Made by a program: the position numbers and the translations under genes | Virus record (IMG/VR): IMGVR_UViG_3300031111_000011 | Span: 1 to 64,000 of that record | DNA from: a virus | DNA length: 64,000 nt | Direction: 5' to 3' (one strand) | The notes under the pieces: generated by a model | What the model was told of the DNA's origin: nothing | Database searches by the model: none | What the model saw: the letters and a program-made list of their open reading frames with translations, nothing else | Shown here: positions 1 to 64,000 of the stretch, in pieces | How positions within the stretch are numbered: the stretch's first letter is position 1 | How the letters are laid out: every line of letters starts with the position of its first letter

Positions 1-94
1 GCAGGAGGGATCTTTGATCCCGTATGCCAGAATGGTGAACGAAAGTACCCCCAAGGTACTTTCGAATCACCTATGAAACTAATATACTAATAAA

Positions 95-126
95 CCCAGT
101 TCTTCAGGAACTGGGTTATTTTTTTT
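95..126 (+). terminator. rho-independent terminator hairpin (cccagttc/gaactggg) with T-tract
   Basis: 8-bp perfect stem, 5-nt loop, followed by ttatttttttt. Confidence 0.6.
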
Positions 127-281
127 GAAAAAAATAATATTATATTTTCTATTAGAGAACCCCTTTAGGGGTTCTAATAAATAATATTTAGTATTAATAG
201 AGCCGCCGCTCTATAAGCGGCGTCTATAGAGCCAACCTACCCCGACCCCCTATTTCCGAGTGTGTGCAGATCTGAGAACCA

Positions 282-311
282 GTTGCAAAAATTCCGTGTG
301 AGGGTGTATAT
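282..311 (+). promoter_or_regulatory. sigma70-like promoter TTGCAA-N18-TATATA
   Basis: Near-consensus -35/-10; a TGAGAA half-site lies just upstream at 266-276. Confidence 0.4.
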
Positions 312-340
312 ATACGCCTGAGAACTCGCGGGAGAACTTC

Positions 341-364
341 GGGGCACCCCCTCCGGGGTGCCCC
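341..364. repeat. perfect 10-bp inverted repeat GGGGCACCCC-ctcc-GGGGTGCCCC
   Basis: Strong GC hairpin in the non-coding leader; no T-tract, so not a classic terminator. Confidence 0.6.
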
Positions 365-370
365 CCCCAG

Positions 371-400
371 TATCTGACAACATCTGACAGTATCTGACCA
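371..400 (+). repeat. three tandem 10-bp direct repeats (t/c)ATCTGAC(a/c), iteron-like
   Basis: tatctgacaa / catctgacag / tatctgacca are head-to-tail; shares an ATCTGA core with the palindrome family. Confidence 0.55.
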
Positions 401-858
401 TCCTCATCCTCTCCGCACAAGGTGACTGGGCACCACACTGAGCCACCACTCACCCTGGTCATCATCCTGTACCACTACGACCACACCACACACAACACAC
501 TGAATACATGGCACATACTCACCTCTCACCCTGCGGTATTGTGACCACATTGTGACCTATGGTCCATAGACATCTAAAGGATCGGGAGAAGTGGGTTGTC
601 CTGGTCCTGGTATGGTCCAGGCTAATCACTGCTAATCGTGCGCCCTGGTACGTGAAATCGTATTTCATTATGACATGGCATGTGATGACATTTCACAAAA
701 AGTGTCTCACTATGTGTCTCACTGAGACAACACACCACACTAAGCACCTGATATTACAAGACCCACCTAAGTCACCTACTGGTGACTAATTACCTTCCTG
801 CATTTTATTTCATCTTTTTTGAGAAAAAGAGCATTTGTGAGGAAATCGGAGCTTTTTG

Positions 859-874
859 TGCTCATATCTGAGAA
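859..874. promoter_or_regulatory. palindromic element TGCTCA-tatc-TGAGAA (family copy 1)
   Basis: Matches 16-bp consensus TTCTCA-N4-TGAGAA; lies upstream of the ORF-free 880-1510 stretch. Confidence 0.5.
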
Positions 875-1477
875 GACACACCAAAAACCGGTCCTAATCG
901 GGTCTTATCAGACTTGAGAAGTTGAGTGGGGTTGCGTATAACCAAGCCACGTTGTGAGGGAAACCACAACGGACACGGCGCAAGCCACGTCGCTCTTTTA
1001 CATAGAAGGCCACACGGGATGAGAGGCACAGGGGAAACGGTGCCAGCGAGTAAACCCCATCAATAACATCTCACCTCGTGGCGATGACAAAGATCGGCAG
1101 GGATTTCCCCTGGGGAACGGCTACCCGTCAAGGTCTACTTACTCAAGCCTCAACTTGAGACGCCCAAAATAGTGGCTACGTAGATAAACGGTTAGGGCCG
1201 AGAGCCCAAACGATAACAAAACACACTCAACACGACTCACCATAGCTTGCTTACGGAAAAGTAAGGGATGCGGATGGTGGCAAGTTACTTGCCTTAATAT
1301 CCATTGAAAGCGTCATCCATCGGAAAAGTACGGGCTTCCTGGTGAGTTGTCTCTCCTCTGCTCTCTCATTGGAACATAGAACGGCGTCCCTTTTCATCCC
1401 TTGACATGGTTTCGACTAGGTCATGCGGACAGGATATCACGCCTCGTCGGTCCTTTCGAGGGAGTTGAGGGGAAACC

Positions 1478-1510
1478 AAAGCCCACCATTTAGGTGGTGG
1501 GCTCTGTTTT
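1478..1510 (+). terminator. rho-independent terminator (agcccaccat/ggtggtgggct + tctgtttt)
   Basis: 10-bp stem and T-tract just upstream of the first CDS; would end a non-coding transcript from the 880-1510 region. Confidence 0.6.
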
Positions 1511-1541
1511 CCCTTCAACCTAAGCACAAGGAGCACAGACT

Positions 1542-1847
1542 ATGAAAAAAACTGAACTCTACTTTGGCATGGAAGTCCACGGACGGGATGATGTTACCGA
1601 AGATGAATTCAACGAATTCCTGGAGAGGCATGTCTCCCCTGCTTTTCCTGACGGCCTGACCGTTACCGATGCGCAAGGCCAATGGCTTTCACCCGTGGCT
1701 GGTCTGGTCAAGGAAGGCTCGAAGATCCTGATTCTGCTCCACGATGGCGCGGACAACGCCATTGAATCCATCCGCAATATTTACAAAGCTCTCTTTGCTC
1801 AGGACAGCGTCCTTCGCATTGATCATGCCGTCAACGTCTCTTTCTAA
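1542..1847 (+). CDS. hypothetical protein (101 aa)
   Basis: ORF with SD aaggagcacagactATG. Confidence 0.55.
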   Translation: MKKTELYFGMEVHGRDDVTEDEFNEFLERHVSPAFPDGLTVTDAQGQWLSPVAGLVKEGSKILILLHDGADNAIESIRNIYKALFAQDSVLRIDHAVNVSF

Positions 1848-1857
1848 GGAGGAATCA

Positions 1858-2028
1858 TGACCACTTTTCTGCACTTCGCGGTCTGGATGACAATGTTGGA
1901 CGACCATCTCACTTTGGCAAGCACCAGCACCTGGACGGTCTATCGGTCTTTGCTTAGTCGGCAAACCAGCGAGGGAATCGACCCCTTCTGCAAAAGCATT
2001 GAGCGTTTCTACGGCGCGGATCGATAAC
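1858..2028 (+). CDS. hypothetical small protein (56 aa)
   Basis: Strong SD ctaaggaggaatcATG, 10 nt after previous stop. Confidence 0.45.
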
Positions 2029-2086
2029 CAAACACACCAGGGGAGCACCTTTAGGGGTGCTCCTCACTATGGAGGAGATCTACTAA

Positions 2087-2181
2087 TGAGCCCTGAGCAG
2101 GAGTACAAACGACAACGGGCGAAGATCCTGGCCGAAATCGAACGTAGACAACAACAGCAACAGAAGGAGCGAAAACGATGA
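2087..2181 (+). CDS. hypothetical mini-protein (31 aa, basic/Gln-rich)
   Basis: SD ggaggagatctactaATG; ATGA overlap with next gene. Confidence 0.3.
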
Positions 2182-2345
2182 AACACTTTTTGATCCACTA
2201 CAAGCGGCCCGACAGTGGCCGCATCTATCATGTCGAGGTCACGGGTGAAACCATCATGGATGCCTGGAAGTCCGCACCGGAGCGTGTTCAGTTCCTGGAA
2301 CGAGGGAAAGCGCACCGTCGCTACGGCATAACCGAAATCTGCTGA
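2178..2345 (+). CDS. hypothetical small protein (55 aa)
   Basis: ATGA start-stop coupling; SD aggagcgaaaacgATG. Confidence 0.4.
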   Translation: MKHFLIHYKRPDSGRIYHVEVTGETIMDAWKSAPERVQFLERGKAHRRYGITEIC

Positions 2346-2421
2346 CCGCTTTACGTCTCCGCATCGCCTGGGAATCGGTGCGGAGAGGCAAACCGATCAA
2401 CTCACTCAATAGGAGGTCATC

Positions 2422-2571
2422 ATGGATAACACCTGCGATCAATGTCTATGCAAGAATTGTGACCATCCGGACTGCCCGTACCCATGCAAGGCGCAGCACT
2501 GCTGCGAAGCACCAGTCACTCGATGCCAGGATCTGGAAGATTATCGAAATGCGAAGGGATACAACAAGTAA
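2422..2571 (+). CDS. Cys-rich mini-protein (49 aa, 8 Cys; zinc-ribbon-like)
   Basis: SD aataggaggtcatcATG; CxxCxxC...C...C motifs. Replaces the mis-framed long ORF 2378-2722. Confidence 0.45.
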   Translation: MDNTCDQCLCKNCDHPDCPYPCKAQHCCEAPVTRCQDLEDYRNAKGYNK

Positions 2572-2572
2572 T

Positions 2573-2722
2573 ATGACGGTACAAGACGCACTCGCCAAAT
2601 TGGAAGAGATCCACAGGCCGAAAGGCGAACCCAAAGAGGTGAAACCGTCCACCTTCCGCAGAACGTGGAATGTGAACGAATACCGACTCAGGAGGATGTC
2701 ATGGAAGAGAGGAAAATCATGA
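2573..2722 (+). CDS. hypothetical small basic protein (49 aa)
   Basis: In-frame ATG 2 nt after previous stop; C-terminal part of listed ORF 2378-2722. Confidence 0.35.
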   Translation: MTVQDALAKLEEIHRPKGEPKEVKPSTFRRTWNVNEYRLRRMSWKRGKS

Positions 2723-3003
2723 GCAATCCCAGACTGAACACTCACCTCAAAGGTGAGGAAAAAATCGGCAATTGCACAGTGAGAATGATCCGCAAAACTG
2801 CGAACGAGCAGACCTACGAGTATGTCATCGAGATCATCGGACCCATGCACGGGATCGGTGACACGTACCAGATGGTCAAGATCCACTTCAAAGCGGAGTG
2901 GGGAAACGTGGAAAGCGGCCAGGATGCAGCCATGGATGCGGCTCGAATGTTCCGGAATCTGCGGGAAAGCAACCTTTCCACATTCACCTTCAATGAATCG
3001 TAA
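2701..3003 (+). CDS. hypothetical protein (100 aa)
   Basis: SD aggaggatgtcATG; alternative ATG at 2719 with ATGA overlap. Confidence 0.5.
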   Translation: MEERKIMSNPRLNTHLKGEEKIGNCTVRMIRKTANEQTYEYVIEIIGPMHGIGDTYQMVKIHFKAEWGNVESGQDAAMDAARMFRNLRESNLSTFTFNES

Positions 3004-3019
3004 CCAGGAGGAGAGCAAC

Positions 3020-3175
3020 ATGAAGACCTACCGCATCAAACACCGTAAAGGCAAGAACACGAATCACTGGGCCATCTGGGAAGTCAAGAAGGGAAACAAG
3101 ACGGGACCGCCCAGGATCGTGGCAACGGGACCGTACAGCGAGGTCTGGGCCAAGTTCCAGGAGATCATCGGCTGA
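3020..3175 (+). CDS. hypothetical small basic protein (51 aa)
   Basis: SD ccaggaggagagcaacATG. Confidence 0.45.
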   Translation: MKTYRIKHRKGKNTNHWAIWEVKKGNKTGPPRIVATGPYSEVWAKFQEIIG

Positions 3176-3255
3176 TTGCCTTACGTCCCCACATGAGCGC
3201 TCAAGCGCTTGTGTGGGGAGGCAAGCCAATCAACACACTAAAAGGGGAGGATTTC

Positions 3256-3429
3256 ATGACGTACTGGAATTGGATGTTGGACCTGATCTTTGATTTCGCA
3301 CCATTTAACCATGATCTGGCTGCTTTTGTCCGGGATCTGGGAATGTCCGCTCAGGTCATGCCATTGCACCGGGATCACCACGAACTGTTCGGGGAAATCG
3401 TGGACAGTTGGCACGGTGACAACCGATAG
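3256..3429 (+). CDS. hypothetical small protein (57 aa)
   Basis: SD aaaggggaggatttcATG inside listed ORF 3193-3429. Confidence 0.45.
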   Translation: MTYWNWMLDLIFDFAPFNHDLAAFVRDLGMSAQVMPLHRDHHELFGEIVDSWHGDNR

Positions 3430-3438
3430 GAGGAAATC

Positions 3439-3831
3439 ATGGGACGAAGCGTAAGCACACCACCGAATTGCGAGGCCGTGGCCTACCAGCACATGGACTT
3501 TGAGGATGAAATCGACTGGGAAATGTTCGTTGAGGACATCCGCTTCATTGCCACCTCACTCTGGCCGTCTCTGGATGAGACGGACGAATGGGTGGGCCGT
3601 GAGGACCACGCACTCCTTGAGAATCAGCACTGCTACATCGGGGTGAGTGAGTACTGTGGACTCATCGCCATCTGGCTCCAGGTCAAGGAGGACATGAACA
3701 ACGATCATCCGGAGCTTTCCCGGCACTGGTGTGGTCAGATTAGCAAGCGGTTCGTGGAAACCTTCGGGGAACTGCGGAAGGTTGGAACATTCAGCAACGG
3801 GGAAGCCGTTTTCGAAAGGATCGCCGCATAA
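3439..3831 (+). CDS. hypothetical acidic protein (130 aa)
   Basis: SD taggaggaaatcATG. Confidence 0.55.
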   Translation: MGRSVSTPPNCEAVAYQHMDFEDEIDWEMFVEDIRFIATSLWPSLDETDEWVGREDHALLENQHCYIGVSEYCGLIAIWLQVKEDMNNDHPELSRHWCGQISKRFVETFGELRKVGTFSNGEAVFERIAA

Positions 3832-4010
3832 TGACCACCTATCTCATGTACATCGACTGGATGACCATCGGGTCAGGGCTGCTTTCTGCCGATGACCTGG
3901 ACTTTCTCACCCTAATGGTGGACCGATCCAGTCAGGTGAAGGTGCTCCTGGCTCAAAGGGATGCAGGAATTCAGAGAATCAGCAACCGATTCACGGGCAT
4001 TAGCCGATAG
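3831..4010 (+). CDS. hypothetical small protein (59 aa)
   Basis: TAATG start-stop overlap; ends with TAG just before an SD. Confidence 0.4.
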   Translation: MTTYLMYIDWMTIGSGLLSADDLDFLTLMVDRSSQVKVLLAQRDAGIQRISNRFTGISR

Positions 4011-4019
4011 GAGGAGCTA

Positions 4020-4439
4020 ATGGTATCAGCCCAGATAGCGGAGAAGATCCAAAAAGTCCACGCACTTGCCGAACGCGGCATCAACGGGGAAAAGGCAGCA
4101 GCAGAACGGCTGCTTGCCAGCCTACTCACCAAGCACGATGTCACCCTGGAGCAGGTGGGCATCTTCAATGCCAAGCGATCCTGGCACACATTCTCTTTCC
4201 AAGACAAACAACAGAAAGCTTTTCTCTCTCATATCATCGCAGCAGTAGTAAAACGGAAGTATAGTGCGGAGATAAATGGGAAGAAGTTTTTTGCATGGAT
4301 GACTGAAGACGAGGCCACAAACGCACGGCTTGCTTACGTTAAAGCGAAGAGATACTATAACCGGGAAGTAAAGTCTGCAAAAAACAGAACAGCGAATATG
4401 ATCATCAACTCACTCTACACCAAAGGAGAAGCACAATGA
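4020..4439 (+). CDS. hypothetical protein (139 aa)
   Basis: SD taggaggagctaATG. Confidence 0.55.
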   Translation: MVSAQIAEKIQKVHALAERGINGEKAAAERLLASLLTKHDVTLEQVGIFNAKRSWHTFSFQDKQQKAFLSHIIAAVVKRKYSAEINGKKFFAWMTEDEATNARLAYVKAKRYYNREVKSAKNRTANMIINSLYTKGEAQ

Positions 4440-5332
4440 CCCTCATGAAAAAGATCGAAAACGGAACTGATGCCATCCTCGCCATGGAAGAAGCCGGACA
4501 CAATTACACCGTCAGCAAGGTGCCCCTGGTTCTGCCCAACGGCGCGACGGTGCCCGATATGTGCGCCACGGTTACCGACGATGGCCGGTATCTGGGCACT
4601 GTGGGGCGGGACTTCCAACCCGTTCAGCCAGTGGACGTCTACGGGATTGCCCAGAACATGATCGATCTTTCCGGAGGCCAGATCACCAAGGTCGCAACTC
4701 TCCACGATGGTGGGTCGATGGCGATTTCCATCCACCTCCAACGGATGGAGCCGGTCACTGGGGACGTTGTGGATCTGGACTTCCTGCTCATGGCGGGGAA
4801 CAACGGCAAGATGGCGGTCCAGGGCCGATCCTTGTCAACCCGATTCTTTTGCATGAATCAACTTCCTTCGTCCACCTCACTCTTTTCCCTGAAGCACACC
4901 GTGAATGTTCTTTCTCGGATGGAGACGGCCACCAAGATGCTGGCCTACTACAACCGGGAACTCACCAAGTTCCAGGATGCCCTGCGGGTGCTCACTCGCT
5001 TCCGACATCCTGAAAAACAAGCGCTGGAATGGTTCACTGGGCTTCTCCCTGCTCCCCAGAAGGACAGCAAACGCAGTGCGTCCATCCACGAGAATACCGT
5101 GGAAACCTTCATCGAGCTACTCCACGACGGCCAGGGCGCAAATCATCCCGGTGTCCGTGGAACCGGATGGGGATCGCTGAATGCCCTGACGGAGTGGGTG
5201 AATCACCATCGGTCCACTCGTGTCCGGGGTGACCGTGATCCGGAGGAGGTCAAATTCACCTCCGTGACCATGGGGTCCGGTGATCAACTGATGCAGAAGG
5301 GGCTCAAGTCCCTACTCAAGATTGCCGTGTAA
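4436..5332 (+). CDS. hypothetical protein (298 aa), possibly DUF932-like
   Basis: ATGA overlap with upstream gene; size and composition resemble DUF932 proteins (unverified). Confidence 0.5.
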   Translation: MTLMKKIENGTDAILAMEEAGHNYTVSKVPLVLPNGATVPDMCATVTDDGRYLGTVGRDFQPVQPVDVYGIAQNMIDLSGGQITKVATLHDGGSMAISIHLQRMEPVTGDVVDLDFLLMAGNNGKMAVQGRSLSTRFFCMNQLPSSTSLFSLKHTVNVLSRMETATKMLAYYNRELTKFQDALRVLTRFRHPEKQALEWFTGLLPAPQKDSKRSASIHENTVETFIELLHDGQGANHPGVRGTGWGSLNALTEWVNHHRSTRVRGDRDPEEVKFTSVTMGSGDQLMQKGLKSLLKIAV

Positions 5333-5521
5333 ACCCGCAGAGGGTGCAAGGGAACCTCCACGGGGCGGGGTGGTCCTGCCCAGGCAACGTGTGACTCCCT
5401 GAGTGCCAAGAAGTGATGGGGAGGACCGGAGGAGCATCTCAGCAGGGTTCTTGCCAAACCCTGGCTCTTTGGATGGCTCCTCCCCTACTTCGCTCAAAAC
5501 CTACTAAATCGAGGAGGTACT

Positions 5522-5698
5522 GTGGAACCCGCACTGCTTGAAGAGATTCAAAACGGGCCAACTATTGATGGCTACAAAGAACTCGCCCGACAGATTGATT
5601 GGGTCCAGAGGCTTAATGGGATGAAAGATGATTTGACCATTAGTGCCCTGACCCACATTGTGGACAGGATGAAAAAGGGAGGTGTAAAGTGCCGCTGA
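5522..5698 (+). CDS. hypothetical small protein (58 aa, GTG start)
   Basis: SD aatcgaggaggtactGTG; overlaps next gene start. Confidence 0.35.
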   Translation: MEPALLEEIQNGPTIDGYKELARQIDWVQRLNGMKDDLTISALTHIVDRMKKGGVKCR

Positions 5699-5964
5699 CC
5701 AAAAACGATGCACGGGTACTTCGAGTGCTGGCCGATCATCTGAAATTCAACAAAGATTCTCCGAAGGTGGAAGCGGATCTTCGCCGCATTGCCGACGAGA
5801 TTGATCCTGGCCCATCGGTGCCCCTGCTGGAGCACCAGCTTGCCGCCGCCATCTCGAAGGTCCAGGAGGTTCCTGGTGTCTACATGTTGGATGCGTTCGG
5901 GCTCTTGTCCCAGATTCGAACCAAGATCATCCAGGGAAAGCTGCGGATCGATATCATCGAATAA
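5689..5964 (+). CDS. hypothetical protein (91 aa, GTG start)
   Basis: SD aaaaagggaggtgtaaaGTG. Confidence 0.5.
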   Translation: MPLTKNDARVLRVLADHLKFNKDSPKVEADLRRIADEIDPGPSVPLLEHQLAAAISKVQEVPGVYMLDAFGLLSQIRTKIIQGKLRIDIIE

Positions 5965-5974
5965 GGAGGAGTCC

Positions 5975-6331
5975 ATGGCCTGGACAGCACGGAAAAGCTA
6001 CATGATCAACGAGCGCTCAGATACAGATCTCAGTGTTCAGATTATTTTCTCACTGGAGAGCAACCTCCTCAACAACGCCTCACTCCCAAGAGTAATTCAC
6101 GAACTTCAGACGGTCCACACCAAGTGGTGCATCCTGAGTAACGAGCACCAGTGGAAGCTATTCGGTGGCAGTCCACGAGGGAAACTGGAACGTCAATACA
6201 AGGAGGACTGGATAATCTCACGCGATCCGTTCAAGGTGCAGATTACCTGCTGCTCTCGTGACTTCGACTCACTCGATGAACGTGACCGATACATTTCGTA
6301 TCTTCACACTCTGGGGTATATTCCCTGGTAA
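5975..6331 (+). CDS. hypothetical protein (118 aa)
   Basis: SD ataaggaggagtccATG within listed ORF 5789-6331. Confidence 0.55.
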   Translation: MAWTARKSYMINERSDTDLSVQIIFSLESNLLNNASLPRVIHELQTVHTKWCILSNEHQWKLFGGSPRGKLERQYKEDWIISRDPFKVQITCCSRDFDSLDERDRYISYLHTLGYIPW

Positions 6332-6468
6332 GGAGGAGCCACTGGCGAGACGTGCCCAGGTTGACAGTGTTGCCGCACCGGTTTTTCTGGAAGAGGTGCG
6401 GGACGAAGTCAGCGTCTACAATCTGAAACGGGCCAAAACCAGCATGGACGTGTAACCAAGGAGAAGAC

Positions 6469-6684
6469 ATGTTTTACATCAGGTTTCTTGAGCTATGGAA
6501 TCTGTCAACATCGGATTTTAGGATTTACGGGGCGACTTTTGCGACGGATGAAATCTGGTTTTTAATTGTGGAGAAAGGCCGTGGGCTCTCTCACTGGGGC
6601 CGATCTCTACAGGCCAGGATGAATCGTTACAACGGCGTTATCCACTCTGATGATCATCCCCTGAACAAACTCTATGGGAGGTAA
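6469..6684 (+). CDS. hypothetical protein (71 aa)
   Basis: SD aaggagaagacATG. Confidence 0.5.
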   Translation: MFYIRFLELWNLSTSDFRIYGATFATDEIWFLIVEKGRGLSHWGRSLQARMNRYNGVIHSDDHPLNKLYGR

Positions 6685-6686
6685 AC

Positions 6687-6974
6687 ATGAAAGAGCATCG
6701 ATTCACCATCGAAAGTGCGGCCCAGGTCAGAGCCAAGGTCAAGGCGTTTCAGGAACTGACCGATGCCAAGAAGGTTGAGGTTCGGGTTCGAGGCCCGTTC
6801 CAATTCGACAAGTCCAAGGATCAGCCCATCTTCATTTCCGCACCGGATGGGGATCTGGTCACCGTCTCGGATAAGGCGGGGACCGCTATCCACCGAGCCT
6901 CCAAGCAGGACATCAAACTGGGGGCCAATCCCGACCTGGATTTTCCCCAGGTCTGTATTCTGCGGGTCAGATAA
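6687..6974 (+). CDS. hypothetical protein (95 aa)
   Basis: SD atgggaggtaaacATG. Confidence 0.5.
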   Translation: MKEHRFTIESAAQVRAKVKAFQELTDAKKVEVRVRGPFQFDKSKDQPIFISAPDGDLVTVSDKAGTAIHRASKQDIKLGANPDLDFPQVCILRVR

Positions 6975-7041
6975 GCTCATTTCGTGGCGGGTCCGGTCCA
7001 CTGTGACCGGATCTGTCACACACACTCGATAAGGAGGATCG

Positions 7042-7176
7042 ATGCAAATAATCTATGTACACGACCAGAAAATTGTCATCAACGACAAAACGCCCAAACG
7101 ACGTGTCCGAAAACGTGTCAAACGACTGGAACCTTACCGACGAAAGGGCAAATACAAGGATCTTTTTGTTGATTAG
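7042..7176 (+). CDS. hypothetical basic mini-protein (44 aa)
   Basis: SD taaggaggatcgATG. Confidence 0.35.
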   Translation: MQIIYVHDQKIVINDKTPKRRVRKRVKRLEPYRRKGKYKDLFVD

Positions 7177-7179
7177 GGG

Positions 7180-7208
7180 TTGACCTACCGCCTGTAATTT
7201 ATATCATA
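7180..7208 (+). promoter_or_regulatory. sigma70-like promoter TTGACC-N16/17-TATCAT upstream of LuxR-family gene
   Basis: -35/-10 spacing; about 40 nt upstream of the ATG at 7249. Confidence 0.4.
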
Positions 7209-7248
7209 TTTCCAGTGAGTTGAACTCTCAACGGAAAGGGTCCAGGTC

Positions 7249-8028
7249 ATGGAAAAACTCAGAGAGGCAATGTCCAAGGTGCTACGAGACGTAGGCGAAG
7301 GGTACGAACTGTTCTTGCTGGTTACTTACCACAGTCAGACCACTGGGGTCACCATCTTGGACAAGGATCTGACCATCCTCTGGTACAACCCATATGTCCA
7401 AAAATACTTTGGCCTTGAGTTCATTAACACTAATTACCTTGACAGGTTTCCTGGGGAGCAGAGAGAGGCCACGAAGAGTCAACTGCGGCAAGCAGAAAGG
7501 ACCGGGGTCAGTGATCCTGCGCTCCTTCAGCCCCCAGGTGTTGAGATGGTTGTCGAAAGGCGCATCTGGGCAGTCTCAGGCGGGTACATCGCCGCATCCT
7601 ACGACCACACCGTACTCACTCAAGCAGAACAACGCACCAAGGATGTACAGACCACACTGACCCTCTTAGCTGAGGCGCGGGAGGGGCTGATACGGGATGC
7701 CCAACTCAAGACACTGGATATGATGGAAACTCACTGCAAGGCAATCTGCGGCAAATATGGGAACCGAAGCCCGTATGAGTGCAAGTCGAGAAAGAAAGTG
7801 CTGGCTGAGATCCTGGCAGGTAGGCCCAGGCTCCAGACCACACTCACTGACACTGAACTGGAGGTGGCTCGGCTCTACCAAGCGGGTCATCGGAGAAAGG
7901 AGGTTGCCGAGATCCTCGATGTGTCTGAGCATACGGTAAAAAATCATAGTACCTCCATCAGAAAAAAGCTTGGCATGAACAACCCAAGTGTGTCCCTTAT
8001 TGAGTATCTTCAACGGTTTACCTTATAG
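7249..8028 (+). CDS. LuxR/FixJ-family transcriptional regulator with N-terminal PAS-like sensor domain (259 aa)
   Basis: C-terminal HTH TDTELEVARLYQAGHRRKEVAEILDVSEHTVKNHSTSIRKKLGM matches the LuxR-type HTH signature; the N-terminal ~120 aa have PAS-like composition. Confidence 0.7.
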   Translation: MEKLREAMSKVLRDVGEGYELFLLVTYHSQTTGVTILDKDLTILWYNPYVQKYFGLEFINTNYLDRFPGEQREATKSQLRQAERTGVSDPALLQPPGVEMVVERRIWAVSGGYIAASYDHTVLTQAEQRTKDVQTTLTLLAEAREGLIRDAQLKTLDMMETHCKAICGKYGNRSPYECKSRKKVLAEILAGRPRLQTTLTDTELEVARLYQAGHRRKEVAEILDVSEHTVKNHSTSIRKKLGMNNPSVSLIEYLQRFTL

Positions 8029-8177
8029 GACCGGATTAGGACCAGAATGGGACTTAACAAAATATTCTGGCATTGTTAAGTATTTCCTAATCAGGTCGGA
8101 ACCCAGTGATTTAGAACCTTTGGAAGACGGAAGGAGGCAGACGCTCACTTAGGTCGATCTCCCATAAATGGTACACC

Positions 8178-8207
8178 TTGACATACGGAGATGTGAGAAG
8201 GTACAGT
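8178..8207 (+). promoter_or_regulatory. sigma70-like promoter TTGACA-N17-(G)TACAGT
   Basis: Consensus -35; the spacer contains the half-site aTGTGAGAAg of the palindrome family. Confidence 0.4.
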
Positions 8208-8268
8208 ACGTTGCTCTGCAACTAATAGCCAGAGAGCTACTACGCACTCACCAGAAAGGGAGTCAAGA

Positions 8269-8628
8269 ATGGAGATCCAAAAGAAAAAGGCCATCAAGAA
8301 TGTTCTCACTGCTTGCAAGCTCATCCGCAAGGAATTCGGTGACCTCCCCTACCCCCAGTTAATTTGTCTGCTGGAGGTCATGGTCGAGGAAGGGATTACA
8401 AAAAACCAAATCGGGGCAAATAACGATCCGACGATGCCAGTAAGCTCTATCAACAGATATGTTGCGAGGCTCACAGACGAGCACGAGCGCAGAAACGCAG
8501 CAGGAAAGCGGGTTCCCGGTCCCCTGACAGTGGATCGAGATCCTGACCTTCCCCAACGTCACCTCGTGAGTCTGACGTCTTTTGGCAAGTTGTTTCGGGA
8601 AGCCCTGGTCAATGAAATGGAGGCTTAA
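8269..8628 (+). CDS. putative winged-helix DNA-binding protein (119 aa)
   Basis: SD aaagggagtcaagaATG; helix-rich small protein downstream of a promoter and nested inverted repeats. Confidence 0.45.
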   Translation: MEIQKKKAIKNVLTACKLIRKEFGDLPYPQLICLLEVMVEEGITKNQIGANNDPTMPVSSINRYVARLTDEHERRNAAGKRVPGPLTVDRDPDLPQRHLVSLTSFGKLFREALVNEMEA

Positions 8629-8849
8629 TGACCAGCCAGGAAATCACTTTTCAGTTCGATGATAACACCCTTAGTGTTGAGGTGGCAGAGGACGGGATCA
8701 ACACTGAGGGTGCGCTATTCCGCTTGAATAAGATCTCTCTGGATGATCAAGAGGAATTGGGTAAGCTCAGGCGACACATAAATGATGCGCTCACCCGATA
8801 CCAAATGCTGCTCGAAAAATATCCAGAGGCAAAGGATGGAGAGATGTAA
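8628..8849 (+). CDS. hypothetical acidic protein (73 aa)
   Basis: TAATG overlap coupling. Confidence 0.5.
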   Translation: MTSQEITFQFDDNTLSVEVAEDGINTEGALFRLNKISLDDQEELGKLRRHINDALTRYQMLLEKYPEAKDGEM

Positions 8850-8865
8850 CAAAAGTGGTTTCGTG

Positions 8866-8898
8866 TGAGGAGGGGTTGGCACCTCTCCTCTTTTTTTC
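8866..8898 (+). terminator. rho-independent terminator (gaggagg...cctctcctc + T7)
   Basis: Stem followed by ttttttt; immediately precedes palindrome copy 2. Confidence 0.6.
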
Positions 8899-8906
8899 TC
8901 TTTAAC

Positions 8907-8922
8907 TTCTCATATCTAAGAA
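8907..8922. promoter_or_regulatory. palindromic element TTCTCA-tatc-TAAGAA (family copy 2)
   Basis: Between the terminator and the SD/ATG of 8937. Confidence 0.5.
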
Positions 8923-8936
8923 GGAGGAAAGCGACT

Positions 8937-9134
8937 ATGTCTATTTGTGATCGGTGTGCGACCGGGTGTTGGACAGCCCCGAGTGTCCGTTGTCAGGCTT
9001 GCAATGCAGGTAGTCTGTTCATTCCCAATGGGGAACCCCACAAGGTGATGCCCCCGGTGCTTCACAAGGAAACCGAGACGTTTGGGTGGATTCTCCGCAA
9101 ACAGCTTCGGGAGAGATGCTACGATGCAACTTGA
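8937..9134 (+). CDS. Cys-rich small protein (65 aa)
   Basis: SD aaggaggaaagcgactATG; CDRC...C..C...C motif. Confidence 0.5.
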   Translation: MSICDRCATGCWTAPSVRCQACNAGSLFIPNGEPHKVMPPVLHKETETFGWILRKQLRERCYDAT

Positions 9135-9942
9135 CGAGCGGTACTTCGACGTTGATGCACCCCAGGACGTGACGCTTCGGTATCTTCACGAAGGGTGCAG
9201 CGACGGCAAAGATACCTGTCTGGTAGTAACTAAGACCAACAGCGGGTGGGCGTACTATTGCCATCGGTGCAAACTCAAGGGGTTCAAGCCGGTACATGGT
9301 TTGCCGCCATCGAAAGTGGCAGCGCTCTTTCGAGCGCAACAGCGAAAGCAATCCACTCTGGTACGCCAAGTTCAGCTACCCAAAGACTTCACCACGGAGA
9401 TCCCTCCAGAGGGTCTGGTGTGGCTCTACCGTGTAGGGATCACTGATTATGAGATCTCCTTCTTTGGTATTGGGTGGAGCAAGTCCTACGGCAGAGTGAT
9501 CCTGCCGGTGTACCAAGGACGAAAGCTGATTTACTGGCAAGGCAGGTATGTAGGCAAAGACGAGAGCATGGAGAAGTACGTCAACCAGAAACAAGTGGGT
9601 CGTGAGGACACCTACTTTCGGAACGAACCTCGTGTCACCTCTGGTCGAATCGTCATGGTCGAGGACATCCTGTCTGCTATCAAGGTGGGACGGGTGAGCA
9701 ACTGTATCGGACTCCTCTACGCCTACGTCCCCGATGCCCTCGTGGTCAAGCTACGTGAACGATATGATGAAATCGTGATCTGGCTGGACCCTGACAAGAG
9801 CCTCTACACACTGCGCGTCCTGAAGCGTCTCAGAGCGTTTGGGCTACCAGTCCGGAGAGTCTACTCACCGAAAGATCCAAAATATTACAACGAGGAAGAG
9901 ATCGAAAGTTTTCTGGAAGGAGGACTGAATGGGAGGACGTAA
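9124..9942 (+). CDS. DNA primase (T7 gp4-like zinc-binding domain + TOPRIM)
   Basis: CxxC-x15-CxxC zinc ribbon (CSDGKDTC...CHRC) then TOPRIM-like VMVEDILSAIKVG...; SD gggagagatgctacgATG. Confidence 0.7.
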   Translation: MQLDERYFDVDAPQDVTLRYLHEGCSDGKDTCLVVTKTNSGWAYYCHRCKLKGFKPVHGLPPSKVAALFRAQQRKQSTLVRQVQLPKDFTTEIPPEGLVWLYRVGITDYEISFFGIGWSKSYGRVILPVYQGRKLIYWQGRYVGKDESMEKYVNQKQVGREDTYFRNEPRVTSGRIVMVEDILSAIKVGRVSNCIGLLYAYVPDALVVKLRERYDEIVIWLDPDKSLYTLRVLKRLRAFGLPVRRVYSPKDPKYYNEEEIESFLEGGLNGRT

Positions 9943-10222
9943 GAAAGGGAAGTGGGTAAATGAGTATGACGACCCAGATATGTATGACTCTGCTATCCCA
10001 AAACACCGGCACACCTGGGGTGGTGCCTACGACATGGTTCTGGAACTTGACGATGGTGATGACGGAAAGCTCACTCTCATGGAAACGGATGATTCCCCTG
10101 CGATTTACTTGGGGTCACTCGATGATGAAAAATTGCGAGGGTACTTCTGCTTTCACACTTCCAGGCATGTGGACTTGTTCTGCGAAAAGCTCAAGGAATT
10201 GCAACGTAAACTGAGGTCATAA
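9929..10222 (+). CDS. hypothetical acidic protein (97 aa)
   Basis: SD ggaaggaggactgaATG. Confidence 0.5.
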   Translation: MGGRKKGKWVNEYDDPDMYDSAIPKHRHTWGGAYDMVLELDDGDDGKLTLMETDDSPAIYLGSLDDEKLRGYFCFHTSRHVDLFCEKLKELQRKLRS

Positions 10223-10231
10223 GGAGGATAA

Positions 10232-10465
10232 ATGAAATATCCCACACTGGAAGAAGTGAATACGGCGAGTCACAGGGAGCTGGCCCGATGGTATCGGTTT
10301 CTACCCTCCCCCGGACTGAATGCCATCAATGATGGTCTTCCCAGGAAGGACTGGGAGAAAGTCGTGGAGCAGGAATGTGCCATCATGAACACCATCATAG
10401 AGCGATTCTCCGCAATGGGGGGTTTCAACCCCGCCCTGAGCAAGAAGATCGGGTGGAAGGCATGA
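10232..10465 (+). CDS. hypothetical protein (77 aa)
   Basis: SD taaggaggataaATG. Confidence 0.5.
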   Translation: MKYPTLEEVNTASHRELARWYRFLPSPGLNAINDGLPRKDWEKVVEQECAIMNTIIERFSAMGGFNPALSKKIGWKA

Positions 10466-10719
10466 GAATTCAACTCACTCCAGAGGAGATCGACGGACTG
10501 AAGACGTGGTTGGCGTACCCAAAGAAGGTCCGCAGAGGGGAATGTCCGTTTGTCTTTGTGCCGGGGAATACCTGTGCTCGTATCTGCCGCATGGTTTTTC
10601 CGGGTGATGAACTCGGCCTGTGCCCCTGTGACCAAGAGGGCGCAGACCATAAAAAAATCTATGAAGTTGCACGAGAAGGTGCGGAAAGGGGGTACATCAC
10701 AATTGGACTCGGACATTAA
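10462..10719 (+). CDS. hypothetical Cys-containing protein (85 aa)
   Basis: ATGA overlap; internal Met of listed ORF 10375-10719. Confidence 0.45.
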   Translation: MRIQLTPEEIDGLKTWLAYPKKVRRGECPFVFVPGNTCARICRMVFPGDELGLCPCDQEGADHKKIYEVAREGAERGYITIGLGH

Positions 10720-11713
10720 TGGCACGGTGATTTTTCTGACACCGTTTGGATCGCATCTCTACGGTACATCCACTCCGGAGTCGGATCTGGACTACAAGGG
10801 GGTGTATCTGCCGACAAAGGAGCAGATCCTGATCGGGAAGATCCCCAAGACTATCACTCGAAACACCAAGGTCGGAGAGGGGAAGAACAGCAAGGAAGAC
10901 ATTGACTTTCAACTTTATTCTCTCCCCTACTTTGTGGACCTTCTGGTCCAGGGTGAAACGTCGGCTATCGACATGATCCATGTCCGAAAGGATCAAGCTC
11001 TCGTGTGGACGGATGAGTGGGAACGGCTGCACCGCAACCGTCACATGAGCTACAGCAGAAATATGAAGGCGTTCGTCGGGTATGCCCGTAAACAAGCGGC
11101 CAAGTACGGGGTCAAAGGCAGTCGCCTTGCAGCCATGCAAGACGTCCTTGAATACCTGATGGCCTATATCCAGAAGGAGATTCTGTATGATTATGAACGT
11201 GATACCAAACTTCGAGACGTATGGGATGATCTTCCTGATGGTGATCATATTCATCGTCTTGATCCGACTGATCGAACTCCTTATCGCATGTATCAGGTCT
11301 GTGGGAAGAAGTTTATGGAGACAGTCAAGATTCGAGAAGTCTACGCTTCGATCAAGAAGTCCTATGATCAATACGGTCACCGGGCAGAACTGGCGAAGAA
11401 GAATCAGGGCATCGACTGGAAGGCAGTATCCCACGCACTCCGTGCGGCTTACCAACTGGTGGAAATCTTTGGGTCCGGGGATCTGGCCTTTCCACTCGCT
11501 GATGCGGCTTATCTGCGGAAAGTGAAGGAAGGCTCACTGGACTGGACCTCCTGGGTTCAACCCCACCTGGAGGAAATGATGGGCCGGGTGGAGTGTATGG
11601 CCTCTCTCTCCAAATTCCCAGAACAAGTGGACCGGACCTTCTGGAACAATCTGACTATCGACATCATGGAAACGTGGTTACTTACTCAAACTGTAGGAGG
11701 TGAATTATGCTGA
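10661..11713 (+). CDS. nucleotidyltransferase (Pol-beta/minimal NTase fold) of unknown specificity (~350 aa)
   Basis: TPFGSHLYGTSTPESDLDYKG fits hG[GS]-x9-13-D-x-[DE]; a third acidic motif EDIDFQLY lies ~45 aa downstream; start uncertain (ATG 10661 overlaps upstream gene). Confidence 0.55.
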   Translation: MKLHEKVRKGGTSQLDSDINGTVIFLTPFGSHLYGTSTPESDLDYKGVYLPTKEQILIGKIPKTITRNTKVGEGKNSKEDIDFQLYSLPYFVDLLVQGETSAIDMIHVRKDQALVWTDEWERLHRNRHMSYSRNMKAFVGYARKQAAKYGVKGSRLAAMQDVLEYLMAYIQKEILYDYERDTKLRDVWDDLPDGDHIHRLDPTDRTPYRMYQVCGKKFMETVKIREVYASIKKSYDQYGHRAELAKKNQGIDWKAVSHALRAAYQLVEIFGSGDLAFPLADAAYLRKVKEGSLDWTSWVQPHLEEMMGRVECMASLSKFPEQVDRTFWNNLTIDIMETWLLTQTVGGELC

Positions 11714-12774
11714 AGAACGTGACTATTTGTGGCTACAACGTGCGTGAAATCAATCTGGTACTGGCCGAGGACAACACCCCGCTTTACTCTGTGGGAGATC
11801 TCATGATGCCCATGGGGTTCACCCGCTACTCTGCGGCATCCAGGGTCAGGTCCATCCCGGAGCTTACCCACACCAAAATCAAGCTGCCCTCCACGGCCCA
11901 GGCGATTCATGTGGTGACCCCGGAGGGTGTCCTGGCCTTAGCCGAGACGGGGAAGTGTCGTACCAATTTCGTTTCGGAATTTCGATCCTATTGCCAGAAG
12001 GAGGGCATCCCCCTGCCCGATCCGGAAGTCACGCCGGATGGTCCCGCCGTCTTCAACGGCATCGAGATCACCTTCGAGGACGATGTCCTGGTGAGCCTGA
12101 CGGACATGTGGAAAGCGGACGGATCTCGTCAGGCCAAGAAACCCGTCCACTTCCTGAAAACGGATGGGACTGTGGAGTTTATCGAACAAATTCGGGAGGA
12201 AATAAAAGGTAAGGAATCTTACCTTTTACGATCTATCCCTGGTCGAGGTGGTGGAACCTACGCTCACTGGAAGATCGCTGTCCAGTATGCGGCTTTCCTC
12301 AGCCCCAAGTTCGCAAGCTGGATGGCCGATCTGGTCCGGGTCCGGTTCATCGAGATCAACGATCCGGAGCAGGGTGCCAAGCTGTACCGGGAACGTGCGA
12401 TCACCGACCGGATGAACAAGACCGGCTGCTCCCGTGAACAGGCAATCCACTATTTCGAGAAGAGCCTCGTCGCACGAAAAACGGTTTCGTCTCAGATCTG
12501 CCGGTTCGTTCCCAATGCGAGGAAACATATCGCTGAGATCACGGATCATCTCAATATGGGCTTTATCGGAATGAGAGCCCAGGACATCAAGAAAACCCGT
12601 GGGGTTTCCCAGACCCGTGAATCGTTTACCCTTGCGGAGCAGATGGGGGTGGCGTTTCTGGAACAGTGCATGATCGATCATATCGATCAAGTGAGATACG
12701 AAGCTGACCCGTACCACCTGCGGGATATGGCGTACTCCAACGGGCAAAAATGCCGAGCCATGATGGTGCGCTAA
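11707..12774 (+). CDS. Bro-N + KilA-N domain protein (antirepressor-like, 355 aa)
   Basis: N-terminal Bro-N-like LYSVGDLMMPMGF; central KilA-N-like GTYAHWKIAVQYAAFLSPKFASWMADL; SD ggaggtgaattATG. Confidence 0.6.
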   Translation: MLKNVTICGYNVREINLVLAEDNTPLYSVGDLMMPMGFTRYSAASRVRSIPELTHTKIKLPSTAQAIHVVTPEGVLALAETGKCRTNFVSEFRSYCQKEGIPLPDPEVTPDGPAVFNGIEITFEDDVLVSLTDMWKADGSRQAKKPVHFLKTDGTVEFIEQIREEIKGKESYLLRSIPGRGGGTYAHWKIAVQYAAFLSPKFASWMADLVRVRFIEINDPEQGAKLYRERAITDRMNKTGCSREQAIHYFEKSLVARKTVSSQICRFVPNARKHIAEITDHLNMGFIGMRAQDIKKTRGVSQTRESFTLAEQMGVAFLEQCMIDHIDQVRYEADPYHLRDMAYSNGQKCRAMMVR

Positions 12775-12794
12775 AAAAAATCGGGTTTCACCCC

Positions 12795-12824
12795 TTGACA
12801 ACTTACCAGATGTGATTATATTAT
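12795..12824 (+). promoter_or_regulatory. sigma70-like promoter TTGACA-N17/18-TATTAT overlapped by inverted repeat CCAGAT...ATCTGG
   Basis: Consensus -35; AT-rich -10 flanked by a 6-bp inverted repeat (operator-like). Confidence 0.45.
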
Positions 12825-12854
12825 ATCTGGTTTCGGGAAATAGTAATTAACTAA

Positions 12855-12881
12855 CAGACCCTTGAGGGTCTGTGTTTTTTT
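12855..12881 (+). terminator. rho-independent terminator (cagaccc ttga gggtctg + T7)
   Basis: Perfect 7-bp stem plus tgtttttttt; lies ~35 nt downstream of the promoter. Confidence 0.65.
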
Positions 12882-12890
12882 ACCTTCAAC

Positions 12891-12906
12891 TTATCAAATC
12901 TGAGAA
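12891..12906. promoter_or_regulatory. palindromic element TTATCA-aatc-TGAGAA (family copy 3)
   Basis: Between the terminator and SD aaggagg of 12918. Confidence 0.5.
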
Positions 12907-12917
12907 CAAGGAGGATT

Positions 12918-13223
12918 ATGAAAGAGTGTAACCGTTGCGGGAACCGGGAGTGTGACTTCATTCACGCTCCCAAGGAGCCGAAGGGCAAACCCAAAATGAG
13001 CTTTCCGAAGCTCCGGAAAGCCCCTCCAAAGGGGATCGCCCATGTTATGGGGCTTCCGTGCCCCATTTGGCGAAAAATCGACCCGATGCACAACCCTCTG
13101 TGGGAGAACCTGGACTCGGCCACCATCGTCAAGCTCCGGGATCTGCGGAAGGGGCTCGGCACACAGCGAAAAAACAAGGAGTGGAAAGGAGGCAAGAAGC
13201 GTAAACTTTGGAAAAACAGGTAG
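12918..13223 (+). CDS. hypothetical basic protein (101 aa)
   Basis: SD caaggaggattATG; Lys/Arg-rich. Confidence 0.55.
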   Translation: MKECNRCGNRECDFIHAPKEPKGKPKMSFPKLRKAPPKGIAHVMGLPCPIWRKIDPMHNPLWENLDSATIVKLRDLRKGLGTQRKNKEWKGGKKRKLWKNR

Positions 13224-14434
13224 TCTGTCTCCGTGGGCTGCTGGATCACGATGCGTACCTCCGCTACGGTCCAGCCCTCCACGGGCTTAAGGACACTGAG
13301 CGTGAAATCAAACAGATCTTGACAGCTATCCAGCAGTACTACAAGCGGTATCCTGAACAAAAGGCCATCTCAGTGGATGAACTGAGGGTCTTTTTCCACC
13401 AGCAGCATCCAGCACTCAAGGACAAAGATGTCTTTGACGTTCTGTTCGACCAGATCCAACACCTTGACATCTCAAATCCCGACCTATTGGAAGACGCACT
13501 GAGGGACGTAGTTGAGCAATATTACGTCGGAAAGCTTTGTGCTGTCGGACTCCCGTGTCTCAATGGGGAGTCCACAGGGGTCATCGAGAAAATGAAGGAA
13601 ATTCTCGAAGAGGGTCTTGAGAAGATGAGTAAGACCGGTGATCAGGACGATAACCGGTGCAATATGGATCTGGATTACCTACTCGATGAGACGTTCAAGA
13701 ACGGGCTCTACACACCTTTGAGGGATCTGCGGTCCCTCCTTGGGCCTATCTACCCAGGCACACTGGGCCACATCTTTGCACGTCCGGAGACAGGTAAGAC
13801 TTCGTTTGCTTCAGCGATGGCATCTGCCTTTGCTTATCAAGTGCGTGACACCTCCGACATCATCCTCTACCTCAACAATGAAGAGGACAAGCGGCGTATT
13901 GCACTTCGCATCTGGGTTTCCATGATCGGGCAACCGATCCAATTTCTCGACGGAAACCGAGAAGAGGCAAGGAGAATTTGGAGCGAACGAGGTGGTGATC
14001 GGATTGAAGTCATTGGTGGAGTCACACACATCTCGCAGGTCGAACAGTACATCAGTGAGTTCAGACCCCGTGCGGTGTTTGTTGACCAGGGGCCGAATGT
14101 TTCAATCCCTGGTGATATGTCCGGGACGGACAAGCTTACAAAGCTATACAAGACCTACCGGAAACTCGCAGGGAAGTATGAAACAATCTTCATCTCCATC
14201 GGACAGGCAGACAGTCAGGCTGAGAACAAACAATGGCTCACAATGAACAACATCGATTCCAGCAAGGTGGGTATTCCTGGCGCATGTGACTACATCATTG
14301 GCGTAGGGATGAAAGACGATCCGGGTATGGAAGAGATGCGGTACATCAACCTGCCGAAGAACAAACTCACTGGGCAAAAGGGAAGACTCGTCTGTAGGCT
14401 GGATGTTAACACGTCCCGGTACGTTTCTGTTTGA
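13208..14434 (+). CDS. replicative DNA helicase (DnaB/T7 gp4 helicase-like RecA-fold ATPase, 408 aa)
   Basis: Walker A ARPETGKTSF; Walker B-like FVDQG; TTG start overlapping upstream gene. Confidence 0.65.
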   Translation: MEKQVVCLRGLLDHDAYLRYGPALHGLKDTEREIKQILTAIQQYYKRYPEQKAISVDELRVFFHQQHPALKDKDVFDVLFDQIQHLDISNPDLLEDALRDVVEQYYVGKLCAVGLPCLNGESTGVIEKMKEILEEGLEKMSKTGDQDDNRCNMDLDYLLDETFKNGLYTPLRDLRSLLGPIYPGTLGHIFARPETGKTSFASAMASAFAYQVRDTSDIILYLNNEEDKRRIALRIWVSMIGQPIQFLDGNREEARRIWSERGGDRIEVIGGVTHISQVEQYISEFRPRAVFVDQGPNVSIPGDMSGTDKLTKLYKTYRKLAGKYETIFISIGQADSQAENKQWLTMNNIDSSKVGIPGACDYIIGVGMKDDPGMEEMRYINLPKNKLTGQKGRLVCRLDVNTSRYVSV

Positions 14435-14449
14435 TTTTTTACCATTTAC

Positions 14450-14465
14450 TTCTCACATTTGAGCA
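14450..14465. promoter_or_regulatory. palindromic element TTCTCA-catt-TGAGCA (family copy 4)
   Basis: Immediately upstream of SD taaggagag. Confidence 0.45.
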
Positions 14466-14478
14466 TAAGGAGAGTCAG

Positions 14479-14646
14479 TTGGCAGGAAAGCAGAAGAACA
14501 GCAAGAAGCCCAATGATACTCCCGCCCGTCGCCAGTACAAGCTGGAGAAACGAGCGGAGAAGAACAAGGAGCGGAGAGCAAAGCGTCAGGCGAAGCTCGA
14601 AGCAAAACACAAAGCCAAAAAAGAAAGGAGAAATGCTGATGATTGA
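14479..14646 (+). CDS. hypothetical highly basic mini-protein (55 aa, TTG start)
   Basis: SD taaggagag + TTG; KR-rich; overlaps next gene start. Confidence 0.3.
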   Translation: MAGKQKNSKKPNDTPARRQYKLEKRAEKNKERRAKRQAKLEAKHKAKKERRNADD

Positions 14647-15355
14647 GTTCAATAAAGGAGACAGGGTGGCCGTCAAGGATCTTGACATGTCCAATATTCT
14701 GTACTCGGTGTGTCCTGAGATGAAGCGGCTTCCTGGGAAGGAAGGCAAAGTCCTCGACACCTACCCCGTCTACAGCAGGGACGGCGCTCGGGTGGATTTC
14801 GACGGAGCAATCTACACCATCTACCTGGACGACCTACGGAAGGTTGAAACCTCCAAGAATCGCTTCAAAGACGGTGAACACGCTTTCGTGATCGGATTCC
14901 GAAATTCCCAGGCTGCTGGCATCCCCCTCACGGATGCCTTGAAAGCCCTCCGGAACAAGATTGTTCGATGCGCCGTGGGCAACGATGCTGTGGGCACCAG
15001 CAAGGTTTTCATCCAGCTTCCCACCGGGGCAACCCACCTGATCCATGCCGATGACCTGTGTGATCCGGAACAGATCGAGAAGGTCATCTACTACTACAAG
15101 CGGGACAAGAAGGGGAACCCCGTGGAAACCATCTGTCTCCTGATCAAGGACGGGGGGATGCACCGTGGTCGGTCCAAGTGCAATCGGGATGCCGGGGACA
15201 TCTTTCTCAAGAAGGAGGGCCGTCGGAAAGCTCGTGAACGTGCTGAGTTTGCCGCCCAGACCCAGTCGTCGGCCCGGTTCGCTCGTGGCGACCAGTTCAT
15301 GTTCGAGTACAAAACCAAACTCACCCCTCTGGAAAAGGAGATTGTCAAAGGATGA
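14633..15355 (+). CDS. hypothetical protein (240 aa)
   Basis: SD aaagaaaggagaaATG; trimmed from listed ORF 14459-15355. Confidence 0.55.
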   Translation: MLMIEFNKGDRVAVKDLDMSNILYSVCPEMKRLPGKEGKVLDTYPVYSRDGARVDFDGAIYTIYLDDLRKVETSKNRFKDGEHAFVIGFRNSQAAGIPLTDALKALRNKIVRCAVGNDAVGTSKVFIQLPTGATHLIHADDLCDPEQIEKVIYYYKRDKKGNPVETICLLIKDGGMHRGRSKCNRDAGDIFLKKEGRRKARERAEFAAQTQSSARFARGDQFMFEYKTKLTPLEKEIVKG

Positions 15356-15597
15356 AAATCAACACTGATATACCAAAACCTGGGGATCTGGTTCGTATTC
15401 TGAAAGTCTTTCGGACCAGTGCACACTTCGACGCATCTTATGATCTCCGTTTTCGGCAGCTTGTGGTGACGGATGTCCAGCGGTGCCACTGGGAAGGTCG
15501 TCACCTTCTGGCCTTAGTCGGCCACGCCCCTCTGGACCCGCTGAGTTCGTACTGCATTTTTGGGGTGGAGGTGGAGATCCTTCGGAAAGGAGAGTGA
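15352..15597 (+). CDS. hypothetical protein (81 aa)
   Basis: ATGA overlap. Confidence 0.5.
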   Translation: MKINTDIPKPGDLVRILKVFRTSAHFDASYDLRFRQLVVTDVQRCHWEGRHLLALVGHAPLDPLSSYCIFGVEVEILRKGE

Positions 15598-16151
15598 TGA
15601 ACCCTACTATCTTTTTGGATCTGGATGGAGTCGTTGTGGACTTCATCCAGGGGGTTATCGATTGGTACGGGCTGGATACCAGCTACGACCTGATGAACCA
15701 CTACCAGTCAATCCTGGAAGTCACTGGGATGAGCAAGTCAGCGTTCTGGAAGGGACTCACTGAGGAGTTCTGGAAGGATCTCAAGTGGACCTCAGAGGGC
15801 AAAGAGTTCTATTCCTGGCTCAAGACCTTGGGGGTTCCCATCGTGGTCCTCACAAAGCCCACGCTGAACCGTGCCACTGGCAAACAGCAGTGGATCATGC
15901 GGGAGATGCCCACCCTTTTCAAAGAGGGCCGATATCTCATTGGTGGTTCCAAGCACCACGTAGCCGGTCCTGGCAAACTGCTCATCGATGATGACTTCGA
16001 AGGCAACTACATCAAATGGAAGGAGCATGGCGGTACCGCAGTGCTCTATCCGCAACCTTGGAACCCGGAAAGGAAAACTCACTTCAACGGCAACAAGGTG
16101 GACAAGGTCAAAGAGGCGATCCTCACAACCTTGAGAGGTTGGGGGGTCTAA
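15597..16151 (+). CDS. HAD-family 5'(3')-deoxyribonucleotidase (184 aa)
   Basis: HAD motif I FLDLDGVVVDF; size fits phage 5'-deoxynucleotidases; TGATGA overlap. Confidence 0.65.
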   Translation: MNPTIFLDLDGVVVDFIQGVIDWYGLDTSYDLMNHYQSILEVTGMSKSAFWKGLTEEFWKDLKWTSEGKEFYSWLKTLGVPIVVLTKPTLNRATGKQQWIMREMPTLFKEGRYLIGGSKHHVAGPGKLLIDDDFEGNYIKWKEHGGTAVLYPQPWNPERKTHFNGNKVDKVKEAILTTLRGWGV

Positions 16152-16152
16152 T

Positions 16153-18165
16153 GTGCAACGCAATATTGGCCTTGACGTAGAGACGAGTAAGTTGCCTGTA
16201 TTTCGGCCCTGGCAGAAGGGTGCGTTCCTGGTTAGTGTGGGGATCGTAGACGAGTGGGGATTTAAGAAGACGTGGTACTTCAACCACCGGGATCTCCACA
16301 ACATTGATCAGGCCCAGGCCATCGCTGAAATTCAAGCTGAGATTAACTTATCCCACCGTATCGTGGGGCATAACCTTAAATTTGATCTCCAGTGGCTTGC
16401 TTCCATTGGGGTCAGATTTGACCACTGCAAGTTGTTTTGTACTCAGGTAGCTGAGTATCTGCTGAATGGACAGCAGAAGATCCCGTACACTCTCGCTGCT
16501 ACATCAGAGCGATACGAGATCGCCCCAAAGATCGACCGGGTCAAGATGTTCTGGGATAGCGGGTATGAAACCGACGAAATCCCAATCGAGATCCTCGATC
16601 CCTACTTGCTCCAGGACTGTATCAACACACTCGCCATTTTCCAGCGACAGGTCGTTAACATCAACCAGTTGGGGATGTCCAAGATTGTGTCACTCCAAAT
16701 GGAGTTGATGCGCGTCCTGGCCGAGATGGAAATGAACGGGGCTAAGTTTCACCCCCAACGTGCTCAACGATACGTCAAGGAATTGGACGATCAGCTTGAG
16801 GCTATCGAGAACGAGCTATTCACTCACTTCGGTGCAAGATTCAACCTGGGGTCTGGGGATGAGCTCAGTGCGTGGTTATTTGGTGGAGTGCTCAAACAGG
16901 ACGATGTCCAACCCTACGTCACCACCCGCAACGTCAAAATCAAGGAACCTTATGTGTTCCACTATGCAGATCCGAAGAAGCAGCCTGTGATCAAGTACAA
17001 GACCAGGACGTTGAAGGAACTGATTGTGAAAACCCGTAAGGTGAAGGTGGACGTTCCGATAGCTGGTGTGGGGTTTGAGCCTCCAAAAGGATCTGAACTC
17101 AAAAAGGAGGGATTTTACCGCACTGACAAGGACACCCTGTTCCGTCTCAAGTGCAAAAACAAAAAGCTGAAGGCTATCAAGAGACTCCTCGAAGAGAGGA
17201 GTGTCGTCGCAAAGGCAAAGGAGACTTTCATCGGGTCCGGTGAAGGTACAGGGCTCATCAACAAAGTCCAACACGACGGGCTGATCCATCCGAGCTTCAA
17301 TCAAACGATTGCCGCCACGGGGAGGCTGAGTTCGTCAAACCCGAATGGGCAGAATCTGCCTCGCAAAGGCACCTCGCCCATCAAAAAAACCATCATCCCA
17401 AGGTTCGATAAGATCCTGAATGCTGACCTTGCCCAGTTGGAGTGGCGAGTGGCTGCATTCATGTCCCAAGATCCAGTGGCGATGCAGGAGATCATCGACG
17501 GTGTGGACTATCACACTGACAACGCGATCAGATTCTTTGGCGCTGATCCCAATGGTGACCCTGCGGAGTTCAAGAAGCTCCGTACCACGGCTAAGATCTT
17601 CGGATTTCGTTTACTCTACGGTGGGTCTGCTTACGGGATGTACATGGACGCAAAGATGCCTAACTACAGCAAGAAGAAGTGGCAACGCATCGTTGATGAG
17701 TACTACGAGAAGTATGCTGTCTTGAAGGAGTGGCAGGAGAAGAATATTGCGATTACCAACCGAAACAAAGGGAAGCTCGTTAACCCCTCCGGTCGGTTCT
17801 TCCAATTTCCCATTCTTCCACCGAACCGTAGGAGTGAGGTTTATTCGGTAACGGCTATCAAGAATTACCCGGTTCAGTCGTTCGCCACTGCTGACATTAC
17901 TCCGCTTGCCATGGTTGTGATCCACAAGAGGATGAAAGCGAAGGGACTTCGGTCCCTGATGACCCTCCAGGTTCACGATTCGATTGTCATCGATGCTGTG
18001 GAATCTGAGATTCCCACTATCGCTGAGATCTGTGTCAATACCTTCAGAGAGTTGCCTCAGTTGATCGAGCAGTTCTGGGGGTTCGAGTTCAACGTGCCGC
18101 TCGATGGTGACGTTGAAGTCGGAGACGACTACGGGTCGCTGGAGGAGTACAAGATGGCTGCTTAA
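16153..18165 (+). CDS. DNA polymerase I family (family A) with 3'-5' exonuclease domain (670 aa)
   Basis: Exo motifs LDVET and GHNLKFD; pol motifs KLRTTAKIFGFRLLYGGSAYG and QVHDSIVID; GTG start. Confidence 0.9.
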   Translation: MQRNIGLDVETSKLPVFRPWQKGAFLVSVGIVDEWGFKKTWYFNHRDLHNIDQAQAIAEIQAEINLSHRIVGHNLKFDLQWLASIGVRFDHCKLFCTQVAEYLLNGQQKIPYTLAATSERYEIAPKIDRVKMFWDSGYETDEIPIEILDPYLLQDCINTLAIFQRQVVNINQLGMSKIVSLQMELMRVLAEMEMNGAKFHPQRAQRYVKELDDQLEAIENELFTHFGARFNLGSGDELSAWLFGGVLKQDDVQPYVTTRNVKIKEPYVFHYADPKKQPVIKYKTRTLKELIVKTRKVKVDVPIAGVGFEPPKGSELKKEGFYRTDKDTLFRLKCKNKKLKAIKRLLEERSVVAKAKETFIGSGEGTGLINKVQHDGLIHPSFNQTIAATGRLSSSNPNGQNLPRKGTSPIKKTIIPRFDKILNADLAQLEWRVAAFMSQDPVAMQEIIDGVDYHTDNAIRFFGADPNGDPAEFKKLRTTAKIFGFRLLYGGSAYGMYMDAKMPNYSKKKWQRIVDEYYEKYAVLKEWQEKNIAITNRNKGKLVNPSGRFFQFPILPPNRRSEVYSVTAIKNYPVQSFATADITPLAMVVIHKRMKAKGLRSLMTLQVHDSIVIDAVESEIPTIAEICVNTFRELPQLIEQFWGFEFNVPLDGDVEVGDDYGSLEEYKMAA

Positions 18166-18181
18166 TTTTTTTCACTTGTCA

Positions 18182-18197
18182 TTCTCAAATCTGAGAA
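18182..18197. promoter_or_regulatory. perfect palindromic element TTCTCA-aatc-TGAGAA (family copy 5)
   Basis: 13 nt upstream of SD aaaggagg of 18210. Confidence 0.55.
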
Positions 18198-18209
18198 GAA
18201 AGGAGGTGT

Positions 18210-18833
18210 ATGTACGCACACGTCGCAACCGCACAAGGCTTTGAGGAAGCCCTGTTTGGGATGGGTCTGAGCCATGGGGTGACGGATCTGAGCATGGTTT
18301 CTCACGGGGATCTCTCTCATGTCGCAGACAAGCTTCTCAAACGGGCAGATCTGCTGGCCCAGAAGGACGGGGGCCACAACAAGTTCCTCGAATCCATCCA
18401 GGTCTGGATTGTTATCCAGGCACCACGGTACTGGTGGCAGGAGTTTGACACCTACCGGATCGGGACCACCAAGCAGTCCGAATCTACCATGCACACCATC
18501 ATGGAGCGGGATCTGGTTCGGGGGGACTTCGAGGATGAGGAAATCTCAGTCTGCCAGTTGGAATACATCAACGACCTGAGAGCCGTTTATCTACGAGAGA
18601 AGACCCGTGGTGATCGGGAAGCCATGGACTCCATTTTCCTCCGCATGAAACGGAATCTCCCTGAAGGATTCCTCCAGACTCGCATGGTCAACGCCAACTA
18701 CAAGGTGCTTCGGAACATCGTGGCACAGCGAATCAATCACCGATTACCTGAATGGCAGGTATTCATCAACGCACTCCGAGAACTTCCGAAAGCGGAGTGG
18801 ATCAACCCCAAACTACTGGAAGGAGATGTGTAA
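18210..18833 (+). CDS. hypothetical protein (207 aa); weak ThyX-like resemblance
   Basis: APRYWWQEFDTYR...QSES faintly resembles the ThyX SRA..HQLVRHR...S region; not conclusive. Confidence 0.5.
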   Translation: MYAHVATAQGFEEALFGMGLSHGVTDLSMVSHGDLSHVADKLLKRADLLAQKDGGHNKFLESIQVWIVIQAPRYWWQEFDTYRIGTTKQSESTMHTIMERDLVRGDFEDEEISVCQLEYINDLRAVYLREKTRGDREAMDSIFLRMKRNLPEGFLQTRMVNANYKVLRNIVAQRINHRLPEWQVFINALRELPKAEWINPKLLEGDV

Positions 18834-18836
18834 CAA

Positions 18837-19454
18837 GTGAAGCAAGTGCAAGTGCGTATCACGAACGTGGAATTCGGAAAGAATCCCAGAGCGGGTAACC
18901 GTGATGGGGTGTTCGTCCATGCCTGGAATACCCGGCAGGACAAGCAGATCGCTCCAAAGTTCGTGTTCGCCAAACTTCCGAAGGGTGGAGACAATCCTCT
19001 CTACCAGCGGATCAAGAGTGAGTTGAGTGAAGGTGTGGAATGCACCTTTATCCTCGATGACCAGAACTACTGGAACCTGACGGACTTCCAGAATGTCAGT
19101 GGAGGTTCTGGTGGGCAGTCCAGCCCCCCTACTCCTGGTGGAGGAAACAAGACCTCCGGTGGTGGCGGGAAAGGACTGAGTGGGCAGTTCCGTAAGCCTG
19201 AAGAGATCTCTCGTACTGAGTGCCTCGTCATTGCGGAACGGATGGTTGCTAACGCCATGGGGAATGCCGAGCAGTTCGGTAAGGTCTTCAAAAAGACCTT
19301 GACCTTCGATCTGATTCGTTCCGAGGTTCTCTCCACTGCTGGTGAGCTCGTCAAGTTTGTGGAAGGCAAGCTCGACGTCGGTGCCCCCGAAGCATCCACA
19401 GGTGACCTGAATAGCCCTGGAGCCAACGCTCCTGACGACGACATCCCGTACTGA
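18837..19454 (+). CDS. ssb: single-stranded DNA-binding protein (205 aa)
   Basis: OB-fold-like N-terminus, Gly/Ser-rich linker, acidic C-terminal tail DDDIPY (bacterial SSB tails end DDDIPF). Confidence 0.75.
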   Translation: MKQVQVRITNVEFGKNPRAGNRDGVFVHAWNTRQDKQIAPKFVFAKLPKGGDNPLYQRIKSELSEGVECTFILDDQNYWNLTDFQNVSGGSGGQSSPPTPGGGNKTSGGGGKGLSGQFRKPEEISRTECLVIAERMVANAMGNAEQFGKVFKKTLTFDLIRSEVLSTAGELVKFVEGKLDVGAPEASTGDLNSPGANAPDDDIPY

Positions 19455-19642
19455 TGTCATTCACGCAGCTTGCTGCCTGGGTGGGTCTGCTCATTGGAAC
19501 CATCCTTATGTTCGGAGGGGTCATTGCACCCCTCCTGAACGCAACCGTTGATGTTCTTGTGATTGCCGGGATCACTGTCCTGGCTCTCACAGTCTGGGGA
19601 TTCTGCAAACTCGTCGTTCAGATCCTCGACAAACTCTACTAA
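19454..19642 (+). CDS. small membrane protein (62 aa, 2 predicted TM helices)
   Basis: TGATG overlap with ssb; hydrophobic throughout; directly precedes the SPFH gene. Confidence 0.5.
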   Translation: MSFTQLAAWVGLLIGTILMFGGVIAPLLNATVDVLVIAGITVLALTVWGFCKLVVQILDKLY

Positions 19643-19669
19643 TCCAACCAAAAAGGAGGACAACACACT

Positions 19670-20539
19670 ATGAAACGACTTTTTTTGATCGCTCTGACTA
19701 TCCTGATGGCCTTTTCCCTCTCCGCTTGCGGAGTTTCCCACGTCGATCCCAACGAGGAACTCGCCCTGGTGAGCAAACTGGGTGACGGCAAGGGCTCCAT
19801 CCAGGTCTACGGTACCGGGTGGCAGTTTTACAACCCGCTGAAGTGGACCGGCAAGACCTTCTCCCTGGCCCGAACCACCATCAAGTGGGTGACTGAAGAC
19901 CCCAACACCGGTGCTTTCACCTTCAACAGCAGCAAGGGGCTCAAGTTCCAAGTGGATGTCGGGGCTACTGTCCAGATGCGAAAGGGTGCGTCTGCCGAGG
20001 CGTACCGACTCTACAAGAAGGACATCAACGCTGTCCTGAACTCCGACTTCGGGAACAACCTGCGGGAGGCGTTCAACGACGCTGGTTCCCAACGCGCCAC
20101 AGAGGAAATCTACGGCGACAAGAAAGCCTTCGTGGATGCTGTCGAGGAAATCATGCAGAAGCGATTCTCCGTCCTCTTCCAGGACGTGGACATTTTCCTG
20201 CTCAATGACATGATTCTCCCGCCTTCGGTCAAGGCCGGTATCGAGCGTAAGGAAGCCGCCCGTCAGAAAGCCGAGCAGCGAGAGAACGAGATCGCTGAGG
20301 CCACCGCTGACCGGCTGAAGAAACAACAGGCCACCGATGCTGTTGCCTACGAGATCGAGCGCACTGCCCAGGCCAAGGCCAAGGAGATCACCTCCATTGC
20401 CGAAGCTGAGGCGAAAGCCATCATGCTGAAACGGGCTCAGATCACCCCTGAATACGTCGAGTACGTCAAGGTCAACGGATGGGACGGCAAGCTTCCCCAG
20501 GTCACGGGAGGCGCTGGCACCCTGATCGACTTGCGGTAA
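19670..20539 (+). CDS. SPFH/band-7 (HflK/HflC/prohibitin-like) lipoprotein (289 aa)
   Basis: Lipobox LSAC after a signal peptide; coiled-coil region QRENEIAEA...AKAKEITSIAEAEAKAI typical of SPFH proteins. Confidence 0.7.
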   Translation: MKRLFLIALTILMAFSLSACGVSHVDPNEELALVSKLGDGKGSIQVYGTGWQFYNPLKWTGKTFSLARTTIKWVTEDPNTGAFTFNSSKGLKFQVDVGATVQMRKGASAEAYRLYKKDINAVLNSDFGNNLREAFNDAGSQRATEEIYGDKKAFVDAVEEIMQKRFSVLFQDVDIFLLNDMILPPSVKAGIERKEAARQKAEQRENEIAEATADRLKKQQATDAVAYEIERTAQAKAKEITSIAEAEAKAIMLKRAQITPEYVEYVKVNGWDGKLPQVTGGAGTLIDLR

Positions 20540-20548
20540 CCCTCAACC

Positions 20549-20578
20549 GGGGAGGGGGAATCTGCCCCCCTCCCCTTC
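20549..20578 (+). terminator. terminator-like hairpin GGGGAGGGGG-aatct-gCCCCCCTCCCC
   Basis: 10-bp perfect GC stem after the SPFH gene; weak T-tract (ttctg). Confidence 0.5.
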
Positions 20579-20671
20579 TGAAAGGAAATAAAGATCCAAG
20601 ACTGTTTACCCCTCCGACTGGCATTCGAGGCATATAACACACCGTGGACTAAACCACGGAACACATACTAC

Positions 20672-21481
20672 GTGACGGAGCTTATCACTCCACCTCGAAT
20701 TGTTCAGCTTCGGACCCGACACAAGGACCGTATCCCGCTCACTTCCATCGATGATTCGGCCAAGGCACTTGAAGGTAACGGGTTCCATAGCATGATGGAA
20801 AGGTGGCTCTACCGTTCTCCCCGAAAGAGTGAGTTCCTGAACGAATTTCGTGTCTTCGACAAGATCCACGGAAGGAAGGTGGTCGGAAAACTCGATGTTT
20901 TCCATAAACCCTCCGGGACACTCTACGATTACAAATCTACGAGCATCTACAAGGCGATGTTCGGAGATGTCGAGGACTTCGAGAACCAGCTAAACATCTA
21001 CGCATGGTTCATGTCCCAGGAAGGGTACGATGTAAACGCCATCAAGGTCATCTTCTGGCACTTCATGTGGGACAAATTCCAGATGATGCGCGACCCAAAG
21101 TACCCTCGTCACAAGTATCATGAAATCGATATTCCCCTCTGGACTTTAGAAGAGAGAGAGGAGTTTCTTTTCAGCAAGGTGCGGCAGCACGTAGCGGCAG
21201 AGAGTCTTGCTGATGATGACCTCCCCTACTGCACTCCTTCGGAGATGTGGGAGAAGGACACCAAGTACGCCATCATGGAACCAGGAGCAAAACGTGCGGC
21301 GAGAGTTCTTGATACACCGGAAGACCTTGAGAAGTATGCGGAATGGAAGGAAACGTCGGGCAAACCACTCAAGAAAGGGTGGAAGATCGAAGAGCGGCCA
21401 GGGACTCGGATGCGATGTGAGCAGTTCTGCTCATGCAATGTCTTCTGCAACCAATACGCGGAGTGGCAGGGTGCGTGTTAG
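20672..21481 (+). CDS. PD-(D/E)XK nuclease with C-terminal Cas4-like Fe-S cysteine cluster (RecB/Cas4 family exonuclease, 269 aa)
   Basis: DVFHKPSGTLYDYKSTS (D...D-x-K) core; C-terminal CEQFCSCNVFC + upstream Cys; GTG start. Confidence 0.65.
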   Translation: MTELITPPRIVQLRTRHKDRIPLTSIDDSAKALEGNGFHSMMERWLYRSPRKSEFLNEFRVFDKIHGRKVVGKLDVFHKPSGTLYDYKSTSIYKAMFGDVEDFENQLNIYAWFMSQEGYDVNAIKVIFWHFMWDKFQMMRDPKYPRHKYHEIDIPLWTLEEREEFLFSKVRQHVAAESLADDDLPYCTPSEMWEKDTKYAIMEPGAKRAARVLDTPEDLEKYAEWKETSGKPLKKGWKIEERPGTRMRCEQFCSCNVFCNQYAEWQGAC

Positions 21482-21962
21482 AATTCCCTCTTCTTTTCGT
21501 TCACTGGCAAAGGCGATTGAGTTTTGGGAAAACGTCCCAAAGGGGCAAAGAACAAAGGCCAATGCTCGGAGGGTAGCCAATGTTGTAGGCTATCGTTCCA
21601 TGGCTGAAGTCAAGTTTGCTGCTGATCTGAAAGCAAAGAAGATCAAGTTTGACTATGAGCCGGAGAAGTTCCAGTACATCCCACCAGCGAAAAACTACAC
21701 ACCTGATTTCCGAATCAAGAAACGAAAGCGCTCTGGTGGGTATATGTACATCGAGTTCAAAGGGAATTTCAAAGGCTCTGATCGGACCAAAATGCTCTTA
21801 GTGAAGCGGGATCACCCAGAGATGGATCTTCGGCTTGTCTTTATGAAGGCTGACAACAGACTCAATCGGAACTCGAAGACCACTTATGCGAAGTGGTGTG
21901 ACAAAAACGGATTCAAATGGGCTGATGGTGGAGTGCTGCCGGATGCCTGGGCAAAGGAATAG
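21438..21962 (+). CDS. T7-type endonuclease I (Holliday-junction resolvase)
   Basis: FDYEPEKFQYIPPAKNYTPDF...IEFKG...KRDHPEMDLRLVF aligns with T7 gp3 (FEYEEWKVPYV...YTPDF...VETKG...REQHPELDIRIVF); only in-frame ATGs are 21438 (44-nt overlap with upstream gene) and 21600. Confidence 0.7.
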   Translation: MSSATNTRSGRVRVRIPSSFRSLAKAIEFWENVPKGQRTKANARRVANVVGYRSMAEVKFAADLKAKKIKFDYEPEKFQYIPPAKNYTPDFRIKKRKRSGGYMYIEFKGNFKGSDRTKMLLVKRDHPEMDLRLVFMKADNRLNRNSKTTYAKWCDKNGFKWADGGVLPDAWAKE

Positions 21963-21969
21963 GAGGTAC

Positions 21970-22404
21970 ATGCAACCTACCATTTACTTCAAGCAGTTGG
22001 ACAAGAGAGCCATCGTCCCTGTGTATCAGTCCCCTGGTGCCAGTGGGTTTGATTTCCATGCGCTCGACGGGGGCCAGATCCTTCCTGGTGAGATTGTCCT
22101 GTTTGAAACAGGACTCGCTTGTGAGATCCCGATTGGCCTGGAACTCCAAGTCAGACCCCGGTCTGGTCTTGCAGTGAAACACGGCATCACAGTGGTCAAC
22201 GCACCTGGGACGGTGGATTCAGATTACCGGGGTCCGATCATGGTCGGGCTGATCAACCTGGGTCGGACACACCACATGGTCAGGGCTGGAGATAGGATTG
22301 CACAGGGTGTTATCCAGGAAGTGAAAATCCCTCATATCCTTGTCGTAGAACATCTATCGGAGACGGAACGTGGATCGGGCGGTTTTGGATCAACAGGTCG
22401 ATAG
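21970..22404 (+). CDS. dut: dUTP diphosphatase (144 aa)
   Basis: dUTPase motifs PGTVDSDYRGPIMV, RPRSGLAVKHG, C-terminal RGSGGFGSTG; SD aataggaggtacATG. Confidence 0.9.
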   Translation: MQPTIYFKQLDKRAIVPVYQSPGASGFDFHALDGGQILPGEIVLFETGLACEIPIGLELQVRPRSGLAVKHGITVVNAPGTVDSDYRGPIMVGLINLGRTHHMVRAGDRIAQGVIQEVKIPHILVVEHLSETERGSGGFGSTGR

Positions 22405-22432
22405 AATTATCGAAGCTTCTGAGATCCTTCGT

Positions 22433-22528
22433 ATGAAGGGTACCAGCAACCCGACCCTGGATGATCTGACAGATCTTGCCGAAGAGCTTCAAGACGTCGC
22501 TGAAATTATCACGGAGGAATACCTATGA
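22433..22528 (+). CDS. hypothetical acidic mini-protein (31 aa)
   Basis: Fills the dut-next gene gap; stop overlaps next start; no clear SD. Confidence 0.2.
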   Translation: MKGTSNPTLDDLTDLAEELQDVAEIITEEYL

Positions 22529-22701
22529 ACGGAAAGAAAGCCAAAGCCATTCGGAAAGCGGTCTATCGAGATGTACCTGGAGGCTCCACTGGGGAGCAGC
22601 GCCGGTATGTCCAACACACCAAAACCAAGGTTGTCTACGTGACCGGCCATCGACGTGCCTACGTGGATGCCAAGAAACTCATCAAAGAAAGGGGGATCTA
22701 A
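22525..22701 (+). CDS. hypothetical basic protein (58 aa)
   Basis: SD cacggaggaatacctATG. Confidence 0.45.
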   Translation: MNGKKAKAIRKAVYRDVPGGSTGEQRRYVQHTKTKVVYVTGHRRAYVDAKKLIKERGI

Positions 22702-22916
22702 TGAAACACGCAATCAAACGCCGGGTCTTTTTCTGGAGAAACTTCAACTTCGTGATGCGGGGTTTTCGTCGGCTGAGTACCCGGCTGGAGCGGATTCAGA
22801 AGGAGCGAAAAGCGGAACTCATCGCCATGGCAATCAAGATGAATGCCCTGGAGCGGGAACATGAGGACACGTCGGTGACCCTCAAGAACCTCAAGGAGAT
22901 GTTTCCGGCCCTGTAA
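22701..22916 (+). CDS. hypothetical basic protein (71 aa)
   Basis: TAATG overlap; trimmed from listed ORF 22476-22916. Confidence 0.45.
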   Translation: MKHAIKRRVFFWRNFNFVMRGFRRLSTRLERIQKERKAELIAMAIKMNALEREHEDTSVTLKNLKEMFPAL

Positions 22917-24823
22917 TGTTCCCAACGCTGTACCAGGAGTTCATCTACAAGCGAACCTATTCTCGGTGGCTGGATGAACTCCTTCGGAGAGAGGAGTGGG
23001 AGGACACGGTAGCTCGGTACCAAGAGTTCTTCCTGGACGGTAAACTCAAGGATATTCCCGATGCAGCTAAGGTGGAATTCCTTGAGGCTACCGGTGCAAT
23101 CTACAACCTCGAAGTTATGGGGTCCATGCGGACCCTGTGGACTGCTGGTCCTGCCTTGGCCCGTGAAAACATCTGCGGGTACAACTGTGCTTACAAGGCA
23201 GTCAATACTGTGCGAAGCTTCGCTGAGATCCTGTACATCCTGCTCTGTGGTACTGGGGTTGGGTACAGTGTGGAGCGGCAGGAGATCAACCAACTCCCTG
23301 AAGTCCCGCCTTACTTCTCCACTCCAGAACGCACCGTTGTGTTCTCTGATTCGAAGAAGGGATGGGCTGAGGGATTTCTCAAGTGGATGAACGCCCTCTA
23401 TAAGGGTGAGTTGCTTGAGTACGACCTCTCCCGAATCCGTCCTGCTGGATCACGGCTGAAGACCTTCGGGGGCAGAGCCAGTGGACCTGAGCCCCTCCAG
23501 GAACTTCTGGAATTCGCCAAACGCATTTTTCTCAGTGCCAAGGGACGGAAGCTAACGAGCCTGGAATGTTACGACATCTGCTGCAAGATCGCTGAGGTGG
23601 TTGTCGTAGGAGGTGTGAGACGGTCTGCCTGTATTTGCCTCACCAACCTGTCCGATGACCGGATGGCTAAGGCCAAGACGGGTGAGTTCTGGCTTCTCAA
23701 CCCCCAGAGATCCCTGTCCAACAATTCGGTGGCGTACACCGAGAAGCCTCAAGTGCGGAAGTTCATGAGTGAGTGGCTCAAGCTCATGGAGTCCCAGACC
23801 GGAGAGCGGGGGATCTTCAATCGAAGAGCAGCAGAGGTTGCTGTGCAGCGCACCCTACGCCGAAAGGGAGGGTTCGCTTGGGGCTGCAATCCTTGCGGGG
23901 AAGTGATTCTCCGTCCGTCTGGTCAGTTCTGCAACCTGAGCGAGGCGATCATTCGGGCTGAGGACACTCTTGAAACAATTCTCAAGAAGGTCCGATACGC
24001 AACCATCCTGGGTTGTGTCCAGGCCACACTCACTGCGTTCAAATTTCTGGGGAGTTCATGGACAGTGAACACCGAGGAGGAGCGACTCCTTGGGGTGTCT
24101 CTCACAGGTCTTATGGACCATCCAATTCTTAGTGAGGTGTCGGACAAGGCCAAGGCATGGCTTGTCAAGATGAAAGGAGAGGCCATTGAAACAGCGGAAA
24201 GGTGGTCGGAGATTCTTGGAATTCCGATGCCGAAAGCGATTACGACCGTCAAGCCGTCTGGAACAGTCAGTCAACTGGTTGACTCTGCATCCGGACTTCA
24301 CCCTCGCTTTGCTCCTTTCTATGTACGCCGGGTTCGTGTCTCTGCGACAGATCCTGTAGCGAAGATGCTTGTTGACCAGGGAGTTCCCTGTAGCCCTGAA
24401 GTCGGACAGGACACGGTAAGTCCATCCACTTGGGTCTTTGAGTTCCCGGTTAAGTCTCCGGACAACGCGAAGGTAGCCAGCGCAATCACTGCTCTGGAGC
24501 AGTTGGAGTACTGGCTGATGCTCAAACAGCATTGGTGTGAACACAACCCCTCTTGCACGGTCTATGTGGGAGAGGATGAGTGGTTGGAAGTGGGTGCATG
24601 GGTGTGGAAACACTGGGATGAGATTTGCGGTCTTACCTTCATGCCTCGCAGTGACGCAGTTTACAAACTTGCTCCTTATGAGGAGGTAGATGCGAGGACT
24701 TACTACGATCTTGTTGACGCTCTTCCTGACATCAATTTTGGTGAATTGTCTCGATACGAAACCGAAGACCTCACTGAAGGGAGCAGAGAATTCGCCTGTC
24801 AGGGAGGAGCTTGCGAACTATGA
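22916..24823 (+). CDS. nrdJ: ribonucleotide reductase, class II (adenosylcobalamin-dependent NrdJ-like, 635 aa)
   Basis: N-terminal FIYKRTYSRW; active-site GCNPCGEVIL (NPCGE); size typical of NrdJ. Confidence 0.8.
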   Translation: MFPTLYQEFIYKRTYSRWLDELLRREEWEDTVARYQEFFLDGKLKDIPDAAKVEFLEATGAIYNLEVMGSMRTLWTAGPALARENICGYNCAYKAVNTVRSFAEILYILLCGTGVGYSVERQEINQLPEVPPYFSTPERTVVFSDSKKGWAEGFLKWMNALYKGELLEYDLSRIRPAGSRLKTFGGRASGPEPLQELLEFAKRIFLSAKGRKLTSLECYDICCKIAEVVVVGGVRRSACICLTNLSDDRMAKAKTGEFWLLNPQRSLSNNSVAYTEKPQVRKFMSEWLKLMESQTGERGIFNRRAAEVAVQRTLRRKGGFAWGCNPCGEVILRPSGQFCNLSEAIIRAEDTLETILKKVRYATILGCVQATLTAFKFLGSSWTVNTEEERLLGVSLTGLMDHPILSEVSDKAKAWLVKMKGEAIETAERWSEILGIPMPKAITTVKPSGTVSQLVDSASGLHPRFAPFYVRRVRVSATDPVAKMLVDQGVPCSPEVGQDTVSPSTWVFEFPVKSPDNAKVASAITALEQLEYWLMLKQHWCEHNPSCTVYVGEDEWLEVGAWVWKHWDEICGLTFMPRSDAVYKLAPYEEVDARTYYDLVDALPDINFGELSRYETEDLTEGSREFACQGGACEL

Positions 24824-24966
24824 AAATGATTCTGGAGTACGTCGCAGGGATTTTTATCTCACTTGGGGCCATCATCGGAGCGGGTGCGGTGATGGTTATT
24901 GCAACTTTGGCCGCAACGTGGCCCTTTTGGGTTGCTCTTGCCTGTATCGTTTACATCTTCTTTTAG
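24820..24966 (+). CDS. small membrane protein (48 aa, 2 TM)
   Basis: ATGA overlap with RNR stop; wholly hydrophobic. Confidence 0.4.
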   Translation: MKMILEYVAGIFISLGAIIGAGAVMVIATLAATWPFWVALACIVYIFF

Positions 24967-24975
24967 GAGGCCAAC

Positions 24976-25080
24976 ATGACAATCGAACGCTTTATGGAGT
25001 GGGTCATGGTGGGGATCATCGTTGTTGCGGGGATCTTCATCACTCTCGGTATCGACTCACTCTCCAACATCCTGAGTTAG
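24976..25080 (+). CDS. small membrane protein (34 aa, 1 TM)
   Basis: SD ttttaggaggccaacATG. Confidence 0.4.
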   Translation: MTIERFMEWVMVGIIVVAGIFITLGIDSLSNILS

Positions 25081-25089
25081 GAGGTGGCC

Positions 25090-25329
25090 TTGAATCAGAA
25101 GGGATTCACTTTGATCGAACTGATGATTGTGGTTGCGATCATTGGGATCTTGGGCGCTGTGGCCGTCCCCAATCTCGTTTCTTACAAGCAGAAAGCGGAG
25201 TCGGCAGCACTGGAAATCAAGATCAACCGAGAGAACATGAAAAAGGCGGGGGAGGATCTGAGGGACACCTTCAAGTCCCTCCTCCCCCGGAAGACTTACT
25301 CGAACGAAGTTATTGTGACAAGGGAGTAA
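25090..25329 (+). CDS. type IV pilin-like (prepilin-type N-terminal methylation motif) mini-protein (79 aa, TTG start)
   Basis: MNQKG|[22 protein letters not shown] matches the prepilin leader + N-methyl-Phe + hydrophobic helix signature; SD aggagg 5 nt upstream of TTG. Confidence 0.55.
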
Positions 25330-25331
25330 CA

Positions 25332-25862
25332 TTGGCAATTGACAAAGACCAGATGCGAGATCTGGTTCGGGATGTCCTGATGTACCTGGACCCTGAGATC
25401 CCCTTCTCTGCTGATGCAGTGGAGTTGATCATGCTCACTATGGCTCAGGAATCCCACATGGGAACATACATTAAGCAGCTTGGTACAGGACCGGCCAAGG
25501 GTGTGGTTCAGATGGAACCCTCTACTGAGGAAGACATCTGGGACAATTACCTGCGGTACAAGAAGGATCTGGCAACTAAGGTACGTGCGCTCTATGCAGC
25601 CATGCAAATCGGGCGTGACTTTGAGCTTGATCCTCTTCGACACAACCTCGCCTACCAGATCGCCATGGCGAGGGTTCACTATCGGAGAGTGAGTGACCCT
25701 CTTCCCAAGGTCCATTTCCAACTTCAGTTTGAGGCTGATGGGATCATCACAGAGAACAGTGTGAAGCGACTCGCTGAGTATTGGAAGGAGCATTACAACA
25801 CACCACTTGGAAAGGGAAAACCTGAAGAGGCGGTGTACAACTATGTGAGGTTCGCTGTATGA
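25332..25862 (+). CDS. putative lytic transglycosylase/lysozyme-like protein (176 aa, TTG start)
   Basis: MAQESHMG (catalytic E-S), GVVQM and AYQIAMA resemble SLT-domain motifs; SD aagggag + TTG. Confidence 0.45.
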   Translation: MAIDKDQMRDLVRDVLMYLDPEIPFSADAVELIMLTMAQESHMGTYIKQLGTGPAKGVVQMEPSTEEDIWDNYLRYKKDLATKVRALYAAMQIGRDFELDPLRHNLAYQIAMARVHYRRVSDPLPKVHFQLQFEADGIITENSVKRLAEYWKEHYNTPLGKGKPEEAVYNYVRFAV

Positions 25863-26383
25863 GGAACTGCGATAACTGTCGGTACTTAGAGGTTTCTCTA
25901 CGGGATGAGCCGTGCTTCGGGTGTGTAGGGTACAGTAACTGGAAACCCGAACTCCCTCCCAGTGGAGAGGGACAGAAAGGACGAGAAGTAATCGTGAATA
26001 ACTGTGTTCTCCCCGACAGCGGGAAACGAGAAGGGTTCGATAGTGGATCGATTCGAGATAGCCGAGAAGGGAAAGGCCGGTACGATCTGATCAGCCCCTT
26101 CGCTCTGAAGCGGATCGCAGTCCACTACGAAAATGGTGCCAAGAAGTACGCTGACCGGAACTGGGAGAAAGGCCAACCGATCATGCGGTACTTCGACAGT
26201 GCCGTGCGTCACCTCTTCACATGGGTCACAGACAAACTCTGTGGCCGTCCCCATGCGGAGGATCACCTCGCTGCTGCGGCCTGGAACGTCATGGCAATGC
26301 TGGACCACGAGGAACGTATCGCTATTGGCCGACTCCCTACCGGGATCGATGATAGCCCTGGTCCTGCATGGAAGCCCGAATAA
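25859..26383 (+). CDS. hypothetical protein with N-terminal zinc ribbon (174 aa)
   Basis: CDNC...CFGC ribbon; segment RIAVHYENGAKKYADRNWEKG recalls phage dATP/dGTP pyrophosphohydrolase-associated domains (unverified). Confidence 0.5.
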   Translation: MRNCDNCRYLEVSLRDEPCFGCVGYSNWKPELPPSGEGQKGREVIVNNCVLPDSGKREGFDSGSIRDSREGKGRYDLISPFALKRIAVHYENGAKKYADRNWEKGQPIMRYFDSAVRHLFTWVTDKLCGRPHAEDHLAAAAWNVMAMLDHEERIAIGRLPTGIDDSPGPAWKPE

Positions 26384-26393
26384 ACAACCCACT

Positions 26394-26422
26394 GGAAGGG
26401 GCATATATTTTTTGCCCCTTCC
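26394..26422 (+). terminator. terminator-like hairpin GGAAGGGGCA-tatattttt-TGCCCCTTCC
   Basis: Perfect 10-bp stem with T-rich loop, immediately followed by palindrome copy 6. Confidence 0.5.
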
Positions 26423-26438
26423 TTCTCAATATTGAAAA
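26423..26438. promoter_or_regulatory. palindromic element TTCTCA-atat-TGAAAA (family copy 6)
   Basis: Directly upstream of SD aaaaggagg of rtcB. Confidence 0.45.
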
Positions 26439-26446
26439 GGAGGACT

Positions 26447-27661
26447 ATGGAAAAGGTCATGTTTTCATCAGGCAGAATCCCTGCCTACTCATGGTTACCA
26501 GTGGACAAACTGGAGGAAGGCGCTCTGGAACAGATCCAGGCTTGCACTGCCCACCCCAAGGCTTACCACCACATGGCTGTGATGCCCGACTGTCACCAGG
26601 GATATGGGATGCCCATTGGCGGTGTGGTTGCCCTGGACGGCGCAATCAGCCCCAACATGGTGGGGGTGGACATCGGCTGTGGGATGAGTGTGGTCCGCAC
26701 CAACGCCAAATTCGTTCACACTTATCAAATCAAGGAAATCCTGAACCGACTCAAGACCATGGTTCCTGTCGGTGAGGGGAAGTTTCGATCTGACCCCGTC
26801 TCCTGGCCCAAGTGGGTGGAGTATCTGGACAAGGTCAAGGAGCGTCCTGACTGGATGAAGGGCTCTAACTGGCATCGGTTCAAGTGCAGCATGGGAACTC
26901 TGGGAGGTGGGAACCACTTTCTGGAGCTTCAGCGGGATGAAGAGGGTTACCTCTACATGATGCTCCACTCCGGTTCCCGTGGCCTGGGGTACGCCATTGC
27001 CAAGTACTACAACGAACTGGCCCAGACCTACTGCGTCAACCTAGACATCCCCAACAAAGATCTGGCTTACCTGCCGACCGATCACAAGTGGGGGCAAGCC
27101 TACATCCGGGACATGAACTTCGCCCTGGCTTTTGCCAAGGAAAACCGCAGGGTCATGATGGATGCCTTCAAATTCGCTTTCTTCCACGTTCTTGGATCTC
27201 CTGTCCGGGAGGACATTGATGTTGTCGATGAGATCGACATCCACCACAACTACGCGGCATTGGAGCACCACTTCGGCAAGGATCTGTGGGTTCACCGGAA
27301 AGGCGCGACTTCGGCCCAGTCTGGACAACTGGGGATCATTCCCGGTTCCATGGGAACCCACTCCTACGTCGTCGCTGGTAAGGGGAACCCGGACTCCTTC
27401 AAGTCCTGCTCCCACGGTGCTGGTCGAGTGAAGGGTCGGATGGCCGCTACTCGTGAACTCGACCGGATGGAGCAGGAGAGGAAGATGGACGGCATTGTCT
27501 TTGACGGGTTCAAAACCCTGAAGAAGGGTAAGCTGAAAGGTGCGTATGACCTGGGCGAAGCCCCTGATGCCTACAAAAATATTGATACTGTCATGTGGCA
27601 CCAGGGGGATCTGGTGGACGTGGTAGTAAAACTCAAACCGATAGGAGTCTTGAAAGGGTGA
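26447..27661 (+). CDS. rtcB: RNA-splicing ligase RtcB (3'-phosphate/5'-OH RNA ligase, 404 aa)
   Basis: RtcB signatures HMAVMPDCHQGYG, GGNHFLELQ, MLHSGSRGLG, CSHGAGR; ATG 4 nt after SD. Confidence 0.9.
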   Translation: MEKVMFSSGRIPAYSWLPVDKLEEGALEQIQACTAHPKAYHHMAVMPDCHQGYGMPIGGVVALDGAISPNMVGVDIGCGMSVVRTNAKFVHTYQIKEILNRLKTMVPVGEGKFRSDPVSWPKWVEYLDKVKERPDWMKGSNWHRFKCSMGTLGGGNHFLELQRDEEGYLYMMLHSGSRGLGYAIAKYYNELAQTYCVNLDIPNKDLAYLPTDHKWGQAYIRDMNFALAFAKENRRVMMDAFKFAFFHVLGSPVREDIDVVDEIDIHHNYAALEHHFGKDLWVHRKGATSAQSGQLGIIPGSMGTHSYVVAGKGNPDSFKSCSHGAGRVKGRMAATRELDRMEQERKMDGIVFDGFKTLKKGKLKGAYDLGEAPDAYKNIDTVMWHQGDLVDVVVKLKPIGVLKG

Positions 27662-28053
27662 TCCTTGACCACGAAAAGCTCTACGAGCATTCCGTAGAGT
27701 ATTGGGCGAAGCATAGACCTGACCCTCATCCGAGGGTCTTCTATGTGATGCTCGATGTTGCGAATCTTCTTGTAAAAGCAGGAGTAACAAACTGCCTCTA
27801 CGATAGATACAAACATCGAAGATTGGGGATGCACGTACCATACAAGTATGTGCTCACTCTTTCCGAGCCGGAAATTGAATCTGCGTTTAAGAAGAGGTTC
27901 TGTCATCTCAAGAAGGAGGATTCCGGCACGGAAACCTTCTACGCAACCAAGGAGCTACGGGACTGGATCGAGTGGGTTCAAGGTCTTCAAAATGCCAATC
28001 TTCTTCCGTTTGAAATCAGACACCGTATCTGGGAATCCCTCGAAGTGAAATGA
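27658..28053 (+). CDS. hypothetical protein (131 aa, GTG start)
   Basis: GTGA overlap with rtcB stop; SD taggag 10 nt upstream. Confidence 0.45.
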   Translation: MILDHEKLYEHSVEYWAKHRPDPHPRVFYVMLDVANLLVKAGVTNCLYDRYKHRRLGMHVPYKYVLTLSEPEIESAFKKRFCHLKKEDSGTETFYATKELRDWIEWVQGLQNANLLPFEIRHRIWESLEVK

Positions 28054-28328
28054 AACCAATCGAAACCTTCCTGCTACGAGGAGATAAACTCGCTCGTAGA
28101 CGGTACGGTTTTGTGTTCGACCCGGAATCTTGTGAGTTGGTCTTGTCCTACTACTACGAGGAGGACCGGCCAACTCCAAGACATCGGTGGACAATCCACA
28201 AACAATGGTCAACGGAACTCAGCGATATTCTCGTTGGGGGCATCACTCTGGAGAAGATCAAAATACCAGAACCAGTAGTGAATGCTGTTCGTCTGAAATT
28301 CGCTAAACAGATAGGAGTGAGAAAATGA
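28050..28328 (+). CDS. hypothetical protein (92 aa)
   Basis: ATGA overlap. Confidence 0.5.
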   Translation: MKPIETFLLRGDKLARRRYGFVFDPESCELVLSYYYEEDRPTPRHRWTIHKQWSTELSDILVGGITLEKIKIPEPVVNAVRLKFAKQIGVRK

Positions 28329-28483
28329 AAGTCAAAATTTATTACGGGTACTTCAGTAGCGTGGAAATGAAGTTTAATGAAGTTTTTGGGGAGCGAAAGG
28401 ACATACGCATCTCTCATGTCCGGCAGACTCCTATTGGAGACACCCGCTACATTATGCTCAGTGTCTTCTATGAGGAGGTCTAA
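28325..28483 (+). CDS. hypothetical small protein (52 aa)
   Basis: ATGA overlap; ends 2 nt into the next gene. Confidence 0.4.
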   Translation: MKVKIYYGYFSSVEMKFNEVFGERKDIRISHVRQTPIGDTRYIMLSVFYEEV

Positions 28484-28638
28484 TGAACTTCTGCAAGAAG
28501 TGCAAGCATTACCAGAAGCTTCCCAGGCATGTGAGCAAGTGCCCCAGTGAGAAGGTGGGCTGGTGTCAGCTTCTGGTCCGGTATGTCGCAGCAGAGGATC
28601 GGTTCAACAAATGCTTCGAGAAACGTGAGGAAGCATGA
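28483..28638 (+). CDS. Cys-rich mini-protein (51 aa, zinc-ribbon-like)
   Basis: TAATG overlap; CKKC...C...C...C. Confidence 0.4.
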   Translation: MNFCKKCKHYQKLPRHVSKCPSEKVGWCQLLVRYVAAEDRFNKCFEKREEA

Positions 28639-28937
28639 AGCTGATCTGCTGTCCCTCTTGTTGGGACGTGTTCAAACTCGCCAAGGAAGAGCGCACCTGC
28701 TCATGCGGACGGTGCTCAGGCAGGTACCTCAACAACACCTACGCCGAGACAAATGGTGAGGGAATCAACCTCGCCATTGGCAACGGGTCACTCCTGCAAG
28801 CGGCTTACAACCTCGACCACTTTGCGAAGGACGCAGAGCGTCACGAGTTCATCGACCACAACCCCGTGATCTGTTGGGTCCGTCCTCCAGAAGGACCGGG
28901 AAACCCACACACCACTGTACGAAAGGAGGAATCATGA
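28635..28937 (+). CDS. Cys-rich protein (100 aa)
   Basis: ATGA overlap; CCPSC...CSCGRC cluster. Confidence 0.5.
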   Translation: MKLICCPSCWDVFKLAKEERTCSCGRCSGRYLNNTYAETNGEGINLAIGNGSLLQAAYNLDHFAKDAERHEFIDHNPVICWVRPPEGPGNPHTTVRKEES

Positions 28938-30322
28938 ACCCCATTCTGAATACTGACTCTTACAAAGCGAGTCATTACAGGCAGTACCCTGAAGATGTGG
29001 CCTGGGTGAGTTCCTATATCGAAGCACGGGGTGGAAAATACCCTGAGACGGTTTTCTTCGGGCTGCAAGCCTTCCTGAAGGAGTACCTAAGCAAACCCTT
29101 CACCCAGGCTCATATCAATGAGGCAGAGGACTTCTGGGAGGCTCACGGCCTCCCGTTCAATCGGGGAGGGTGGGAATACATCCTCGCCAGATACCGGGGC
29201 TATATGCCTATTTTGATCCAGGCGGTGGATGAGGGCTCGGTGGTTCCCACTGGCAATGTTCTTGTTCAGATTATTAACACTGACCCTGAAGTTCCCTGGA
29301 TCACCAGCTACGTGGAAACCGCTCTGCTCCGGGCAATCTGGTACCCCACCACGGTGGCTACCCTTTCCCACTTCTGCAAGCGAGATCTCTACAACTACTG
29401 GAAGGAGTCGAGTGACGCTCCTATTGAGTCCCTGGACTTCAAACTTCACGACTTCGGTGCTCGTGGGGTGAGTTCCCTGGAATCTGCTGGACTGGGTGGG
29501 ATGGCCCACCTCGTCAACTTCAAAGGCACCGATACGGTGGAAGGGGTTCTCGCTGCAAGACGGTACTACAACGAGCCCATGGCAGGATACTCAATCCCTG
29601 CTGCCGAGCACTCCACCATCTGCTCCTGGGGCGGTCCAGGACGAGAAATGGATGCCTTCCGAAACATGATCAGCCAGTTCGGTGGAGACTATCCACTGAT
29701 CGCTGTGGTCAGCGATTCGTACAATATCTGGGACGCAGTGGATAACAAATGGCCTTACCTGGATACCGAGATCAGTGCCAGTGGGTCCACCATCGTGGTC
29801 CGTCCGGACAGTGGAGATCCCCACATCGTACCTGTCGAGGTGATCAGCCGTCTCATGCAGAAGTTCGGATTCACGGTCAATAGCAAGGGCTACCACGTCC
29901 TTCCGGATCGAATTCGAGTTATCCAAGGCGACGGGATTACCGGCGATAGCCTGAATCGCATCCTGTTCAACCTCCGGATGAAGCGTCTCAGCATCGACAA
30001 TATTGCCTTTGGTATGGGTGGTGGGCTGCTCCAGCAGATCAACCGGGATACCTGCAAGTTCGCCATGAAGTGCAGTGCGGTTGCTGGCAAGAGCAACCAA
30101 TGGCAACCGGTGTTCAAGCAACCTGTGGATCAGCCTGACAAGGTGAGCAAAAAGGGTCGGCTGAACCTGATCCGGAACTCGGATGGTGAGTTCGAGACGG
30201 TCCCGGAGAAGTGGGAAGAGTCGCGGGGGGTTATGCCCATCCGGAGCATTAACGGGCTCCGCTACCACACCACAACTTTCGAGGAAATCCGGGGACGGGT
30301 CCAGGAGCACCTCATTGCTTAG
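28934..30322 (+). CDS. nadV: nicotinamide phosphoribosyltransferase (NAMPT/NadV, 462 aa)
   Basis: MNPILNTDSYKASHYRQYPE N-terminus and overall length typical of NAMPT; SD aaaggaggaatcATG. Confidence 0.85.
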   Translation: MNPILNTDSYKASHYRQYPEDVAWVSSYIEARGGKYPETVFFGLQAFLKEYLSKPFTQAHINEAEDFWEAHGLPFNRGGWEYILARYRGYMPILIQAVDEGSVVPTGNVLVQIINTDPEVPWITSYVETALLRAIWYPTTVATLSHFCKRDLYNYWKESSDAPIESLDFKLHDFGARGVSSLESAGLGGMAHLVNFKGTDTVEGVLAARRYYNEPMAGYSIPAAEHSTICSWGGPGREMDAFRNMISQFGGDYPLIAVVSDSYNIWDAVDNKWPYLDTEISASGSTIVVRPDSGDPHIVPVEVISRLMQKFGFTVNSKGYHVLPDRIRVIQGDGITGDSLNRILFNLRMKRLSIDNIAFGMGGGLLQQINRDTCKFAMKCSAVAGKSNQWQPVFKQPVDQPDKVSKKGRLNLIRNSDGEFETVPEKWEESRGVMPIRSINGLRYHTTTFEEIRGRVQEHLIA

Positions 30323-30821
30323 AGTCGGAGTCTTTGTTGGCAGATGCCAACCTTTCCACAAGGGGCATGAGCAGATCATCCGTCAGATGCTCCATGAACG
30401 TGGAACAGAGCGGTGTGTCATTCTCTTGGGGAGCATCAATGCTCCCCTTTCCGCTAAGAACCCTTTCCCCTACCCCACTCGTTATCAGTGGGTGAAGAAC
30501 ACCTTCCAGTATGTCCATGTCTTGGGCATTCCGGACTTCCCCGACAATGATGACTACTGGCTCTTCCATATCATGCAAGTTCTCAAGCTCCCTTACGTGG
30601 AGAGTGTTGACCCTTATTTCTACGTAGGCAGTGAGAGAGACGGTCGGGTCTACCACGAGCGTGGATTCACAACCATGATCGTTCCGCGCAGTAAGCAGTA
30701 CAGTGGGACTGAGATCCGAAGACGGCTTGCAGCCGGTGAGGACTTCAGTGAATTGGTGAGCGACCCTGAGTACGCTCAGTCAGTGAAGAGTGTGTGGGAC
30801 ACTGTGAAACATGCAATTTGA
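30315..30821 (+). CDS. nicotinamide/nicotinate mononucleotide adenylyltransferase (NMNAT, NadM-like, 168 aa, TTG start)
   Basis: Nucleotidyltransferase (H/T)xGH motif VGVFVGRCQPFHKGH; size fits archaeal/phage-type NMNAT; only in-frame start preserving the motif is TTG 30315 overlapping the nadV stop. Confidence 0.7.
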   Translation: MLRVGVFVGRCQPFHKGHEQIIRQMLHERGTERCVILLGSINAPLSAKNPFPYPTRYQWVKNTFQYVHVLGIPDFPDNDDYWLFHIMQVLKLPYVESVDPYFYVGSERDGRVYHERGFTTMIVPRSKQYSGTEIRRRLAAGEDFSELVSDPEYAQSVKSVWDTVKHAI

Positions 30822-30834
30822 AAGGAGGAAACAA

Positions 30835-31128
30835 ATGGCAAATAAGGTCAAACTCACCCAAGAGGAACTCAACGACATCGTCTTTGAAGACGGCGGTGAA
30901 TTCTTCGAGATCATCGAAAAAAGCGAGTGGGAGGATAACGGTAAATGGCAACACCAGGACATCATCTTCAAGTGGAAAGCTGATGGCAAGATCTACTCCC
31001 TCGCCCATGGACGTTCAGGCTCCTACTACACGGATTGGTACTGGGAGGTCCAGGAGGGTGATCACGACGGAATGGTTACCGAGGTCCGTCAGGTCGAGAA
31101 GGTTGTCAAGACCTGGGAGGCAGTGTGA
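30835..31128 (+). CDS. hypothetical acidic protein (97 aa)
   Basis: SD gaaaggaggaaacaaATG. Confidence 0.5.
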   Translation: MANKVKLTQEELNDIVFEDGGEFFEIIEKSEWEDNGKWQHQDIIFKWKADGKIYSLAHGRSGSYYTDWYWEVQEGDHDGMVTEVRQVEKVVKTWEAV

Positions 31129-31343
31129 CGCACTTCTTCACCAAGGAGTCGATCCCAAGAGGACCGTGGGTGACGTACCGCAAGAAACACCTCACTCAGG
31201 CAATGAGGATCGACGGGCCTTTCGGAGTGGAAACCAGGGAGGGCCGAGTGCATTGCCCTGATGGTTATCTGGCAGTGGATGCCCACGGTTATCCTTATCC
31301 AATCGCAACGGATGAGTTCGAAATGATTTACGAGGAGGTGTGA
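31125..31343 (+). CDS. hypothetical protein (72 aa, GTG start)
   Basis: GTGA overlap. Confidence 0.45.
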   Translation: MTHFFTKESIPRGPWVTYRKKHLTQAMRIDGPFGVETREGRVHCPDGYLAVDAHGYPYPIATDEFEMIYEEV

Positions 31344-31720
31344 TGAAAACAATCCTATACGTGATTCAGCACAAGACCACCAAAGAGTTCCTGTCGGGGA
31401 GTGGAATGTACTCCGAGTTGACTTCAAATTTGGGGGAAGCCCGATACCACCACGCGCCAGGGTATGCCAAACTCCACCTGGGGCATTATCTCCGGGGTTA
31501 CCGCAACAGAAGCCACACCAAGGCTTCCTTCGAGATCGTCCCTGTGACGGTCAGCCTGGGGGAAGAACCCCCTGTCCCTGACGACTACGAGTACCTCCAT
31601 TGGTTTAGGGTTGAGGCTGATTTCGGTCCTGCTGACGGTGATGTGAAAGCCATCATGGACGAGCAGTACGAAGCGGAGACAGGGAATCCGGTTCCTGAAA
31701 ACTGGAGACGGGAGGAATAA
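31343..31720 (+). CDS. hypothetical protein (125 aa)
   Basis: SD gaggaggtgtgATG. Confidence 0.55.
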   Translation: MKTILYVIQHKTTKEFLSGSGMYSELTSNLGEARYHHAPGYAKLHLGHYLRGYRNRSHTKASFEIVPVTVSLGEEPPVPDDYEYLHWFRVEADFGPADGDVKAIMDEQYEAETGNPVPENWRREE

Positions 31721-31941
31721 TGTCAAAGATCAATTTACTGACCATGGTCTATGGCAATAAGAGGCTTGAGGTCAAAGCCTCGGACTGTTGGACCAAGAAT
31801 GACAGGCCCATCCTTTTCTGGTGCAAGCGGGTTCGTCAGGAGGGCTATGAGGACATCTGTTTGATTTCCTTTGTGTTCCTCATCTTTGCCATTTGGTTTG
31901 GGTGGAAAACCCCAGATGGCTCACCAGTGAGGATTCCGTGA
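31720..31941 (+). CDS. small membrane protein (73 aa, C-terminal TM)
   Basis: TAATG overlap; hydrophobic ICLISFVFLIFAIWFGW. Confidence 0.5.
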   Translation: MSKINLLTMVYGNKRLEVKASDCWTKNDRPILFWCKRVRQEGYEDICLISFVFLIFAIWFGWKTPDGSPVRIP

Positions 31942-32087
31942 TGCCCAAATACGTCTACGAACCACACACTCCCGTGAAGTTCAAGTGGTGCAAGTGGATG
32001 GTCTGTAAGCATTGTGGCCTTGTCTACTTGCGAAATAAATCGACCAAGAAAGCCGTCCAACTGGGATGCAACTGGAGGGACCGATGA
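31941..32087 (+). CDS. Cys-rich mini-protein (48 aa)
   Basis: TGATG overlap; CKWMVCKHCG. Confidence 0.4.
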   Translation: MPKYVYEPHTPVKFKWCKWMVCKHCGLVYLRNKSTKKAVQLGCNWRDR

Positions 32088-32251
32088 GCGAGAGTGAGTT
32101 GGACATTCTGATGAAAAGGTTAGAGCCCTTTGCAAAAGGACTCTTTTCGGGACAGGTCTGTGAGTGGCCCCAACTTAAGCCTCTTTTGGCAGATCTGTAC
32201 GGATATCTGGAAAGAGAAAAACGCAGGAAGGAGTTTGATGGAACGACGTGA
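32084..32251 (+). CDS. hypothetical protein (55 aa)
   Basis: ATGA overlap. Confidence 0.4.
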   Translation: MSESELDILMKRLEPFAKGLFSGQVCEWPQLKPLLADLYGYLEREKRRKEFDGTT

Positions 32252-33398
32252 AACTTTCCCCACCATATACACCTTATCCAGGGTGGGGAAGCCACAGAGG
32301 TGGCGTGTAGAAGTCAACGAGACTCCCGTCAACGAGTATGCCTTACTGGTAGTTCAGTACGGGCAAGTTGACGGCAAACTCACCCAGAGCGTCAAGAAGA
32401 TCAAAGGCAAGAACATTGGCAAAGCCAATGAGACAACCCCTTACGAACAAGCCCTGAAGGAAGCCAAGGCGAAGCACCTCAAGCAACTCACTCAGGGTGG
32501 ATACTTCGATCACATTCCCACCAAGCAGGAGATGGATGACCTCCTCCTGCCGATGCTGGCTCAACCCTTCGAGAAGCGTAAGAAACATATTGAGTACCCT
32601 GCCATCGTTCAGCCCAAGCTGAACGGAGTGAGGTGTATGGTTCGACGGGTCAGTGAGTCGAGGGTGATCTTCAGATCCCGCCTGGGGAAAAGCTATGACA
32701 AGGTAACGAAACATCTGGTCCCTCACCTTCTCCAGTTGCTTTCTGTTGGGGAAACCTGGGACGGGGAACTCTACGTCCACGGGTGGACCTTCCAGCGCAT
32801 CGTCCGTGCTGTCAAGAAGTTCAGAGAGGACGACACTCCAAAGCTTGAGTTCTGGGTCTACGACAAGGTTAGTGACGAAGATTACGCCGACAGATACAAC
32901 TACCTTTGGAAAAAGATCCTTGAGCACGGAGTACCCGATCTCAGTCCTGTCAAGTGGACTAACAGCCAGATTGTGATCAGGGAAGCTGAGATAAGACAGT
33001 ACCACGACTTCTACGTGCAGCACGGCTTTGAGGGGATCATCATCCGGAACCGGAAGGGTGGTTATCAGACCGTTTACCGGTCCAACAACCTCCAGAAGTA
33101 CAAGGAGTTCATCGACCATGAGTTCATCATTATCGATGGGCGGTCCTCCGAGGGGAACCAGGAAGGGTGTGTGGTATTCACTGTAGAGGGTGTTGCCATT
33201 GACGCCAAAAAGAAAGAGCACCCGGCTGGTGTGGTTCGGTTTGAGGTTGTGCCTCGTGGCACCTTCGAGCAGAGACGCAAATACCTCACCGATATCGATG
33301 ACCTGATTGGCGAGGAGATTACAGTACGTTACCAGGAACTCTCTGAAGATGGTGTGCCTATCTTTCCGGTGGGTGTAGCCATCAGGGACTATGAGTGA
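32238..33398 (+). CDS. ATP-dependent DNA ligase (T7 gp1.3-like, 386 aa)
   Basis: Motif I KLNGVRC (KxDG variant), nucleotidyltransferase motifs FEGIIIRN and EGCVVF; SD aggaaggagtttgATG. Confidence 0.8.
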   Translation: MERRETFPTIYTLSRVGKPQRWRVEVNETPVNEYALLVVQYGQVDGKLTQSVKKIKGKNIGKANETTPYEQALKEAKAKHLKQLTQGGYFDHIPTKQEMDDLLLPMLAQPFEKRKKHIEYPAIVQPKLNGVRCMVRRVSESRVIFRSRLGKSYDKVTKHLVPHLLQLLSVGETWDGELYVHGWTFQRIVRAVKKFREDDTPKLEFWVYDKVSDEDYADRYNYLWKKILEHGVPDLSPVKWTNSQIVIREAEIRQYHDFYVQHGFEGIIIRNRKGGYQTVYRSNNLQKYKEFIDHEFIIIDGRSSEGNQEGCVVFTVEGVAIDAKKKEHPAGVVRFEVVPRGTFEQRRKYLTDIDDLIGEEITVRYQELSEDGVPIFPVGVAIRDYE

Positions 33399-33604
33399 TG
33401 CAATGGATTCATAGGAGTTCTGTGCTGCGGAAGGCAGAATGGCACCGTTGGTTTGCTTGGCACCCCGTGGCTGTGAAAACATATCCGGATGGTTCCGAGA
33501 AGATGATCTGGTGGGAACCTGTTCTCCGTCGAGGAGAGCTTCAACTTGTATTGGATGGTGTCGAGTGGGTCTACGAATATAAGGAGATCGAAGGGGATGA
33601 CTGA
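33395..33604 (+). CDS. hypothetical Trp-rich protein (69 aa)
   Basis: ATGA overlap. Confidence 0.45.
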   Translation: MMQWIHRSSVLRKAEWHRWFAWHPVAVKTYPDGSEKMIWWEPVLRRGELQLVLDGVEWVYEYKEIEGDD

Positions 33605-33764
33605 AGAAAAGAAAAGTATCACCTGCAAGTGCGGTCACTTCAGTGAGTTTCCTGCCTACGTTTACGCTCACTGGTACCACCAGCTTGTTTGGAGATGCCC
33701 GGAATGTGGAACAAGATACGACCTGTTGGCGGGTGTCTACAAGGAGGATGAATATGAAGACTAA
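33597..33764 (+). CDS. Cys-rich mini-protein (55 aa, C4 zinc ribbon)
   Basis: CKCGHF...CPECGTRY. Confidence 0.4.
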   Translation: MTEEKKSITCKCGHFSEFPAYVYAHWYHQLVWRCPECGTRYDLLAGVYKEDEYED

Positions 33765-34032
33765 TCACATGAATGCCTGTTACAAGTGCAAGTGGAGCAG
33801 ACGGGTTCCAGGCAGCAGCCATCACCAGTGCTGCATCCTGGGGCTACATTATGTTGAACGCACTGAGGGTAGGGGATTCGTTGCTCCCACCAGTATGCAC
33901 CCTGTGGAGAAGGGTTGGTTCCTCTGGCCTTTCAACTTTGATCCGGTGTGGCTTGAGTTCTGTGTAGAGTGGGAACGCCAGCGTGAAATCCTGTTCCGGA
34001 AGTTTGACAATATTCTGAGAAAGGAGGCTTAA
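33751..34032 (+). CDS. Cys/His-rich protein (93 aa)
   Basis: CYKCKW...HHQCC. Confidence 0.45.
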   Translation, partial: NMKTNHMNACYKCKWSRRVPGSSHHQCCILGLHYVERTEGRGFVAPTSMHPVEKGWFLWPFNFDPVWLEFCVEWERQREILFRKFDNILRKEA

Positions 34033-34235
34033 TGCCTGTTCGACATCTCACTGCAACAAAGGATGGTCCAAAGGAAGTGGACCTGACTCCTGTCAAAGCC
34101 ATTCGCCTTCACTGCCTTGAGTGTATGGGGTGGGAGGTGACTGAAGTTCGTAAGTGTACTCGCCCAACTTGCCCTCTATTTCCGTTTAGACTTGGAAAGA
34201 ATCCTGGGCGTAAGGGTGTCGGCCCTCAGTCGTAA
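34032..34235 (+). CDS. Cys-rich protein (67 aa)
   Basis: TAATG overlap; CLECMGWE...C..C. Confidence 0.45.
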   Translation: MPVRHLTATKDGPKEVDLTPVKAIRLHCLECMGWEVTEVRKCTRPTCPLFPFRLGKNPGRKGVGPQS

Positions 34236-34250
34236 GTAGGACACTCTACT

Positions 34251-34367
34251 ATGAAGACCCACCGCTATAAGTGTCATAGATGCGGCTACGTGACCTACGT
34301 CACTTACCTGGACGGTGAGGATGGAGTTTGTCCTCATTGCCTCACTCCGATCATTCTACCTATCTAA
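34251..34367 (+). CDS. zinc-ribbon mini-protein (38 aa)
   Basis: CHRCGY...CPHC; last gene before the terminator. Confidence 0.35.
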   Translation: MKTHRYKCHRCGYVTYVTYLDGEDGVCPHCLTPIILPI

Positions 34368-34372
34368 TAGAA

Positions 34373-34409
34373 AAGCCCCCTTCCCTTAACCGGGTTGGGG
34401 GCTTTTTTG
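34373..34409. terminator. bidirectional intrinsic terminator (aagccccc...gggggctttttt)
   Basis: A-tract, 7-bp GC stem, T-tract; separates the + block from the - strand int module. Confidence 0.6.
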
Positions 34410-34420
34410 CGTTCCAGGGC

Positions 34421-34648
34421 TTAGTGGATGGGGTCACCAAGGAACACGTAGAAGGGCAAACCACAATGCTTACACCACGCATCCATGCCCCACGAACCAT
34501 CACCAAGTTCCCGGTACTCACCGACTTCAGTGATCATCTCAGAGCACTGGATGCACTCGATCTCGATGGATGCAACGGACATGTCGTCGGACATGTCCAC
34601 AGTCCCAATTTCCTGGCCGACCACATTAAGAGCTTTGTATTTTGTCAT
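34421..34648 (-). CDS. small Cys-containing protein coupled to integrase (75 aa)
   Basis: ATG overlaps the integrase stop (ATGA); CIQC...CKHC. Confidence 0.45.
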   Translation of the reverse strand: MTKYKALNVVGQEIGTVDMSDDMSVASIEIECIQCSEMITEVGEYRELGDGSWGMDAWCKHCGLPFYVFLGDPIH

Positions 34649-35940
34649 TAGCCCACCTTTCCGAAGAGGGGAATCACCTGGGCTGTCTTGGGTGCGTGGA
34701 CCCCGTCATCCTCCCAAGGATGGAACTGAGCAGCCCACTCATCGATGAGCCTCTTCCCCTCCTCCTTGAGGGTCTTCTCAAAGTGGATGTAGTCCTGGGT
34801 GATCAGTGCTCCCATCTGGATTGGGTCACCCTTCTTCTGGATCGTATGAGAGAGCATCACACTCACCAGACGTTCGTTCCCAGACACCTCATAGAGTTTG
34901 GTAGCCAGAGTGTGTCGGAACTTGTGGAAGGATTCACTCTCCTTCCTACTCTTGCCCTTCTGGACCCCAAACAACAGTTCCCTGGCCTGATTGATTGGTC
35001 GTCGAGAGTGCCATTTGAACCGGAACACCTTACCAGTGTATTTGGCCGATCCGTGTTTTTTGGACTGTACCAATTTAATAGCGTCCTTGACGATCTCAGG
35101 CATGTAGAACCATGCCCACTTCCCGTCATTCGGACCCTTTCGCAGGAACTTGAGGGTTCCTTCCTTCCAGTCGATCCGGTCCCACCACACTCCCACATCC
35201 TTCTTATGGTTCCCGTTCCCAGTGAGTTCATGGACTCGGAACCCCATGAAGAAGCCCAGGCAGACCTGGGCGTAAGCTTCGGCCCATCGGAGTCCATCCA
35301 CCCCCTCAGTTTGTCTGTACAGGAACCGTAGCAGCTTGGCTACTTCCTCATCCGTGAACGTCCGGACATCCTCCATCAATTCCTCCTCAGTAGGTTCGGT
35401 GCTGACAGGTTTGACCAGATCAGCCGGGTTAGCCCCGGCGTACAGACCCTCCCCAAGGGCAAACTTGTACAGGTTCCGGATCGTGCTGATGAAGGCGTTG
35501 ATCGTGGTCGGTGCGTAGTGCCCCTCCTTGACCAAAGCCCTCTGAAACACCCGGAGCTTGCCTGGGGTGATTGCCGCCAGGGGCTCATGTGCGAACCATT
35601 TCTTAAACCGCTGGTTGTACTTGGATTGGTAGTTCGGCACAGCCGATGCTCCCACCTTTTCCATGTGCTCCAGCCACAACTTGTACGCCCGACTGAAAGT
35701 GATCGCTTCGAGCTTGTCCGGGATGGCCTGTCCCAGTTTGAGCTTCTGAAGCATCTTATTCCGCTCCTCCTCAGCGATCTGAAGGGAGAATCCGTTGTCC
35801 TCCCTGCCCACCTGGAACCGCTTGTTCTTACCATCCACCTTCACCATGAAGCTGAAGGTCTTGCCATCCCTGCCGTGGTAGGTGTAACAGCCCCGGTGCC
35901 GCTTGCTTGCTACGTGTGTCCCGATTTTCCCCTTTGCCAT
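34648..35940 (-). CDS. int: tyrosine-type site-specific integrase (431 aa from SD-supported start)
   Basis: C-terminal catalytic motifs R...HKFRHTLAT...LSHT...Y; start set at MAKGK with SD aaaggaggtagaATG (listed ORF extends 23 codons further upstream without an SD). Confidence 0.85.
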   Translation of the reverse strand: MAKGKIGTHVASKRHRGCYTYHGRDGKTFSFMVKVDGKNKRFQVGREDNGFSLQIAEEERNKMLQKLKLGQAIPDKLEAITFSRAYKLWLEHMEKVGASAVPNYQSKYNQRFKKWFAHEPLAAITPGKLRVFQRALVKEGHYAPTTINAFISTIRNLYKFALGEGLYAGANPADLVKPVSTEPTEEELMEDVRTFTDEEVAKLLRFLYRQTEGVDGLRWAEAYAQVCLGFFMGFRVHELTGNGNHKKDVGVWWDRIDWKEGTLKFLRKGPNDGKWAWFYMPEIVKDAIKLVQSKKHGSAKYTGKVFRFKWHSRRPINQARELLFGVQKGKSRKESESFHKFRHTLATKLYEVSGNERLVSVMLSHTIQKKGDPIQMGALITQDYIHFEKTLKEEGKRLIDEWAAQFHPWEDDGVHAPKTAQVIPLFGKVG

Positions 35941-36107
35941 TCTACCTCCTTTCGTGGGGTAACAAACCCCGGTTTGATTGTGACTTTCTTGTGACTTTTG
36001 GCCCGTCATGACTTACTGCAATAATTCAATTTTTCAAGTCTGGGCAAATATAACAACTCCGCAAACCTTTGTCAATAGCGAACTTCTCGTGTGTTATCAG
36101 TACCTTC

Positions 36108-36123
36108 TGCTCACATCTGAGAA
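36108..36123. promoter_or_regulatory. palindromic element TGCTCA-catc-TGAGAA (family copy 7)
   Basis: In the int-structural intergenic region. Confidence 0.45.
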
Positions 36124-36173
36124 GCTCGATTCGTTACCCCTGCGTCCAGAACCACTCACTCTAATTTACTCAA

Positions 36174-36212
36174 TAAAAAAAGGGACATAGCCTATAATTT
36201 GGCTATGTCCCT
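36174..36212 (-). terminator. intrinsic terminator at the end of the minus-strand structural operon (agggacatagcc...ggctatgtccct + T7 on - strand)
   Basis: 12-bp stem; the aaaaaaa on + is the U-tract on -. Confidence 0.65.
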
Positions 36213-36244
36213 CGTGTGTGTTTGTGACCTATAGGTGACTTTAG

Positions 36245-36260
36245 TTCTCAATATTGAGAA
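36245..36260. promoter_or_regulatory. perfect palindromic element TTCTCA-atat-TGAGAA (family copy 8)
   Basis: Abuts the stop codon of the last minus-strand gene. Confidence 0.5.
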
Positions 36261-36587
36261 TTAGGAACCACCCTCTGGTTGGGCAGGTTGGATAATGGCT
36301 GGTGGAGTGGATGGTAGGACAACTGGGGGCAGTTCCTTGACCATCGTGAATCCCATACCCACAAGTCCAGCAATGAAAGCGGCCAGTCCACCGAACAGTA
36401 CCTTCCGCTGATTACCCCGGAGTGTGTCTACCTCACCCCTGAGATCCTCAATGTGAGCCCGGTTGGTCGCGCACCGACTCCATCCACCGTTATTGGCTTT
36501 GGCATGAATCTCATCCACCTTGCTCTGGACAGACATAAGCCTTTCGTCAATGCGAACCAGGAGTTCGCCCATCTCAGCAGGATTCAT
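36261..36587 (-). CDS. membrane-anchored protein with coiled-coil N-terminus and C-terminal TM (108 aa); lysis/spanin-like candidate
   Basis: TM LFGGLAAFIAGLVGMGFTMV then Pro-rich tail; ATGA overlap with upstream gene. Confidence 0.5.
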   Translation of the reverse strand: MNPAEMGELLVRIDERLMSVQSKVDEIHAKANNGGWSRCATNRAHIEDLRGEVDTLRGNQRKVLFGGLAAFIAGLVGMGFTMVKELPPVVLPSTPPAIIQPAQPEGGS

Positions 36588-36997
36588 TACACCCCCTTCT
36601 TGAGCGCCATGAAGTCAGCGATCTTGCGGTAACCGAAAGCAGATCCTACGGCGATGCCGAGCATCCATTGGTACCACTGTGGGCAGGTAGCCAGGGCAGC
36701 AAACCCGACTGTGACCCACCCTGCTCCGGTTGGAAAGAAACAGAGGATGGCAGGAATCGAAAGGACAATGGTAAACCATTCATCCTTCCACCCGCTCTGG
36801 TTGATGGAGGTGTTCTCCCAGGCGATGTCCCCCTGCTGTTGGGTGAGCATCTTATTAATGGTAGCTTCGGTTTTCGCCTCAGTCACCTTGACCTTGGATT
36901 CAACCTCCACCTCTTTGATACGTTGCCGATGTCGGAACCAATCTGTGACGGGGGCCATCAGACCCCCGACCAGATCACCAAGGATCTTACCGACCAC
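36587..36997 (-). CDS. putative holin/membrane protein (136 aa, C-terminal TM helices)
   Basis: Hydrophobic segments FTIVLSIPAILCFF, WVTVGFAALATC, MLGIAVGSAFGY; last of the structural cluster. Confidence 0.5.
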   Translation of the reverse strand: MVGKILGDLVGGLMAPVTDWFRHRQRIKEVEVESKVKVTEAKTEATINKMLTQQQGDIAWENTSINQSGWKDEWFTIVLSIPAILCFFPTGAGWVTVGFAALATCPQWYQWMLGIAVGSAFGYRKIADFMALKKGV

Positions 36998-39900
36998 TTC
37001 GTGACTCCTTCATAGTTTCCTTGATGATGTCGTGACGCTCCAGGATTAACAGGTCGATCTCTTCCCGCTTCTCCTGGGCAGTCATATCCTCATCAAGTTG
37101 GATAGCATCGATTTCCTTATTGATGGCTCTCACCTGTTTCATTGAGGCATTCATCAGTGGTCGGAGTTCGATCTTATCCTGGTTGTTGTCATAGTAGTTG
37201 TCAGCTTCAAGATCATCCTTTGCACTCCAAGATCTGAACGCTGTGTCTACCTCGGCAGCGAGGTCGTAGAACCGTTCGTAGTGCTTGGTGTACCCAGGAG
37301 TGTCGTGTCGCATCATTCCACCATTGAGCAGGTAGTAGTCCTCTTTTACGAGGGCTGGATCGGTTGGGAAGGACATCAGGTGCGGCATCACAATGTGGTC
37401 CGTCAGGGTGAGAGCGAGACGACCCACTGTTGCGAATTGGCTGTTGATGAAGTGGTCAAGGCGCTGTGGTGAAATAAACCCAGTGAGTTTACCAATGCCA
37501 CGAGCGGTCTTGCTGGTGCGGTGAGTCCACTGCATGTCAGGGTCAAGACTCTGTTTGCTCCGACTTACAATAGGAGCCCCCGTGTACCCGTCCTCACCCC
37601 CTTCACCGTCAGTCTGGGCCAGGACTTCCTCCATGAGAGGAGGAAAGCCAACTGCGAAGGTTTCCCGGAGGGTCTTCCAGGCAAACTTACCGACACTACC
37701 GTACTCACCTTCCTGCCAAGCTTCTGCCATGGCAGTTGGGAGTCCACTGAAGATCGCGCCTACCTCGAAAGGCATCGGGATCTGGAAGCGTTCTCCAAAG
37801 GCGTAGACATGGTAGTATCCCCACTTCTGGTGATACGGCAGATCACGATACTTGACCTTACGGTCTTCATCGTCATCGTGTGCCGTGTTCCATGCGTGGA
37901 GTGCCAGGGTCAGAGCCGAGAGCATTGCCCCTTTGTAGAGGATCTGCTTGCGGATCATCCCCAGAGCCCGTTTATCTTTACGGGCTTCACGAGCAAGTTT
38001 GTACAGACCCTGGATTCGAGCGTTGAGGAATGGGACCGTTCTTGTGAATACAGCAACGAATCCACTCTCTCCGCTCAGTCCGAAGTCCAGGATGTCCTTC
38101 GCTTCGAAAGCAGCCTCGAAGGAACTCTTGCCTTGAGCTTTTGTATTCTGGTAGAGGGCAACTCGCGTTGCCGACTCACTGAGCTCCATGAGCTTGCCCA
38201 GTTTACCTTCGCCCTTCATTGCCTTCTTGATTGCCTTCTGAGCACCCAGTGGATTGTCCGCACGGTAGTACCCACCAGAGAACCCACCACCCTGACTCAT
38301 CATCTCGACAACGTCTGGATGATTCCGCAGAGTAGCCCACATCCCCTTAGCCGTATCCACAACAGGAATGAACCCGTCCTTCATCACACCGGTAGCCATG
38401 GTGTCCCTGGTCATGTTTCGAACATGGAACCACGGGTTAGCGGTCACACCAAAGGTGAGCCCTCGCTTGAGTCCACCCATGATCTGGAAGACGGTGTTGT
38501 TCAGCCCCTTATGGTTAAGCTCCGTGAGAGCCTGGAACACATCGTTATCCTCGACCTTATAATACCGGGCCTTACCATCCACCCGAATCGAAATCAGATC
38601 GTTGCGTTTGGCAAGATCCTTCGGGTTACCCAGTACCCTGGTCATGAATGCCGATGTCCCCTTCTTCTCGCTCACCATGCCATTGGCTTTCAGTGAGTTG
38701 TAGAGCTTCTTGCGGGAGATGTTCTTGAGACTCTGGTCGATCAGGTACGTGTAGTTCATGACGAGATTCTCGATAGGATCACCGATCATCCCTTCCTTTT
38801 CACCTTCCTTGAGAGCCTTCACCGTACCCACGAACTTGTCGAGGGCTGTCGGTGCTTGGCTACCAAAGACCCCCTCTTCCTCCAGGTCGAAGACCCGGTT
38901 CAGAGGAATGTACACGTCCTTACGCCATGCCTTTTCCCATTCAGGATTCCAGATACCCGCCTTCCGGCAGAACTCTTTTACCGATTCATTATACTCCTTC
39001 AGGTGAGCCTTGACTTTGTCGTACTCACCGGCCTTGAGTTGATTATCAGCAGCCGCTCTGAGCTTTGCGATCTCAGCGTCAGTGTCGATGCCTTTACCAA
39101 AGATCCCGTCAGCAAACTCGCTACCTTTGACCCGTTTCAGTTCATCCACGGTGTCGGCAACAAGCCGAGCTTTGACGGCTTTCATGGTCTGGGCATCCAT
39201 ACCTTCAAACACACTGAGGAGCCCCTTCGAAGCATCCGGACGAGTAATGACCCAGTGGGTTGCCTTGTTGTACATTGGCTTGCCATGATGCAGGATCGTA
39301 CCCATGATTGCTGGCATCGATTGATGGAGACGACGGGACATGTACGCCGACATCTCAGCACCAACCCCAAGCTTCTCTTCGAGGGTCTTGAGCTTCCGGA
39401 ACCGGTCAACGCCCGTCAGGATTGTCCACTCCTTGAAGGCAGTGGCTGTGTCCACGGGATGACTCACTCCATCCAGGATCTTGGCAGCAGCACCCTTGAT
39501 GGTGTCCATCTTGGTTTTCCCCTCGCTCAGAGCGAGGTTCTTGGTAGCCTCATCCAGATCACGGGCCTTAGAATACTTACCCTTGATCCCTCGATCTTCA
39601 AGATGCTTGCGGTAAAGCTTATCCAACTCACTCTGGTCGCTGTAGAGCTTCTCAGGCAGGTTGAACTTCTTATGGAGTTGACCAATAGGGTCACCACCCG
39701 CCTCTCGTTTGAGGTATTCAAGCGGAGTCAGACCATCATGTTTCCATGGATTTCCTTTCACCTTAGTAGATCGGTGTTCAGTAAGGCCGTACTCGAAGTC
39801 GTATTTAAAGTCCTCCAGCGTTTTTCCTTGGGCTTCGGCAACGACCTTCATCCAGATAGCAGCCTGAACCTCTCTCGGGGACCACTCGTGATCAGTCTCC

Positions 39901-42900
39901 TCGCTGAGTTCATGAGCAAGTTGAAACAGCTTACGACGAGAAGCAGTATGCTCATCAGCCAGGAAGTTGGAGTCCAGAGTGGCAATCTCGAAGTTATGAG
40001 GAGCCTCTTCACCGTCCTTGAGAAGCCCTGCGTCCTTCCGCTCTCTGTACTCAGTCACCTCATTCCTGCTCTTGATGGCTGCGCGTACATTGGAAGCTGA
40101 GAGCAGAACGTGGCCGAAAAAGGCCCGATGCATCCACATATCATTCGTGGTTGCCTCAGTGTCACCTGTGAGAGCCCGGATAAACTCATCGACCTTATAA
40201 TTCTTGCTGAACGTCAGGTCGCCTGACAGAATCCGATCAAGGGCTTTCTTAACATTGGATGGGTATTTGCCTCCTGGTTTGTCACGCTTACCCATAAGGT
40301 AGAGGTACGTGTCCACCGCAAACTGGGTGTTGGTAGTAGCCTTCGCGTTAGGCGAAGTGAGCCCAAGGAGAATGTTGAAGAGAGGGGCATCCTTACCGAA
40401 GACCCTCTTAACTGTCTCCTGGTGGTTACTATACCATGTGACGGCTCGTGGGTTCTCCACGAGAACCTGCTTACACCAGTCCTTGTACTCTTTGTCAGTG
40501 TGTTTAAACTCACTCCACTCTCGCATATCCTTATGGATCAGCCGGTTCTTAGCAACCTCAAGGAGGTTGTCGATGTCCTTCATAGTAAGGGACACTTTGT
40601 CATCCGAGAACCCCATCACCTTTTTCAGCCATGCGTTCATGAACTCAAGGAACTTCTGGAAAACTTGCTTGCGCTTCATCGGGTTAAGTTTTTCGGCCCG
40701 ACGAGCGATCACCTCTTCGACAATGAGTCGGCGTTTCTCGATCTCCTTCTGTTCAGGAGTGAGGTCTTTCCGACCAGCGATATTCTTAAGGTCATCAGCA
40801 TAGAGATCCTTGACCTCCGCGTAAGCCTTCTTGGATTTCCTGATAGCAACATAAGCGCTGTCAAGGAACTCCTTGAAGAGTTTACCCGCCTCGTCCTTGG
40901 TGCTGCGAGTGTCAAACAGCTTGAGAAGCCCCCGGTGACCCACTTGCTCGTGGAGCCACACTTGGGTTGCACGTTTGGTGTCAGACAGACTGTCGGCCAC
41001 AAAGTAGATCTTGTCGGCCTCTTCATCCCACACTGCTTCCACACGGACCCCATTATTGGTGTCCTCTTTGGAGAGACGGTGCTTCTCAGGAAGCTGGTCA
41101 TGAGACTCAACCAATTCAATCTTGGCACCGCGACTACCCACCAGCTTCTGGAGTGTGTGGAGCTTGTCAAAGATCTGCTTTGAGGACTCTTTCTTGAGTT
41201 TACTCCGAGCCATCTTAGCAGCCTTGCTGTAACGAGGATTCCCTTCCTCGTCGTACTTCAGAGGGGTCTTCCTGTCGTTTGTCCCTTCAGGAGCAACATT
41301 CCCCGAACTATCCTCTTCGTAGGTCACACCTTCCTTGAGATCGTGTTTGACTTTAACCTTGCCCGATCCCTCGTACTTCTTCCTACCCCACTCCCTAAGA
41401 GGTTTCTCCTCAACCTCCCAGGTTCCATCAGCCTGTTCCACTGGCTGGTGCGTAAGTGGGTCTTCAAATTTCCGGATAGCTCGTTTGGCTGCTTCCTTGT
41501 TCTTATAGACCTTGCCTACGGTCTTGCTGACCGTAGGGGCTGGTTCGGATGTGACATTCGACGGAACATTTTCAACCTGCTTAGACTTCGGAGTGAGGAT
41601 TTCCTTGGTCTTGTCACCCAGGCCGAGCTCCATGTTGGCTTTCTCAGCCAGAGCCTCAGCGTCAGCTTTACGTTGAGCATCGACCTTCCTGCTTTCCTCA
41701 GCGGCTTTCCGTTTTTCAACAGCAGCTACCTGGGAAGGATGGAGGGCTGGTTTCGCCTCAAGCTTTGCGCCTTCTTTTTGGAAGAAGGCAGCATCGCTCT
41801 TGGCCTTCTGATCCACGACCTTGGCTTGTTGACTTTGTTGTTCTGCCTCGATGCCAGAGCGCACCTCTCCCGCCATCTGGGATTTCTGGACAGATCGTTT
41901 TTGCTCACTTGCCCGTTTAGTAGTCGCTGCTTTCTCAGCGATCTCAGCACGGGCTTTCTCGTTGGCACGAGCTTCACGTTCAGCCTTCCCTCGTGTCGTA
42001 GAAGGGTTCCCAGGTTGTTTACTTGCTTCCTTACGCGCCTGTTCCTGACGAGCTTGAACCTCAAGACGATCCACTTGCTCTTCGAGACGTTGGGCAAGAC
42101 CATCTGTGAGGACACCCATCCGAGGATCTCCAGTGGATGCTTTGAGAGCACTCAGGTCGTACATGACTCCCTTGAGTTTTGGGATACTCTCCTCACCAAC
42201 CACGAGAGCCCGGTGAGCAGCACGGAGAGACTTGGCAGCAGCCTTGTGCTCCTTAACCTCACTACCTTCCAGAGCGGGGAGCATGTTGTGGACAGCACCC
42301 ATCAGCCCTTTCGGAGTAGACACAAAGTCAACGAACTGCTGGAACTTATCTCGTTCCGCAGCAGCAGCGTCCATCTGAGCTTCACGGTTCGCACGTTGAA
42401 GTTGCTCCTCCTGCATACGAGCCTCAGCAGCCATGGTCGCTTCGATCTGGCGCTGACGATCACGAGCAGTCTGTTGACGGGCTACCTCAGCCTCTGCTTG
42501 GAGTTGTTCCTTGGTTTTCGCCTCGACCTTTTCTTCAGTAGATCCTCCAACACTGAAGGCTCCAGCGTCCTCCTCGACCTTGATTCCACCTTGGTCATCA
42601 TCCTTAGCAAAAGCCGTATCCAAATCTTCAGGAACTGAAGGCGCAGTTGTCTTGTTGGTTTCCGCATCAGCATTGGTTTCACCCTCCGCATCTGCTTCGG
42701 TTTGTTTCTTTGCCTTGACATGGGCGATGACATCGAATGGAGCTTTCACAGCAACACCGGCACCTGGGAGAAGCATACCGCCCACTGCACCGATCTTCAT
42801 GCTCTCGTTCCGGGAAGCTTTGAACTCCTCAGAACCTACCACCTCTTTGAAATCGTCAATGAGTTCCCCAACAGGAGCATCAGGGTTGGCCGCATACACA

Positions 42901-43694
42901 TCAGCAGCAGCCTCAGTGTACGCCTGGATTCCTTCTTCAAGACCCTCTCCAGCAGCACCTTGCATAAGCTTGCCGATGTAGAGCTTGAGCTTGTCACCCA
43001 TTTTCAGGGATTTTCCGAAGGCTCCTGCGACACGCTTCAGTGAGTTGATTTGGAGAAGGTTCCCGGCCATTTCAGCAGGGGTTCCAAGGGCAGCGTGAAT
43101 CAGAGCAGCATTGAACCGCACGTCCTCATCCTCGATCCCCTTGTCAATGAGATCCTTGTCCTTTTCCCCCATCATCTGCATGAAGGTAGTGGCTGTTCCG
43201 ACTGGAGCACTGAGTGCAGACGCAACCATAGAGGCACCATAGCGGCTCAGGCCAACACCAGCTTCTTCGATGGTTCCGAGAATGGTCCCTTTTTTGGAAG
43301 GGTCCATTTCATCCACTTTGTCTGGAAGGGCTTCTTCTACAGAGCCAATGTCCTCAACAGCTTGTTTACGCTTTGCTGTGTGTGGGTCATCCTGCGCAGC
43401 TTCAGCGGATCGCTTACGCATCTGAGCAAGATATCCACCGGAATTTAGTTCGACAGGCTTACCATCAAGGGTCCGATCCTGGAGCACCTTTGTGCCGTGG
43501 ATTGCATCTGAAAGGCCAACCCCAAGGGATTGGCCCATTCGTTTCAGGGCACCTGAGTGTTCTTCTTCGGGTTCGGATGTATTGAGTTGCTCGATCTCAG
43601 ACTCATCCACGTCCTCGATCACAAAGGTTTGTGTTTTTGGTTTTTCAGCTTCAAACTCGTCTTGATCGATATCCTCAATAATGAACTTTGCCAC
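36987..43694 (-). CDS. giant internal virion/ejection protein (2235 aa), T7 gp16-like position
   Basis: Acidic N-terminus, glycine-zipper-like hydrophobic patch, long coiled coils; follows two gp14/gp15-like proteins. Confidence 0.7.
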   Translation of the reverse strand: MAKFIIEDIDQDEFEAEKPKTQTFVIEDVDESEIEQLNTSEPEEEHSGALKRMGQSLGVGLSDAIHGTKVLQDRTLDGKPVELNSGGYLAQMRKRSAEAAQDDPHTAKRKQAVEDIGSVEEALPDKVDEMDPSKKGTILGTIEEAGVGLSRYGASMVASALSAPVGTATTFMQMMGEKDKDLIDKGIEDEDVRFNAALIHAALGTPAEMAGNLLQINSLKRVAGAFGKSLKMGDKLKLYIGKLMQGAAGEGLEEGIQAYTEAAADVYAANPDAPVGELIDDFKEVVGSEEFKASRNESMKIGAVGGMLLPGAGVAVKAPFDVIAHVKAKKQTEADAEGETNADAETNKTTAPSVPEDLDTAFAKDDDQGGIKVEEDAGAFSVGGSTEEKVEAKTKEQLQAEAEVARQQTARDRQRQIEATMAAEARMQEEQLQRANREAQMDAAAAERDKFQQFVDFVSTPKGLMGAVHNMLPALEGSEVKEHKAAAKSLRAAHRALVVGEESIPKLKGVMYDLSALKASTGDPRMGVLTDGLAQRLEEQVDRLEVQARQEQARKEASKQPGNPSTTRGKAEREARANEKARAEIAEKAATTKRASEQKRSVQKSQMAGEVRSGIEAEQQSQQAKVVDQKAKSDAAFFQKEGAKLEAKPALHPSQVAAVEKRKAAEESRKVDAQRKADAEALAEKANMELGLGDKTKEILTPKSKQVENVPSNVTSEPAPTVSKTVGKVYKNKEAAKRAIRKFEDPLTHQPVEQADGTWEVEEKPLREWGRKKYEGSGKVKVKHDLKEGVTYEEDSSGNVAPEGTNDRKTPLKYDEEGNPRYSKAAKMARSKLKKESSKQIFDKLHTLQKLVGSRGAKIELVESHDQLPEKHRLSKEDTNNGVRVEAVWDEEADKIYFVADSLSDTKRATQVWLHEQVGHRGLLKLFDTRSTKDEAGKLFKEFLDSAYVAIRKSKKAYAEVKDLYADDLKNIAGRKDLTPEQKEIEKRRLIVEEVIARRAEKLNPMKRKQVFQKFLEFMNAWLKKVMGFSDDKVSLTMKDIDNLLEVAKNRLIHKDMREWSEFKHTDKEYKDWCKQVLVENPRAVTWYSNHQETVKRVFGKDAPLFNILLGLTSPNAKATTNTQFAVDTYLYLMGKRDKPGGKYPSNVKKALDRILSGDLTFSKNYKVDEFIRALTGDTEATTNDMWMHRAFFGHVLLSASNVRAAIKSRNEVTEYRERKDAGLLKDGEEAPHNFEIATLDSNFLADEHTASRRKLFQLAHELSEETDHEWSPREVQAAIWMKVVAEAQGKTLEDFKYDFEYGLTEHRSTKVKGNPWKHDGLTPLEYLKREAGGDPIGQLHKKFNLPEKLYSDQSELDKLYRKHLEDRGIKGKYSKARDLDEATKNLALSEGKTKMDTIKGAAAKILDGVSHPVDTATAFKEWTILTGVDRFRKLKTLEEKLGVGAEMSAYMSRRLHQSMPAIMGTILHHGKPMYNKATHWVITRPDASKGLLSVFEGMDAQTMKAVKARLVADTVDELKRVKGSEFADGIFGKGIDTDAEIAKLRAAADNQLKAGEYDKVKAHLKEYNESVKEFCRKAGIWNPEWEKAWRKDVYIPLNRVFDLEEEGVFGSQAPTALDKFVGTVKALKEGEKEGMIGDPIENLVMNYTYLIDQSLKNISRKKLYNSLKANGMVSEKKGTSAFMTRVLGNPKDLAKRNDLISIRVDGKARYYKVEDNDVFQALTELNHKGLNNTVFQIMGGLKRGLTFGVTANPWFHVRNMTRDTMATGVMKDGFIPVVDTAKGMWATLRNHPDVVEMMSQGGGFSGGYYRADNPLGAQKAIKKAMKGEGKLGKLMELSESATRVALYQNTKAQGKSSFEAAFEAKDILDFGLSGESGFVAVFTRTVPFLNARIQGLYKLAREARKDKRALGMIRKQILYKGAMLSALTLALHAWNTAHDDDEDRKVKYRDLPYHQKWGYYHVYAFGERFQIPMPFEVGAIFSGLPTAMAEAWQEGEYGSVGKFAWKTLRETFAVGFPPLMEEVLAQTDGEGGEDGYTGAPIVSRSKQSLDPDMQWTHRTSKTARGIGKLTGFISPQRLDHFINSQFATVGRLALTLTDHIVMPHLMSFPTDPALVKEDYYLLNGGMMRHDTPGYTKHYERFYDLAAEVDTAFRSWSAKDDLEADNYYDNNQDKIELRPLMNASMKQVRAINKEIDAIQLDEDMTAQEKREEIDLLILERHDIIKETMKESRSGR

Positions 43695-43705
43695 TGTAGT
43701 CCTCG

Positions 43706-44800
43706 TTACTGTTCATTTGCGGTTTTATATACCTGCCACTGGCCGCGCACCTTCTTGTAAAATTGATCACCAATTTTCTTCATCGCCCCGTCCGGAGAAT
43801 CCGGAAAAGCTTTGGCGAGTGCACCTTCAGGGGTGTCTGCGTCAACCTCAGCAGGTTTCGGTTTCCCTTTACCACCCACTCCGTAGCCGCCACCTCCCTT
43901 GAGATCCTCCCTGGTGAAGCCAGTGAGTTCCAGGGCATCATCGATGATTTGCTCTCTACGGTTTCCGCGAACATCTTTAGCTCCGGAAACGAGACTCTTC
44001 AGGATTGCCATCCGATCACTCCTGTCTTTCTTAGAGAGTGTCCGGATGATGGCTTCCTTACGTTTGCTTCCGTCAGGAAGATTGAGAGCCTCTTCGAGGA
44101 GAGCGGCGTCTTTCGCAGCAGCACCCTTGTTCGGGTCAGTCTTACGAGCCTTAGCGTTGATACCTGCAACACCAAGAGAGGTTTTCGAACTGAGCTTCGC
44201 ACGGTCCATCGCGGCAGTGTTGTTCGCATCAGCAATATTTTCACGGGAGGTACGATCTGCGGCTCTCTCTGTGGAATCATGTTTCAGCTTGTCGTCCTGG
44301 AGTTTCTTGGCGTTCTTGTGCTTCATGTTCAGCACTTCCTGCTGGAAAAACAGCTTGCCGTCAGACACATAGTTATCCATCTGTTTCTGCATCTGTTCCA
44401 CTGTTTGGAACTGCATCACTGGTTTTGCCTCTGGATCGTAGACTGCATTTCCGTTCTCGTCGTATTTCCCTTTATAGAAGCTTATGATCCCATTTTCACC
44501 GACTTCACCAGGGACAACGGTCTGACCATCTTCGAGGTGAGTGTTGTAAACCTTTGCAGCAGCGTTGGCACTGCGATCACCAAGCATCCAATCCTTACGA
44601 GCAGCGAGACTTTTCTGAGCAGCACGTTGAGCAGCGATTTTCATCTCATGCTCATCCTTCTTCATCTGATGCGTTTCCTCTTGCATCTCCAGAAGTTTGT
44701 CGTCTTTCTTCTTCTTCTGTGCGTCTTTGTAGCCTTGGATTCCGATCTTAAGACCGCTATCAAAACCTTCAGCCATTGAATCCCAAATTCCTGGCATCAT
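43706..44800 (-). CDS. internal virion protein (364 aa, charged/coiled-coil; gp15-like position)
   Basis: KE-rich coiled coils, Gly-rich C-terminus. Confidence 0.6.
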   Translation of the reverse strand: MMPGIWDSMAEGFDSGLKIGIQGYKDAQKKKKDDKLLEMQEETHQMKKDEHEMKIAAQRAAQKSLAARKDWMLGDRSANAAAKVYNTHLEDGQTVVPGEVGENGIISFYKGKYDENGNAVYDPEAKPVMQFQTVEQMQKQMDNYVSDGKLFFQQEVLNMKHKNAKKLQDDKLKHDSTERAADRTSRENIADANNTAAMDRAKLSSKTSLGVAGINAKARKTDPNKGAAAKDAALLEEALNLPDGSKRKEAIIRTLSKKDRSDRMAILKSLVSGAKDVRGNRREQIIDDALELTGFTREDLKGGGGYGVGGKGKPKPAEVDADTPEGALAKAFPDSPDGAMKKIGDQFYKKVRGQWQVYKTANEQ

Positions 44801-44807
44801 TTACTCC

Positions 44808-45668
44808 TTATCCCCCAAAGAGGCTTGCGCCATAAGCTGAACCAGCGCCACCGGCCAGGGCACCGAGCCCTGTTCCTGCGACCTTTCCAAGGAGACTTCC
44901 AATGCCTCCTCCACCAGATGTGCTCTGTGTGGAACTCATGACACGAGATGCCAGAGTGCCGTAAGACCCGGCTGCTCCCTGCATACCGGCCATGGCACGA
45001 TTGGCTGGATCTGCGGTGGCGAGTTGCTGAGTTCCGTTACCTTGGGTGGATTGGATTCCAGGCAGTCCTTGGGCTGACCGGTTGGCGTTCATAGCAAGTC
45101 CCAGACGGCTGAAGCTTTCAGTTTCAGCGGCCTTACCTGCTGCATACCGAGCACCACCGATGGCTTTGGCTCTTTCCAGACCAGAGGTCTTGAGCATAGA
45201 TGCCATCTTGCTACCATCGACGTTGATGCCCATTCTGGCCGCATCCCGACGTGCTTGCGCTTCAGAGGCACCCAGTGCCTGGGCTACATCCGCTTGAGCC
45301 TCGTTCTGCCAATCAGCTTTATTCACACCCCTGAGTGCCTCATCATAGAACTTAGACGAGATCTCCTTCCCACGGGAAAGTTCTGCCGCTTGGTTTTCAC
45401 GCATCAGGTCTTTGATTGGCTGATTCAGTTCCAGGTCACGGACCTGTTCCTGCATCGTCAGTTTCGACGCTTCAGTAATGTACGGTAGGAGTTCTTTGTT
45501 TGCTTCAGCAGCCTGGATTTCGTAATCCTGGAAATACTGCTTATACATTTCCCATTGATCTTCGGCCATGTCTTGCTGACGTTCAGCGACAGCGGCCATC
45601 TTCCGGGAAGAAACAGCATCGTAGGTATTCGTTGTGGTTTGGCTACTACCTTTTCCACCACCACCCAT
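44808..45668 (-). CDS. internal virion protein (286 aa; gp14-like position)
   Basis: Gly-rich termini (MGGGGKGSS..., ...GAGSAYGASLFGG). Confidence 0.6.
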   Translation of the reverse strand: MGGGGKGSSQTTTNTYDAVSSRKMAAVAERQQDMAEDQWEMYKQYFQDYEIQAAEANKELLPYITEASKLTMQEQVRDLELNQPIKDLMRENQAAELSRGKEISSKFYDEALRGVNKADWQNEAQADVAQALGASEAQARRDAARMGINVDGSKMASMLKTSGLERAKAIGGARYAAGKAAETESFSRLGLAMNANRSAQGLPGIQSTQGNGTQQLATADPANRAMAGMQGAAGSYGTLASRVMSSTQSTSGGGGIGSLLGKVAGTGLGALAGGAGSAYGASLFGG

Positions 45669-45672
45669 TGAT

Positions 45673-46203
45673 CTACTCCTTATAGAAATCCCTGGTGACG
45701 TAACTTACGACCCCAGGAACAGATGTTGTTTGGTCATCGATCCAACAGGCATTCGGAACCTCTCCAACCTTCTTCATCCCAGTCAGGAAGATCCACTTGG
45801 CTGCTTTGATCGTGGTAGGTGTAAGGCCGGTGATCACATCGAACAGGAAGTATCCATCCCTATCCTTTAGGTGGATCAGTTCCTTGACAACCCACTTACC
45901 TACTTCCACACTCTTCTCTCCCCACACCTCTTTGAATAGACAGAAGTGAATCTGTGCGCTTCGTTCTCGCATATTGTTCAGCCAAACAATTCCTACTGGA
46001 ATACCGGCATCGGTAATGACCCAGAGTGCGTTGTCCGGATTCTTGAACATGGCGAGGAAGGTTGGGAAGGTAATCTTGCTCTCATAGAAAACGGTGTCCA
46101 GTGTTCCGTCTTCTTCCATCTTCTGAAAGATGCGGAGAAGCTGACTGTCTTTCAGTGTGGGGATTCCATCGTTTACGATGTACGGATAAAGAGAGAGTTC
46201 CAA
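45673..46203 (-). CDS. hypothetical structural-module protein (176 aa)
   Basis: ORF with tight upstream/downstream coupling. Confidence 0.55.
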   Translation of the reverse strand: MELSLYPYIVNDGIPTLKDSQLLRIFQKMEEDGTLDTVFYESKITFPTFLAMFKNPDNALWVITDAGIPVGIVWLNNMRERSAQIHFCLFKEVWGEKSVEVGKWVVKELIHLKDRDGYFLFDVITGLTPTTIKAAKWIFLTGMKKVGEVPNACWIDDQTTSVPGVVSYVTRDFYKE

Positions 46204-46204
46204 T

Positions 46205-46447
46205 TTACTCCTTCGGAAAGCGTTCCTTCACAGCTTGACACTGCGAGATATATGTTTCAATCTGAATGGCATCGTTCTTTACGATGCCGTCCAGGTAGTC
46301 AGCCATTGGTGGGTAAGCGAGTTGTCGGAGAAGAACATAATTTTCGACTTTCCACGCTGCCACATTGTTGACGTAGTTTGAAAGATAACTGTCAAGGAGA
46401 GTTGTAGTACTCTCCTTTGCATATTTAGCAATCAGTTGTCCGTCCAT
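46205..46447 (-). CDS. hypothetical protein (80 aa)
   Basis: 1-nt intergenic spacing to neighbours. Confidence 0.5.
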   Translation of the reverse strand: MDGQLIAKYAKESTTTLLDSYLSNYVNNVAAWKVENYVLLRQLAYPPMADYLDGIVKNDAIQIETYISQCQAVKERFPKE

Positions 46448-46448
46448 A

Positions 46449-48368
46449 TTATTTCCCCATTATAATCCAGGCCACTTGCCCGTCTGTAGAAAGAGACGGG
46501 GAAGTACCAAGTACAACAGTTCCAGAAACACTCGGCAAAATAACTCGGTAATAATATGTCGGGGATGCAGGAGGAGATAGAAAGGAAGTTGTCGTTCCGT
46601 TACTCCAAGTAGAGCACCACGAACTGATTGTGATGTAAACCCTCATATGGGTAATAGCCGACGCTTGAGTTCCTGTATCAAAAGAAACCAAAAGCTGGTC
46701 CGGACCAAAAACCCCCGGCCCGTTAGTACCAGTGTTTGTGCCACTACCACAAGTGGTCCACGATGACCCATTGTTCAGAGAGTACTGAACATATGCCGAG
46801 TACGTGCAGTTGCGGGTTCTGTAGTAAAGCCATGTCGGGTGTGACCCATCAGGAGCCTCATATCGCCCGTAGACCATAAATACGAGATTCGTACCATAAA
46901 ATCTTCGGACATCAGAAATATGCACTGGATCATCGGCAGCAGCGCCGGAACTACTTGGCCCGTAGTACGTGCCAGATTGGGCAGAAGACCCCTCAACGAA
47001 TCTGTCTGTATCAGCGCTGTTCGGATAAACAGTTGATCCAAGTTCGAGAGTTGCTACTACGTCGAACTCCCACTTAGCGGGTGAACCGGCGCTGTAGCCA
47101 CTTTGTCTCTGAACATTCATCGGCTGGAGATTGAAAGTCTGGTCGTACCCGCTATACGTTTGATCGTAGACTGGCACGATCTTCGGCATGAGCATAATCT
47201 TCGGTTGCTCAATGAACAGGGTATCAGGTTGAACCGTATCCCCGTTGTCTGCTTCCCCATATTCAATACCAGTGACCATACCTTGCGTAGCATGGAGCCC
47301 AGTAGTGGTATCATAGTACTTCTGAGAAATTTGGCCCTCATCGATCAGGACATAGTTCTGACCCGAAATTCCTCCATTTGGGGCAACAATAATCCGTCCC
47401 TCAGTATCCCCATTATCGCTCGTTTCGATAATGACATTGCTGTCACCGAAGGTGGCTTTCCCTCCTTCAGAGAGGTTGATCTCGGCAGAGGCATTGAACT
47501 CATCACCAGTGAATGTTCCAGCCTTGACGTGTCGAGCCAGGATCGTGTCATCGACAATGAGATTCCCGTCAATGGCTACTGTAGGAGTCCCGTCAACATC
47601 ACCGGTCATGAGGATTCCAGCACGTTCCCAATACGCTGTGTCTGTGCCGGGAAGTTTAGGGTCAGCAGATCCATTGGCCTGGATACACCGGTACCGGCGA
47701 ACAGAGGTTCCGGTGGTCACCTTCACCAGATCCGACACGGAGTACTCATTCCCGCTGTTGTACTCACTTGGATCTGTCCCCTTCAGGATGTCCACAACAC
47801 CATCGATGGTTTCACCAATGGATTCGTCCCCCGGAATCACATACCCACCTTGAGAGGGTCTTGGGGTCCAGGGGCTGTACACACCGGAGTAAGCAATGGC
47901 CCGAATCCAGTAGTAGTGGTCGTTCGTGTAGTCACCAAAGGAGTGTTCGTAGGTGTTGGCTGGACCTGTGACAATCGCCACACGGGTGGCTGAAGTCACA
48001 CTGTCGGTAGTGTTCACCCATACTTCGATATGGCTAAAGTGGACGTCTGTTGGGTTAGTCCACGAGAGGTGGTTCTTCCACACACCCTTAGTTATGGAGA
48101 GATTGGTAGGAGAATTGATCGGAGAGGAGTCAGCAATGAGTGTGTCGTCCTGATCCTTAGTGAGTCCGAGTGAGGTGTAAGCTGAGGCTGCTTCGAGGTT
48201 ATCGTAGGTGACGAAGCGGTCCCCGCTTTCCCCACGGGTGCCTTCACGAGTCTCCACCACCTCCTTGAGTGCAAGGAGAAAGTTCTGGAGTTCGGGTGAG
48301 GCATCCGCAGGGACATCAGGAATTGGAGGGAGGTTAGACATGTGATAGCTCCACTGGAGACGCCGCAA
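46449..48368 (-). CDS. tail fibre/receptor-binding protein with fibronectin-III-like domain (639 aa)
   Basis: FN3-like VWKNHLSWTNPTDVHFSHIEVWVN; Gly/Ser/Thr-rich beta-rich C-terminus. Confidence 0.65.
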   Translation of the reverse strand: MRRLQWSYHMSNLPPIPDVPADASPELQNFLLALKEVVETREGTRGESGDRFVTYDNLEAASAYTSLGLTKDQDDTLIADSSPINSPTNLSITKGVWKNHLSWTNPTDVHFSHIEVWVNTTDSVTSATRVAIVTGPANTYEHSFGDYTNDHYYWIRAIAYSGVYSPWTPRPSQGGYVIPGDESIGETIDGVVDILKGTDPSEYNSGNEYSVSDLVKVTTGTSVRRYRCIQANGSADPKLPGTDTAYWERAGILMTGDVDGTPTVAIDGNLIVDDTILARHVKAGTFTGDEFNASAEINLSEGGKATFGDSNVIIETSDNGDTEGRIIVAPNGGISGQNYVLIDEGQISQKYYDTTTGLHATQGMVTGIEYGEADNGDTVQPDTLFIEQPKIMLMPKIVPVYDQTYSGYDQTFNLQPMNVQRQSGYSAGSPAKWEFDVVATLELGSTVYPNSADTDRFVEGSSAQSGTYYGPSSSGAAADDPVHISDVRRFYGTNLVFMVYGRYEAPDGSHPTWLYYRTRNCTYSAYVQYSLNNGSSWTTCGSGTNTGTNGPGVFGPDQLLVSFDTGTQASAITHMRVYITISSWCSTWSNGTTTSFLSPPASPTYYYRVILPSVSGTVVLGTSPSLSTDGQVAWIIMGK

Positions 48369-50025
48369 TGAGAAGACGATCTACCTGGGGCTTTCCTTCG
48401 AGTTGGAATTCCCAGTCATTGGGTCGGGAACCAGCGGGTAGCCGAAACATTTTCTCATCGCTAATTGTAGCTGTGTGAACAAGAGATCCGTTCAGGTAGA
48501 CCTTCAGGGTCAGATTCCCGTTTGTGAAATCCCCGTGGACACGACCACAACTGTAAAGGTTGCGGTCTTCAAAGACCTTTGATTTCCAAGTGAAGTCCTT
48601 GTACCCAGTGCCACCTTCCCACTTACGGATCGAGTAGGTGGTCCCACTCTTATCCACCACATAGAGGTCGTTCTGGTCTGGGTGGATGAATCCGCAGTAG
48701 ATAGGATCACCTCCTGTGACGTCGATCAGGGAGGGTGTGTCTGCCATGTCAATGACGATCCCGGTGTTGGTCCCTTGGAAAAACCCGTAGTAGGAGTCGT
48801 CGTAGAAGAACCCAATCAGTGTCTCAGGACTGAGGGCTCTCCACTGTTTTGCAGTGAAAATCGCTTCAGTAGCGTTAACAGCTTGACCAGCGCTTGTGAC
48901 TTGGTACAGACCTTCAGGGGATGGATAGAAGACTCCATACGGTGATGAAACGAGCCCTCGTTTGCTGAGGCACTTCTGTTTCACCTCGATCCGCTTCTTC
49001 GTCATGGTGCTTGGGTCAGAACCCTGGATGATATACGGGTAAGCATCCGTAGCGACCACCAGAGTTGAGCCATGTACGCCCAGAGCGACGATCTCGTAGT
49101 CAACCGTATGTCGGTATGCTTCAGGCCATGCGTATGGAATATGGGGCTCTGAGACGCAGACTTCTTGCCCAGAAAATCCCGCCAGGATTCCGTTCTGAAA
49201 CTGGATCAAACCGGCCATGTCGCTCGGTGGCACAACCCAAGACTCTGTTGGACACACTTCTCCGAGATCCGAGGTCAGGGCTGTGGGAGAGGAATCATCG
49301 TCGGCATCATAGACGTAGATTTCGTCAGATGTGACAAGAGTAGCCGGGATATCCCAAACGGGAGTTCCGGAGAGGTTTACAGGACGTGCCTTTACCAGTT
49401 GGTAGGCAGCAGTCCCAGAAGTGCCAGTAAGAAGGCGATACAGGCGAAAATGAGTGATATCGTTTCCATTGGACACCAGAGTTGGTTTCACAAAACCCTT
49501 GAGCCGGATGTGTTGATCTTCCTCCAGAGTACTCACACCAGTTACGGGACTTGGGGCAGACTCCTCACCCCAGGCTGTCACATAAGTATAGATGTAGGAG
49601 TAGGTCACACCCAGTTCCCCGCTACCGGTGCCTTGAGGCTCTACGGTGAGAGCAGCGTCCGGAGGGACAACTCCGAGTCGGCGGGTTTCAGTTGGGTAGG
49701 TGGAAGCTGCCCCGGACGTTGCCAGGGTCAGGTTGGTCTGTTTCGGGTACCCGTCCCCTGTGAAATACGACCGATAATCAGAGTCTTGGACCTGGGCTTT
49801 TACCACATCCACATCTGAGTCCCAGGCAAGCCATGCGGTGTTCAGTTTGTGAACGGTTCGGATGTCTCCCGCCTGGGCAACCGTTTGGATCAGACTCAGA
49901 TCTTTGATTGGCTTGAGATTCCCCGACTGGAGGTCACAGTTAGTGGCGACCTGGGCGAGGTTGCTTTCGAGCAGTTTGGCTGAGATCCGTGGGATTCGTT
50001 TCCCAAAGACGGTAACATCGATCAT
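48334..50025 (-). CDS. tail protein (563 aa; tail tubular protein B-like position)
   Basis: Large beta-rich protein between gp11-like and fibre genes. Confidence 0.55.
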   Translation of the reverse strand: MIDVTVFGKRIPRISAKLLESNLAQVATNCDLQSGNLKPIKDLSLIQTVAQAGDIRTVHKLNTAWLAWDSDVDVVKAQVQDSDYRSYFTGDGYPKQTNLTLATSGAASTYPTETRRLGVVPPDAALTVEPQGTGSGELGVTYSYIYTYVTAWGEESAPSPVTGVSTLEEDQHIRLKGFVKPTLVSNGNDITHFRLYRLLTGTSGTAAYQLVKARPVNLSGTPVWDIPATLVTSDEIYVYDADDDSSPTALTSDLGEVCPTESWVVPPSDMAGLIQFQNGILAGFSGQEVCVSEPHIPYAWPEAYRHTVDYEIVALGVHGSTLVVATDAYPYIIQGSDPSTMTKKRIEVKQKCLSKRGLVSSPYGVFYPSPEGLYQVTSAGQAVNATEAIFTAKQWRALSPETLIGFFYDDSYYGFFQGTNTGIVIDMADTPSLIDVTGGDPIYCGFIHPDQNDLYVVDKSGTTYSIRKWEGGTGYKDFTWKSKVFEDRNLYSCGRVHGDFTNGNLTLKVYLNGSLVHTATISDEKMFRLPAGSRPNDWEFQLEGKPQVDRLLIAASPVELSHV

Positions 50026-50673
50026 TTATCCGAAGCTCCGAGGGTAGACCATCGAAGACTGGTTGGTGGCGTTTTTGCCCACCTTGTTTCGGGCAGACAC
50101 CACACCCCTACGAAACTCTCGCTGATTCTCAGGAACCAGTTCGAAATTCGTCCAGGTCTTTCCTGGCATCTTGAACAGCCTCTCTCTGGCTCCAGCCAGG
50201 ATTGGGTCGAGCCAATCATCAAAAAGGATGTCCTCGAATGTGGTTGCCGAGCCAAGAGGGGCTACCGCGACGTCAAGATAGATGTCACAAGCAGCAGTGA
50301 TGGGGTACACCAGGGCAGTCTGATAGTCTGGAAAGTAATAGAATTTCTTGGTGGATTCACTGGCAACGTGATCAGCGTGATTAACAACCTCTCGCTTTTC
50401 AAGTTCCCAGGCGACACTGTTGACGAGGAACCCGCTGATCCCAACCGGCTTCCGGGTGGATGCAACGAGTTCCCCAAGGTCAATTTCGATGCTGTTGTTC
50501 AGAGAGGTGTCGATGTCCGATTGGACAACAGATTGGACCATCCCTTTGCTGAGAATCCAAGTCTTGGTACAGAACTTCGTAATGGAATCCCTGATCGCAT
50601 TCTCCACCATGGGAGTTGGGCAACCGAGAACATCGGGAAGAACCCGTTTTACAAATTCACTGATGGAAATCAC
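50026..50673 (-). CDS. tail protein (215 aa; tail tubular protein A-like position)
   Basis: Size and order as T7 gp11 relative to MCP and gp12. Confidence 0.5.
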   Translation of the reverse strand: MISISEFVKRVLPDVLGCPTPMVENAIRDSITKFCTKTWILSKGMVQSVVQSDIDTSLNNSIEIDLGELVASTRKPVGISGFLVNSVAWELEKREVVNHADHVASESTKKFYYFPDYQTALVYPITAACDIYLDVAVAPLGSATTFEDILFDDWLDPILAGARERLFKMPGKTWTNFELVPENQREFRRGVVSARNKVGKNATNQSSMVYPRSFG

Positions 50674-50681
50674 GATGACCT

Positions 50682-51401
50682 CTACTTAAGGGATGGGGAA
50701 GGGTTGACTCTGAGATTGGGATCTACTTCTTGTTCTTTAAGATCCTGTCTCCCAAGTGTGTCGAGGAAGGTGTTGTAGTAAGCTGCTGCACGACCAGCAC
50801 TGTCCGCAGCATCTCCGTCTTTCGAGTAGGCTCGATAGAGGATGTAATCGATCAGAGCAGATTCATAATGATCAGGCAGATCAATATAAGTGCTTGCTCC
50901 ATAAGATGCACAGGCAGTTGGCAGAGCAGAGTATACAATCTCGACATAACCTTGTCCGGAAGTGGGTTGTGGTGGGTAAACAGAAAAGATCTGCGGAAGT
51001 TTCTCATTATACATGTAATGAGAGACAACCGCTGATGCGTCAGCCGATGCCCAATCCGGGTCCATGGCATCCAGTAGATCTTGATCGATGATACGGATTG
51101 ACTTACCAGGAGTGGTGCCACCGACACCCAGATTCCTTGTCAGGGCAAGCAGATAAAGACCCGCACGAAGGGTAGCACCACTATGATCCTGGTAAGTAGA
51201 GGAGCCATCAGGAAGGGACTGACTTGTTCCAGCCGCAAGCTGGACATCAGTCTTAACAACGTTGGCATCGGGCTTGAGGATGACAATCACCCCCTGGCCG
51301 ATGTTCAGCCATCCGAGAAGCTCATCCGTAGACCATCGAACATTGCTCGTGTCCTGGAGAAGGATCGACACCTTGTCAATGATGGTCTTGGTGGAAATCA
51401 A
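50682..51401 (-). CDS. virion structural protein (239 aa)
   Basis: In head-tail module downstream of MCP. Confidence 0.5.
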   Translation of the reverse strand: MISTKTIIDKVSILLQDTSNVRWSTDELLGWLNIGQGVIVILKPDANVVKTDVQLAAGTSQSLPDGSSTYQDHSGATLRAGLYLLALTRNLGVGGTTPGKSIRIIDQDLLDAMDPDWASADASAVVSHYMYNEKLPQIFSVYPPQPTSGQGYVEIVYSALPTACASYGASTYIDLPDHYESALIDYILYRAYSKDGDAADSAGRAAAYYNTFLDTLGRQDLKEQEVDPNLRVNPSPSLK

Positions 51402-51848
51402 TTACAGGGTTCCTTTATCAATCACCTGATAGGAGAGTTGCGGGACTCTGATACTCTGCCACTTGATCTTGCCGTCAGAAGTTGTGGTCATAACACTCTT
51501 GTAAGAAACAGCATCTTTGACCACACTCATGAACTCAGCCGGGATACGGCAGACAACCTCACGAGGCAGATAGAGACTCCGACCATTTAGGCCGAGGAAA
51601 ACATACTTGGGCTGTCCCTCTTGGTTGTTGAAGATGATATCCACGTACTCCCGCACAGGTTTTGGTTTCTCATCGAGTTCAACAGCTTCACCAAGGTTAC
51701 CCGCTTTCGCATCCGCTTCGATCAGCATGGGGATAACAGTTTTTCGGTCCAGGTTGTCCGGATCGACCGGCACATCCCGCTCTGCACAAGCAGCGAGAAG
51801 GTCTTCCTTCTTCATTCTCCAATAATCGGATTTGGTTGGTTCGGTCAT
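51402..51848 (-). CDS. structural-module protein with Rho-N/SAP-like N-terminal motif (148 aa)
   Basis: KKEDLLAACAERDVPVD resembles a Rho N-terminal/SAP helix-hairpin. Confidence 0.5.
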   Translation of the reverse strand: MTEPTKSDYWRMKKEDLLAACAERDVPVDPDNLDRKTVIPMLIEADAKAGNLGEAVELDEKPKPVREYVDIIFNNQEGQPKYVFLGLNGRSLYLPREVVCRIPAEFMSVVKDAVSYKSVMTTTSDGKIKWQSIRVPQLSYQVIDKGTL

Positions 51849-51870
51849 TTGCTCCTCTTGTCAGTTAAAT

Positions 51871-51900
51871 ATTACAAAAGGGGAGGCCGAAGCCTCCCCC
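51871..51900 (-). terminator. strong intrinsic terminator after the major capsid gene (ggggaggcttcggcctcccc + U-tract on - strand)
   Basis: 8-bp GC stem + tetraloop, then ttttgtaat on the minus strand; analogous to T7 T-phi after gene 10. Confidence 0.7.
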
Positions 51901-51909
51901 CAGGTTGTG

Positions 51910-52971
51910 TTACGCGAGGTCGGAAACAGCCACCTCAGCCCGTGCCATAAAGTGCTGGTTCAGGATGACGGTTGCGCTGTAAGCCTTCCATCCGGCGTGG
52001 CCTCTCTGACCCAGAGGGTCGCTGTCGGAAGGAGTGTTAGGGTTGATCACCATAGGAGTGATCGCACTCTTTCCTTTGAGAGGAACGATGCCGAAAGCGT
52101 CACGAGCGAAGAAAAAGATAGGATAGACGTAAGCCTTGTCCCCTGTTCCTTCGAGCACGTCTGTTCCTCCGGTTGCACCGACTGCGCCGAAGCTCTTCAC
52201 CACGGTGCTAACGATGTACCGCACACTTTCGACCTTGCCGATTTCGCCTTCCCAAGCTGTCATGGTTCCGTACTTTTCAGCCGGAACGAACCCTGCGAGG
52301 CCACGGATGTCCGCTTCACAGTCAGGGTGGCAAACAGCGACGAATGCCGGACTGATAGCTTCAGTTCCGTAGTTCGCAGTGGAACGAACAACATTGGTGA
52401 TAGGTTTGGCGAGGTTCCGCTTGAGTTGACGAGTGATCTGACGCTGGAGGTTCAGGGTCAGGCCGCTGTTCACCTCATCCCGTGCATCCCCGTTGGCGTA
52501 GAACACGTTGGTTCCACCCACCAGGGCGTTGTACCGGGTCATCTCGATCAGATAAGCGGCTTGTTCTCCGAGGATCTCAACAGCTTCCTGGAGAACAGGA
52601 TCTTCGTGTGTATCCTCGACCACGTCAGAGATCTCGGTACGGTCACCGTACTGAGTGAGAGTAGCGGTGATGTCTTCACTTTCAAGATCCGTTGCATCAG
52701 GCGTGATACCTTCGCTCAGGGTCTTGGCAGTGAGGTTGAAGATCTCGTCAGTCCCGTCTTGACCGTAGTATTCATACGGATTGAAGCTCGAACCCGTGAA
52801 TGGGTTGGAGTTCAGGAAGTACCGTCTGAACTTGATGGTCTTGGAACTGCGTTTCGGCAGAGGCCGAGCTTGTCCGAATTTCTCGAAAACGAGGTAAGGG
52901 GTACCTCGTTTCAGCAGGTCACGAACAACGTAAGCAGCGGTACGGGGAGAAAGAGAACCATAGGTATTCAT
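51910..52971 (-). CDS. major capsid protein (HK97-fold, 353 aa)
   Basis: Size and position (after scaffold, before terminator); Gly-rich beta-strand composition. Confidence 0.75.
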   Translation of the reverse strand: MNTYGSLSPRTAAYVVRDLLKRGTPYLVFEKFGQARPLPKRSSKTIKFRRYFLNSNPFTGSSFNPYEYYGQDGTDEIFNLTAKTLSEGITPDATDLESEDITATLTQYGDRTEISDVVEDTHEDPVLQEAVEILGEQAAYLIEMTRYNALVGGTNVFYANGDARDEVNSGLTLNLQRQITRQLKRNLAKPITNVVRSTANYGTEAISPAFVAVCHPDCEADIRGLAGFVPAEKYGTMTAWEGEIGKVESVRYIVSTVVKSFGAVGATGGTDVLEGTGDKAYVYPIFFFARDAFGIVPLKGKSAITPMVINPNTPSDSDPLGQRGHAGWKAYSATVILNQHFMARAEVAVSDLA

Positions 52972-52996
52972 TTGTTACTTGTGCCTTTCTATCAGC

Positions 52997-53932
52997 CTAC
53001 TTGACAGCTTCTTCCCAAGCAGCGTCAAAGTCTTCTTTGGCTGGACCGTCCTTTGGGGGTCCACCAGATGACCCTGGCACTGCCAACAGGTCTTGGGCTC
53101 TCCTGCTGGCCGATGGAGTTGGTTTTGGTTTTGGTTTGGATTGAGGAGACGGGGTGTTGACTCTCTTGTAAGAGTCGAACATCTCGATAACCTCTGAAGC
53201 GGACCCTGATTGGGCAACTCTCTGGAGCCCTTCCCGGAGGAAGGCAGGTTGGGCGTTGATCCAAGCTTCGAGTTTTCCTGACTCTACAATTTCGGAGAAG
53301 TCAGGGTGTTTCTCGGCAATGGCATCAAAGTGTGCCTTTGTGTCGTCTGCCTGTGATCTCTGCTCAATAGACTCGATCTTCGGGGTGATCTTCTGGAGAC
53401 GTTCATCGACCAGTGCTTCCGCTTCCTTACGTGCCAGAGCACGGAACGGACTTTCCAGGTCAGGATATTCCTTGAAGAATGCTTCAAGGTCTTCCTCACT
53501 GGCTCCATCAGGGAGGGTTGGTGTTTCACCCTTAGCCTTCAGTGCTTCAGCGAGTTTCGCTTCCGCTTCTTCAGCCCGTTTGTTGGCTGCGCGGATGCGT
53601 CCTTCCCAAGAACTGGTGCGTTGTTTCTCCTTCTCATACAGATCCTTGTAGTCTGTCTCATCAGATGACTCTGGGTTCTCCTCCTCCCCGTCACTTGCCT
53701 GACCGTCGTCAGGGGTGCGGTTGAAAAGTTCAGTGTCTTCCTCTTGAGGGACTTCAGTGTCCGTACTTTCCTGCTCAGACGTTTCCTTCTCAGAGGGATT
53801 GGCCGGTTCCTCTTCAAATTCTACGTCATCAGCAGGAGTCTCCTCCTTGATCGCTTCATCGAAAAAATCTTCAAATGTGGGGTCTTTCTTTTTTTCGTCC
53901 TTCTCCAAAGTGTGCTCCTCTACGGGGTCCAA
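52997..53932 (-). CDS. scaffolding protein (311 aa)
   Basis: Highly acidic, alpha-helical/coiled-coil; lies between portal and MCP. Confidence 0.7.
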   Translation of the reverse strand: MDPVEEHTLEKDEKKKDPTFEDFFDEAIKEETPADDVEFEEEPANPSEKETSEQESTDTEVPQEEDTELFNRTPDDGQASDGEEENPESSDETDYKDLYEKEKQRTSSWEGRIRAANKRAEEAEAKLAEALKAKGETPTLPDGASEEDLEAFFKEYPDLESPFRALARKEAEALVDERLQKITPKIESIEQRSQADDTKAHFDAIAEKHPDFSEIVESGKLEAWINAQPAFLREGLQRVAQSGSASEVIEMFDSYKRVNTPSPQSKPKPKPTPSASRRAQDLLAVPGSSGGPPKDGPAKEDFDAAWEEAVK

Positions 53933-53992
53933 TACGGATATCCCTGGTTATTGGGTGATAGGTGTCCAGGCAGGAAACCTGGGCCGGGGTGG

Positions 53993-54241
53993 TTACAGAC
54001 CGAGTGGGTTGTCGATAGTCGGGGCAGATTTGTAGGCGGGATTCGAAGACCTTCGGATACTCTGAATGAGTTGCTTATGTTCTCTGATTGCGCCTTGATT
54101 TTTCATAACGTCTTCAGTAGACGCCGAATCGTTTGCCCTGCGAAGTTTTTCAATGCGGAAGTCAAGAAGCTTCATGAAGACCTGAAAACTTTCGGTCCCA
54201 CTATGCCTACTGACTTCCCGCATCAGTTGTCTCTCATCCAA
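53993..54241 (-). CDS. hypothetical small protein (82 aa)
   Basis: Fills the portal-scaffold gap; start overlaps portal stop by 8 nt. Confidence 0.35.
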   Translation of the reverse strand: MDERQLMREVSRHSGTESFQVFMKLLDFRIEKLRRANDSASTEDVMKNQGAIREHKQLIQSIRRSSNPAYKSAPTIDNPLGL

Positions 54242-56291
54242 CAGTCACCTCTGGGATTGCGCCCTGTTCAAGTTGCTCAGGTGGTAGCTGCTCCATGTGG
54301 GGAAGCCCAGGCCGCTCTGTTGACCCTTCGTCGTTAACATGGCCGCTTGATTTAGCCTTCATGAGTTCCAGTTCGCGCATGAACTGTTTTTCCTCCTCAG
54401 CAGCGGCAGCAGCCCTTTGCTGCTCATCAGCAACCTGATCCGGATTCTTGATGAGGTTCATCTCATCCAAGTCAAGTGCCTTGGCGATTTCTCGGAGGAT
54501 CGCATCACGATTCACGAACTGCATATCGATCTCGTTGTTCGTGAGGGCAAGGAACTGGTTAAGCTGTTCGGCTCGAACTTCTTTAGCAATCAGAGAGGCA
54601 GATCCCTCGGCATTAACGCTGAAGTCGCCCTTGATTTCCGGTTTCGGATTGAACTCCATGTTCCAGAAATACATGCTCTTGATGAAGGGCTTTGTGATCC
54701 CATCATCGAAGTTCTTGACCTGATCCTTAATGGTGATGTTGGCTGATCCCATCAGGAGGCTTAGGCCAGTAGCTGTCTTGCCAGCACCTCCGAGGTGCGC
54801 CTGATCTCCGTACATATAACGGGGAACAGTGGTAACCTCGTCAGCAGTCTTCAGGAAGAATTCCACCATGGTGAGAAATTCAGAGGTATGTGACGGAATC
54901 TGGTTGACATTGATTGCCTTGGCTGAGGCTTCCATGCCCTGGCCGTTACGTCTGAAAACTCTGAATGGGTAGATGTCTTGCGGATCTTCAGCCGAGTCCA
55001 GAAGGTCGATGTTGGCCTCGATAATAGGACCGGCAGAGATGGCAGCATTATCGAGCAGAGCACGAACACTGGCGTTGAACAGGCTCTGCGGATCACGCAT
55101 GATCCGGGGGATGCCTTCACCGAAAATGCTCGTCTCGTCCTTCTCGTAGTAGTAGGTGAAATATGGGAAAGTGACCCCTTCCAGGGGACTGATCACCGCC
55201 TTGATCACTACGTCACCGAGAAGCCACACGTTGGCAGCAACCTCCATACCGAGCCTTTCCTCATCAATCTCAACGCCGTAATCCTTGAGATCCTGAGTAC
55301 TTACGAACCCCCAAAACTCAAGGAGTTCATATCGGCCTTTGGCCCCCATCTGAGTAGCCGCCTTGCTCTCACCATCCTGGCTGAGGGTCCGGAGGTCACT
55401 CTCATGGTTCTTGTACTCGACATCGCCGTCGTGGTGTGCTCGAAGGTATGCTCGAATAGCGTCCCCTTTGAAGTCCTTCCGGCCAGCAAGCTGGTAAACC
55501 TGATGCCGGTTCTTGACGTGTCGCTGGAACACAAATCGGGCATCGTCAACCCGGTTCACAGACATGTCAGGGTAAAAGTCCCAAATAGGGACAAACTCAC
55601 AGTAAGGTGAGTAGGACGTCATGGACATTGTGGCCCAGGTACCACTCTCATGTGGAACCCATCGTTTCGCCACGTTCTGTTTAATCAGTGGGCCTTTGAG
55701 AATACCCGTTCCGTAAACATTCCCGGAATGGATGACATTCCGAATGATCTCTCGATACTTGATCTCAGCGAGTTGATCTTCGATCTCCTTTTGCATCGAA
55801 TCAGATCTACGTTTCGCTTCATCAAAAAGAACTTGCTTGATCTGGTGAGGAGATGGCTCCTGGCCGTTGATTTCGGTGAGTTGGGCGTAAATCTGTTCGA
55901 CCAAATCTGGGCTCAACTCCGGAAGCGGAGTCGGGGTAATCCCCCAGTTACGGTCCCCGTTCGCTGGAAAGAGTATGTCACACACCCTGGCACTGACTGT
56001 TTTGACCTTTGTGCGTGTGATGGAAAGATTCGCCTTCGACCGTTTTGGGTGCATTTTTGAGAGAATACCAGGGTCATACTGCCCCTTGTATTGGCGAAGA
56101 TCCTTGATCCACTCCTGTTCGATTTGACGACGATCTGATTCCACTTGATCGAAGAGCCCACGGATATACAGGCCGAGAGGGGACATATAGTCCGCATACA
56201 TCGCTTTCTTTTCAGTGAGTTCTGGACTTGCCTCTTCCTCTTTCACAGCAGCGACGTAGGTCTTGTCAAACATCTGCTTTTCATGTTCCAT
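54234..56291 (-). CDS. portal (head-tail connector) protein (685 aa)
   Basis: Size and position immediately upstream of scaffold-MCP; acidic helical protein. Confidence 0.6.
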   Translation of the reverse strand: MEHEKQMFDKTYVAAVKEEEASPELTEKKAMYADYMSPLGLYIRGLFDQVESDRRQIEQEWIKDLRQYKGQYDPGILSKMHPKRSKANLSITRTKVKTVSARVCDILFPANGDRNWGITPTPLPELSPDLVEQIYAQLTEINGQEPSPHQIKQVLFDEAKRRSDSMQKEIEDQLAEIKYREIIRNVIHSGNVYGTGILKGPLIKQNVAKRWVPHESGTWATMSMTSYSPYCEFVPIWDFYPDMSVNRVDDARFVFQRHVKNRHQVYQLAGRKDFKGDAIRAYLRAHHDGDVEYKNHESDLRTLSQDGESKAATQMGAKGRYELLEFWGFVSTQDLKDYGVEIDEERLGMEVAANVWLLGDVVIKAVISPLEGVTFPYFTYYYEKDETSIFGEGIPRIMRDPQSLFNASVRALLDNAAISAGPIIEANIDLLDSAEDPQDIYPFRVFRRNGQGMEASAKAINVNQIPSHTSEFLTMVEFFLKTADEVTTVPRYMYGDQAHLGGAGKTATGLSLLMGSANITIKDQVKNFDDGITKPFIKSMYFWNMEFNPKPEIKGDFSVNAEGSASLIAKEVRAEQLNQFLALTNNEIDMQFVNRDAILREIAKALDLDEMNLIKNPDQVADEQQRAAAAAEEEKQFMRELELMKAKSSGHVNDEGSTERPGLPHMEQLPPEQLEQGAIPEVTVG

Positions 56292-56626
56292 TAGACAACT
56301 TTGACCTTGTAGAAGTAGAAGACGTGCTTGGCCCCTGAGTCCAGAGTTACTTCAAAGAGAAGTGTGTTGCTGGTTCCCTTGTAAGTGTCTCCTGGATACT
56401 GAAATGTGACCGAAACTGCGTCAGTGTGGACAGTAACCGTGTCAATAATGTCTTCCGTAATCTCTGTAGTGAGATCATCCCCTGGTTTGACTTTCCCCGT
56501 GTAGCACTTCACGTCACAACTACTGAGAGCCGTTCCGTCTGGAAGAGAGTCACTGAAGTCAAACCGGAATGGACCCCACTCATCCGAAAAGTATCGGATC
56601 TCAATGGTGTCGTTAGGGAAATCCAT
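56291..56626 (-). CDS. hypothetical protein (111 aa)
   Basis: ATGA-type coupling. Confidence 0.5.
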   Translation of the reverse strand: MDFPNDTIEIRYFSDEWGPFRFDFSDSLPDGTALSSCDVKCYTGKVKPGDDLTTEITEDIIDTVTVHTDAVSVTFQYPGDTYKGTSNTLLFEVTLDSGAKHVFYFYKVKVV

Positions 56627-57096
56627 TATGCGTACTCTACGGTGATGCCAAAGGTGTCGTTGGCGAGGTTCGGAGCACCCGCAGTGACAGTCCGACGAAT
56701 CCAGACACGTTGAGCACCTGATGCCGCAATATCGCTGATAGAGAGCTTCGAACCACTAAGAGGATGGGAGAACGAAACTCCGGAAGGTGCTGATCCTTCA
56801 GCCCCAATAGTCTGGGTTGTGCTGTCCAGGCCGATATCAAACTGGGTGTAGGAACTGGTTGACTCTGTGTCGATCCAGATCTTAACCACCACAGCGGTGG
56901 CATCCCCGGCGTTGTAAAGGTCGATAGCCCGATACTCAACATCGCCAGCAATAGCCTCAGCGGGCTCCACGTTGTCGAACAGGTTGTTGAGAGCGGTTCC
57001 ACTTACCTGATTTGAACTCCCGACACCTCCGAGAGAGGCATCGGGGTCAGAGTTAGATGCACCACCAGTGAGCCGAAACTGGAGAGAAGCAGCCAT
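56626..57096 (-). CDS. virion structural protein (156 aa)
   Basis: MAASLQFRLTGGASNSDP...; Gly/Ser/Thr-rich beta protein coupled to the 978-aa gene. Confidence 0.5.
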   Translation of the reverse strand: MAASLQFRLTGGASNSDPDASLGGVGSSNQVSGTALNNLFDNVEPAEAIAGDVEYRAIDLYNAGDATAVVVKIWIDTESTSSYTQFDIGLDSTTQTIGAEGSAPSGVSFSHPLSGSKLSISDIAASGAQRVWIRRTVTAGAPNLANDTFGITVEYA

Positions 57097-57108
57097 TGTT
57101 TCTCCTTA

Positions 57109-60045
57109 TTAATTTGGAAATGGTGTCACGCACCCGAAGGTGAACGGGATACTCTTCCCTGGCCCGATGGCCGTGGGAAGAATCAGTCCGGTGTTCTGGA
57201 AGGTGACAGGTTGTGATTCGAAACCGGCAGCAAGAGCCTCAGCTACCCGTTCGAGTTGAAGGACATTTGGTGGATTCACCAGGAACTGCTTCGAGATCGT
57301 GGAAACAATCCCTACCGCATTCGGATAAATGTTCGAAAAGATTTTGCTATTCGAGATCAACTGGAGCCAGAGCGGGATGTGGTAAGCAAAGTCCCTCGTG
57401 ATCTGGTTCAGTAGATGAAGAGCGAAATCAGAATCCACCTCTGTGAGGATGTGAGAGGCGATCTGGTTTGCGTCTACCCGGAGGATATGGGACGCACCAG
57501 GGATGCTTTGTGACTCCAGAATATGAGCCCCTGAGAGCCCTGTGGTAGCCCTCAGCAGATGAGCCGCCGAATCCATTGCTCCACTGATGAGAATATGGCT
57601 ATCAAACGACTTGGACCCGTCCACCAGGAGGTGTACCGATCCGCTCATCTGAGCAGCAGCCAAAATATGGGCAGCAGCCGAAAGGAGTGAGTTGTACCGG
57701 TCAAAAACCTGTGCGGCAAAGTCTTGTGAAACTTGATTCAGGATATGCGAAGCACCATCAATTGATCCACCCACCAGAAGGTGGTTGGCAATGTCCCTGG
57801 ACACCCCATTCAGAACGTGAGCAGCACCGTCAAAACTCTCACCAGCCATAATATGTGCTGCAAGGTCCAGATAGCGGTATTGGGTAGAAAGCTCAAAATT
57901 GGCAGTGTAGCTTCGATTCTGGTAAACACTCGTTGCAGTGAGTGGGTTGCTCGTTGTAGTAGCGTACCCTGTCCAGTTGACAAAGGCATAGCCACTGTTC
58001 GGGACAGCCGTGACAGCAGTGGAGTTGCCACCGTAAGAAACGGTTTGACTGGTGGTCCCGCTTAGTGTCCCACCTGTTCCAGCAGAAAAGGTCACATTAT
58101 AACTGGGAAACGTAGCAGTGACACTAAGGTACAGTTGGTTCGCAGTGCCATCTGGACCGTAGAAAATCGAGACAGGTTTAGGGGTTGAGGTCGGGGGCGA
58201 ATTAACCGCATCGTGGTAATCCCTGAGACAAAGCTTGGTGTCCCCGGTCTTGTTAATGTGGGATCGTCCAGCAGCGTTAAAAGTGATCGTTTTCCAAACA
58301 TTCGCCGTGGTACCGGATGCTACTGTCCCAAAAATAGTTGACCCGAAACTATTGTAGTCACTGGTTGTAAGTGACGAACTCTGTGTACCTGCGTAGCAAT
58401 ATACAGTAGAGCCTGTGGTTACTGCCGAGTCTCCTTGATTCGTGTGTGTCTTTGCCTTGAAAGAAACCGCAGTAATCGTAGCAGCACTTAAGGCCGATGT
58501 ATCGTGACGTGTGAAAGCTCGGACAATTTGGTACTTAGTACCAGCGTACGTTGACTTACAAGAGATATTGGTTGCGCTATCGACAACATACCCACCAGTA
58601 CTCCTGGCGACTCCCCAACTTGAATCCCCCAACATAGTATTACTAATTGTGCCAGCACCAGTGAGTTCCCCGTAGTAGGTGTAAGCATCAATGTATGAAG
58701 TGTTACGCAGAACTCCTGAAGTAATAGTCTCAGAAGTTGGGTATTTCACATACTCAAGAGTCCCATCGGGATTGTCACAAAGAGTATGTAGAACTGTTGC
58801 TGTAAGGGGAGTAAACTCCGCGTCAATAAGAATTGGTTGGCGAATGGTAAACTTAACGCTTCCATCCATGTCAGTGATAATGTACCTGCCGAATTCATCC
58901 GGTTGGTAATACTCCCCTGTAACTGACAGGGAATTGGCCTTCTTAACCCGCGTAATAATATGATCCTGAACAACTTGAACAAATTGCTCATAGGTTGTAT
59001 CCAGGTAACCAACCTTGCTAATATCCCACCATCGGTTTGGGTCTTTGTATACCTTCGGGATTTCACCAGTGAGGTCTTTGGTGTCAATCGCAGCACCGAT
59101 CCAACCGGGGCCACCTACGTACCCACCGATCAACTTACCGTCGCAAATGTAACCATACCCCTCAGTGGTAACGGGCTTACCGGCCAGAATCGATAGCGCC
59201 TCACAAAAAATTCGATTGATACCTCGCTTCATTGGAGCGTCTTTGATAAGAATATGGATCTTACCATCATTCATGTAGGAGGTACACGCACCAACTTGAG
59301 TCTGGTCTACAAAGTAGCCCTCTGGAAGTGTTTCGCAGATATCATCTTCAGTCCCTTTTGTTACGGACTTCCCAACCTGTTGACCAAAGCTAATTGAAAA
59401 GCGAGACTCTGCCATACGAGCAAAGACAACATTGTACCACTCAGCCGTGGTAACAATCCCGTGGGCAGACACGTCTGGATCGATAAAAGCCTCCCGAAGC
59501 ACCTGTGTGCCGGATACTTTTGGATTCTGGACTTTCAAACCCTTAAGGTGAATCTTGTATGACACCTTAAAGTCTTCAATAGGCCGGTCAACCTTAACCA
59601 TTTGGCGGGTGGAGACACGGCTGTTTTGTACAACACAATTACCGAGGTCAATAGTACATGGGTTTACTTGTGTGTTCTTTGTGAGATCTACCGGAACGTC
59701 TTGACCGTCAAACTCAATGCCCTCAATCGAAAACTCAAGTTGTTCGGTCCCAAGCTTCTGGTTTTCATCAGGTCGAAGTCCAAGGTACTTCGTTGGAGTG
59801 CCATCCGTTCGAATACCAGCACTAACAATGTTCTTATCACGTAGAAGAATCCTACCGACAGTGCTCTCAGTTTGGGCAACTTCCTCTAAAATGATTGGTC
59901 TGAGAGTCCCGTTTTCATCCTGGTAGTACTCTGGAGAACTCACGTCAAAGCACCGGTACTCCGCAAAGCCATCGTCATACGGAAGTACATCAGTAAATCT
60001 ATTTACAGGAGCATGTGAAGGAAGAAGAGGGGTTCTCTCGGTCAT
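57109..60045 (-). CDS. large repeat-containing virion protein (978 aa): beta-rich N-terminal region + InlB-B-repeat-like domain + 13 tandem 12-aa A-H-[IL]-L repeats
   Basis: Listeria/Bacteroides-repeat-like NVTFSAGTGGTLSG...SGYAFVNWTGY; then (x7-[AS]-H-[ILV]-L)x13; sits between TerL and portal. Confidence 0.7.
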   Translation of the reverse strand: MTERTPLLPSHAPVNRFTDVLPYDDGFAEYRCFDVSSPEYYQDENGTLRPIILEEVAQTESTVGRILLRDKNIVSAGIRTDGTPTKYLGLRPDENQKLGTEQLEFSIEGIEFDGQDVPVDLTKNTQVNPCTIDLGNCVVQNSRVSTRQMVKVDRPIEDFKVSYKIHLKGLKVQNPKVSGTQVLREAFIDPDVSAHGIVTTAEWYNVVFARMAESRFSISFGQQVGKSVTKGTEDDICETLPEGYFVDQTQVGACTSYMNDGKIHILIKDAPMKRGINRIFCEALSILAGKPVTTEGYGYICDGKLIGGYVGGPGWIGAAIDTKDLTGEIPKVYKDPNRWWDISKVGYLDTTYEQFVQVVQDHIITRVKKANSLSVTGEYYQPDEFGRYIITDMDGSVKFTIRQPILIDAEFTPLTATVLHTLCDNPDGTLEYVKYPTSETITSGVLRNTSYIDAYTYYGELTGAGTISNTMLGDSSWGVARSTGGYVVDSATNISCKSTYAGTKYQIVRAFTRHDTSALSAATITAVSFKAKTHTNQGDSAVTTGSTVYCYAGTQSSSLTTSDYNSFGSTIFGTVASGTTANVWKTITFNAAGRSHINKTGDTKLCLRDYHDAVNSPPTSTPKPVSIFYGPDGTANQLYLSVTATFPSYNVTFSAGTGGTLSGTTSQTVSYGGNSTAVTAVPNSGYAFVNWTGYATTTSNPLTATSVYQNRSYTANFELSTQYRYLDLAAHIMAGESFDGAAHVLNGVSRDIANHLLVGGSIDGASHILNQVSQDFAAQVFDRYNSLLSAAAHILAAAQMSGSVHLLVDGSKSFDSHILISGAMDSAAHLLRATTGLSGAHILESQSIPGASHILRVDANQIASHILTEVDSDFALHLLNQITRDFAYHIPLWLQLISNSKIFSNIYPNAVGIVSTISKQFLVNPPNVLQLERVAEALAAGFESQPVTFQNTGLILPTAIGPGKSIPFTFGCVTPFPN
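57379..57849 (-). repeat. in-frame tandem repeat (about 13 x 36 bp) encoding the A-H-I/L-L dodecapeptide array
   Basis: Periodic motifs atatgggc/atgtgagc in the DNA; protein period 12 aa. Confidence 0.55.
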
Positions 60046-60047
60046 GG

Positions 60048-61646
60048 TTAGTATCCTGCTCCGCTATCAGCGGGGGTGTTGTATCTGCTGTGACTGGACG
60101 GTCGGGCTTTGCGCTTCATTGTCCGTCCCTCACTCAATTCGAGACAAGCATACTGAAGGGCATCGTGAACGTGGGAATAGATGTTCTTCTCTGGCTTTTC
60201 CTTGTACTTCTCACCGAGACGTACACTCTGGACCACCTTTGCAAATTTGTACTCGCTGATGAATCCCTTACGAAGTGTGTTGGCAGTGAGTTGAGAAAGC
60301 TGGAATCCACTCTGCTTACGAAGAAAGAAGTTCACCGCTTCACGACGAGCCAGTTCGTTGTTTGTCTTGGCGAGTCGAGTGGGTAGTCCCGCCTGGACCA
60401 GAATGTCCATGGCAGACCGCTTGTCATTCTGCGACCTGTTCCGGGCAGCAGGGTCAATGACAAGCTCAAAGTTGAACCGCATGTACTTGTTCTTGATCAG
60501 GGGCCAAAGGTGATCTTCTGCAAACTCCTGAATAGAGGTGTTCTCTGTGACAATCTCGTCAAGGATTATCAGAGATCCTGTCGGAGTGAGTTGGCAGAAA
60601 GCCGCAGCAGGAGTGAGCCCAACGTCCACACCGATGGTGATTGGCAGACCTTCAAGGGGTTTGATTGGGCGGTCGGTCGCGTGGTACTTGTCTTGGTAAG
60701 CCTTGTAGACAGGTCTTCCCTGTCGCAGAGCGCCATAGTTATTCAGGATGAAAATATTCACCCAGTCGGGGTCAGCACCCGCTACCTGATCCACGTAATA
60801 GTCTGGATCAAGATGTTTGAACCAGACGTCAATCAAATCCCCAGTGAGTGTTCCGGATGGGTTCCTTCGGAGTGGAGTCCCGTCCTGGGTGTAGGCTGCT
60901 GCCTGGGCTGGAGGACAAAGCTCAAACAAACCACGGTCTACCGCTTCCCAGTGTCCGAGGTTGTCAGCTTCAGGATTGATCCGATAAAAGTTGTTCTCGG
61001 CATCAGCTACGATCCCATCAGCCTCACTGCACATGAGCAGTGCGGGTGGTTGGTGATAGAAGCTGTGGCGATTGGGCTGCACCTCTTCGGCAAGTCTGTA
61101 CAGCCAGTGATCCACGTCTACAGAGTTGTAGTCGCAGATAATGAAGGGATCGATGGCACCCCCGTCCATAGATGCAGGAAACCGATTGACACGGGATTTG
61201 AGCATCTGGTGGACTCCAGGAGGGATTTCAGCCGCCTCGTTGATGTGGCTTGCGGTCAACTCCAGGGACTGTAGCTTATTGACATCTTCCTCCCGGTCGA
61301 GAGCGATGAAGTTCAACTCCATGTTGACCCTGGTTCCGTCCGGAAGAGGCAACGCAACAGTCCCACGGATGGGCGCACCCATCACGATTTTGATCATGTC
61401 CTTGAACCACTGTTTCCAGGACTTCACGACTGTCGTTGCAAGAGCCGGGTAAGACGCACGAATGATCGCATATCGACTATTCCGAACCCCATCCGAGTCG
61501 GGTACCTGCTTAAGAGCATTCATGAACAGATGAAGGATACATCCACTGGACTTCCCAGATCCCACCGGGCCTCTAACGAAGAGGAACCTGTTGGGATCAC
61601 GATGGACTTTCATGAACGTATTGTTTGCGACATAGTTGATTTGCAT
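60048..61646 (-). CDS. terL: terminase large subunit (532 aa)
   Basis: Walker A VRGPVGSGKSSG near N-terminus; nuclease-domain acidic residues C-terminal. Confidence 0.85.
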   Translation of the reverse strand: MQINYVANNTFMKVHRDPNRFLFVRGPVGSGKSSGCILHLFMNALKQVPDSDGVRNSRYAIIRASYPALATTVVKSWKQWFKDMIKIVMGAPIRGTVALPLPDGTRVNMELNFIALDREEDVNKLQSLELTASHINEAAEIPPGVHQMLKSRVNRFPASMDGGAIDPFIICDYNSVDVDHWLYRLAEEVQPNRHSFYHQPPALLMCSEADGIVADAENNFYRINPEADNLGHWEAVDRGLFELCPPAQAAAYTQDGTPLRRNPSGTLTGDLIDVWFKHLDPDYYVDQVAGADPDWVNIFILNNYGALRQGRPVYKAYQDKYHATDRPIKPLEGLPITIGVDVGLTPAAAFCQLTPTGSLIILDEIVTENTSIQEFAEDHLWPLIKNKYMRFNFELVIDPAARNRSQNDKRSAMDILVQAGLPTRLAKTNNELARREAVNFFLRKQSGFQLSQLTANTLRKGFISEYKFAKVVQSVRLGEKYKEKPEKNIYSHVHDALQYACLELSEGRTMKRKARPSSHSRYNTPADSGAGY

Positions 61647-61648
61647 AG

Positions 61649-62065
61649 TTACTTAGTTCCGGAGAGTGGAATAACCTTCCCTGCGATAGGAGGAGCAGCC
61701 TTTGGTTGCTCTTGGGTAGGATTGCCAAGCATGAGATTGAGAACAGTTGTGTCCCCAGAACCCAGATTGACTTCGGTGGATTTGAGACGAGGAAAGCAGT
61801 ACCCCATCAGATCTTTCTCGATTGAGCGTCTCCACTTGATCTGATCTTCCAAACCTTCGAGTTCACCTGCCATCATGTAAGTGAAAAGAACCTGATCAAT
61901 CAGATCGAACTGATGGTCTTCCTTCAGTTGCTTCAGGAGAACTTTGGCCCGTTTCTGCTTATTATAGATCTGAGGCTTACGAGGTTTGCGTTTCGCTGCT
62001 TTCTTCTTCGGGGCTTTTTTCTTCGGAGGGGATTGACCTTCAACGGTCCACTCTTGGTCAGACAT
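61649..62065 (-). CDS. terS: putative terminase small subunit (139 aa from Met16)
   Basis: Basic KKKAPKKKAAKRKPRKP DNA-binding-like region; precedes terL with 2-nt spacing; start trimmed to avoid tRNA-Gln. Confidence 0.5.
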   Translation of the reverse strand: MSDQEWTVEGQSPPKKKAPKKKAAKRKPRKPQIYNKQKRAKVLLKQLKEDHQFDLIDQVLFTYMMAGELEGLEDQIKWRRSIEKDLMGYCFPRLKSTEVNLGSGDTTVLNLMLGNPTQEQPKAAPPIAGKVIPLSGTK

Positions 62066-62076
62066 GAAGTTCCTTT

Positions 62077-62151
62077 TGGAAGGGGCAGAAGGAATCGAAC
62101 CTTCCTGCACAGGTTCAAAGCCTGTTGGTTAAGCCGCTCACCCATACCCCT
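62077..62151 (-). tRNA. tRNA-Gln(TTG)
   Basis: 7-bp acceptor AGGGGTA/TGCCCCT, T-arm GGTTCGATTCC, anticodon loop CTTTGAA, CCA encoded. Confidence 0.7.
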
Positions 62152-62157
62152 ATAAGC

Positions 62158-62232
62158 TGGTCAGGGATGCTGGAATCGAACCAGCCGCCCCAAGCTTCCA
62201 AAGCCCAGGAGACTCCTTGCCGTTATCCCTGA
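62158..62232 (-). tRNA. tRNA-like gene, anticodon uncertain (possibly Pro-TGG); irregular stems
   Basis: Good acceptor TCAGGGA/TCCCTGA and T-arm GCTGG-TTCGATT-CCAGC, but D and anticodon arms pair only with several G-U wobbles; possible pseudo-tRNA. Confidence 0.4.
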
Positions 62233-62243
62233 TGATTTGCAGA

Positions 62244-62318
62244 TGGCTCCAGAACCTGGACTCGAACCAGGATTTCAACGGTTAACAGCCGCGCGTGTTA
62301 CCTTGACACTATTCTGGA
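62244..62318 (-). tRNA. tRNA-Asn(GTT)
   Basis: Acceptor TCCAGAA/TTCTGGA, D-arm GTGT-CAAGGTA-ACAC, anticodon loop CTGTTAA, T-arm CCTGG-TTCGAGT-CCAGG, CCA. Confidence 0.7.
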
Positions 62319-62329
62319 GTGAGGAGAGA

Positions 62330-62406
62330 TGGTTGGAGCGAGAGGATTCGAACCCCCACTTAACGGGTTAAAAGCCCGTTGTGCTAACCGTTGACACTAC
62401 GCTCCA
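62330..62406 (-). tRNA. tRNA-Lys(TTT)
   Basis: Acceptor TGGAGCG/CGCTCCA, anticodon arm ACGGG-CTTTTAA-CCCGT, T-arm GGGGG-TTCGAAT-CCTCT. Confidence 0.75.
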
Positions 62407-62416
62407 ACAAAAAAGA

Positions 62417-62492
62417 TGGTCGCACCACCAGGACTCAAACCTGGGTCTGTCGCTTATCAGGCAACTGTTCTAATCTGTTGAACTATGGTGCA
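62417..62492 (-). tRNA. tRNA-Ile(GAT)
   Basis: D-arm GTTC...GAAC, anticodon arm GTTGC-CTGATAA-GCGAC, T-arm CCAGG-TTTGAGT-CCTGG. Confidence 0.75.
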
Positions 62493-62495
62493 ATG

Positions 62496-62569
62496 TGGCA
62501 CCCCGCTAAGGAATCGAACCCTACCAATGCACCGGGTTGGAACCGGGCCGCACCCATGTGCTGCGAGGT
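62496..62569 (-). tRNA. atypical tRNA (possible Trp-CCA) with truncated D-arm
   Basis: Acceptor ACCTCGC/GCGGGGT (1 G-U), T-arm TAGGG-TTCGATT-CCTTA, candidate anticodon loop TTCCAAC; D-region only CAC-ATGG-GTG. Confidence 0.4.
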
Positions 62570-62583
62570 GTGAGATGTAGAAA

Positions 62584-62659
62584 TGGGGTGAGCGGAGGGA
62601 ATCGAACCCTCTACAACAGGGCCACGACCTGTCGGCTCAACCTTTTGCTCTTCGCCCAC
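62584..62659 (-). tRNA. atypical tRNA (possible His-GTG) with short D-arm
   Basis: Acceptor GTGGGCG/CGCTCAC, T-arm GAGGG-TTCGATT-CCCTC, candidate anticodon arm ACAGG-TCGTGGC-CCTGT (C33); a 6-bp hairpin sits in the downstream spacer. Confidence 0.4.
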
Positions 62660-62696
62660 AGTTGGACCACTCACTAAGAGTGGCTCACCCCACGAA

Positions 62697-62796
62697 ATGG
62701 ACGATGACCGTGGGACTCGAACCCACGCTCCCAAGAGGTGTCTCCCGGCGATCAACCCGTAACTGCCCCCCAGTGTGTTATCCAGCTACACCAGAC
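62697..62796 (-). tRNA. ~100-nt tRNA-like gene with ~25-nt internal insertion (isotype undetermined)
   Basis: Acceptor CGATGTC/GTCATCG (6/7), family D-arm GTGT-AGCTGGATA-ACAC, T-arm GTGGG-TTCGAGT-CCCAC and encoded CCA, but the anticodon/variable region is ~25 nt too long. Confidence 0.4.
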
Positions 62797-62808
62797 ATCG
62801 ATATTTGT

Positions 62809-62883
62809 TGGTACTCCCTGATGGAATCGAACCACCCTCTACTGCTTGTAAGGCAGTCGTTATAGCCACTCTACTAAGGGAGT
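62809..62883 (-). tRNA. tRNA-Val(TAC)
   Basis: Acceptor ACTCCCT/AGGGAGT, anticodon arm ACTGC-CTTACAA-GCAGT, T-arm GGTGG-TTCGATT-CCATC, CCA. Confidence 0.75.
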
Positions 62884-62954
62884 ATGTGCCGGTGGCAGTG
62901 ATTAACGACCTTTGCTCTTATCATCGGGACGGTCATGCGAGGACCGGCAGAAAA

Positions 62955-63028
62955 TGGACTCCCTGAGAGGATTCGAACCTCCATCCAACGGTTCGTAGCC
63001 GAATGCTCATCCGTTGAGCTACAGGGAG
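62955..63028 (-). tRNA. tRNA-Arg(ACG)
   Basis: Acceptor CTCCCTG/CAGGGAG, D-arm GCTC-AACGGAT-GAGC, anticodon loop CTACGAA (3-bp stem + 2 mismatches), T-arm GGAGG-TTCGAAT-CCTCT. Confidence 0.6.
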
Positions 63029-63075
63029 TGAGTTGGTTTTGCCCTAAAAATAGGGGCGTTTTTGTGGCAAAACTA

Positions 63076-63151
63076 TGGTCTGCCTGGGAGGAGTCGAACC
63101 CCCTACTCTGGGGGTAGAAACCCCAAGCTCTGTCCGATGAGCTACAGGCAG
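63076..63151 (-). tRNA. tRNA-Arg(TCT)
   Basis: Acceptor CTGCCTG/CAGGCAG, D-arm GCTC-ATCGGACA-GAGC, anticodon arm TGGGG-TTTCTAC-CCCCA. Confidence 0.75.
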
Positions 63152-63156
63152 TGAAG

Positions 63157-63231
63157 TGGAGCCTCGTGGAGGACTTGAACCCCCGTCCCAAGCTTACAAG
63201 GCACGTATTCTACCAGTTGAACTAACGAGGC
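63157..63231 (-). tRNA. tRNA-Thr(TGT)
   Basis: Acceptor GCCTCGT/ACGAGGC, anticodon loop CTTGTAA, T-arm GGGGG-TTCAAGT-CCTCC, CCA. Confidence 0.7.
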
Positions 63232-63238
63232 AAAGAAG

Positions 63239-63312
63239 TGGAGCGGTCACCAGGAATCGAACCTGGATCTGCCATCGGGGAGACAGCTATGCTACCATTA
63301 CACCATGACTGC
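63239..63312 (-). tRNA. tRNA-Gly(CCC) (tentative)
   Basis: Acceptor GCAGTCA/TGACCGC (1 mismatch), D-arm TG-GTGT-AATGGTA-GCAT, anticodon arm GCTGT-CTCCCCG-ATGGC, T-arm CCAGG-TTCGATT-CCTGG. Confidence 0.55.
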
Positions 63313-63323
63313 TCAAAAATTGA

Positions 63324-63400
63324 TGGAGCGGATACAGGGACTCGAACCCTGACCATCTGGTTGGAAGCCAGATATGCTTGCCGTTGAACACCATACCCGC
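63324..63400 (-). tRNA. tRNA-Gly(TCC)
   Basis: Acceptor GCGGGTA/TATCCGC, anticodon arm TCTGG-CTTCCAA-CCAGA (perfect), T-arm CAGGG-TTCGAGT-CCCTG. Confidence 0.75.
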
Positions 63401-63404
63401 TCAG

Positions 63405-63488
63405 TGAGCCAAGGGGAGACTCGAACTCCCAAACCTTCCAGATCAGGGCCATGGTGACCTGGATATGCACCCTATACACCAGCTTGGC
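63405..63488 (-). tRNA. atypical tRNA-like gene with 17-nt anticodon-region loop (10-nt insertion)
   Basis: Acceptor GCCAAGC/CTTGGC, family D-arm TG-GTGT-ATAGGGT-GCAT, T-arm GGGAG-TTCGAGT-CTCCC; anticodon stem TCCAG/CTGGA closes a 17-nt loop containing CCATGGTGACC. Confidence 0.4.
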
Positions 63489-63496
63489 GTGTTCGA

Positions 63497-63572
63497 TGGT
63501 GGACCAAGAGGGACTCGAACCCTCAGCGTCCTCCTTGCAAGGGAGGAGTGTTCCCGATTACACCACCGGCCC
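63497..63572 (-). tRNA. tRNA-Ala(TGC)
   Basis: Acceptor GGGCCGG/TTGGTCC with G3:U70 Ala identity pair; anticodon arm CCTCC-CTTGCAA-GGAGG; T-arm GAGGG-TTCGAGT-CCCTC; CCA. Confidence 0.75.
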
Positions 63573-63661
63573 ACAGGACAGATTTCCTTTTTGACGTCTT
63601 GGGCCAGGAATACTGTCTAAGAACCCAATGGAACCACAGGGGTATCTCCCCATGGCGGTTT

Positions 63662-63735
63662 TGGCGGTCCATACGGGACTCGAACCCGTCTTGCATGATC
63701 GACAGTCACGCACCTTCCCTGATGGCTAATGGACC
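63662..63735 (-). tRNA. tRNA-Asp(GTC)
   Basis: Acceptor GGTCCAT/ATGGACC, anticodon arm CGTGA-CTGTCGA-TCATG, T-arm ACGGG-TTCGAGT-CCCGT, CCA. Confidence 0.65.
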
Positions 63736-64000
63736 GAAAATGTTACCCTGTGTAAAACTCCTCCGCGTTTCCATGGTCACCAGAGGAGAAAACCCGGTCG
63801 CACAGGGGTATCGAAGACTCCGGGTTTTGGCTTATGGCTCGACTCAGGGGAGTTTCACCCCCACACTCTATGGTCACTTTGTCTGACCAGGACCAGGGAC
63901 TTCCATTGGAGTGTTTAAGCAGTGAGCGGTCTTACGGTCATCCGCACTGCGAGTCGCATATGCTTGCTCTCCACTCATAGCGAGAATACTTACAACCATT

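Follow-up and report, generated by a model that had tools for sequence, protein, structure and literature searches.

Between a ribonucleotide reductase (RNR) gene and the gene of what is very probably its endolysin, the uncultivated phage analysed here encodes a 79-residue protein with a prepilin N-terminus and, upstream of it, two very small membrane peptides. We tentatively favour, at somewhat less than an even chance, the reading that the endolysin is separate from these small genes and that the 79-residue protein is an early-expressed inner-membrane pilin mimic that would disturb the type IV pili of the host, in the sense of superinfection exclusion or receptor shutdown. All positions refer to the whole stretch of 64,000 nucleotides that was analysed (the window).

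Organisation of the locus

Downstream of the RNR gene, four small open reading frames (ORFs) for products of 48, 34, 79 and 176 residues follow each other in this order, closely spaced on the plus strand and each preceded by a Shine-Dalgarno sequence at a distance of about 5 nt, and an independent gene caller returned the identical four genes. The ORF for the 48-residue peptide (24820–24966) starts with an ATG that overlaps the RNR stop codon as ATGA, with GGGAGGAG upstream, and the ORF for the 34-residue peptide (24976–25080) has AGGAGG at 24965–24970, 5 nt before its ATG. The genes for the 79-residue protein (25090–25329) and the 176-residue protein (25332–25862) both start with TTG, the former 5 nt downstream of an AGGAGG (25079–25084) and the latter 5 nt downstream of a GGGAG; the TTG start of the 176-residue protein agrees with its homologues, which begin at this same residue. 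The positions of the ORFs and the strongly hydrophobic nature of the first two products are as an earlier interpretation made from the DNA letters (the sequence-only reading) had given them, except that the two membrane peptides do not flank the pilin-like gene, as claimed there, since both are encoded upstream of it.

Start and stop codons overlap in the cluster, and translation of the three small genes is coupled to that of the reductase, with the consequence that their products would be made in lytic growth. Matches to promoter or terminator consensus sequences were not found inside the cluster, with counts below the shuffle mean for a consensus that may not be that of the host. Stop-codon recoding that would fuse the three in-frame ORFs was considered and rejected, since TAG terminates 17 of the 75 long ORFs in the window.

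The phage is temperate, because it carries an integrase; its wider context comprises DNA polymerase A, a structural operon and a tRNA cluster, and the neighbours of the pilin-like gene are the RNR gene, the endolysin gene and genes for a MazZ-like enzyme and RtcB. A PADLOC run over the proteins gave nothing credible. Pfam matches to PilB, PilC, PilD or a secretin were found neither in the 20 kb around the pilin-like gene nor in the other ORFs scanned and, as no assembly genes for a pilus or a T2SS are nearby, the 79-residue protein would have to use the machinery of the host.

The pilin-like N-terminus of the 79-residue protein

The 79-residue product begins with the 5-residue leader MNQKG, which puts Gly at position -1, followed by Phe at +1, Glu at +5 and the hydrophobic helix alpha-1N. 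A short basic leader ending in Gly, Phe+1, Glu+5 and a hydrophobic helix of about 20 residues are the hallmarks of a class III signal. The sequence-only reading had recognised a prepilin N-terminus here, and curated models confirmed it: PF07963 scored 39.8 bits (cutoff 21.2) and TIGR02532 37.6 bits (cutoff 16.3), which places the motif far above chance. In addition, all invariant columns (21/21) of an alignment of 52 pilins are retained, including G-1, F1, E5 and P22. The best database matches were PilA-type pilins carrying PF16732, PF16734 and PF14245. As these matches include Geobacter-type pilins of 60-83 residues from Desulfobacterota, the earlier statement that the product is far shorter than functional pilins had to be abandoned.

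The likeness to pilins is confined to the leader and helix alpha-1. Matches to the 'pilin' families phrog_27437 and phrog_3433 were limited to residues 4-43, whereas the NCBIfam equivalog models aligned only approximately residues 4-52 and all scored below their cutoffs (PilA_Myxo 47.4/400, PpdD 43.8/138, GspG 38.4/88.9 and ComGC 36.4/75 bits), and the C-terminal 52 residues gave no significant similarity to pilins. The AF2 model (pLDDT 77.9) predicts a single helix over residues 8-64 and a disordered tail of 15 residues, and the globular alpha-beta head domain, which in pilins often has a disulphide-bonded D-region, is absent from it; the sequence has no Cys, and the mature protein is poor in aromatic residues (F1, Y27, F56 and Y65). 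Judged by these comparisons, the N-terminus fits a type IV pilus pilin and a T2SS or competence pseudopilin alike and does not tell them apart. A search for full-length relatives among 5.8 billion clusters returned only the protein itself, and tblastn against 50,697 GenBank phages gave no match, the hydrophobic N-terminus probably being masked by the low-complexity filter.

Recurrence in related phages and other viral contigs

A sister phage (L167/168) carries, at the identical junction between RNR and endolysin genes, a mini-pilin of 45 residues (MKQKG/FTLIELM...AAP, the slash marking the end of the leader), the stop codon of which overlaps the start of the endolysin gene. Because G-1, F1, E5 and the Pro are kept in this protein despite a divergent transmembrane (TM) segment, the comparison points to selection on pilin-specific residues and not on a generic anchor. 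Six other related lineages (L004, L087, L169/170, L171/172, L176 and L177) have the RNR gene joined directly to the endolysin gene, without small genes, and for this reason the three small genes appear to be an accessory insertion in a variable spot between reductase and endolysin. Truncated pilins were also found in unrelated viral contigs, with lengths of 31, 54, 85 and 90 residues. A general link between pilins and endolysins was not seen in 160 viral loci: a pilin motif lay beside the endolysin in 0 of 80 IMG/VR loci with a phrog_3108-type endolysin (the family of the 176-residue protein), and this endolysin family occurred within 3 kb in 0 of 80 viral pilin loci.

Comparison with known pilin mimics and short pilins

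A 2026 study described phage-encoded pilin mimics, truncated PilA among them, and the 79-residue protein is a new example of such mimics and not a new principle. P-FimU of F10-like Pseudomonas prophages enters the pilus and blocks tip-binding phages, and that study also describes PilA-like genes in phages, six Pseudomonas phages having an N-terminal-only form of about 60 residues (Sztanko et al., Cell Rep 2026, PMC12952977). Like these, the 79-residue protein is encoded by a phage gene copying a type IV pilus subunit, with a similarity to pilins that spans its N-terminal ~40 residues; the truncated forms, too, keep only the leader and the N-terminal helix, and the proposed use, blocking of pilus-dependent phages, is common to all. 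It differs from P-FimU, which is a minor pilin of full size, made by the prophage, that preserves pilus function, and from the truncated Pseudomonas PilA forms, which occur in virulent phages, whereas the 79-residue protein is encoded in an early lytic operon of a temperate, uncultivated phage. Compared by description with both, it is unique in its charged tail of approximately 45 residues and in the two orphan TM peptides encoded alongside.

Activity of short pilin fragments from within the membrane has been described for host pilins. In Caulobacter, a PilA fragment consisting of the leader followed by 17-37 residues signals via the TM1 helix of PleC, a 17-residue peptide lowers susceptibility to PhiCbK by 77%, and truncated pilins signal from the inner membrane and lower the susceptibility to pilus-dependent phages (PMC7196804); in Pseudomonas, PilS binds PilA in the membrane, resulting in autoregulation (PMC6058289). 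What the Caulobacter CIP peptide/PleC and PilA/PilS pairs have in common with our proposal is a short pilin N-terminus that acts from the inner membrane, and what sets them apart is that they involve host pilins or laboratory constructs. The sequence-only reading had suggested a pilin mimic directed against type IV pili or the T2SS; we infer interference with type IV pili to be the best-supported function of the 79-residue protein, in line with the published precedents (PMC12952977, PMC7196804).

The short type IVa pilins of the Geobacter type (PilA-N, approximately 60-75 residues) resemble the 79-residue protein in the class III signal, a near-identical alpha-1N and a single head-less helix. 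In contrast to them, it has no PilA-C partner gene, few aromatic residues and an unrelated C-terminal half, and it is phage-encoded, away from pilus genes. It could, in principle, be a replacement pilin of this type that is assembled into host pili, does not lower their number and gives the filament a different surface, by which the receptor would be masked, as with P-FimU, or adhesion or conductivity changed. The size and the single-helix model match the short pilins among the best matches, the residues E5 and P22 required for assembly are present, and P-FimU shows that a phage-encoded pilin can be incorporated while the pilus goes on working (PMC12952977). We nevertheless consider a replacement pilin unlikely, since the C-terminal half is charged and unlike that of any pilin, with the last 15 residues predicted to be disordered, a PilA-C-like partner gene is absent downstream, the 45-residue version of the sister phage would be too short for an exposed surface, and expression is tied to lytic genes.

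The 48- and 34-residue membrane peptides

The 48-residue peptide is nearly all hydrophobic and probably a two-helix hairpin, and the 34-residue peptide is, by its hydropathy profile, a single-pass membrane peptide. Common to both is the motif VAGIFI[S/T]LG, with 8/10 residues identical, a value reached by 0 of 5000 shuffles. Different codons are used at five of the eight identical residues, and this conservation of the motif despite differing codons argues that both ORFs are coding and paralogous. The 48-residue peptide found only itself among 5.8 billion clustered proteins, and the 34-residue peptide only itself when 1.84 billion representatives were searched exhaustively with HMMER; the former belongs to no Pfam, PHROG, NCBIfam or PADLOC family, and both are absent in all relatives examined. 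A similarity of the TM peptides to the pilin TM helix was also considered and rejected, as the best alignment had 6/10 identical residues and at least 6/10 is reached in approximately 2% of shuffles of the 48-residue against the 34-residue peptide.

A charged hydrophilic C-terminal tail is typical of holins. With holins the two peptides have in common the TM segments and the location of their genes, 250-510 nt upstream of the endolysin start; they lack such a tail, ending in ...CIVYIFF and ...DSLSNILS, they are not conserved together with the endolysin, and a holin-family match was found for neither of them in Pfam, PHROG or NCBIfam. Another group of very small phage peptides of the inner membrane offers a working analogy, namely superinfection exclusion: PfsE of Pf4, with 30 residues, binds PilC in the inner membrane and blocks pili (PMC8764522), and Tip and Aqs1 bind PilB. 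The 34-residue peptide fits PfsE in size and in its single TM segment, but has no sequence similarity to it. The orphan status of both peptides and the absence of the YxWGW motif of PfsE count against a link to pili, which is pure analogy.

The endolysin and its probable membrane partners

For the 176-residue protein, a lysozyme/lytic-transglycosylase-like fold was predicted with confidence. Across 56 sequences there is no variation at E40, S41, Q60 and N156 and almost none at G57 and Y155, and helix 27-41 ends at E40-S41; the confident fold and the invariant Glu-Ser pair bear out the lysozyme-like assignment of the sequence-only reading. The protein belongs to phrog_3108, which is listed as 'unknown function' in PHROGs; it has no Pfam or NCBIfam match at E values up to 1 and no PDB relative by profile search, and among its homologues two carry PF18013 and one bears the UniRef name SLT-domain protein. 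The Glu-Ser, GxxQ and Y-N motifs would fit family-1 lytic transglycosylases, according to a reading of the sequence and not a superposition. With these enzymes and the lysozyme-like endolysins (phiKZ gp144, phi6 P5, MltE, Slt70) it has in common the catalytic Glu-Ser at a helix end, GxxQ and YN, and it differs in being missed by the Pfam SLT/lysozyme models. A signal sequence is absent, and the protein is cytoplasmic. Since holins and spanins adjoin the family in other phages, the protein is very probably the endolysin of the phage, and PHROG 3108 could be annotated as an endolysin of lysozyme/lytic-transglycosylase fold. A Maridesulfovibrio prophage carries a homologue with 49% identity in an unrelated prophage context, which gives no more than a hint at a Desulfobacterota-like host.

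Likely membrane partners of the endolysin are encoded at 36.2-37.0 kb, at the end of the late operon. A 136-residue protein (36587–36997, minus strand) has TM segments and matches phrog_2524 with an E value of 9e-26; it has no Pfam match, and its pairwise match to GTA_holin_3TM is weak (E 0.049). In another phage locus, L136, a homologue of this protein (phmmer 1.5e-7, jackhmmer 6e-36) lies directly downstream of a homologue of the endolysin, and by this synteny the 136-residue protein would be a probable holin-type partner. The adjoining 108-residue protein (36261–36587, minus strand), with a coiled coil and a C-terminal TM segment, has no family match and has the same architecture as a 109-residue protein encoded directly upstream of the L136 endolysin homologue; its position suggests that it is possibly a further membrane component of lysis. 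Unlike phage endolysins of the lysozyme/SLT type, the 176-residue protein would thus be encoded apart from its probable membrane partners, the enzyme among early DNA-metabolism genes and the partners at the end of the late operon. Such a split layout resembles that of T7.

These findings bear on the proposal, also made in the sequence-only reading, that the cluster is a lysis cassette, in which the 48- and 34-residue peptides would be holin and antiholin, or a pinholin, and the pilin-like protein a further lysis factor of the membrane or spanning the periplasm, all acting with the adjacent endolysin. Its endolysin part stands, and the four genes are contiguous and translationally coupled, the endolysin family adjoins holins in other phages, in the sister phage, too, the mini-pilin gene runs into the endolysin gene, the stop codon of the one overlapping the start codon of the other, and a lipobox scan of the window revealed no credible ORF for an Rz/Rz1-type spanin pair. 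The assignment of the small peptides as holin and antiholin fares less well: the six related lineages keep the endolysin without them, they have neither the expected tail nor a holin family, and the L136 arrangement places the partners elsewhere. Moreover, a mere anchor would not need perfect pilin-specific residues, and the two sets of 80 viral loci gave no instance of a pilin motif and this endolysin family side by side. Taken as a whole, a lysis cassette is distinctly unlikely.

A pilin mimic of the inner membrane and its possible targets

According to the pilin-mimic reading, which we prefer, the 79-residue product would insert into the inner membrane and the host prepilin peptidase would cut it after Gly-1. 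The resulting head-less pilin of one helix may then engage any component that senses the conserved alpha-1N helix in the major pilin of the host. Such a component could be the assembly platform together with neighbouring subunits, where it would be a poison or filler subunit, the prepilin peptidase, for which it would compete, or a pilin-sensing kinase of the PilS/PleC type, to which it would give the false signal that the pilin pool is full. The net effect would be fewer or altered pili on the surface, such that pilus-dependent phages, or the phage's own progeny, would fail to adsorb to the infected cell. The 48- and 34-residue peptides may assist it in the inner membrane or inhibit the same machine themselves; by analogy with PfsE, this is the weakest step of the scheme.

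Two features of the locus count against the pilin-mimic reading. The gene is part of a lytic-cycle operon without a separate promoter, which is not the arrangement of the classic exclusion genes of prophages, and in both carrier phages the endolysin gene follows immediately after the pilin gene, which leaves some probability for a role in lysis. The failure of the N-terminus to distinguish a type IV pilin from a pseudopilin counts against it as well.

The target could also be another machine that uses class III signals, i.e. a T2SS pseudopilus, a PilA-N/PilA-C pseudopilus or competence pili, in which case the protein would serve host takeover and not exclusion. In Geobacter-like hosts, the periplasmic PilA-N/PilA-C pseudopilus serves cytochrome export. 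The GspG, GspH and ComGC models also match the N-terminus of the 79-residue protein, a 'VPNL' after the helix core appears, on reading the sequence, to resemble GspG, and the host hints are Desulfobacterota, but the best full-protein score is that of PilA_Myxo, 47.4 bits compared to 38.4 bits for GspG, and the best database matches are PilA-type pilins, which makes a target of this kind quite improbable. We regard as very improbable that the small genes are functionless, i.e. what is left of a host pilin gene that was captured and is decaying, together with hydrophobic ORFs that exist by chance, since the orphan status of all three products, the variation of the locus among relatives and the missing head domain are outweighed by the strong Shine-Dalgarno sequences at 5-nt spacing for every ORF, the intact invariant pilin residues in two otherwise divergent phages, the paralogous motif kept through synonymous changes and the recurrence of truncated phage pilins in unrelated viral contigs and in Pseudomonas phages (PMC12952977).

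Should the mini-pilin indeed turn off pili, the strategy of a phage copying a pilus part would extend to a temperate, uncultivated phage whose hosts are probably anaerobic and Desulfobacterota-like, to a minimal pilin of one helix and to expression in the lytic cycle. A bolder extension of the pilin-mimic reading, in which we place little confidence, would be that head-less mini-pilins of 31-79 residues (the 79-residue protein, the 45-residue protein of the sister phage and the 31- and 54-residue forms) are a recurrent phage device, acting as false intramembrane signal or poison subunit and not as structural pilins. Their alpha-1N would engage the kinase, platform or peptidase and turn off pili or pseudopilus secretion within minutes after infection, and in the present phage the device would be extended to a three-part inner-membrane module with two new paralogous peptides. 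Taken as a pair, the 79- and 45-residue proteins suggest that activity requires no more than the leader and alpha-1N, the same fragment that signals from the membrane in Caulobacter.

A small-gene cluster behind the ribonucleotide reductase gene

The window covers most of a ~67-kb phage genome, and two public contigs, of 67,073 and 67,101 nt, carry proteins identical to its own. The phage is temperate and carries an integrase gene (34651-36009, minus strand). Its early, DNA-metabolism block occupies ~3.4-31 kb on the plus strand and encodes DNA polymerase A, a T7-type endonuclease I, dUTPase, class II ribonucleotide reductase (RNR), a MazZ-like diphosphohydrolase, RtcB, NAMPT and DNA ligase, while the minus strand carries a long late operon, one product of which is a 2235-aa LPD38 protein. 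Within the early block, immediately 3' of the RNR gene, lies the cluster studied here. The four ORFs proposed by the sequence-only reading of this region are real, and the same four were called by an independent gene caller on a public contig. All are on the plus strand: p48 (48 aa, 24820-24966), whose ATG overlaps the RNR stop, p34 (34 aa, 24976-25080), p79 (79 aa, 25090-25329, TTG start) and p176 (176 aa, 25332-25862, TTG start), whose stop overlaps the ATG of the next gene. Each ORF is preceded by a Shine-Dalgarno site, with a spacer of 5 nt for p34, p79 and p176, and no promoter or terminator consensus was found inside the small-gene cluster. The small genes are coupled to the early lytic genes.

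The genes for p48, p34 and p79 (24820-25329) share one reading frame, an arrangement with a chance of 1 in 9, and are separated only by TAG stops within TAGGAGG, which combines stop and Shine-Dalgarno site, followed by the 5-nt spacer. Recoding of TAG across the three genes is unlikely, since TAG serves as the normal stop in 17 of 75 long ORFs.

p79 resembles pilins at its N-terminus only

The prepilin N-terminus ascribed to p79 was borne out by PF07963 (39.8 bits, cutoff 21.2) and TIGR02532 (37.6, cutoff 16.3), and of the 21 positions that do not vary across 52 aligned pilins p79 retains every one. The predicted leader has 5 aa, and the pilin N-termini of Geobacter sulfurreducens, Myxococcus xanthus and Pseudomonas aeruginosa closely match that of p79, being near-identical. 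Its best matches are PilA-type pilins, many of them from Desulfobacterota; because natural pilins of 60-83 aa are among these, the earlier claim of a length well below that of functional pilins is wrong. The similarity stops beyond about residue 45, and the last 52 residues searched alone gave no pilin match. The predicted model consists of a single helix (residues 8-64) and a disordered tail, with no head domain, and the protein contains no Cys and few aromatic residues.

Both p48 and p34 are hydrophobic along their whole length and have the motif VAGIFI[S/T]LG in common (8/10 identity), a match reached by none of 5000 composition-preserving shuffles. Different codons are used at five of the eight identical residues, which indicates that the two putative membrane peptides are coding sequence under selection and arose by duplication. 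Their sole precedent is PfsE, a phage inner-membrane peptide of 30 aa that binds PilC (PMC8764522). As the PfsE motif is absent from both, a role of this paralogous pair as pilus inhibitors is an analogy.

The small genes are accessory

In six lineages of related phages (L004, L087, L169/170, L171/172, L176 and L177), the RNR gene is directly followed by the endolysin gene, the product of which is 49-60% identical to p176. The three small genes are thus accessory genes at a variable locus. A further relative, L167/168 (endolysin 54% identical), carries an ORF of 45 aa at precisely this junction, and there too start codon and RNR stop overlap as ATGA. This ORF, beginning with MKQKG followed by FTLIELMVMIMILMIFIAMAAPAVKEFRGG..., matches PF07963; its transmembrane core has diverged, with G-1, F1, E5 and the Pro retained. 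Pilin and endolysin have no general link: the pilin motif was found beside none of 80 IMG/VR loci of the endolysin family (phrog_3108), and this family was found within 3 kb of the pilin in none of 80 IMG/VR pilin loci.

Further short prepilin ORFs of 31, 54, 85 and 90 aa occur in unrelated viral contigs. The one of 31 aa (L065, 3001-3096), on a jumbo-size viral contig of 222 kb (IMGVR_UViG_2700988902_000001), is flanked by apparent ORFs for the small and large RNR subunits, a further mini-pilin set among nucleotide-metabolism genes.

The probable endolysin and its candidate membrane partners

Neither Pfam nor NCBIfam gave a match for p176, which matches phrog_3108 ('unknown function', E 4e-33). 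Among its 138 homologues, PF18013 (phage tail lysozyme) was detected on two, and UniRef names one as an SLT-domain protein. E40-S41, Q60, E62 and N156 are invariant in a 56-sequence alignment, and Y155 nearly so. Helix 27-41 terminates at the Glu-Ser pair, an arrangement that, from the motif, we presume to be akin to that of family-1 lytic transglycosylases. No signal sequence was found in p176. The family, although without annotation, is an ordinary one. In L094 and L097 the next gene encodes a PF11351 holin (E 1.5e-22 and 2.3e-30); in L091 a protein with two transmembrane segments comes next, and after it an Rz-like protein that has a weak DUF2514 match and whose gene contains a lipobox ORF. 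Based on these canonical lysis cassettes of other phages, p176 is best read as an endolysin, a putative lytic transglycosylase or hydrolase.

In the relatives L088 (2842-3474), L090 (2818-3468) and L092 (2917-3474), an earlier start of the endolysin ORF would add a hydrophobic N-terminal segment, e.g. MKWIKYLTILSVLLITL..., and these could be signal-anchor (SAR-type) versions. In L088 and L090 the extension is possibly spurious because it overlaps an upstream nrdG-like gene.

A candidate holin of the window phage, a 136-aa membrane protein of phrog_2524 (36587-36997, minus strand) next to a 108-aa protein (36261-36587), was recognised by synteny. In the viral locus L136, a homologue of the 136-aa protein (phmmer 1.5e-7, jackhmmer 6e-36) lies directly 3' of the endolysin homologue, and a coiled-coil protein with a C-terminal transmembrane segment, built like the 108-aa protein, lies directly 5' of it. 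The 136-aa protein had no Pfam match and a weak pairwise match to a GTA-type holin. From this synteny, the lysis cassette appears to be split, the enzyme being encoded in the early block and its membrane partners where the late operon ends, a layout also seen in T7.

The small genes may instead act with the adjacent endolysin as one lysis cassette. The pilin adjoins the endolysin in both pilin-bearing phages, and a lipobox scan of the window found no recognisable spanin; however, relatives do without the small genes, the C-termini of p48 and p34 are uncharged and the membrane partners are located elsewhere. The original interpretation is supported in part: the prepilin N-terminus stands, p176 is a probable endolysin, the single lysis cassette is weakened, and interference by the pilin is, as we infer, the best reading.

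Interference with host pili as the best reading of p79

According to this reading, p79 would insert into the membrane, be cleaved by the host peptidase and interfere with host pili, whether as a poison subunit, by competing for the peptidase or by mimicry towards a kinase. It is preferred because of three published facts. The pilin-like P-FimU of a prophage is incorporated into the pilus and blocks phages that bind the tip (PMC12952977). In Caulobacter PilA, the leader plus 17-37 residues suffice for signalling via the TM1 helix of the kinase PleC, and a 17-aa peptide cuts PhiCbK susceptibility by 77% (PMC7196804). PilA is also sensed directly in the membrane by the kinase PilS (PMC6058289). 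PilA-like phage genes, including an N-terminal-only form of ~60 residues, have been described, with incorporation or inhibition of assembly proposed (PMC12952977), and p79 is a fresh case of this recently described kind of gene.

Alternatively, p79 may be a functional replacement pilin, which its size would fit, but its unique tail, like the 45-aa form of the sister phage, suits this poorly. A T2SS or pseudopilus may also be the target of p79: the models of PilA, PpdD, GspG and ComGC matched its N-terminus only, all below their cutoffs. Decay is unlikely because every assembly-relevant residue of the prepilin signal is intact, the ribosome-binding sites are strong and the changes in the motif common to p48 and p34 are synonymous.

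Other features of the phage genome

The endolysin gene starts at 25332 in the window and at 55877 in the 67,073-nt ENA contig k141_1898663. Window and public assemblies are circularly permuted relative to each other, which fits a genome that is complete and either circular or terminally redundant. A tRNA gene cluster at 62.0-63.8 kb comprises 12 genes according to ARAGORN (62077-63735, minus strand; Gln, Asn, Lys, Ile, Val, two Arg, Thr, two Gly, Ala, Asp) and 13 according to Rfam, numbers that are unusual in a 67-kb temperate phage. The gene at 25859-26383 encodes a Cys-rich N-terminal extension and, behind it, a dATP/dGTP diphosphohydrolase domain that is MazZ-like (PF18909, E 8e-21). Phages with 2-aminoadenine (Z) genomes are known to have this domain; no PurZ-like protein turned up in those window ORFs that were scanned. 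At 19670-20539 lies a gene for an SPFH/Band_7 protein (PF01145) that bears a lipoprotein signal (LSAC), and in two unrelated viral contigs (L072, 3157-4041; L040, 1667-2842) a prepilin-like gene directly adjoins one for a protein that is SPFH-like by eye. The RNA-repair genes (RtcB ligase, RlaP nucleotidyltransferase) and NAD-salvage genes (NAMPT, CTP_transf_like/NMNAT-like) of the phage (26432-27661, 10550-11713, 28874-30322 and the adjacent gene) together suggest counter-defence against systems that cleave tRNA and systems that deplete NAD. Finally, a 259-aa protein (7249-8028) combining a PAS fold with a LuxR-type (GerE) helix-turn-helix may be a signal-responsive phage regulator.

What the first reader, a model, noticed from the sequence alone, without database searches (positions are those of the whole stretch)
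36987..43694. 2235-aa giant internal virion protein
At about 6.7 kb this single gene is a tenth of the window and much larger than T7 gp16 (1318 aa).
- It has an acidic N-terminus, a glycine-zipper-like patch, long coiled coils and a central region with HEQVGH.
- It has no embedded lysozyme domain; the transglycosylase is encoded separately at 25332.
- It may carry additional enzymatic or toxin-like passengers delivered into the host with the DNA.
Basis: partly seen in the sequence, partly recalled or inferred. Interest (0 to 1): 0.5.

Follow-up and report, generated by a model that had tools for sequence, protein, structure and literature searches.

The report
Giant phage polyvalent virion protein
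This 2235-residue phage gene is real and belongs to the known class of giant "polyvalent" proteins that relatives carry in the virion; its cargo appears to be a self-processing metallopeptidase plus an uncharacterised domain that looks like a DNA-glycosylase.

Summary
The ORF (36987-43694, minus strand, 2235 aa, GTG start with a GAGGA ribosome-binding site) is real. Two assemblies recover it, and metagenomic relatives are collinear with it along its length. It is the last large gene of a podovirus-type structural module.

It is not a T7 gp16 homologue. It is a phage-type "large polyvalent protein" defined by a ~800-aa C-terminal module containing LPD38. That module lies at the extreme C-terminus in 149 of 149 relatives. 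It occurs in proteins found in virions by mass spectrometry (JC1 gp69, phi24B gp47) and in an essential gene (PTXU04 gp25). It has no solved structural relative.

Solo DUF7178 genes lie in arrays of small unannotated ORFs that look like phage early regions.

Verdict: a new member of a known kind, with one possibly new cargo enzyme.

The parts
36987..43694 (-). Whole gene: 2235-aa large polyvalent protein (stop codon included)
   Evidence: ORF list and translation. The identical product is in two assemblies. Relatives P0040, P0065 and P0048 are collinear along its length.
43700..43704 (-). Ribosome-binding site GAGGA, 5 nt upstream of the GTG start (43692-43694)
   Evidence: Read directly from the sequence.
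43545..43694 (-). Acidic N-terminus (aa 1-50; 17 D/E, 3 K/R)
   Evidence: Composition script.
42531..43379 (-). Conserved N-terminal module (aa ~106-388), function unknown. It includes the Gly-rich, mildly hydrophobic patch at aa 298-316 (nt 42747-42803).
   Evidence: Iterated HMM finds it at the N-terminus of 23 giant relatives. Conserved G166, G176, E250, E254 and Q257. No Pfam, PHROG or NCBIfam match. Not modelled.
41550..42527 (-). Charged A/E/K/Q/R-rich linker (aa ~390-715), probably helical, coiled-coil or disordered
   Evidence: 56% AEKQR. Poorly conserved between relatives. Coiled coil was not formally tested.
41367..41534 (-). Small conserved domain (aa 721-776)
   Evidence: Found in 5 relatives. 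BLAST gives 45-58% identity to P0047, P0056 and P0062. There is weak internal similarity between aa 747-815 and aa 1259-1327.
40548..41129 (-). Domain A: zincin-like metallopeptidase of the HEXXXH type (aa ~856-1049). HEQVGH is at nt 40935-40952 and E993/E994 at nt 40713-40718.
39570..40472 (-). Domains B+C: DUF7178 plus its C-terminal extension (aa ~1075-1375), an all-alpha region with a predicted HhH-GPD (DNA-glycosylase-like) fold. The motif G-x-K1167...(18)...D1185-x-W-M-x-R1190 is at nt 40125-40202.
36990..39407 (-). C-terminal family-defining module (aa ~1430-2235). It contains Pfam LPD38 (aa 1948-2105; nt 37380-37853).
36587..36997 (-). Downstream 136-aa gene (phrog_2524, unknown function). 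Its GTG start overlaps the last 11 nt of the giant gene, so it is probably co-translated in the same operon.
   Evidence: ORF list, PHROG match, and the same gene call in both contigs.

Best explanation
The gene encodes a phage-type large polyvalent protein of the LPD38 class.

Proposed mechanism:
1. It is made late, with the structural proteins.
2. A few copies are packed inside the capsid, most likely through the conserved ~800-aa C-terminal module. This step is inferred.
3. It is expelled through the portal and tail into the host at the start of infection, with the DNA. This step is also inferred.
4. Once delivered, or already inside the head, the HEXXXH zincin-like metallopeptidase (aa ~856-1049) is predicted to cut the polypeptide into working pieces.
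5. One piece is the DUF7178 domain (aa ~1075-1375). It is predicted to have an HhH-GPD fold with a Lys/Asp pair placed as in endonuclease III. It most likely acts as an N-glycosidase or AP-lyase on DNA, or on a nucleotide, before any phage gene is expressed. Its role would be counter-defence, host-DNA attack, or repair of the incoming genome.

The C-terminal module is the indispensable part and probably contributes to genome delivery itself.

Shown here: the ORF, its domain boundaries, family membership, conserved residues, predicted folds and gene context.
Inferred: packaging, ejection, proteolysis, glycosylase chemistry and target.
For: Family and gene context:
- LPD38 at 83.9 bits against a cut-off of 27.
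- More than 190 relatives share only the C-terminal module. Their N-terminal cargo varies: methylase-helicase, ART, DdrB-ParB, GGDEF, zeta toxin, SLT, glucosaminidase.
- The module is C-terminal in 149/149 relatives.
- The gene is last in the structural module here and in PTXU04, Pony and the P0002 contig.

Virion location and importance of relatives:
- JC1 gp69 gave 51 peptides from CsCl-purified virions.
- phi24B gp47 is abundant by proteomics but absent from the cryo-EM map.
- PTXU04 gp25 is essential by CRISPRi-ART.
- LPD38 is restricted to phage-type polyvalent proteins.

Peptidase:
- H915, E916, H920 and E994 are invariant in the 23-sequence alignment A1 and 97-99% conserved across 99 domain copies.
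- The model has zincin topology.
- The HEXXXH clade and its proposed processing role are published.

Glycosylase-like domain:
- The K..D..R motif and its helix-hairpin-helix placement fit the superfamily.
- hhalign independently finds the same register.
- Six complete solo DUF7178 genes lie in strings of small ORFs that look like phage early regions. One is next to an S-AdoMet lyase gene.
Against: - There is no direct evidence that this protein is in the virion or is cleaved.
- The C-terminal module has no structural or functional precedent, so its role is guesswork.
- The phage also encodes a separate internal virion protein (phrog_511, 48334-50025), so the giant need not form the ejection channel.
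- The alignments behind both models are shallow (21 and 18 sequences).
Confidence: 0.62

Rival explanations
1. The protein is mainly a structural ejection ('ejectosome') protein. After release it builds or extends the trans-envelope channel for DNA entry, as T7 gp14/15/16 and P22 gp7/16/20 do. The peptidase would attack the cell wall or mature the channel, and the other domains would be scaffolding rather than effectors.
For: - PTXU04 gp25 is essential, which suits a delivery component better than an accessory anti-defence factor.
- The phi24B authors propose exactly this for gp47.
- The C-terminal module is large, helical and invariably terminal.
- The N-terminal module carries a Gly-rich, mildly hydrophobic patch.
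Against: - No transmembrane-grade segment exists; the maximum Kyte-Doolittle score is 1.35.
- A separate phrog_511 internal virion protein is encoded nearby.
- The strictly conserved catalytic-looking residues in domains A and B argue for enzymes.
- Relatives swap this region for obvious effectors such as ART, zeta toxin or methylase.
- The two readings are not exclusive.
Confidence: 0.25
2. DUF7178 is not a DNA glycosylase. It could be a non-catalytic helix-hairpin-helix DNA-binding or end-protecting module. It could instead be a nucleotide or nucleoside N-glycosidase like the queuine-salvage enzyme DUF2419/Qng1, or simply an unrelated all-helical fold.
For: - There is no sequence-profile link to HhH-GPD.
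- Foldseek is negative.
Against: - K1167 (106/109), D1185 (109/109), W/H at D+2 and R at D+5 reproduce the EndoIII K120...D138-T-H-I-F-R143 pattern with the same 18-residue spacing and secondary-structure placement. A purely binding module would not need this.
Confidence: 0.3
3. The 6.7-kb ORF is an artefact, a frameshift or assembly fusion of two or more genes.
For: Only its unusual size and the weakly conserved low-complexity linker at aa 390-715.
Against: - Identical ORFs come from two different assemblers or records.
- Composition is uniform.
- Relatives of 2088-2465 aa (P0040, P0065, P0048) align collinearly from aa ~50 to ~2229.
- More than 190 relatives of 1900-5000 aa exist.
Confidence: 0.02

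Closest known systems
Escherichia phage PTXU04 gp25 (2198 aa, 'putative polyvalent protein')
   Same: - Similar size.
- tblastn alignment over our aa 1440-2226 at 25% identity.
- It is the last gene of the structural module.
- It was shown to be essential by CRISPRi-ART.
   Different: Only the C-terminal module aligns. The neighbouring genes are not detectably homologous. Nothing is known of its cargo.
Stx phage phi24B gp47 (2811 aa; LPD5, LPD1, LPD38, MuF-C metallopeptidase)
   Same: - An LPD38-bearing giant with a metallopeptidase.
- It is abundant in the virion by proteomics but invisible in the reconstruction.
- The authors propose it to be an ejection protein.
   Different: It carries a different peptidase family (MuF-C, HEXXH) and different N-terminal domains. 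No DUF7178 is reported. I did not align it directly.
Bcep22 gp75 / JC1 gp69 'DarB-like' proteins (~4500 aa)
   Same: LPD38 lies near the C-terminus (JC1 aa 4195-4401), the gene is at the end of the morphogenesis module, and the protein was detected in CsCl-purified virions.
   Different: These proteins are twice as long and carry an LT-like lysozyme, an N6-adenine methylase, an SNF2-type helicase and LPD3. None of these is present here.
HEXXXH clade of zincin-like MPTases of polyvalent proteins (Iyer et al. 2017)
   Same: An HEXXXH helix plus a Glu on the following helix, embedded mid-protein between other domains, with a predicted autoprocessing role.
   Different: No Pfam model recognises this version. 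I could not compare it with the authors' alignment, so clade identity rests on the motif and fold.
HhH-GPD DNA glycosylases (endonuclease III, Ogg/AGOG, MagIII, MutY) and the queuine-salvage enzyme DUF2419
   Different: - No significant sequence-profile similarity.
- No Fe-S cluster cysteines; the whole protein is 0.1% Cys.
- Trp mostly replaces His at D+2.
- It sits in a virion polyprotein or in phage early operons, not in repair contexts.
T7 gp16 (1318 aa internal core/ejection protein; established knowledge)
   Same: A very large protein of a short-tailed phage, presumed to lie inside the capsid and to be ejected.
   Different: - No sequence match to any PDB chain, which would include the solved T7 ejection proteins.
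- No N-terminal lytic transglycosylase domain.
- Different gene position and architecture.
- This is an analogy, not homology.

Membership tests
Phage-type large polyvalent proteins with LPD38 (Iyer et al. 2017; Pfam PF18857) | LPD38 domain above Pfam's gathering score | tested here: met
   83.9 bits against a cut-off of 27, aa 1948-2105; 88.6 bits when the segment is scanned alone.
Phage-type large polyvalent proteins with LPD38 (Iyer et al. 2017; Pfam PF18857) | Two or more domains of disparate biochemical activity in one polypeptide | tested here: met
Phage-type large polyvalent proteins with LPD38 (Iyer et al. 2017; Pfam PF18857) | Encoded among virion genes of a phage with a portal-terminase packaging system | tested here: met
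   TerL, portal, major capsid protein, internal virion protein and tail fibre lie upstream on the same strand.
Phage-type large polyvalent proteins with LPD38 (Iyer et al. 2017; Pfam PF18857) | Packaged in the capsid and injected with the DNA | not testable with these tools
   Known only for relatives: JC1 gp69 and phi24B gp47 by proteomics.
Zincin-like metallopeptidase (HEXXXH polyvalent clade) | Two His and the catalytic Glu on one helix, with a third ligand Glu on the next conserved helix | tested here: met
   H915, E916 and H920 are 98-99% conserved, E994 97% and E993 83%. They lie on model helices 77-91 and 151-173.
Zincin-like metallopeptidase (HEXXXH polyvalent clade) | Core fold: an N-terminal helix, a three-stranded sheet and two C-terminal helices | tested here: met
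Zincin-like metallopeptidase (HEXXXH polyvalent clade) | Zinc binding and proteolytic activity | not testable with these tools
   -
HhH-GPD superfamily (DNA glycosylases) | Two-lobed all-alpha fold | tested here: inconclusive
HhH-GPD superfamily (DNA glycosylases) | Helix-hairpin-helix, then a Gly/Pro-rich loop and an invariant catalytic Asp; a Lys in the HhH for bifunctional enzymes | tested here: met
   The family motif is G-x-K1167 (106/109) ... G1177-D ... D1185 (109/109)-x-[W/H]-[M/I]-x-R. K-to-D spacing is 18, as for E. coli Nth K120 and D138. hhalign aligns these residues. Their placement on the model helices fits.
HhH-GPD superfamily (DNA glycosylases) | Recognised by the family's sequence profile (Pfam PF00730) or significant profile-profile similarity | tested here: not met
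   No PF00730 hit in 21 members at E<=10. HH probability is 0.2-1.3%. No PDB chain is found by HMM. The template profiles available here were very shallow.
DUF7178 (Pfam PF23802) | Score above the gathering threshold | tested here: met
   31.7 bits (300-aa segment) and 29.3 bits (571-aa segment) against a cut-off of 27. The whole-protein scan gave 26.6.
T7 gp16-type internal core protein | Sequence or fold similarity to gp16; an N-terminal lytic transglycosylase | tested here: not met
P1 DarB-like antirestriction protein (methylase + helicase) | N6-adenine methyltransferase and SF2 helicase domains | tested here: not met
   Neither domain is found here, although both are present in many LPD38 relatives.

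The most novel reading that the evidence does not exclude
DUF7178 may be a catalytically active, highly divergent HhH-GPD N-glycosylase/AP-lyase that phages deploy at the very first moment of infection. It would be injected as cargo of a virion polyvalent protein, as here, or expressed from the first early genes in its solo forms. Possible roles are cutting bases out of host DNA, removing a defence-imposed base modification, or repairing the incoming genome. That would be a new class of early phage effector. It would travel on an ~800-aa C-terminal delivery module whose fold has no solved relative.
Probability: 0.33. Interest if true: 0.7.

Novelty: new member of a known kind. Interest (0 to 1): 0.42.

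Why it matters
Giant LPD38 proteins take up 10-20% of many podophage genomes, and one of them is essential. Yet neither the conserved C-terminal module nor most of the cargo has a known function.

This example is comparatively small and simple: one peptidase and one putative enzyme. That makes it a good test case for two questions.
- What the 800-aa module does: capsid targeting, ejection or channel building.
- Whether phages inject a DNA-glycosylase-like enzyme ahead of gene expression.

DUF7178 is not mentioned in any paper of the searched library. It occurs in more than 100 sequence clusters, both inside giants and as solo genes in what look like phage early regions. A functional assignment would therefore annotate many phage genes at once.

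Tried and rejected
Searches that found nothing:
- megablast of the gene against deposited phages gave no match.
- An indexed protein search with aa 820-1430 alone returned nothing, not even the query itself, which is a tool limitation.
- PDB sequence searches with the whole protein and with both domain profiles gave nothing meaningful.
- NCBIfam gave nothing.
- tblastn of DUF7178+C against phages and plasmids gave no match.
- Foldseek against the PDB for the middle model gave no significant hit.
- hhalign of the DUF7178 profile against single E. coli Nth gave probability 0.2%.

Searches that did not serve their purpose:
- A metagenome scan for Nth relatives, meant to deepen the template, returned only sequences at least 89% identical, so it was useless for that purpose.
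- Genome contigs held no close relative of the giant. The C-module alignment was too diverse to scan with. The HEXXXH pattern retrieved only distant peptidase domains in Desulfovibrio, Microbulbifer, Oceanospirillaceae and Bacteroidales genomes, which gave no host clue.
- Neighbour genes showed no BLAST homology to those flanking the giants of PTXU04 or Pony.

Ideas rejected or downgraded:
- A classical HEXXH protease motif is absent.
- Transmembrane segments are absent.
- The gene is not a DarB-like methylase-helicase.
- The gene is not a fusion artefact.
- Not every short DUF7178 hit is a genuine solo protein; at least P0063 is a fragment on a 742-bp contig.
Full report
**Observation**

The window holds a single uninterrupted reading frame at 36987-43694 on the minus strand. 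It is 2235 codons long, starts at a GTG, and has a GAGGA motif 5 nt upstream, 11 nt after the stop codon of the preceding gene.

At this base composition an ORF of this length has a chance probability of about 1e-43.

- The N-terminus is acidic, with 17 D/E against 3 K/R in 50 residues.
- A Gly-rich patch at aa 298-316 is the most hydrophobic stretch but is not membrane-grade.
- A long A/E/K/Q/R-rich region spans aa ~390-715.
- HEQVGH lies at aa 915-920. It is HEXXXH rather than HEXXH.

No lysozyme-type domain is detected.

The 'separate transglycosylase at 25332' is not confirmed. That ORF matches only an unknown-function PHROG family and no Pfam family, although it has an SLT-like ES...GVVQM motif by eye.

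- The same product is called on a Logan contig and on a 67-kb ENA contig.
- Relatives of 2088-2465 aa align collinearly from the N-terminal module to the last residues.

**Context**

The minus-strand block from about 61.6 kb down to 36.3 kb reads as a podovirus-type late operon. In order it contains:
- large terminase;
- a 978-aa protein with an InlB-type repeat;
- portal, a scaffold-like protein and the major capsid protein;
- two virion proteins;
- a phrog_511 'internal virion protein';
- tail fibre;
- three unknown ORFs;
- the giant gene;
- two small ORFs, the first overlapping the giant's stop codon.

A tyrosine-integrase gene follows. The portal is 30-36% identical to those of HMO-2011-type and Roseobacter CRP podophages, Pseudomonas phage Rollin and Rhizobium RHph phages.

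**Family**

Only the last third of the protein (aa ~1430-2235) is widely conserved.
- It contains Pfam LPD38 (E 2e-23) and matches two unknown-function PHROG families.
- tblastn finds it at 23-29% identity in phages of Vibrio, Aeromonas, Achromobacter, E. coli (PTXU04, Pondi), Bacillus (Page/Pony group), Pelagibacter and Planktothrix.
- Protein searches find more than 190 proteins of 1900-5000 aa.
- In 149 of 149 relatives the module sits at the extreme C-terminus.
- The parts in front of it differ from protein to protein. They include N6-adenine methylase plus SNF2 helicase, ART-PolyVal, DdrB-ParB, GGDEF, zeta toxin, inorganic pyrophosphatase, SLT, glucosaminidase and MuF-C.

This is the definition of the 'polyvalent proteins' of Iyer et al. 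(2017). They list LPD38 among domains found only in the phage type, and they argue that these proteins are packaged and injected.

Experimental support exists for relatives:
- JC1 gp69 (4515 aa, LPD38 at aa 4195-4401) gave 51 unique peptides from CsCl-purified virions.
- phi24B gp47 (2811 aa) is abundant by proteomics but absent from the cryo-EM map.
- PTXU04 gp25 (2198 aa) is essential in a CRISPRi-ART screen.

In PTXU04, Pony and the contig carrying P0002, the giant gene likewise closes the structural module just before the lysis or early genes.

**Anatomy of the non-conserved two thirds**

An exhaustive HMMER search with aa 715-1430 found 180 relatives and resolved separate evolutionary units:
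1. An N-terminal module (aa ~106-388) shared by 23 giants.
2. A variable charged linker.
3. A small domain (aa 721-776).
4. Domain A (aa ~856-1049).
5. Domain B, which is DUF7178 (aa ~1075-1205), followed by its usual partner, domain C (aa ~1240-1375).

The closest full-length relatives are P0040 (2188 aa, 38-40% identity in the aligned regions) and P0065.

**Domain A**

- H915, E916 and H920 are 98-99% conserved and E994 97% across 99 domain copies. All four are invariant in the 23-sequence alignment A1.
- No Pfam model recognises the domain in any relative.
- Iyer et al. describe exactly this: a set of polyvalent-protein metallopeptidases whose motif is HEXXXH, with the third ligand Glu on the next helix, proposed to process the polyprotein.
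- An AlphaFold2 model of aa 830-1400 (21-sequence alignment, mean pLDDT 80) gives the zincin order: helix, three strands, the HEXXXH helix, then the Glu helix.

I therefore read HEQVGH as the active site of a known, if poorly annotated, peptidase clade.

**Domains B and C**

These form an all-alpha unit modelled at pLDDT mostly above 90.

Evidence for an HhH-GPD-like fold:
- Over 109 family members the motif is G-x-K1167 (106/109)-[VI]-x-x-F-x-R-A-L-x-G1177-D-x-x-A-[VT]-[VT]-x-D1185 (109/109)-x-[W/H]-[M/I]-x-R1190.
- E. coli endonuclease III reads G-R-K120...G131...I-A-V-D138-T-H-I-F-R143. It has the same 18-residue Lys-Asp spacing, the same H/W at D+2, the same I/M at D+3 and the same R at D+5.
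- In the model, K1167 opens the second helix of a helix-hairpin-helix. D1185 N-caps the next helix after a Gly-Asp loop.
- hhalign between the family profile and a three-sequence EndoIII alignment chose exactly this segment as its only local alignment. It placed K1167, D1185 and R1190 on K120, D138 and R143.

Evidence against:
- That hhalign alignment has a pairwise E of only 0.039 and an HH probability of 1.3%.
- Foldseek against the PDB found nothing, best E 0.33.
- Pfam's HhH-GPD model hits none of 21 members, even at E<=10.
- The HMM profile finds no PDB chain.

The assignment is therefore a fold-plus-motif prediction, which I put at roughly 55-60%. Catalytic glycosylase or lyase activity I put at about 35-40%.

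On prior description: the word 'glycosylase' does not occur in Iyer et al., and 'DUF7178' occurs in no paper of the library.

Complete solo DUF7178 genes of 180-208 aa exist. The five with usable flanking sequence sit in strings of small unannotated ORFs typical of phage early regions. One is immediately followed by an S-AdoMet lyase gene, and another is the first gene of an operon running to recT. This fits a function needed at the very start of infection, whether the domain is delivered in the virion or made first. At least one apparent solo hit is only a contig fragment.

**C-terminal module**

- The model (18-sequence alignment, pLDDT 73, pTM 0.73) is a compact, mostly helical body with a few hairpins and a long terminal helical hairpin.
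- There is no PDB sequence relative.

Its role is inferred from its invariable terminal position, its presence in virion proteins and the essentiality of PTXU04 gp25. The candidates are capsid incorporation, ejection or channel formation.

**Mechanism proposed**

- Late synthesis (shown by gene context).
- Incorporation into the capsid through the C-terminal module (inferred).
- Ejection with the DNA (inferred by class).
- Cleavage by the HEXXXH peptidase (inferred from the published hypothesis and conserved catalytic residues).
- Action of the released DUF7178 domain on DNA bases or nucleotides (inferred from predicted fold and motif).

**Rivals**

- A mainly structural ejectosome role is compatible with the essentiality data, and I consider it partly true.
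- A non-catalytic or Qng1-like role for DUF7178 remains open.
- An artefact is excluded.

**Comparison and novelty**

The protein works like, and passes the testable membership criteria of, LPD38-type polyvalent proteins. It is not a member of the T7 gp16 or P1 DarB families, because their defining domains were tested for and are absent.

Within its class it is short and lacks the usual cargo. It carries an N-terminal module and a DUF7178 unit that have not been described in the literature searched.

I rate it a new member of a known kind. The finding as first stated is moderately ordinary. The glycosylase-like cargo and the structurally orphan delivery module are the parts worth following.

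Noticed in passing
window 28874-30322 (+) and 30183-30821 (+): These ORFs look like a nicotinamide phosphoribosyltransferase (phrog_448, E 7e-150) and an overlapping cytidylyl/NMN-adenylyltransferase-like ORF. Together they resemble a phage NAD+ salvage pair of the kind reported to counter NAD-depleting defences. That link is from my own knowledge and was not checked.
   Followed up: no
window 25859-26383 (+); also L106 7925-8401: This ORF carries a dATP/dGTP diphosphohydrolase N-terminal domain (PF18909, E 8e-21). It lies next to a ribonucleotide reductase (22916-24823) and an RtcB-type ligase (26432-27661). The same Pfam family appears downstream of a solo DUF7178 gene in an unrelated contig. 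This could hint at nucleotide-pool or base-modification chemistry linked to DUF7178.
   Followed up: partly
It does contain AQES...GVVQME, which resembles the SLT catalytic motif. The mechanical ORF runs from 24690, so the true start is uncertain.
   Followed up: partly
window 57109-60045 (-): A 978-aa ORF lies between the large terminase and the portal region. It has no PHROG match and only a divergent InlB B-repeat (Flg_new_2, aa 649-719). This is an unusual position for so large a gene.
   Followed up: no
window 34648-36009 (-) and the strand switch near 34.0-34.6 kb: A tyrosine-integrase-like gene (phrog_1, E 6e-31) lies about 1 kb downstream of the giant gene's operon, so the phage is probably temperate. 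GC skew changes sign at the same place.
   Followed up: no
ENA contig k141_1898663 (L004) compared with the window: In the 67,073-bp ENA contig the giant gene ends about 600 bp from a contig end. The window has about 37 kb beyond that point. The genome is therefore probably circular or circularly permuted, of about 67 kb, and essentially complete.
   Followed up: no
giant protein aa 747-815 against aa 1259-1327 (nt ~41250-41456 and ~39714-39920): There is weak internal similarity: 30% identity over 70 aa, pairwise E 8e-4. An iterated domain-C HMM also hits aa 731-856. This could be a degenerate duplicated half-domain upstream of the peptidase, or it could be HMM drift.
   Followed up: partly
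L006 5361-6494, 20260-21916 and 23208-24257: In the contig carrying relative P0002, IS605-family TnpB/OrfB genes and a Y1 transposase flank the giant gene on both sides.
   Followed up: no
L103 1185-2164: A solo DUF7178 gene is immediately followed by an S-AdoMet lyase gene (PF23780). DUF7417 recurs near solo DUF7178 genes in L103 and L109.
   Followed up: partly
tool behaviour: The indexed protein search with aa 820-1430 returned no hit at all, not even the identical protein P0001. The exhaustive search found 180 relatives with aa 715-1430, which covers the same region. Negative results from the indexed search should not be trusted for this region.
   Followed up: yes

What the first reader, a model, noticed from the sequence alone, without database searches (positions are those of the whole stretch)
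57109..60045. 978-aa virion protein with a 13x dodecapeptide A-H-[IL]-L array, inserted between terminase and portal
The gene order TerS-TerL-[978 aa]-[156 aa]-[111 aa]-portal is unusual; portal normally abuts terminase.
- The protein combines a beta-rich N-terminal region, an InlB-B-repeat-like domain (GYxFxxW), and 13 tandem 12-residue repeats with invariant His and Leu (residues about 733-889; DNA 57379-57849).
- A regularly spaced His ladder suggests a metal-binding solenoid, or an adhesin/depolymerase-like module.
- It could be a laterally acquired receptor-binding or host-interaction cassette.
Basis: seen in the sequence. Interest (0 to 1): 0.7.

Follow-up and report, generated by a model that had tools for sequence, protein, structure and literature searches.

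The report
Mosaic phage adhesin with histidine-ladder repeat
The 978-residue gene is real and most likely encodes a sugar-binding phage fibre whose 12-residue histidine repeat is an unusual version of a widespread, unnamed phage repeat that travels with two small partner genes.

Summary
ORF 57109-60045 (-) encodes 978 aa with an InlB B-repeat domain and 14 in-phase 12-residue units, 13 of them carrying His. Lag-12 identity is 0.30 against 0.08 in shuffles. The units are only 43% alike as DNA, so this is not an assembly artefact.

The array is not unique in kind. It is a divergent member of an unnamed phage repeat, x-D-T-[AS]-W-[KR]-[IV]-[LF]-x4. That repeat sits directly beside a highly conserved 156-aa protein in 28 of 60 loci, often followed by a homologue of the 111-aa protein. 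The window's order, 978 then 156 then 111, is therefore the canonical cassette.

In about 30 related phage contigs TerL abuts the portal, and where enough upstream sequence is held the cassette lies upstream of TerL. Its position here is a lineage-specific rearrangement.

Residues 1-645 form a separate, lower-GC module shared with terminal tail genes of unrelated phages. Its predicted folds resemble carbohydrate-binding domains plus a lipoate/biotin-ligase-like fold.

His occupies the position that is usually Lys or Arg. Two relatives also carry W-H-I-L or W-H-I-Q units.

The array structure is unresolved (AlphaFold pLDDT 38), and metal binding is untested. My best reading is an accessory adhesin with variable N-terminal lectin-like heads on a conserved repeat, p156 and p111 chassis.

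The parts
57109..60045 (-). 978-aa ORF (p978), a mosaic fibre/adhesin-like protein
   Evidence: ORF list. The identical 978-aa protein is in the public collection on a 67.1-kb contig. Its ATG lies 2 nt after the TerL stop codon.
59506..60045 (-). aa 1-180: conserved beta-rich N-terminal segment of the 645-aa module
58891..59493 (-). aa 185-385: variable alpha/beta insert with a predicted biotin/lipoate-ligase-like fold
58111..58890 (-). aa 386-645: conserved beta-rich segment; its C-terminal ~190 aa look like a DNRLRE/CBM96-type carbohydrate-binding sandwich
57889..58101 (-). aa 649-719: InlB B-repeat (Flg_new_2) beta domain
   Evidence: Pfam PF18998, E = 2.9e-11, 43.6 bits against a cut-off of 23.6. 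41-55% identity to B-repeats of P0008 and P0010.
57361..57870 (-). aa 726-895: array of 14 dodecapeptide units, consensus x-D-x-A-[AS]-H-[IL]-L-x-x-x-[S]; 13 units carry His
   Evidence: Unit list and consensus and periodicity statistics. A PSSM from 221 Trp-type units scores the array +38.9 bits in register. Other registers score -212 to -372, and shuffles -276 +/- 29. Weak Pfam MgtE_N hit at E = 0.011.
57109..57360 (-). aa 896-978 plus stop: C-terminal tail of unknown fold
   Evidence: No Pfam match. No detectable similarity to the post-array tails of relatives. Low AlphaFold confidence.
56626..57096 (-). p156: highly conserved 156-aa partner protein (PHROG 13135, function unknown)
   Evidence: AAGGAG ribosome-binding site, with the ATG 12 nt after the p978 stop. 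711 homologues, up to 72% identical. It lies next to a 12-mer array protein in 28 of 60 loci whose p156 is at least 45% identical. No PDB relative.
56291..56626 (-). p111: 111-aa third gene of the cassette, function unknown
   Evidence: Its start overlaps the p156 stop and its stop overlaps the portal start. Homologues directly follow p156 in unrelated loci L095, L124, L126, L127, L135 and L144. In this phage's relatives they lie just upstream of TerL.
60048..61646 (-). Flank: large terminase subunit
   Evidence: PHROG 2 and 979. tblastn to annotated TerL genes.
54234..56291 (-). Flank: portal protein (SU10 / HMO-2011 type)
   Evidence: Pfam SU10_portal at E = 1.3e-15 and PHROG 332/1216. tblastn to portals of Rollin, phiM6, HMO-2011 and CRP phages.

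Best explanation
p978 is a mosaic accessory fibre or adhesin of an HMO-2011/SU10-type podovirus. It is the first gene of a conserved three-gene cassette: array protein, then p156, then p111.

Shown:
- The C-terminal 14-unit dodecapeptide array belongs to a widespread, unnamed phage repeat, x-D-T-[AS]-W-[KR]-[IV]-[LF]-x4.
- That repeat is genomically coupled to p156, and often to p111, across unrelated phages and prophages.
- The protein's N-terminal 645 aa are a separate module. The same module is found as a stand-alone ~650-aa gene at the end of tail modules in other phages. It is joined to the array through one InlB B-repeat domain.

Inferred:
- The array, p156 and p111 stay constant while the N-terminal regions are swapped even among close relatives (41 aa, CBM4/9-like, LamG-like, beta-helix, or this module). 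So the array end, with p156 and p111, is the chassis that assembles or docks on the particle. The N-terminal lectin-like domains are the distal glycan-binding head.
- The array is probably a rod of one short helix per 12 residues, like the MgtE-N / FliG helical repeats. Positions 4, 7, 8 and 11 would be buried and position 6 exposed.
- Position 6 forms a uniform ladder within an array: Lys/Arg in most, Asp in some, His in this lineage. The window's His ladder would then be a titratable version of the usual cationic stripe. This could give pH-dependent or metal-dependent multivalent contact with anionic surface polymers.
For: Repeat reality and register.

Coupling to p156:
- Array proteins sit upstream of p156 in L009, L010, L087 and L088.
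- The same holds in this phage's relatives L023, L028, L029, L034 and L128.
- Systematically, 28 of 60 loci with a p156 at least 45% identical have an adjacent array. The figure is 3 of 44 for distant p156 and 11 of 874 for background ORFs.
- p111 follows p156 in unrelated loci.

His at the same position in relatives: L128 has DIDWHIL and L029/L184 has TAWHIQN.

N-terminal module:
- Homologues lie directly after gpJ (L003), next to a DUF2341/F5_F8/LamG protein (L001/L002), and as the last large tail gene of a prophage (L008).
- Fold matches are to CBMs and sugar-enzyme beta-sandwiches, with a sub-threshold DNRLRE_dom hit in P0005.
- GC3 is 0.44 for this module against 0.54-0.56 for the array, tail, p156 and p111, and 0.59-0.60 for TerL, portal and MCP.

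Variable N-termini on a constant array.

Helical reading:
- Pfam MgtE_N hits family arrays above threshold, at 48 and 40.5 bits, and the window's array weakly.
- The best, non-significant, PDB profile hits are FliG and a designed helical repeat.
- The unit's hydrophobic moment is highest at 100 degrees.
- The AlphaFold model places 9-10-residue helices in phase with the units.

Operon: tight coupling from TerL through to the portal.
Against: - There are no virion proteomics, so attachment to the particle is inferred from context only.
- The AlphaFold model of the array is unusable (pLDDT 38). The helical solenoid is therefore supported only by sequence pattern and by a Pfam cross-hit that could be driven by repeat composition. 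PDB profile hits are not significant (E = 0.2-0.6).
- Low monomer confidence is also what an intertwined trimeric fibre would give.
- p156 and p111 have no known function. A small gene after a fibre gene is equally typical of a chaperone for a distal C-terminal tip.
- p156 also occurs without an adjacent array, in KVP40, an N4-like Alteromonas phage, L091 and L092.
- The window's C-terminal tail is unlike the relatives' tails.
- The window's array lacks the otherwise 95%-conserved Trp, so it may not behave like the rest of the family.
Confidence: 0.5

Rival explanations
1. Classical fibre polarity. The N-terminal region, or another protein, holds the fibre, and the C-terminal array plus tail is the distal receptor-binding part. 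p156, and perhaps p111, would be its dedicated assembly chaperone or tip adhesin, as with T4 gp37/gp38, lambda Stf/Tfa or Mu S/U. The Trp plus Lys/Arg (here His) ladder would itself be the multivalent ligand-binding surface, comparable in logic to choline-binding repeats.
For: - A fibre gene followed by one or two small conserved genes is the usual fibre-plus-chaperone layout (established knowledge). The array and p156 are adjacent in 28 of 60 loci.
- Some proteins are almost only array (N-terminus 25-45 aa: L135, L165, L181, L029), so the array must carry a function of its own.
- Ladders of aromatic plus basic residues are typical ligand-binding features (inference).
Against: - The N-termini differ completely among close relatives of this phage, so they cannot be a lineage-specific anchor.
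- p156 is far more conserved (up to 72% identity) than the arrays. That is unlike tip-specific chaperones, which co-vary with the tip.
- The N-terminal domains are lectin-, CBM- or beta-helix-like, which are normally distal.
- p156 has no match to known tail-fibre assembly families.
Confidence: 0.25
2. One reading: a trimeric, metal-binding fibre shaft. Three chains intertwine, and each layer of three His coordinates a metal ion on the threefold axis. That gives 13 metal sites, analogous to the His-metal sites of the T4 gp37 needle, T4 gp12 and P2 gpV.
For: - 13 His occur at strict 12-residue spacing, conserved despite 43% DNA identity between units and mixed codons.
- His recurs at the same position in two relatives.
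- Very low AlphaFold monomer confidence is typical of intertwined fibres.
- Phage fibres are commonly trimers, and some bind Fe or Zn through His (established knowledge).
Against: - In 221 units of the wider family this position is Lys/Arg/Asp/Ala/Asn, that is polar, variable and therefore probably solvent-exposed rather than axial.
- There is no HxH motif.
- The hydrophobic pattern and the Pfam cross-hit favour short helices.
- No metal-site prediction or multimer model could be run.
Confidence: 0.1
3. The protein is not a particle component. It would be a late-expressed secreted, cell-surface or lysis-associated protein, for example one that binds envelope polysaccharide during release or blocks superinfection.
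For: - It lies in the packaging/head gene cluster rather than the tail module, and this phage has a separate tail-fibre-like gene at 46449-48368.
- In L087 a muramidase lies inside the cassette, and in L010 lysis-type genes are nearby.
Against: - There is no signal peptide or membrane segment evident in the sequence (direct reading).
- It is tightly translationally coupled between TerL and the portal.
- Homologues of both modules sit after gpJ or among tail genes.
Confidence: 0.07
4. The repeat is a sequencing or assembly artefact, or a chance pattern.
For: None found.
Against: - There is no DNA-level tandem repeat, and units are only 43% identical as DNA.
- The ORF is intact.
- The identical protein occurs in three independent sources.
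- The periodicity lies about 10 SD above shuffles.
- Homologous arrays occur in many other contigs.
Confidence: 0.01

Closest known systems
Unnamed Trp-ladder dodecapeptide arrays of phage and prophage proteins (for example P0014-P0018, P0021, P0031 and the ORFs upstream of p156 in L087, L088, L023, L028, L034, L128)
   Same: - Same 12-residue period and same conserved positions: D2, A/S4, I/V7, L/F8.
- Same C-terminal location in the protein.
- Same neighbour, p156, directly downstream, often followed by p111.
- The N-terminal partners are sugar-binding-type domains.
   Different: - The window's array has Ala or Ser where 95% of family units have Trp.
- It has His where most have Lys or Arg.
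- Its post-array tail is unrelated to theirs.
- Only P0014 is detectable from it by an exhaustive sequence search, at E = 4.7e-4.
MgtE intracellular N domain / FliG helical repeats (Pfam PF03448)
   Same: A helix-turn pattern of about 12 residues, 'x-D-x-x-A-A-x-I-L-x-x-L'. The Pfam model hits family arrays at 48 and 40.5 bits and the window's array at 16.6 bits. FliG is the top, non-significant, PDB profile hit.
   Different: The biological context is entirely different: a cytosolic Mg2+ sensor or flagellar rotor against a phage structural cassette. There are no CBS or transporter domains. The arrays are much longer (14-29 units) and carry a Trp or His ladder. The window's score is below the Pfam threshold, and the structure is not confirmed.
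Tail fibre plus accessory-gene cassettes (T4 gp37/gp38, lambda Stf/Tfa, Mu S/U, P2 H/G)
   Same: A long modular fibre gene is followed by small conserved genes. The pieces are exchanged between unrelated phages, and homologues sit after gpJ or at the end of tail modules.
   Different: There is no sequence or family match. Variability lies at the N-terminus rather than the C-terminus. The accessory protein is more conserved than the fibre end. Here the cassette is located between TerL and the portal.
His-metal sites of phage fibres and spikes (T4 gp37 needle, T4 gp12, P2 gpV / phi92 gp138)
   Same: Regularly placed His residues in a phage fibre-like protein (recalled knowledge of those structures).
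   Different: Those use HxH motifs in trimeric beta structures. Here there is one His per 12 residues, at a position that is variable and polar in the wider family.
DNRLRE / CBM96-type carbohydrate-binding modules (PDB 8wab, 7vbo)
   Different: The window protein itself gives no profile hit. Identity is 8-15%, and no ligand is known.
Rhizobium phage RHph_N3_13 and N4-like phages: extra genes between TerL and portal
   Same: In RHph_N3_13 a large putative host-interaction protein (a 707-aa BNR-repeat protein) lies between TerL and the portal. An N4-like Alteromonas phage has a p156 homologue, then a 107-aa gene, then the portal.
   Different: The proteins are different. The BNR protein is unrelated to p978, and no 12-mer array was noted there.

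Membership tests
InlB B-repeat / Flg_new_2 (PF18998) | Profile match above the Pfam gathering score | tested here: met
   aa 649-719, E = 2.9e-11, 43.6 bits against 23.6, covering profile positions 1-71 of 73.
Trp-type dodecapeptide array cassette (unnamed; defined here) | 12-residue period with conserved D2, A/S4, I/V7, L/F8 | tested here: met
   The consensus is given. The PSSM from 221 independent units scores +38.9 bits in register, with all other registers at -212 or below and shuffles at -276 +/- 29.
Trp-type dodecapeptide array cassette (unnamed; defined here) | Aromatic residue (Trp in 95% of units) at position 5 | tested here: not met
   The window has A6, S4, N1, V1, L1, Y1 at position 5. 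It is therefore filed as a divergent variant.
Trp-type dodecapeptide array cassette (unnamed; defined here) | p156 homologue encoded directly next to the array protein, with a p111 homologue after it | tested here: met
   In the window, p978 stops 12 nt before p156, and p156 overlaps p111. The same arrangement is seen in L095, L124, L126, L127, L135 and L144.
MgtE_N (PF03448) | Profile match above the gathering score (25.9 bits) | tested here: not met
   The window's array scores 16.6 bits, E = 0.011. Relatives' arrays pass, with P0014 at 48.2 bits and the L087 ORF at 40.5 bits.
MgtE_N (PF03448) | Right-handed superhelix of short alpha-helices | tested here: inconclusive
   The AlphaFold model shows in-phase helices, but its pLDDT is 38. 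PDB profile hits to FliG are at E = 0.2-0.4.
MgtE_N (PF03448) | Context of a Mg2+ transporter (CBS pair and membrane domain) | tested here: not met
   No such domains are present in p978.
DNRLRE domain / CBM96 (NF033679) | Profile match above the NCBIfam cut-off (34 bits) | tested here: not met
   There is no hit for p978. Homologue P0005 scores 21.9 bits, E = 1.4e-4, over profile positions 12-164 of 164.
DNRLRE domain / CBM96 (NF033679) | Beta-sandwich fold of the solved modules | tested here: inconclusive
   [not shown]
Biotin/lipoate protein ligase (BPL_LplA_LipB) | Sequence-profile membership | tested here: not met
   There is no Pfam hit for the whole protein or for aa 180-390 alone, at E up to 10.
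Biotin/lipoate protein ligase (BPL_LplA_LipB) | Catalytic-domain fold | tested here: inconclusive
   [not shown]
HxH metal-binding phage fibre tips (T4 gp37 type) | HxH motifs repeated along a trimeric beta needle | tested here: not met
   There is a single His per unit and no HxH. The oligomeric state is not testable with these tools.
Tail fibre assembly proteins (for example lambda Tfa / Caudo_TAP), for p156 | Profile match to a known assembly-protein family | tested here: not met
   There is no Pfam hit, the PHROG 13135 match is to a family of unknown function, and there is no PDB relative.
Virion structural protein | Physical presence in purified particles | not testable with these tools
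   Only genomic context is available.

The most novel reading that the evidence does not exclude
The array, p156 and p111 cassette is a previously undescribed phage adhesion device, widespread across bacterial phyla. Its fibre would be a new kind of one-helix-per-12-residue rod carrying a uniform charge ladder, mounted on the particle by its C-terminal end with interchangeable lectin heads at the N-terminus. In this lineage the ladder has become 13 histidines, which would make attachment switchable by pH or by transition metals.
Probability: 0.25. Interest if true: 0.7.

Novelty: new variant of a known kind. Interest (0 to 1): 0.55.

Why it matters
Phage host-recognition proteins are the main lever for predicting and engineering host range. 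A repeat module that recurs in many phages and prophages of many phyla has no Pfam or PHROG family of its own. It travels with two conserved partner genes of unknown function, so it marks a gap in the catalogue of fibre building blocks.

If the constant array end is the anchor and the N-terminal lectin domains are the exchangeable heads, the cassette would be a natural plug-in scaffold for retargeting. The histidine version would offer a built-in pH or metal switch.

If instead it is an ordinary fibre shaft with a chaperone, the result is still useful. It gives an annotation for several hundred 'hypothetical' proteins.

Tried and rejected
- tblastn of p978 against 50,697 phage records found no match. 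PHROGs found no family for p978 or for any array protein.
- An exhaustive HMMER search with aa 720-978 found only one real relative, P0014. The other three hits are unrelated low-complexity or other repeats.
- AlphaFold of aa 720-978 with a 7-sequence alignment gave pLDDT 38, so no fold search was attempted on it.
- Two alignments that included the InlB domain were discarded, because MAFFT slid repeat units onto that domain.
- I looked for similarity between the C-terminal tail (aa 885-978) and the post-array tails of relatives, by blastp and by a profile. Nothing was significant.
- Pfam on isolated sub-domains found nothing. PDB sequence searches with the N-terminal profile, p156, the p156 profile and p111 found nothing significant.
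- A search for related loci with the single p156 sequence found none. It worked only with an alignment.
- Literature searches found nothing relevant for 'dodecapeptide repeat' plus phage, '12-residue repeat' plus 'tail fiber', or 'DNRLRE' plus phage.
- The afdb50 fold library was unavailable.
- PHROG annotation of the neighbours of distant p156 homologues in L155 and L165 was uninformative.
- Considered and rejected: assembly artefact; depolymerase, as no catalytic domain was found; continuous coiled coil. The last is an inference: a 12-residue repeat shifts the hydrophobic face by 120 degrees per unit, which supercoiling cannot absorb.


Full report

ORF 57109..60045 on the minus strand encodes 978 aa. 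The identical protein is on record from a 67,101-bp contig in three sources. It is flanked upstream by the large terminase at 60048-61646 (PHROG 2; tblastn to annotated TerL genes). Downstream lie ORFs of 156 aa and 111 aa, then the portal at 54234-56291 (Pfam SU10_portal).

The genes are tightly packed. The p978 ATG lies 2 nt after the TerL stop. The p156 ATG lies 12 nt after the p978 stop, behind an AAGGAG site. The p156/p111 and p111/portal junctions overlap. No convincing internal promoter or terminator stands out.

The 'TerS' label for 61649-62110 is positional only. That ORF has no family hit, and its 5' end overlaps tRNA-Gln.

**2. The repeat**

His occurs at residues 731, 743, 755, 767, then Gln at 779, then His at 793, 805, 817, 829, 841, 853, 865, 877 and 889. 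This is 14 units, 13 with His, with a 2-residue insertion after the degenerate unit. The consensus is x-D-x-A-[AS]-H-[IL]-L-x-x-x-[S]. Leu at position 8 is 11 of 14, so it is not invariant.

Lag-12 residue identity is 0.304, against 0.082 +/- 0.021 in shuffles. No other long ORF of the window has a comparable repeat.

TRF finds no DNA repeat. Units are on average 43% identical as DNA, and His codons are 8 CAT and 5 CAC. The array is therefore old and held by selection, not an artefact.

**3. The rest of the protein**

Pfam finds one domain, Flg_new_2 (InlB B-repeat), at aa 649-719 (E = 2.9e-11).

Residues 1 to about 645 are homologous, at 30-35% identity, to stand-alone proteins of about 650-690 aa (P0002-P0007, P0009). 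The alignment shows three parts:
- a conserved first segment, aa 1-180;
- a variable insert, about aa 185-385, absent from P0007 and P0009;
- a conserved second half, aa 386-645.

These homologues sit directly after a gpJ-like central tail fibre (L003), next to a DUF2341/F5_F8/LamG protein (L001, L002), or as the last large tail gene of a prophage near its integrase (L008).

Homologue P0005 aligns to almost the whole NCBIfam DNRLRE_dom profile, below the cut-off. No glycosidase or lyase catalytic domain was found.

This module has GC3 of 0.44. The array, tail, p156 and p111 have 0.54-0.56, and TerL, portal and MCP have 0.59-0.60. That points to a more recent acquisition of this part.

**4. What the array is related to**

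An exhaustive search of 1.84 billion representatives with aa 720-978 found one real relative, P0014 (E = 4.7e-4). P0014 is a LamG protein ending in 12-residue units 'x-D-T-A-W-x-I-L-x4', encoded after gpJ in a sipho-type contig.

Its family shows the same array behind different N-terminal domains: LamG, pectate-lyase-like beta-helix and others (P0015-P0018, P0021, P0031).

A position matrix built from 221 such units, none from the window, scores the window's 14 units at +38.9 bits in the proposed register. Without positions 5 and 6 the score is +99.8 bits. The other eleven registers score -212 to -372, and within-unit shuffles score -276 +/- 29.

So the window's array is a divergent member. 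It has Ala or Ser where the family has Trp (95%), and His where the family has mostly Lys (34%) or Arg (24%).

**5. The cassette**

tblastn of the window's proteins against all fetched loci showed p156 homologues immediately downstream of the array proteins P0014 and P0021. The P0021 neighbour is 56% identical over the full length. p156 belongs to a large, strongly conserved family of at least 711 proteins, up to 72% identical and all unnamed (PHROG 13135, function unknown).

I fetched 104 loci with a p156 profile: 29 from named genomes or MAGs of many phyla and 75 viral contigs. I then scanned the adjacent ORFs:
- 28 of the 60 loci whose p156 is at least 45% identical to the window's have an adjacent array of four or more in-phase units, mostly upstream;
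- 3 of 44 loci with a more distant p156 have one;
- 11 of 874 background ORFs have one.

Arrays reach 29 units, and some proteins are almost only array. p111 homologues directly follow p156 in unrelated loci L095, L124, L126, L127, L135 and L144. The window's order of array protein, p156, p111 is thus the canonical form of a mobile three-gene cassette.

**6. Synteny in this phage's own lineage**

The portal places the phage with the HMO-2011 / phiM6 / Rollin / CRP podoviruses. In HMO-2011 and Rollin, TerL abuts the portal.

Thirty-eight viral contigs have portals 47-60% identical, and about 30 of them hold both genes. In every one of those, TerL abuts the portal. Wherever about 400 bases or more upstream of TerL are held, p111 lies just upstream of it. 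Where still more is held, p156 lies 3.4-4.4 kb further upstream.

In L023, L028, L029 and L034 the gene directly upstream of p156 carries a 12-mer array behind unrelated N-termini: CBM4/9-like, a 590-aa region, only 41 aa, and 265 aa. A fibre of 892-1372 aa lies between p156 and p111.

The closest relative by TerL (L128, 55%) has units 'DIDWHIL', and L029/L184 has 'TAWHIQN'. His is at exactly the window's position. The His ladder is therefore a trait of this lineage, and the window's array has additionally lost the Trp.

Only p156, p111 and TerL of the L023 block have homologues in the window.

The conclusion is that the cassette is resident in the lineage, but here it lies downstream rather than upstream of TerL. 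The large intervening fibre is missing, and the array protein has gained a 720-aa N-terminal extension.

Extra genes between TerL and the portal are not unique. Rhizobium phage RHph_N3_13 has a BNR-repeat protein there. An N4-like Alteromonas phage has a p156 homologue, then a 107-aa gene, then the portal. KVP40 has a p156 homologue between gp15 and gp16.

**7. Structure of the array**

AlphaFold with a 7-sequence alignment failed (pLDDT 38), so the fold is unresolved. Four pieces of indirect evidence favour one short helix per unit:
- Pfam MgtE_N, a superhelix of short helices, hits family arrays above threshold (48 and 40.5 bits) and the window's array weakly (16.6 bits).
- The best PDB profile hits are FliG and a designed helical repeat, though they are not significant.
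- The unit's hydrophobic moment peaks at 100 degrees.
- The low-confidence model places 9-10-residue helices in phase with the units.

In such a helix, positions 4, 7, 8 and 11 form the buried face and position 6 points outward. This agrees with position 6 being polar and variable between arrays. Within an array position 6 tends to be uniform: Lys/Arg, Asp, Asn or His. That suggests a charge ladder.

Low monomer confidence is also what an intertwined trimer would give, so the beta/trimer alternative stays open.

**8. Most likely mechanism**

This section is inference, with shown and inferred steps separated as in the explanation above. The array, p156 and p111 are conserved while the N-termini are swapped even among close relatives. 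So the C-terminal array end, together with p156 and p111, is most likely the part that assembles or docks on the particle. The N-terminal CBM-like domains are most likely the distal glycan-binding head.

The His ladder would be a titratable replacement of the usual Lys/Arg stripe. An acidic residue four positions earlier (position 2) is common in both types.

The rivals are:
- classical polarity, with the array as receptor-binding tip and p156 as its chaperone;
- a trimeric (His)3 metal-binding shaft;
- a role outside the particle.

Where on the particle the protein sits (capsid, neck or tail) cannot be told. The cassette lies in the head and packaging cluster here, but after gpJ in other phages.

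**9. Novelty**

The kind of thing, a modular phage fibre or adhesin with accessory genes, is known. The 12-residue array, its coupling to p156 and p111, and the His variant are not described in Pfam, PHROGs, the PDB or the searchable literature. I rate it a new variant of a known kind, of moderate interest.

Noticed in passing
window 62077-63735: A cluster of 12 tRNA genes on the minus strand lies directly upstream of the putative TerS/TerL genes. tRNA-Gln (62077-62151) overlaps the 5' end of ORF 61649-62110, so that ORF probably starts further in. The relative L128 has tRNA-like sequence between p111 and TerL.
   Followed up: partly
window 36987-43694 (-): A 2235-aa ORF at the end of the structural module carries Pfam LPD38 (large polyvalent protein associated domain 38, E = 2e-23) and a weak DUF7178 hit. 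It is probably a giant virion or ejected protein. An unrelated phage carrying the same cassette (L088) has a 4037-aa polyvalent protein with InPase, GGDEF, ddrB-ParB and LPD1 domains just upstream.
   Followed up: no
[not shown]
   Followed up: partly
L087-L198 arrays (for example L135, L165, L181, L034, L029): Within one array the residue after the Trp is nearly uniform: K/R, D, N, A/S or H. It differs between arrays, as if each array carries its own charge ladder. Several arrays also show a stronger 24-residue than 12-residue period (L087, L009, L010).
   Followed up: partly
L012 (KVP40 215075-215623) and L011 (Alteromonas phage PT15-A5 13650-14452): p156 homologues occur without an obvious array. 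In the T4-like Vibrio phage KVP40 one lies between gp15 and gp16. In an N4-like phage one is followed by a 107-aa gene and then the portal. This hints at a neck- or portal-proximal role for p156.
   Followed up: partly
L023 3484-6381, L028 2562-6680, L034 3780-6458: Relatives carry a fibre gene of 892-1372 aa between p156 and p111 that has no counterpart in the window. The L023 copy has a His-rich stretch (HDHDG...HAESHDIASHSD...LHYHS) and matches tail-fibre PHROGs.
   Followed up: no
P0007 (L007 1326-3365), P0019, P0024: Other homologues of the N-terminal module, or of the LamG heads, end in quite different tandem repeats. P0007 has units of about 20 residues, 'L-S-G-x-G', with a weak hit to the autotransporter head domain DUF2807. 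P0019 and P0024 have 'A-x-D-G-x-S' type units. The C-terminal repeat rods therefore appear interchangeable.
   Followed up: no
L005 (Rhizobium phage RHph_N3_13, 61414-63537): A 707-aa BNR-repeat (sialidase-like) protein lies between TerL and the portal in a distant relative. The TerL/portal junction may therefore be a recurrent slot for host-interaction genes in this phage group.
   Followed up: no
L184 481-756: The window's 153-aa ORF upstream of TerL has a homologue (30% identity) about 5 kb upstream of the cassette in a relative. If it is the small terminase, then in the relatives the cassette lies between the two terminase genes.
   Followed up: no
L095-L123: p156 homologues occur in genomes or MAGs of very diverse lineages, presumably in prophages or as phage contigs binned with them. 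These include Syntrophobacteraceae, Thiodiazotropha, Sedimenticola, Thauera, Serratia, Ignavibacteriae, Bacteroidota, Phycisphaerales, Chloroflexia, Thermoleophilia, Patescibacteria and one 'archaeon' bin. The closest (66%) are from Syntrophobacteraceae and Deltaproteobacteria MAGs, a weak hint about the host.
   Followed up: no
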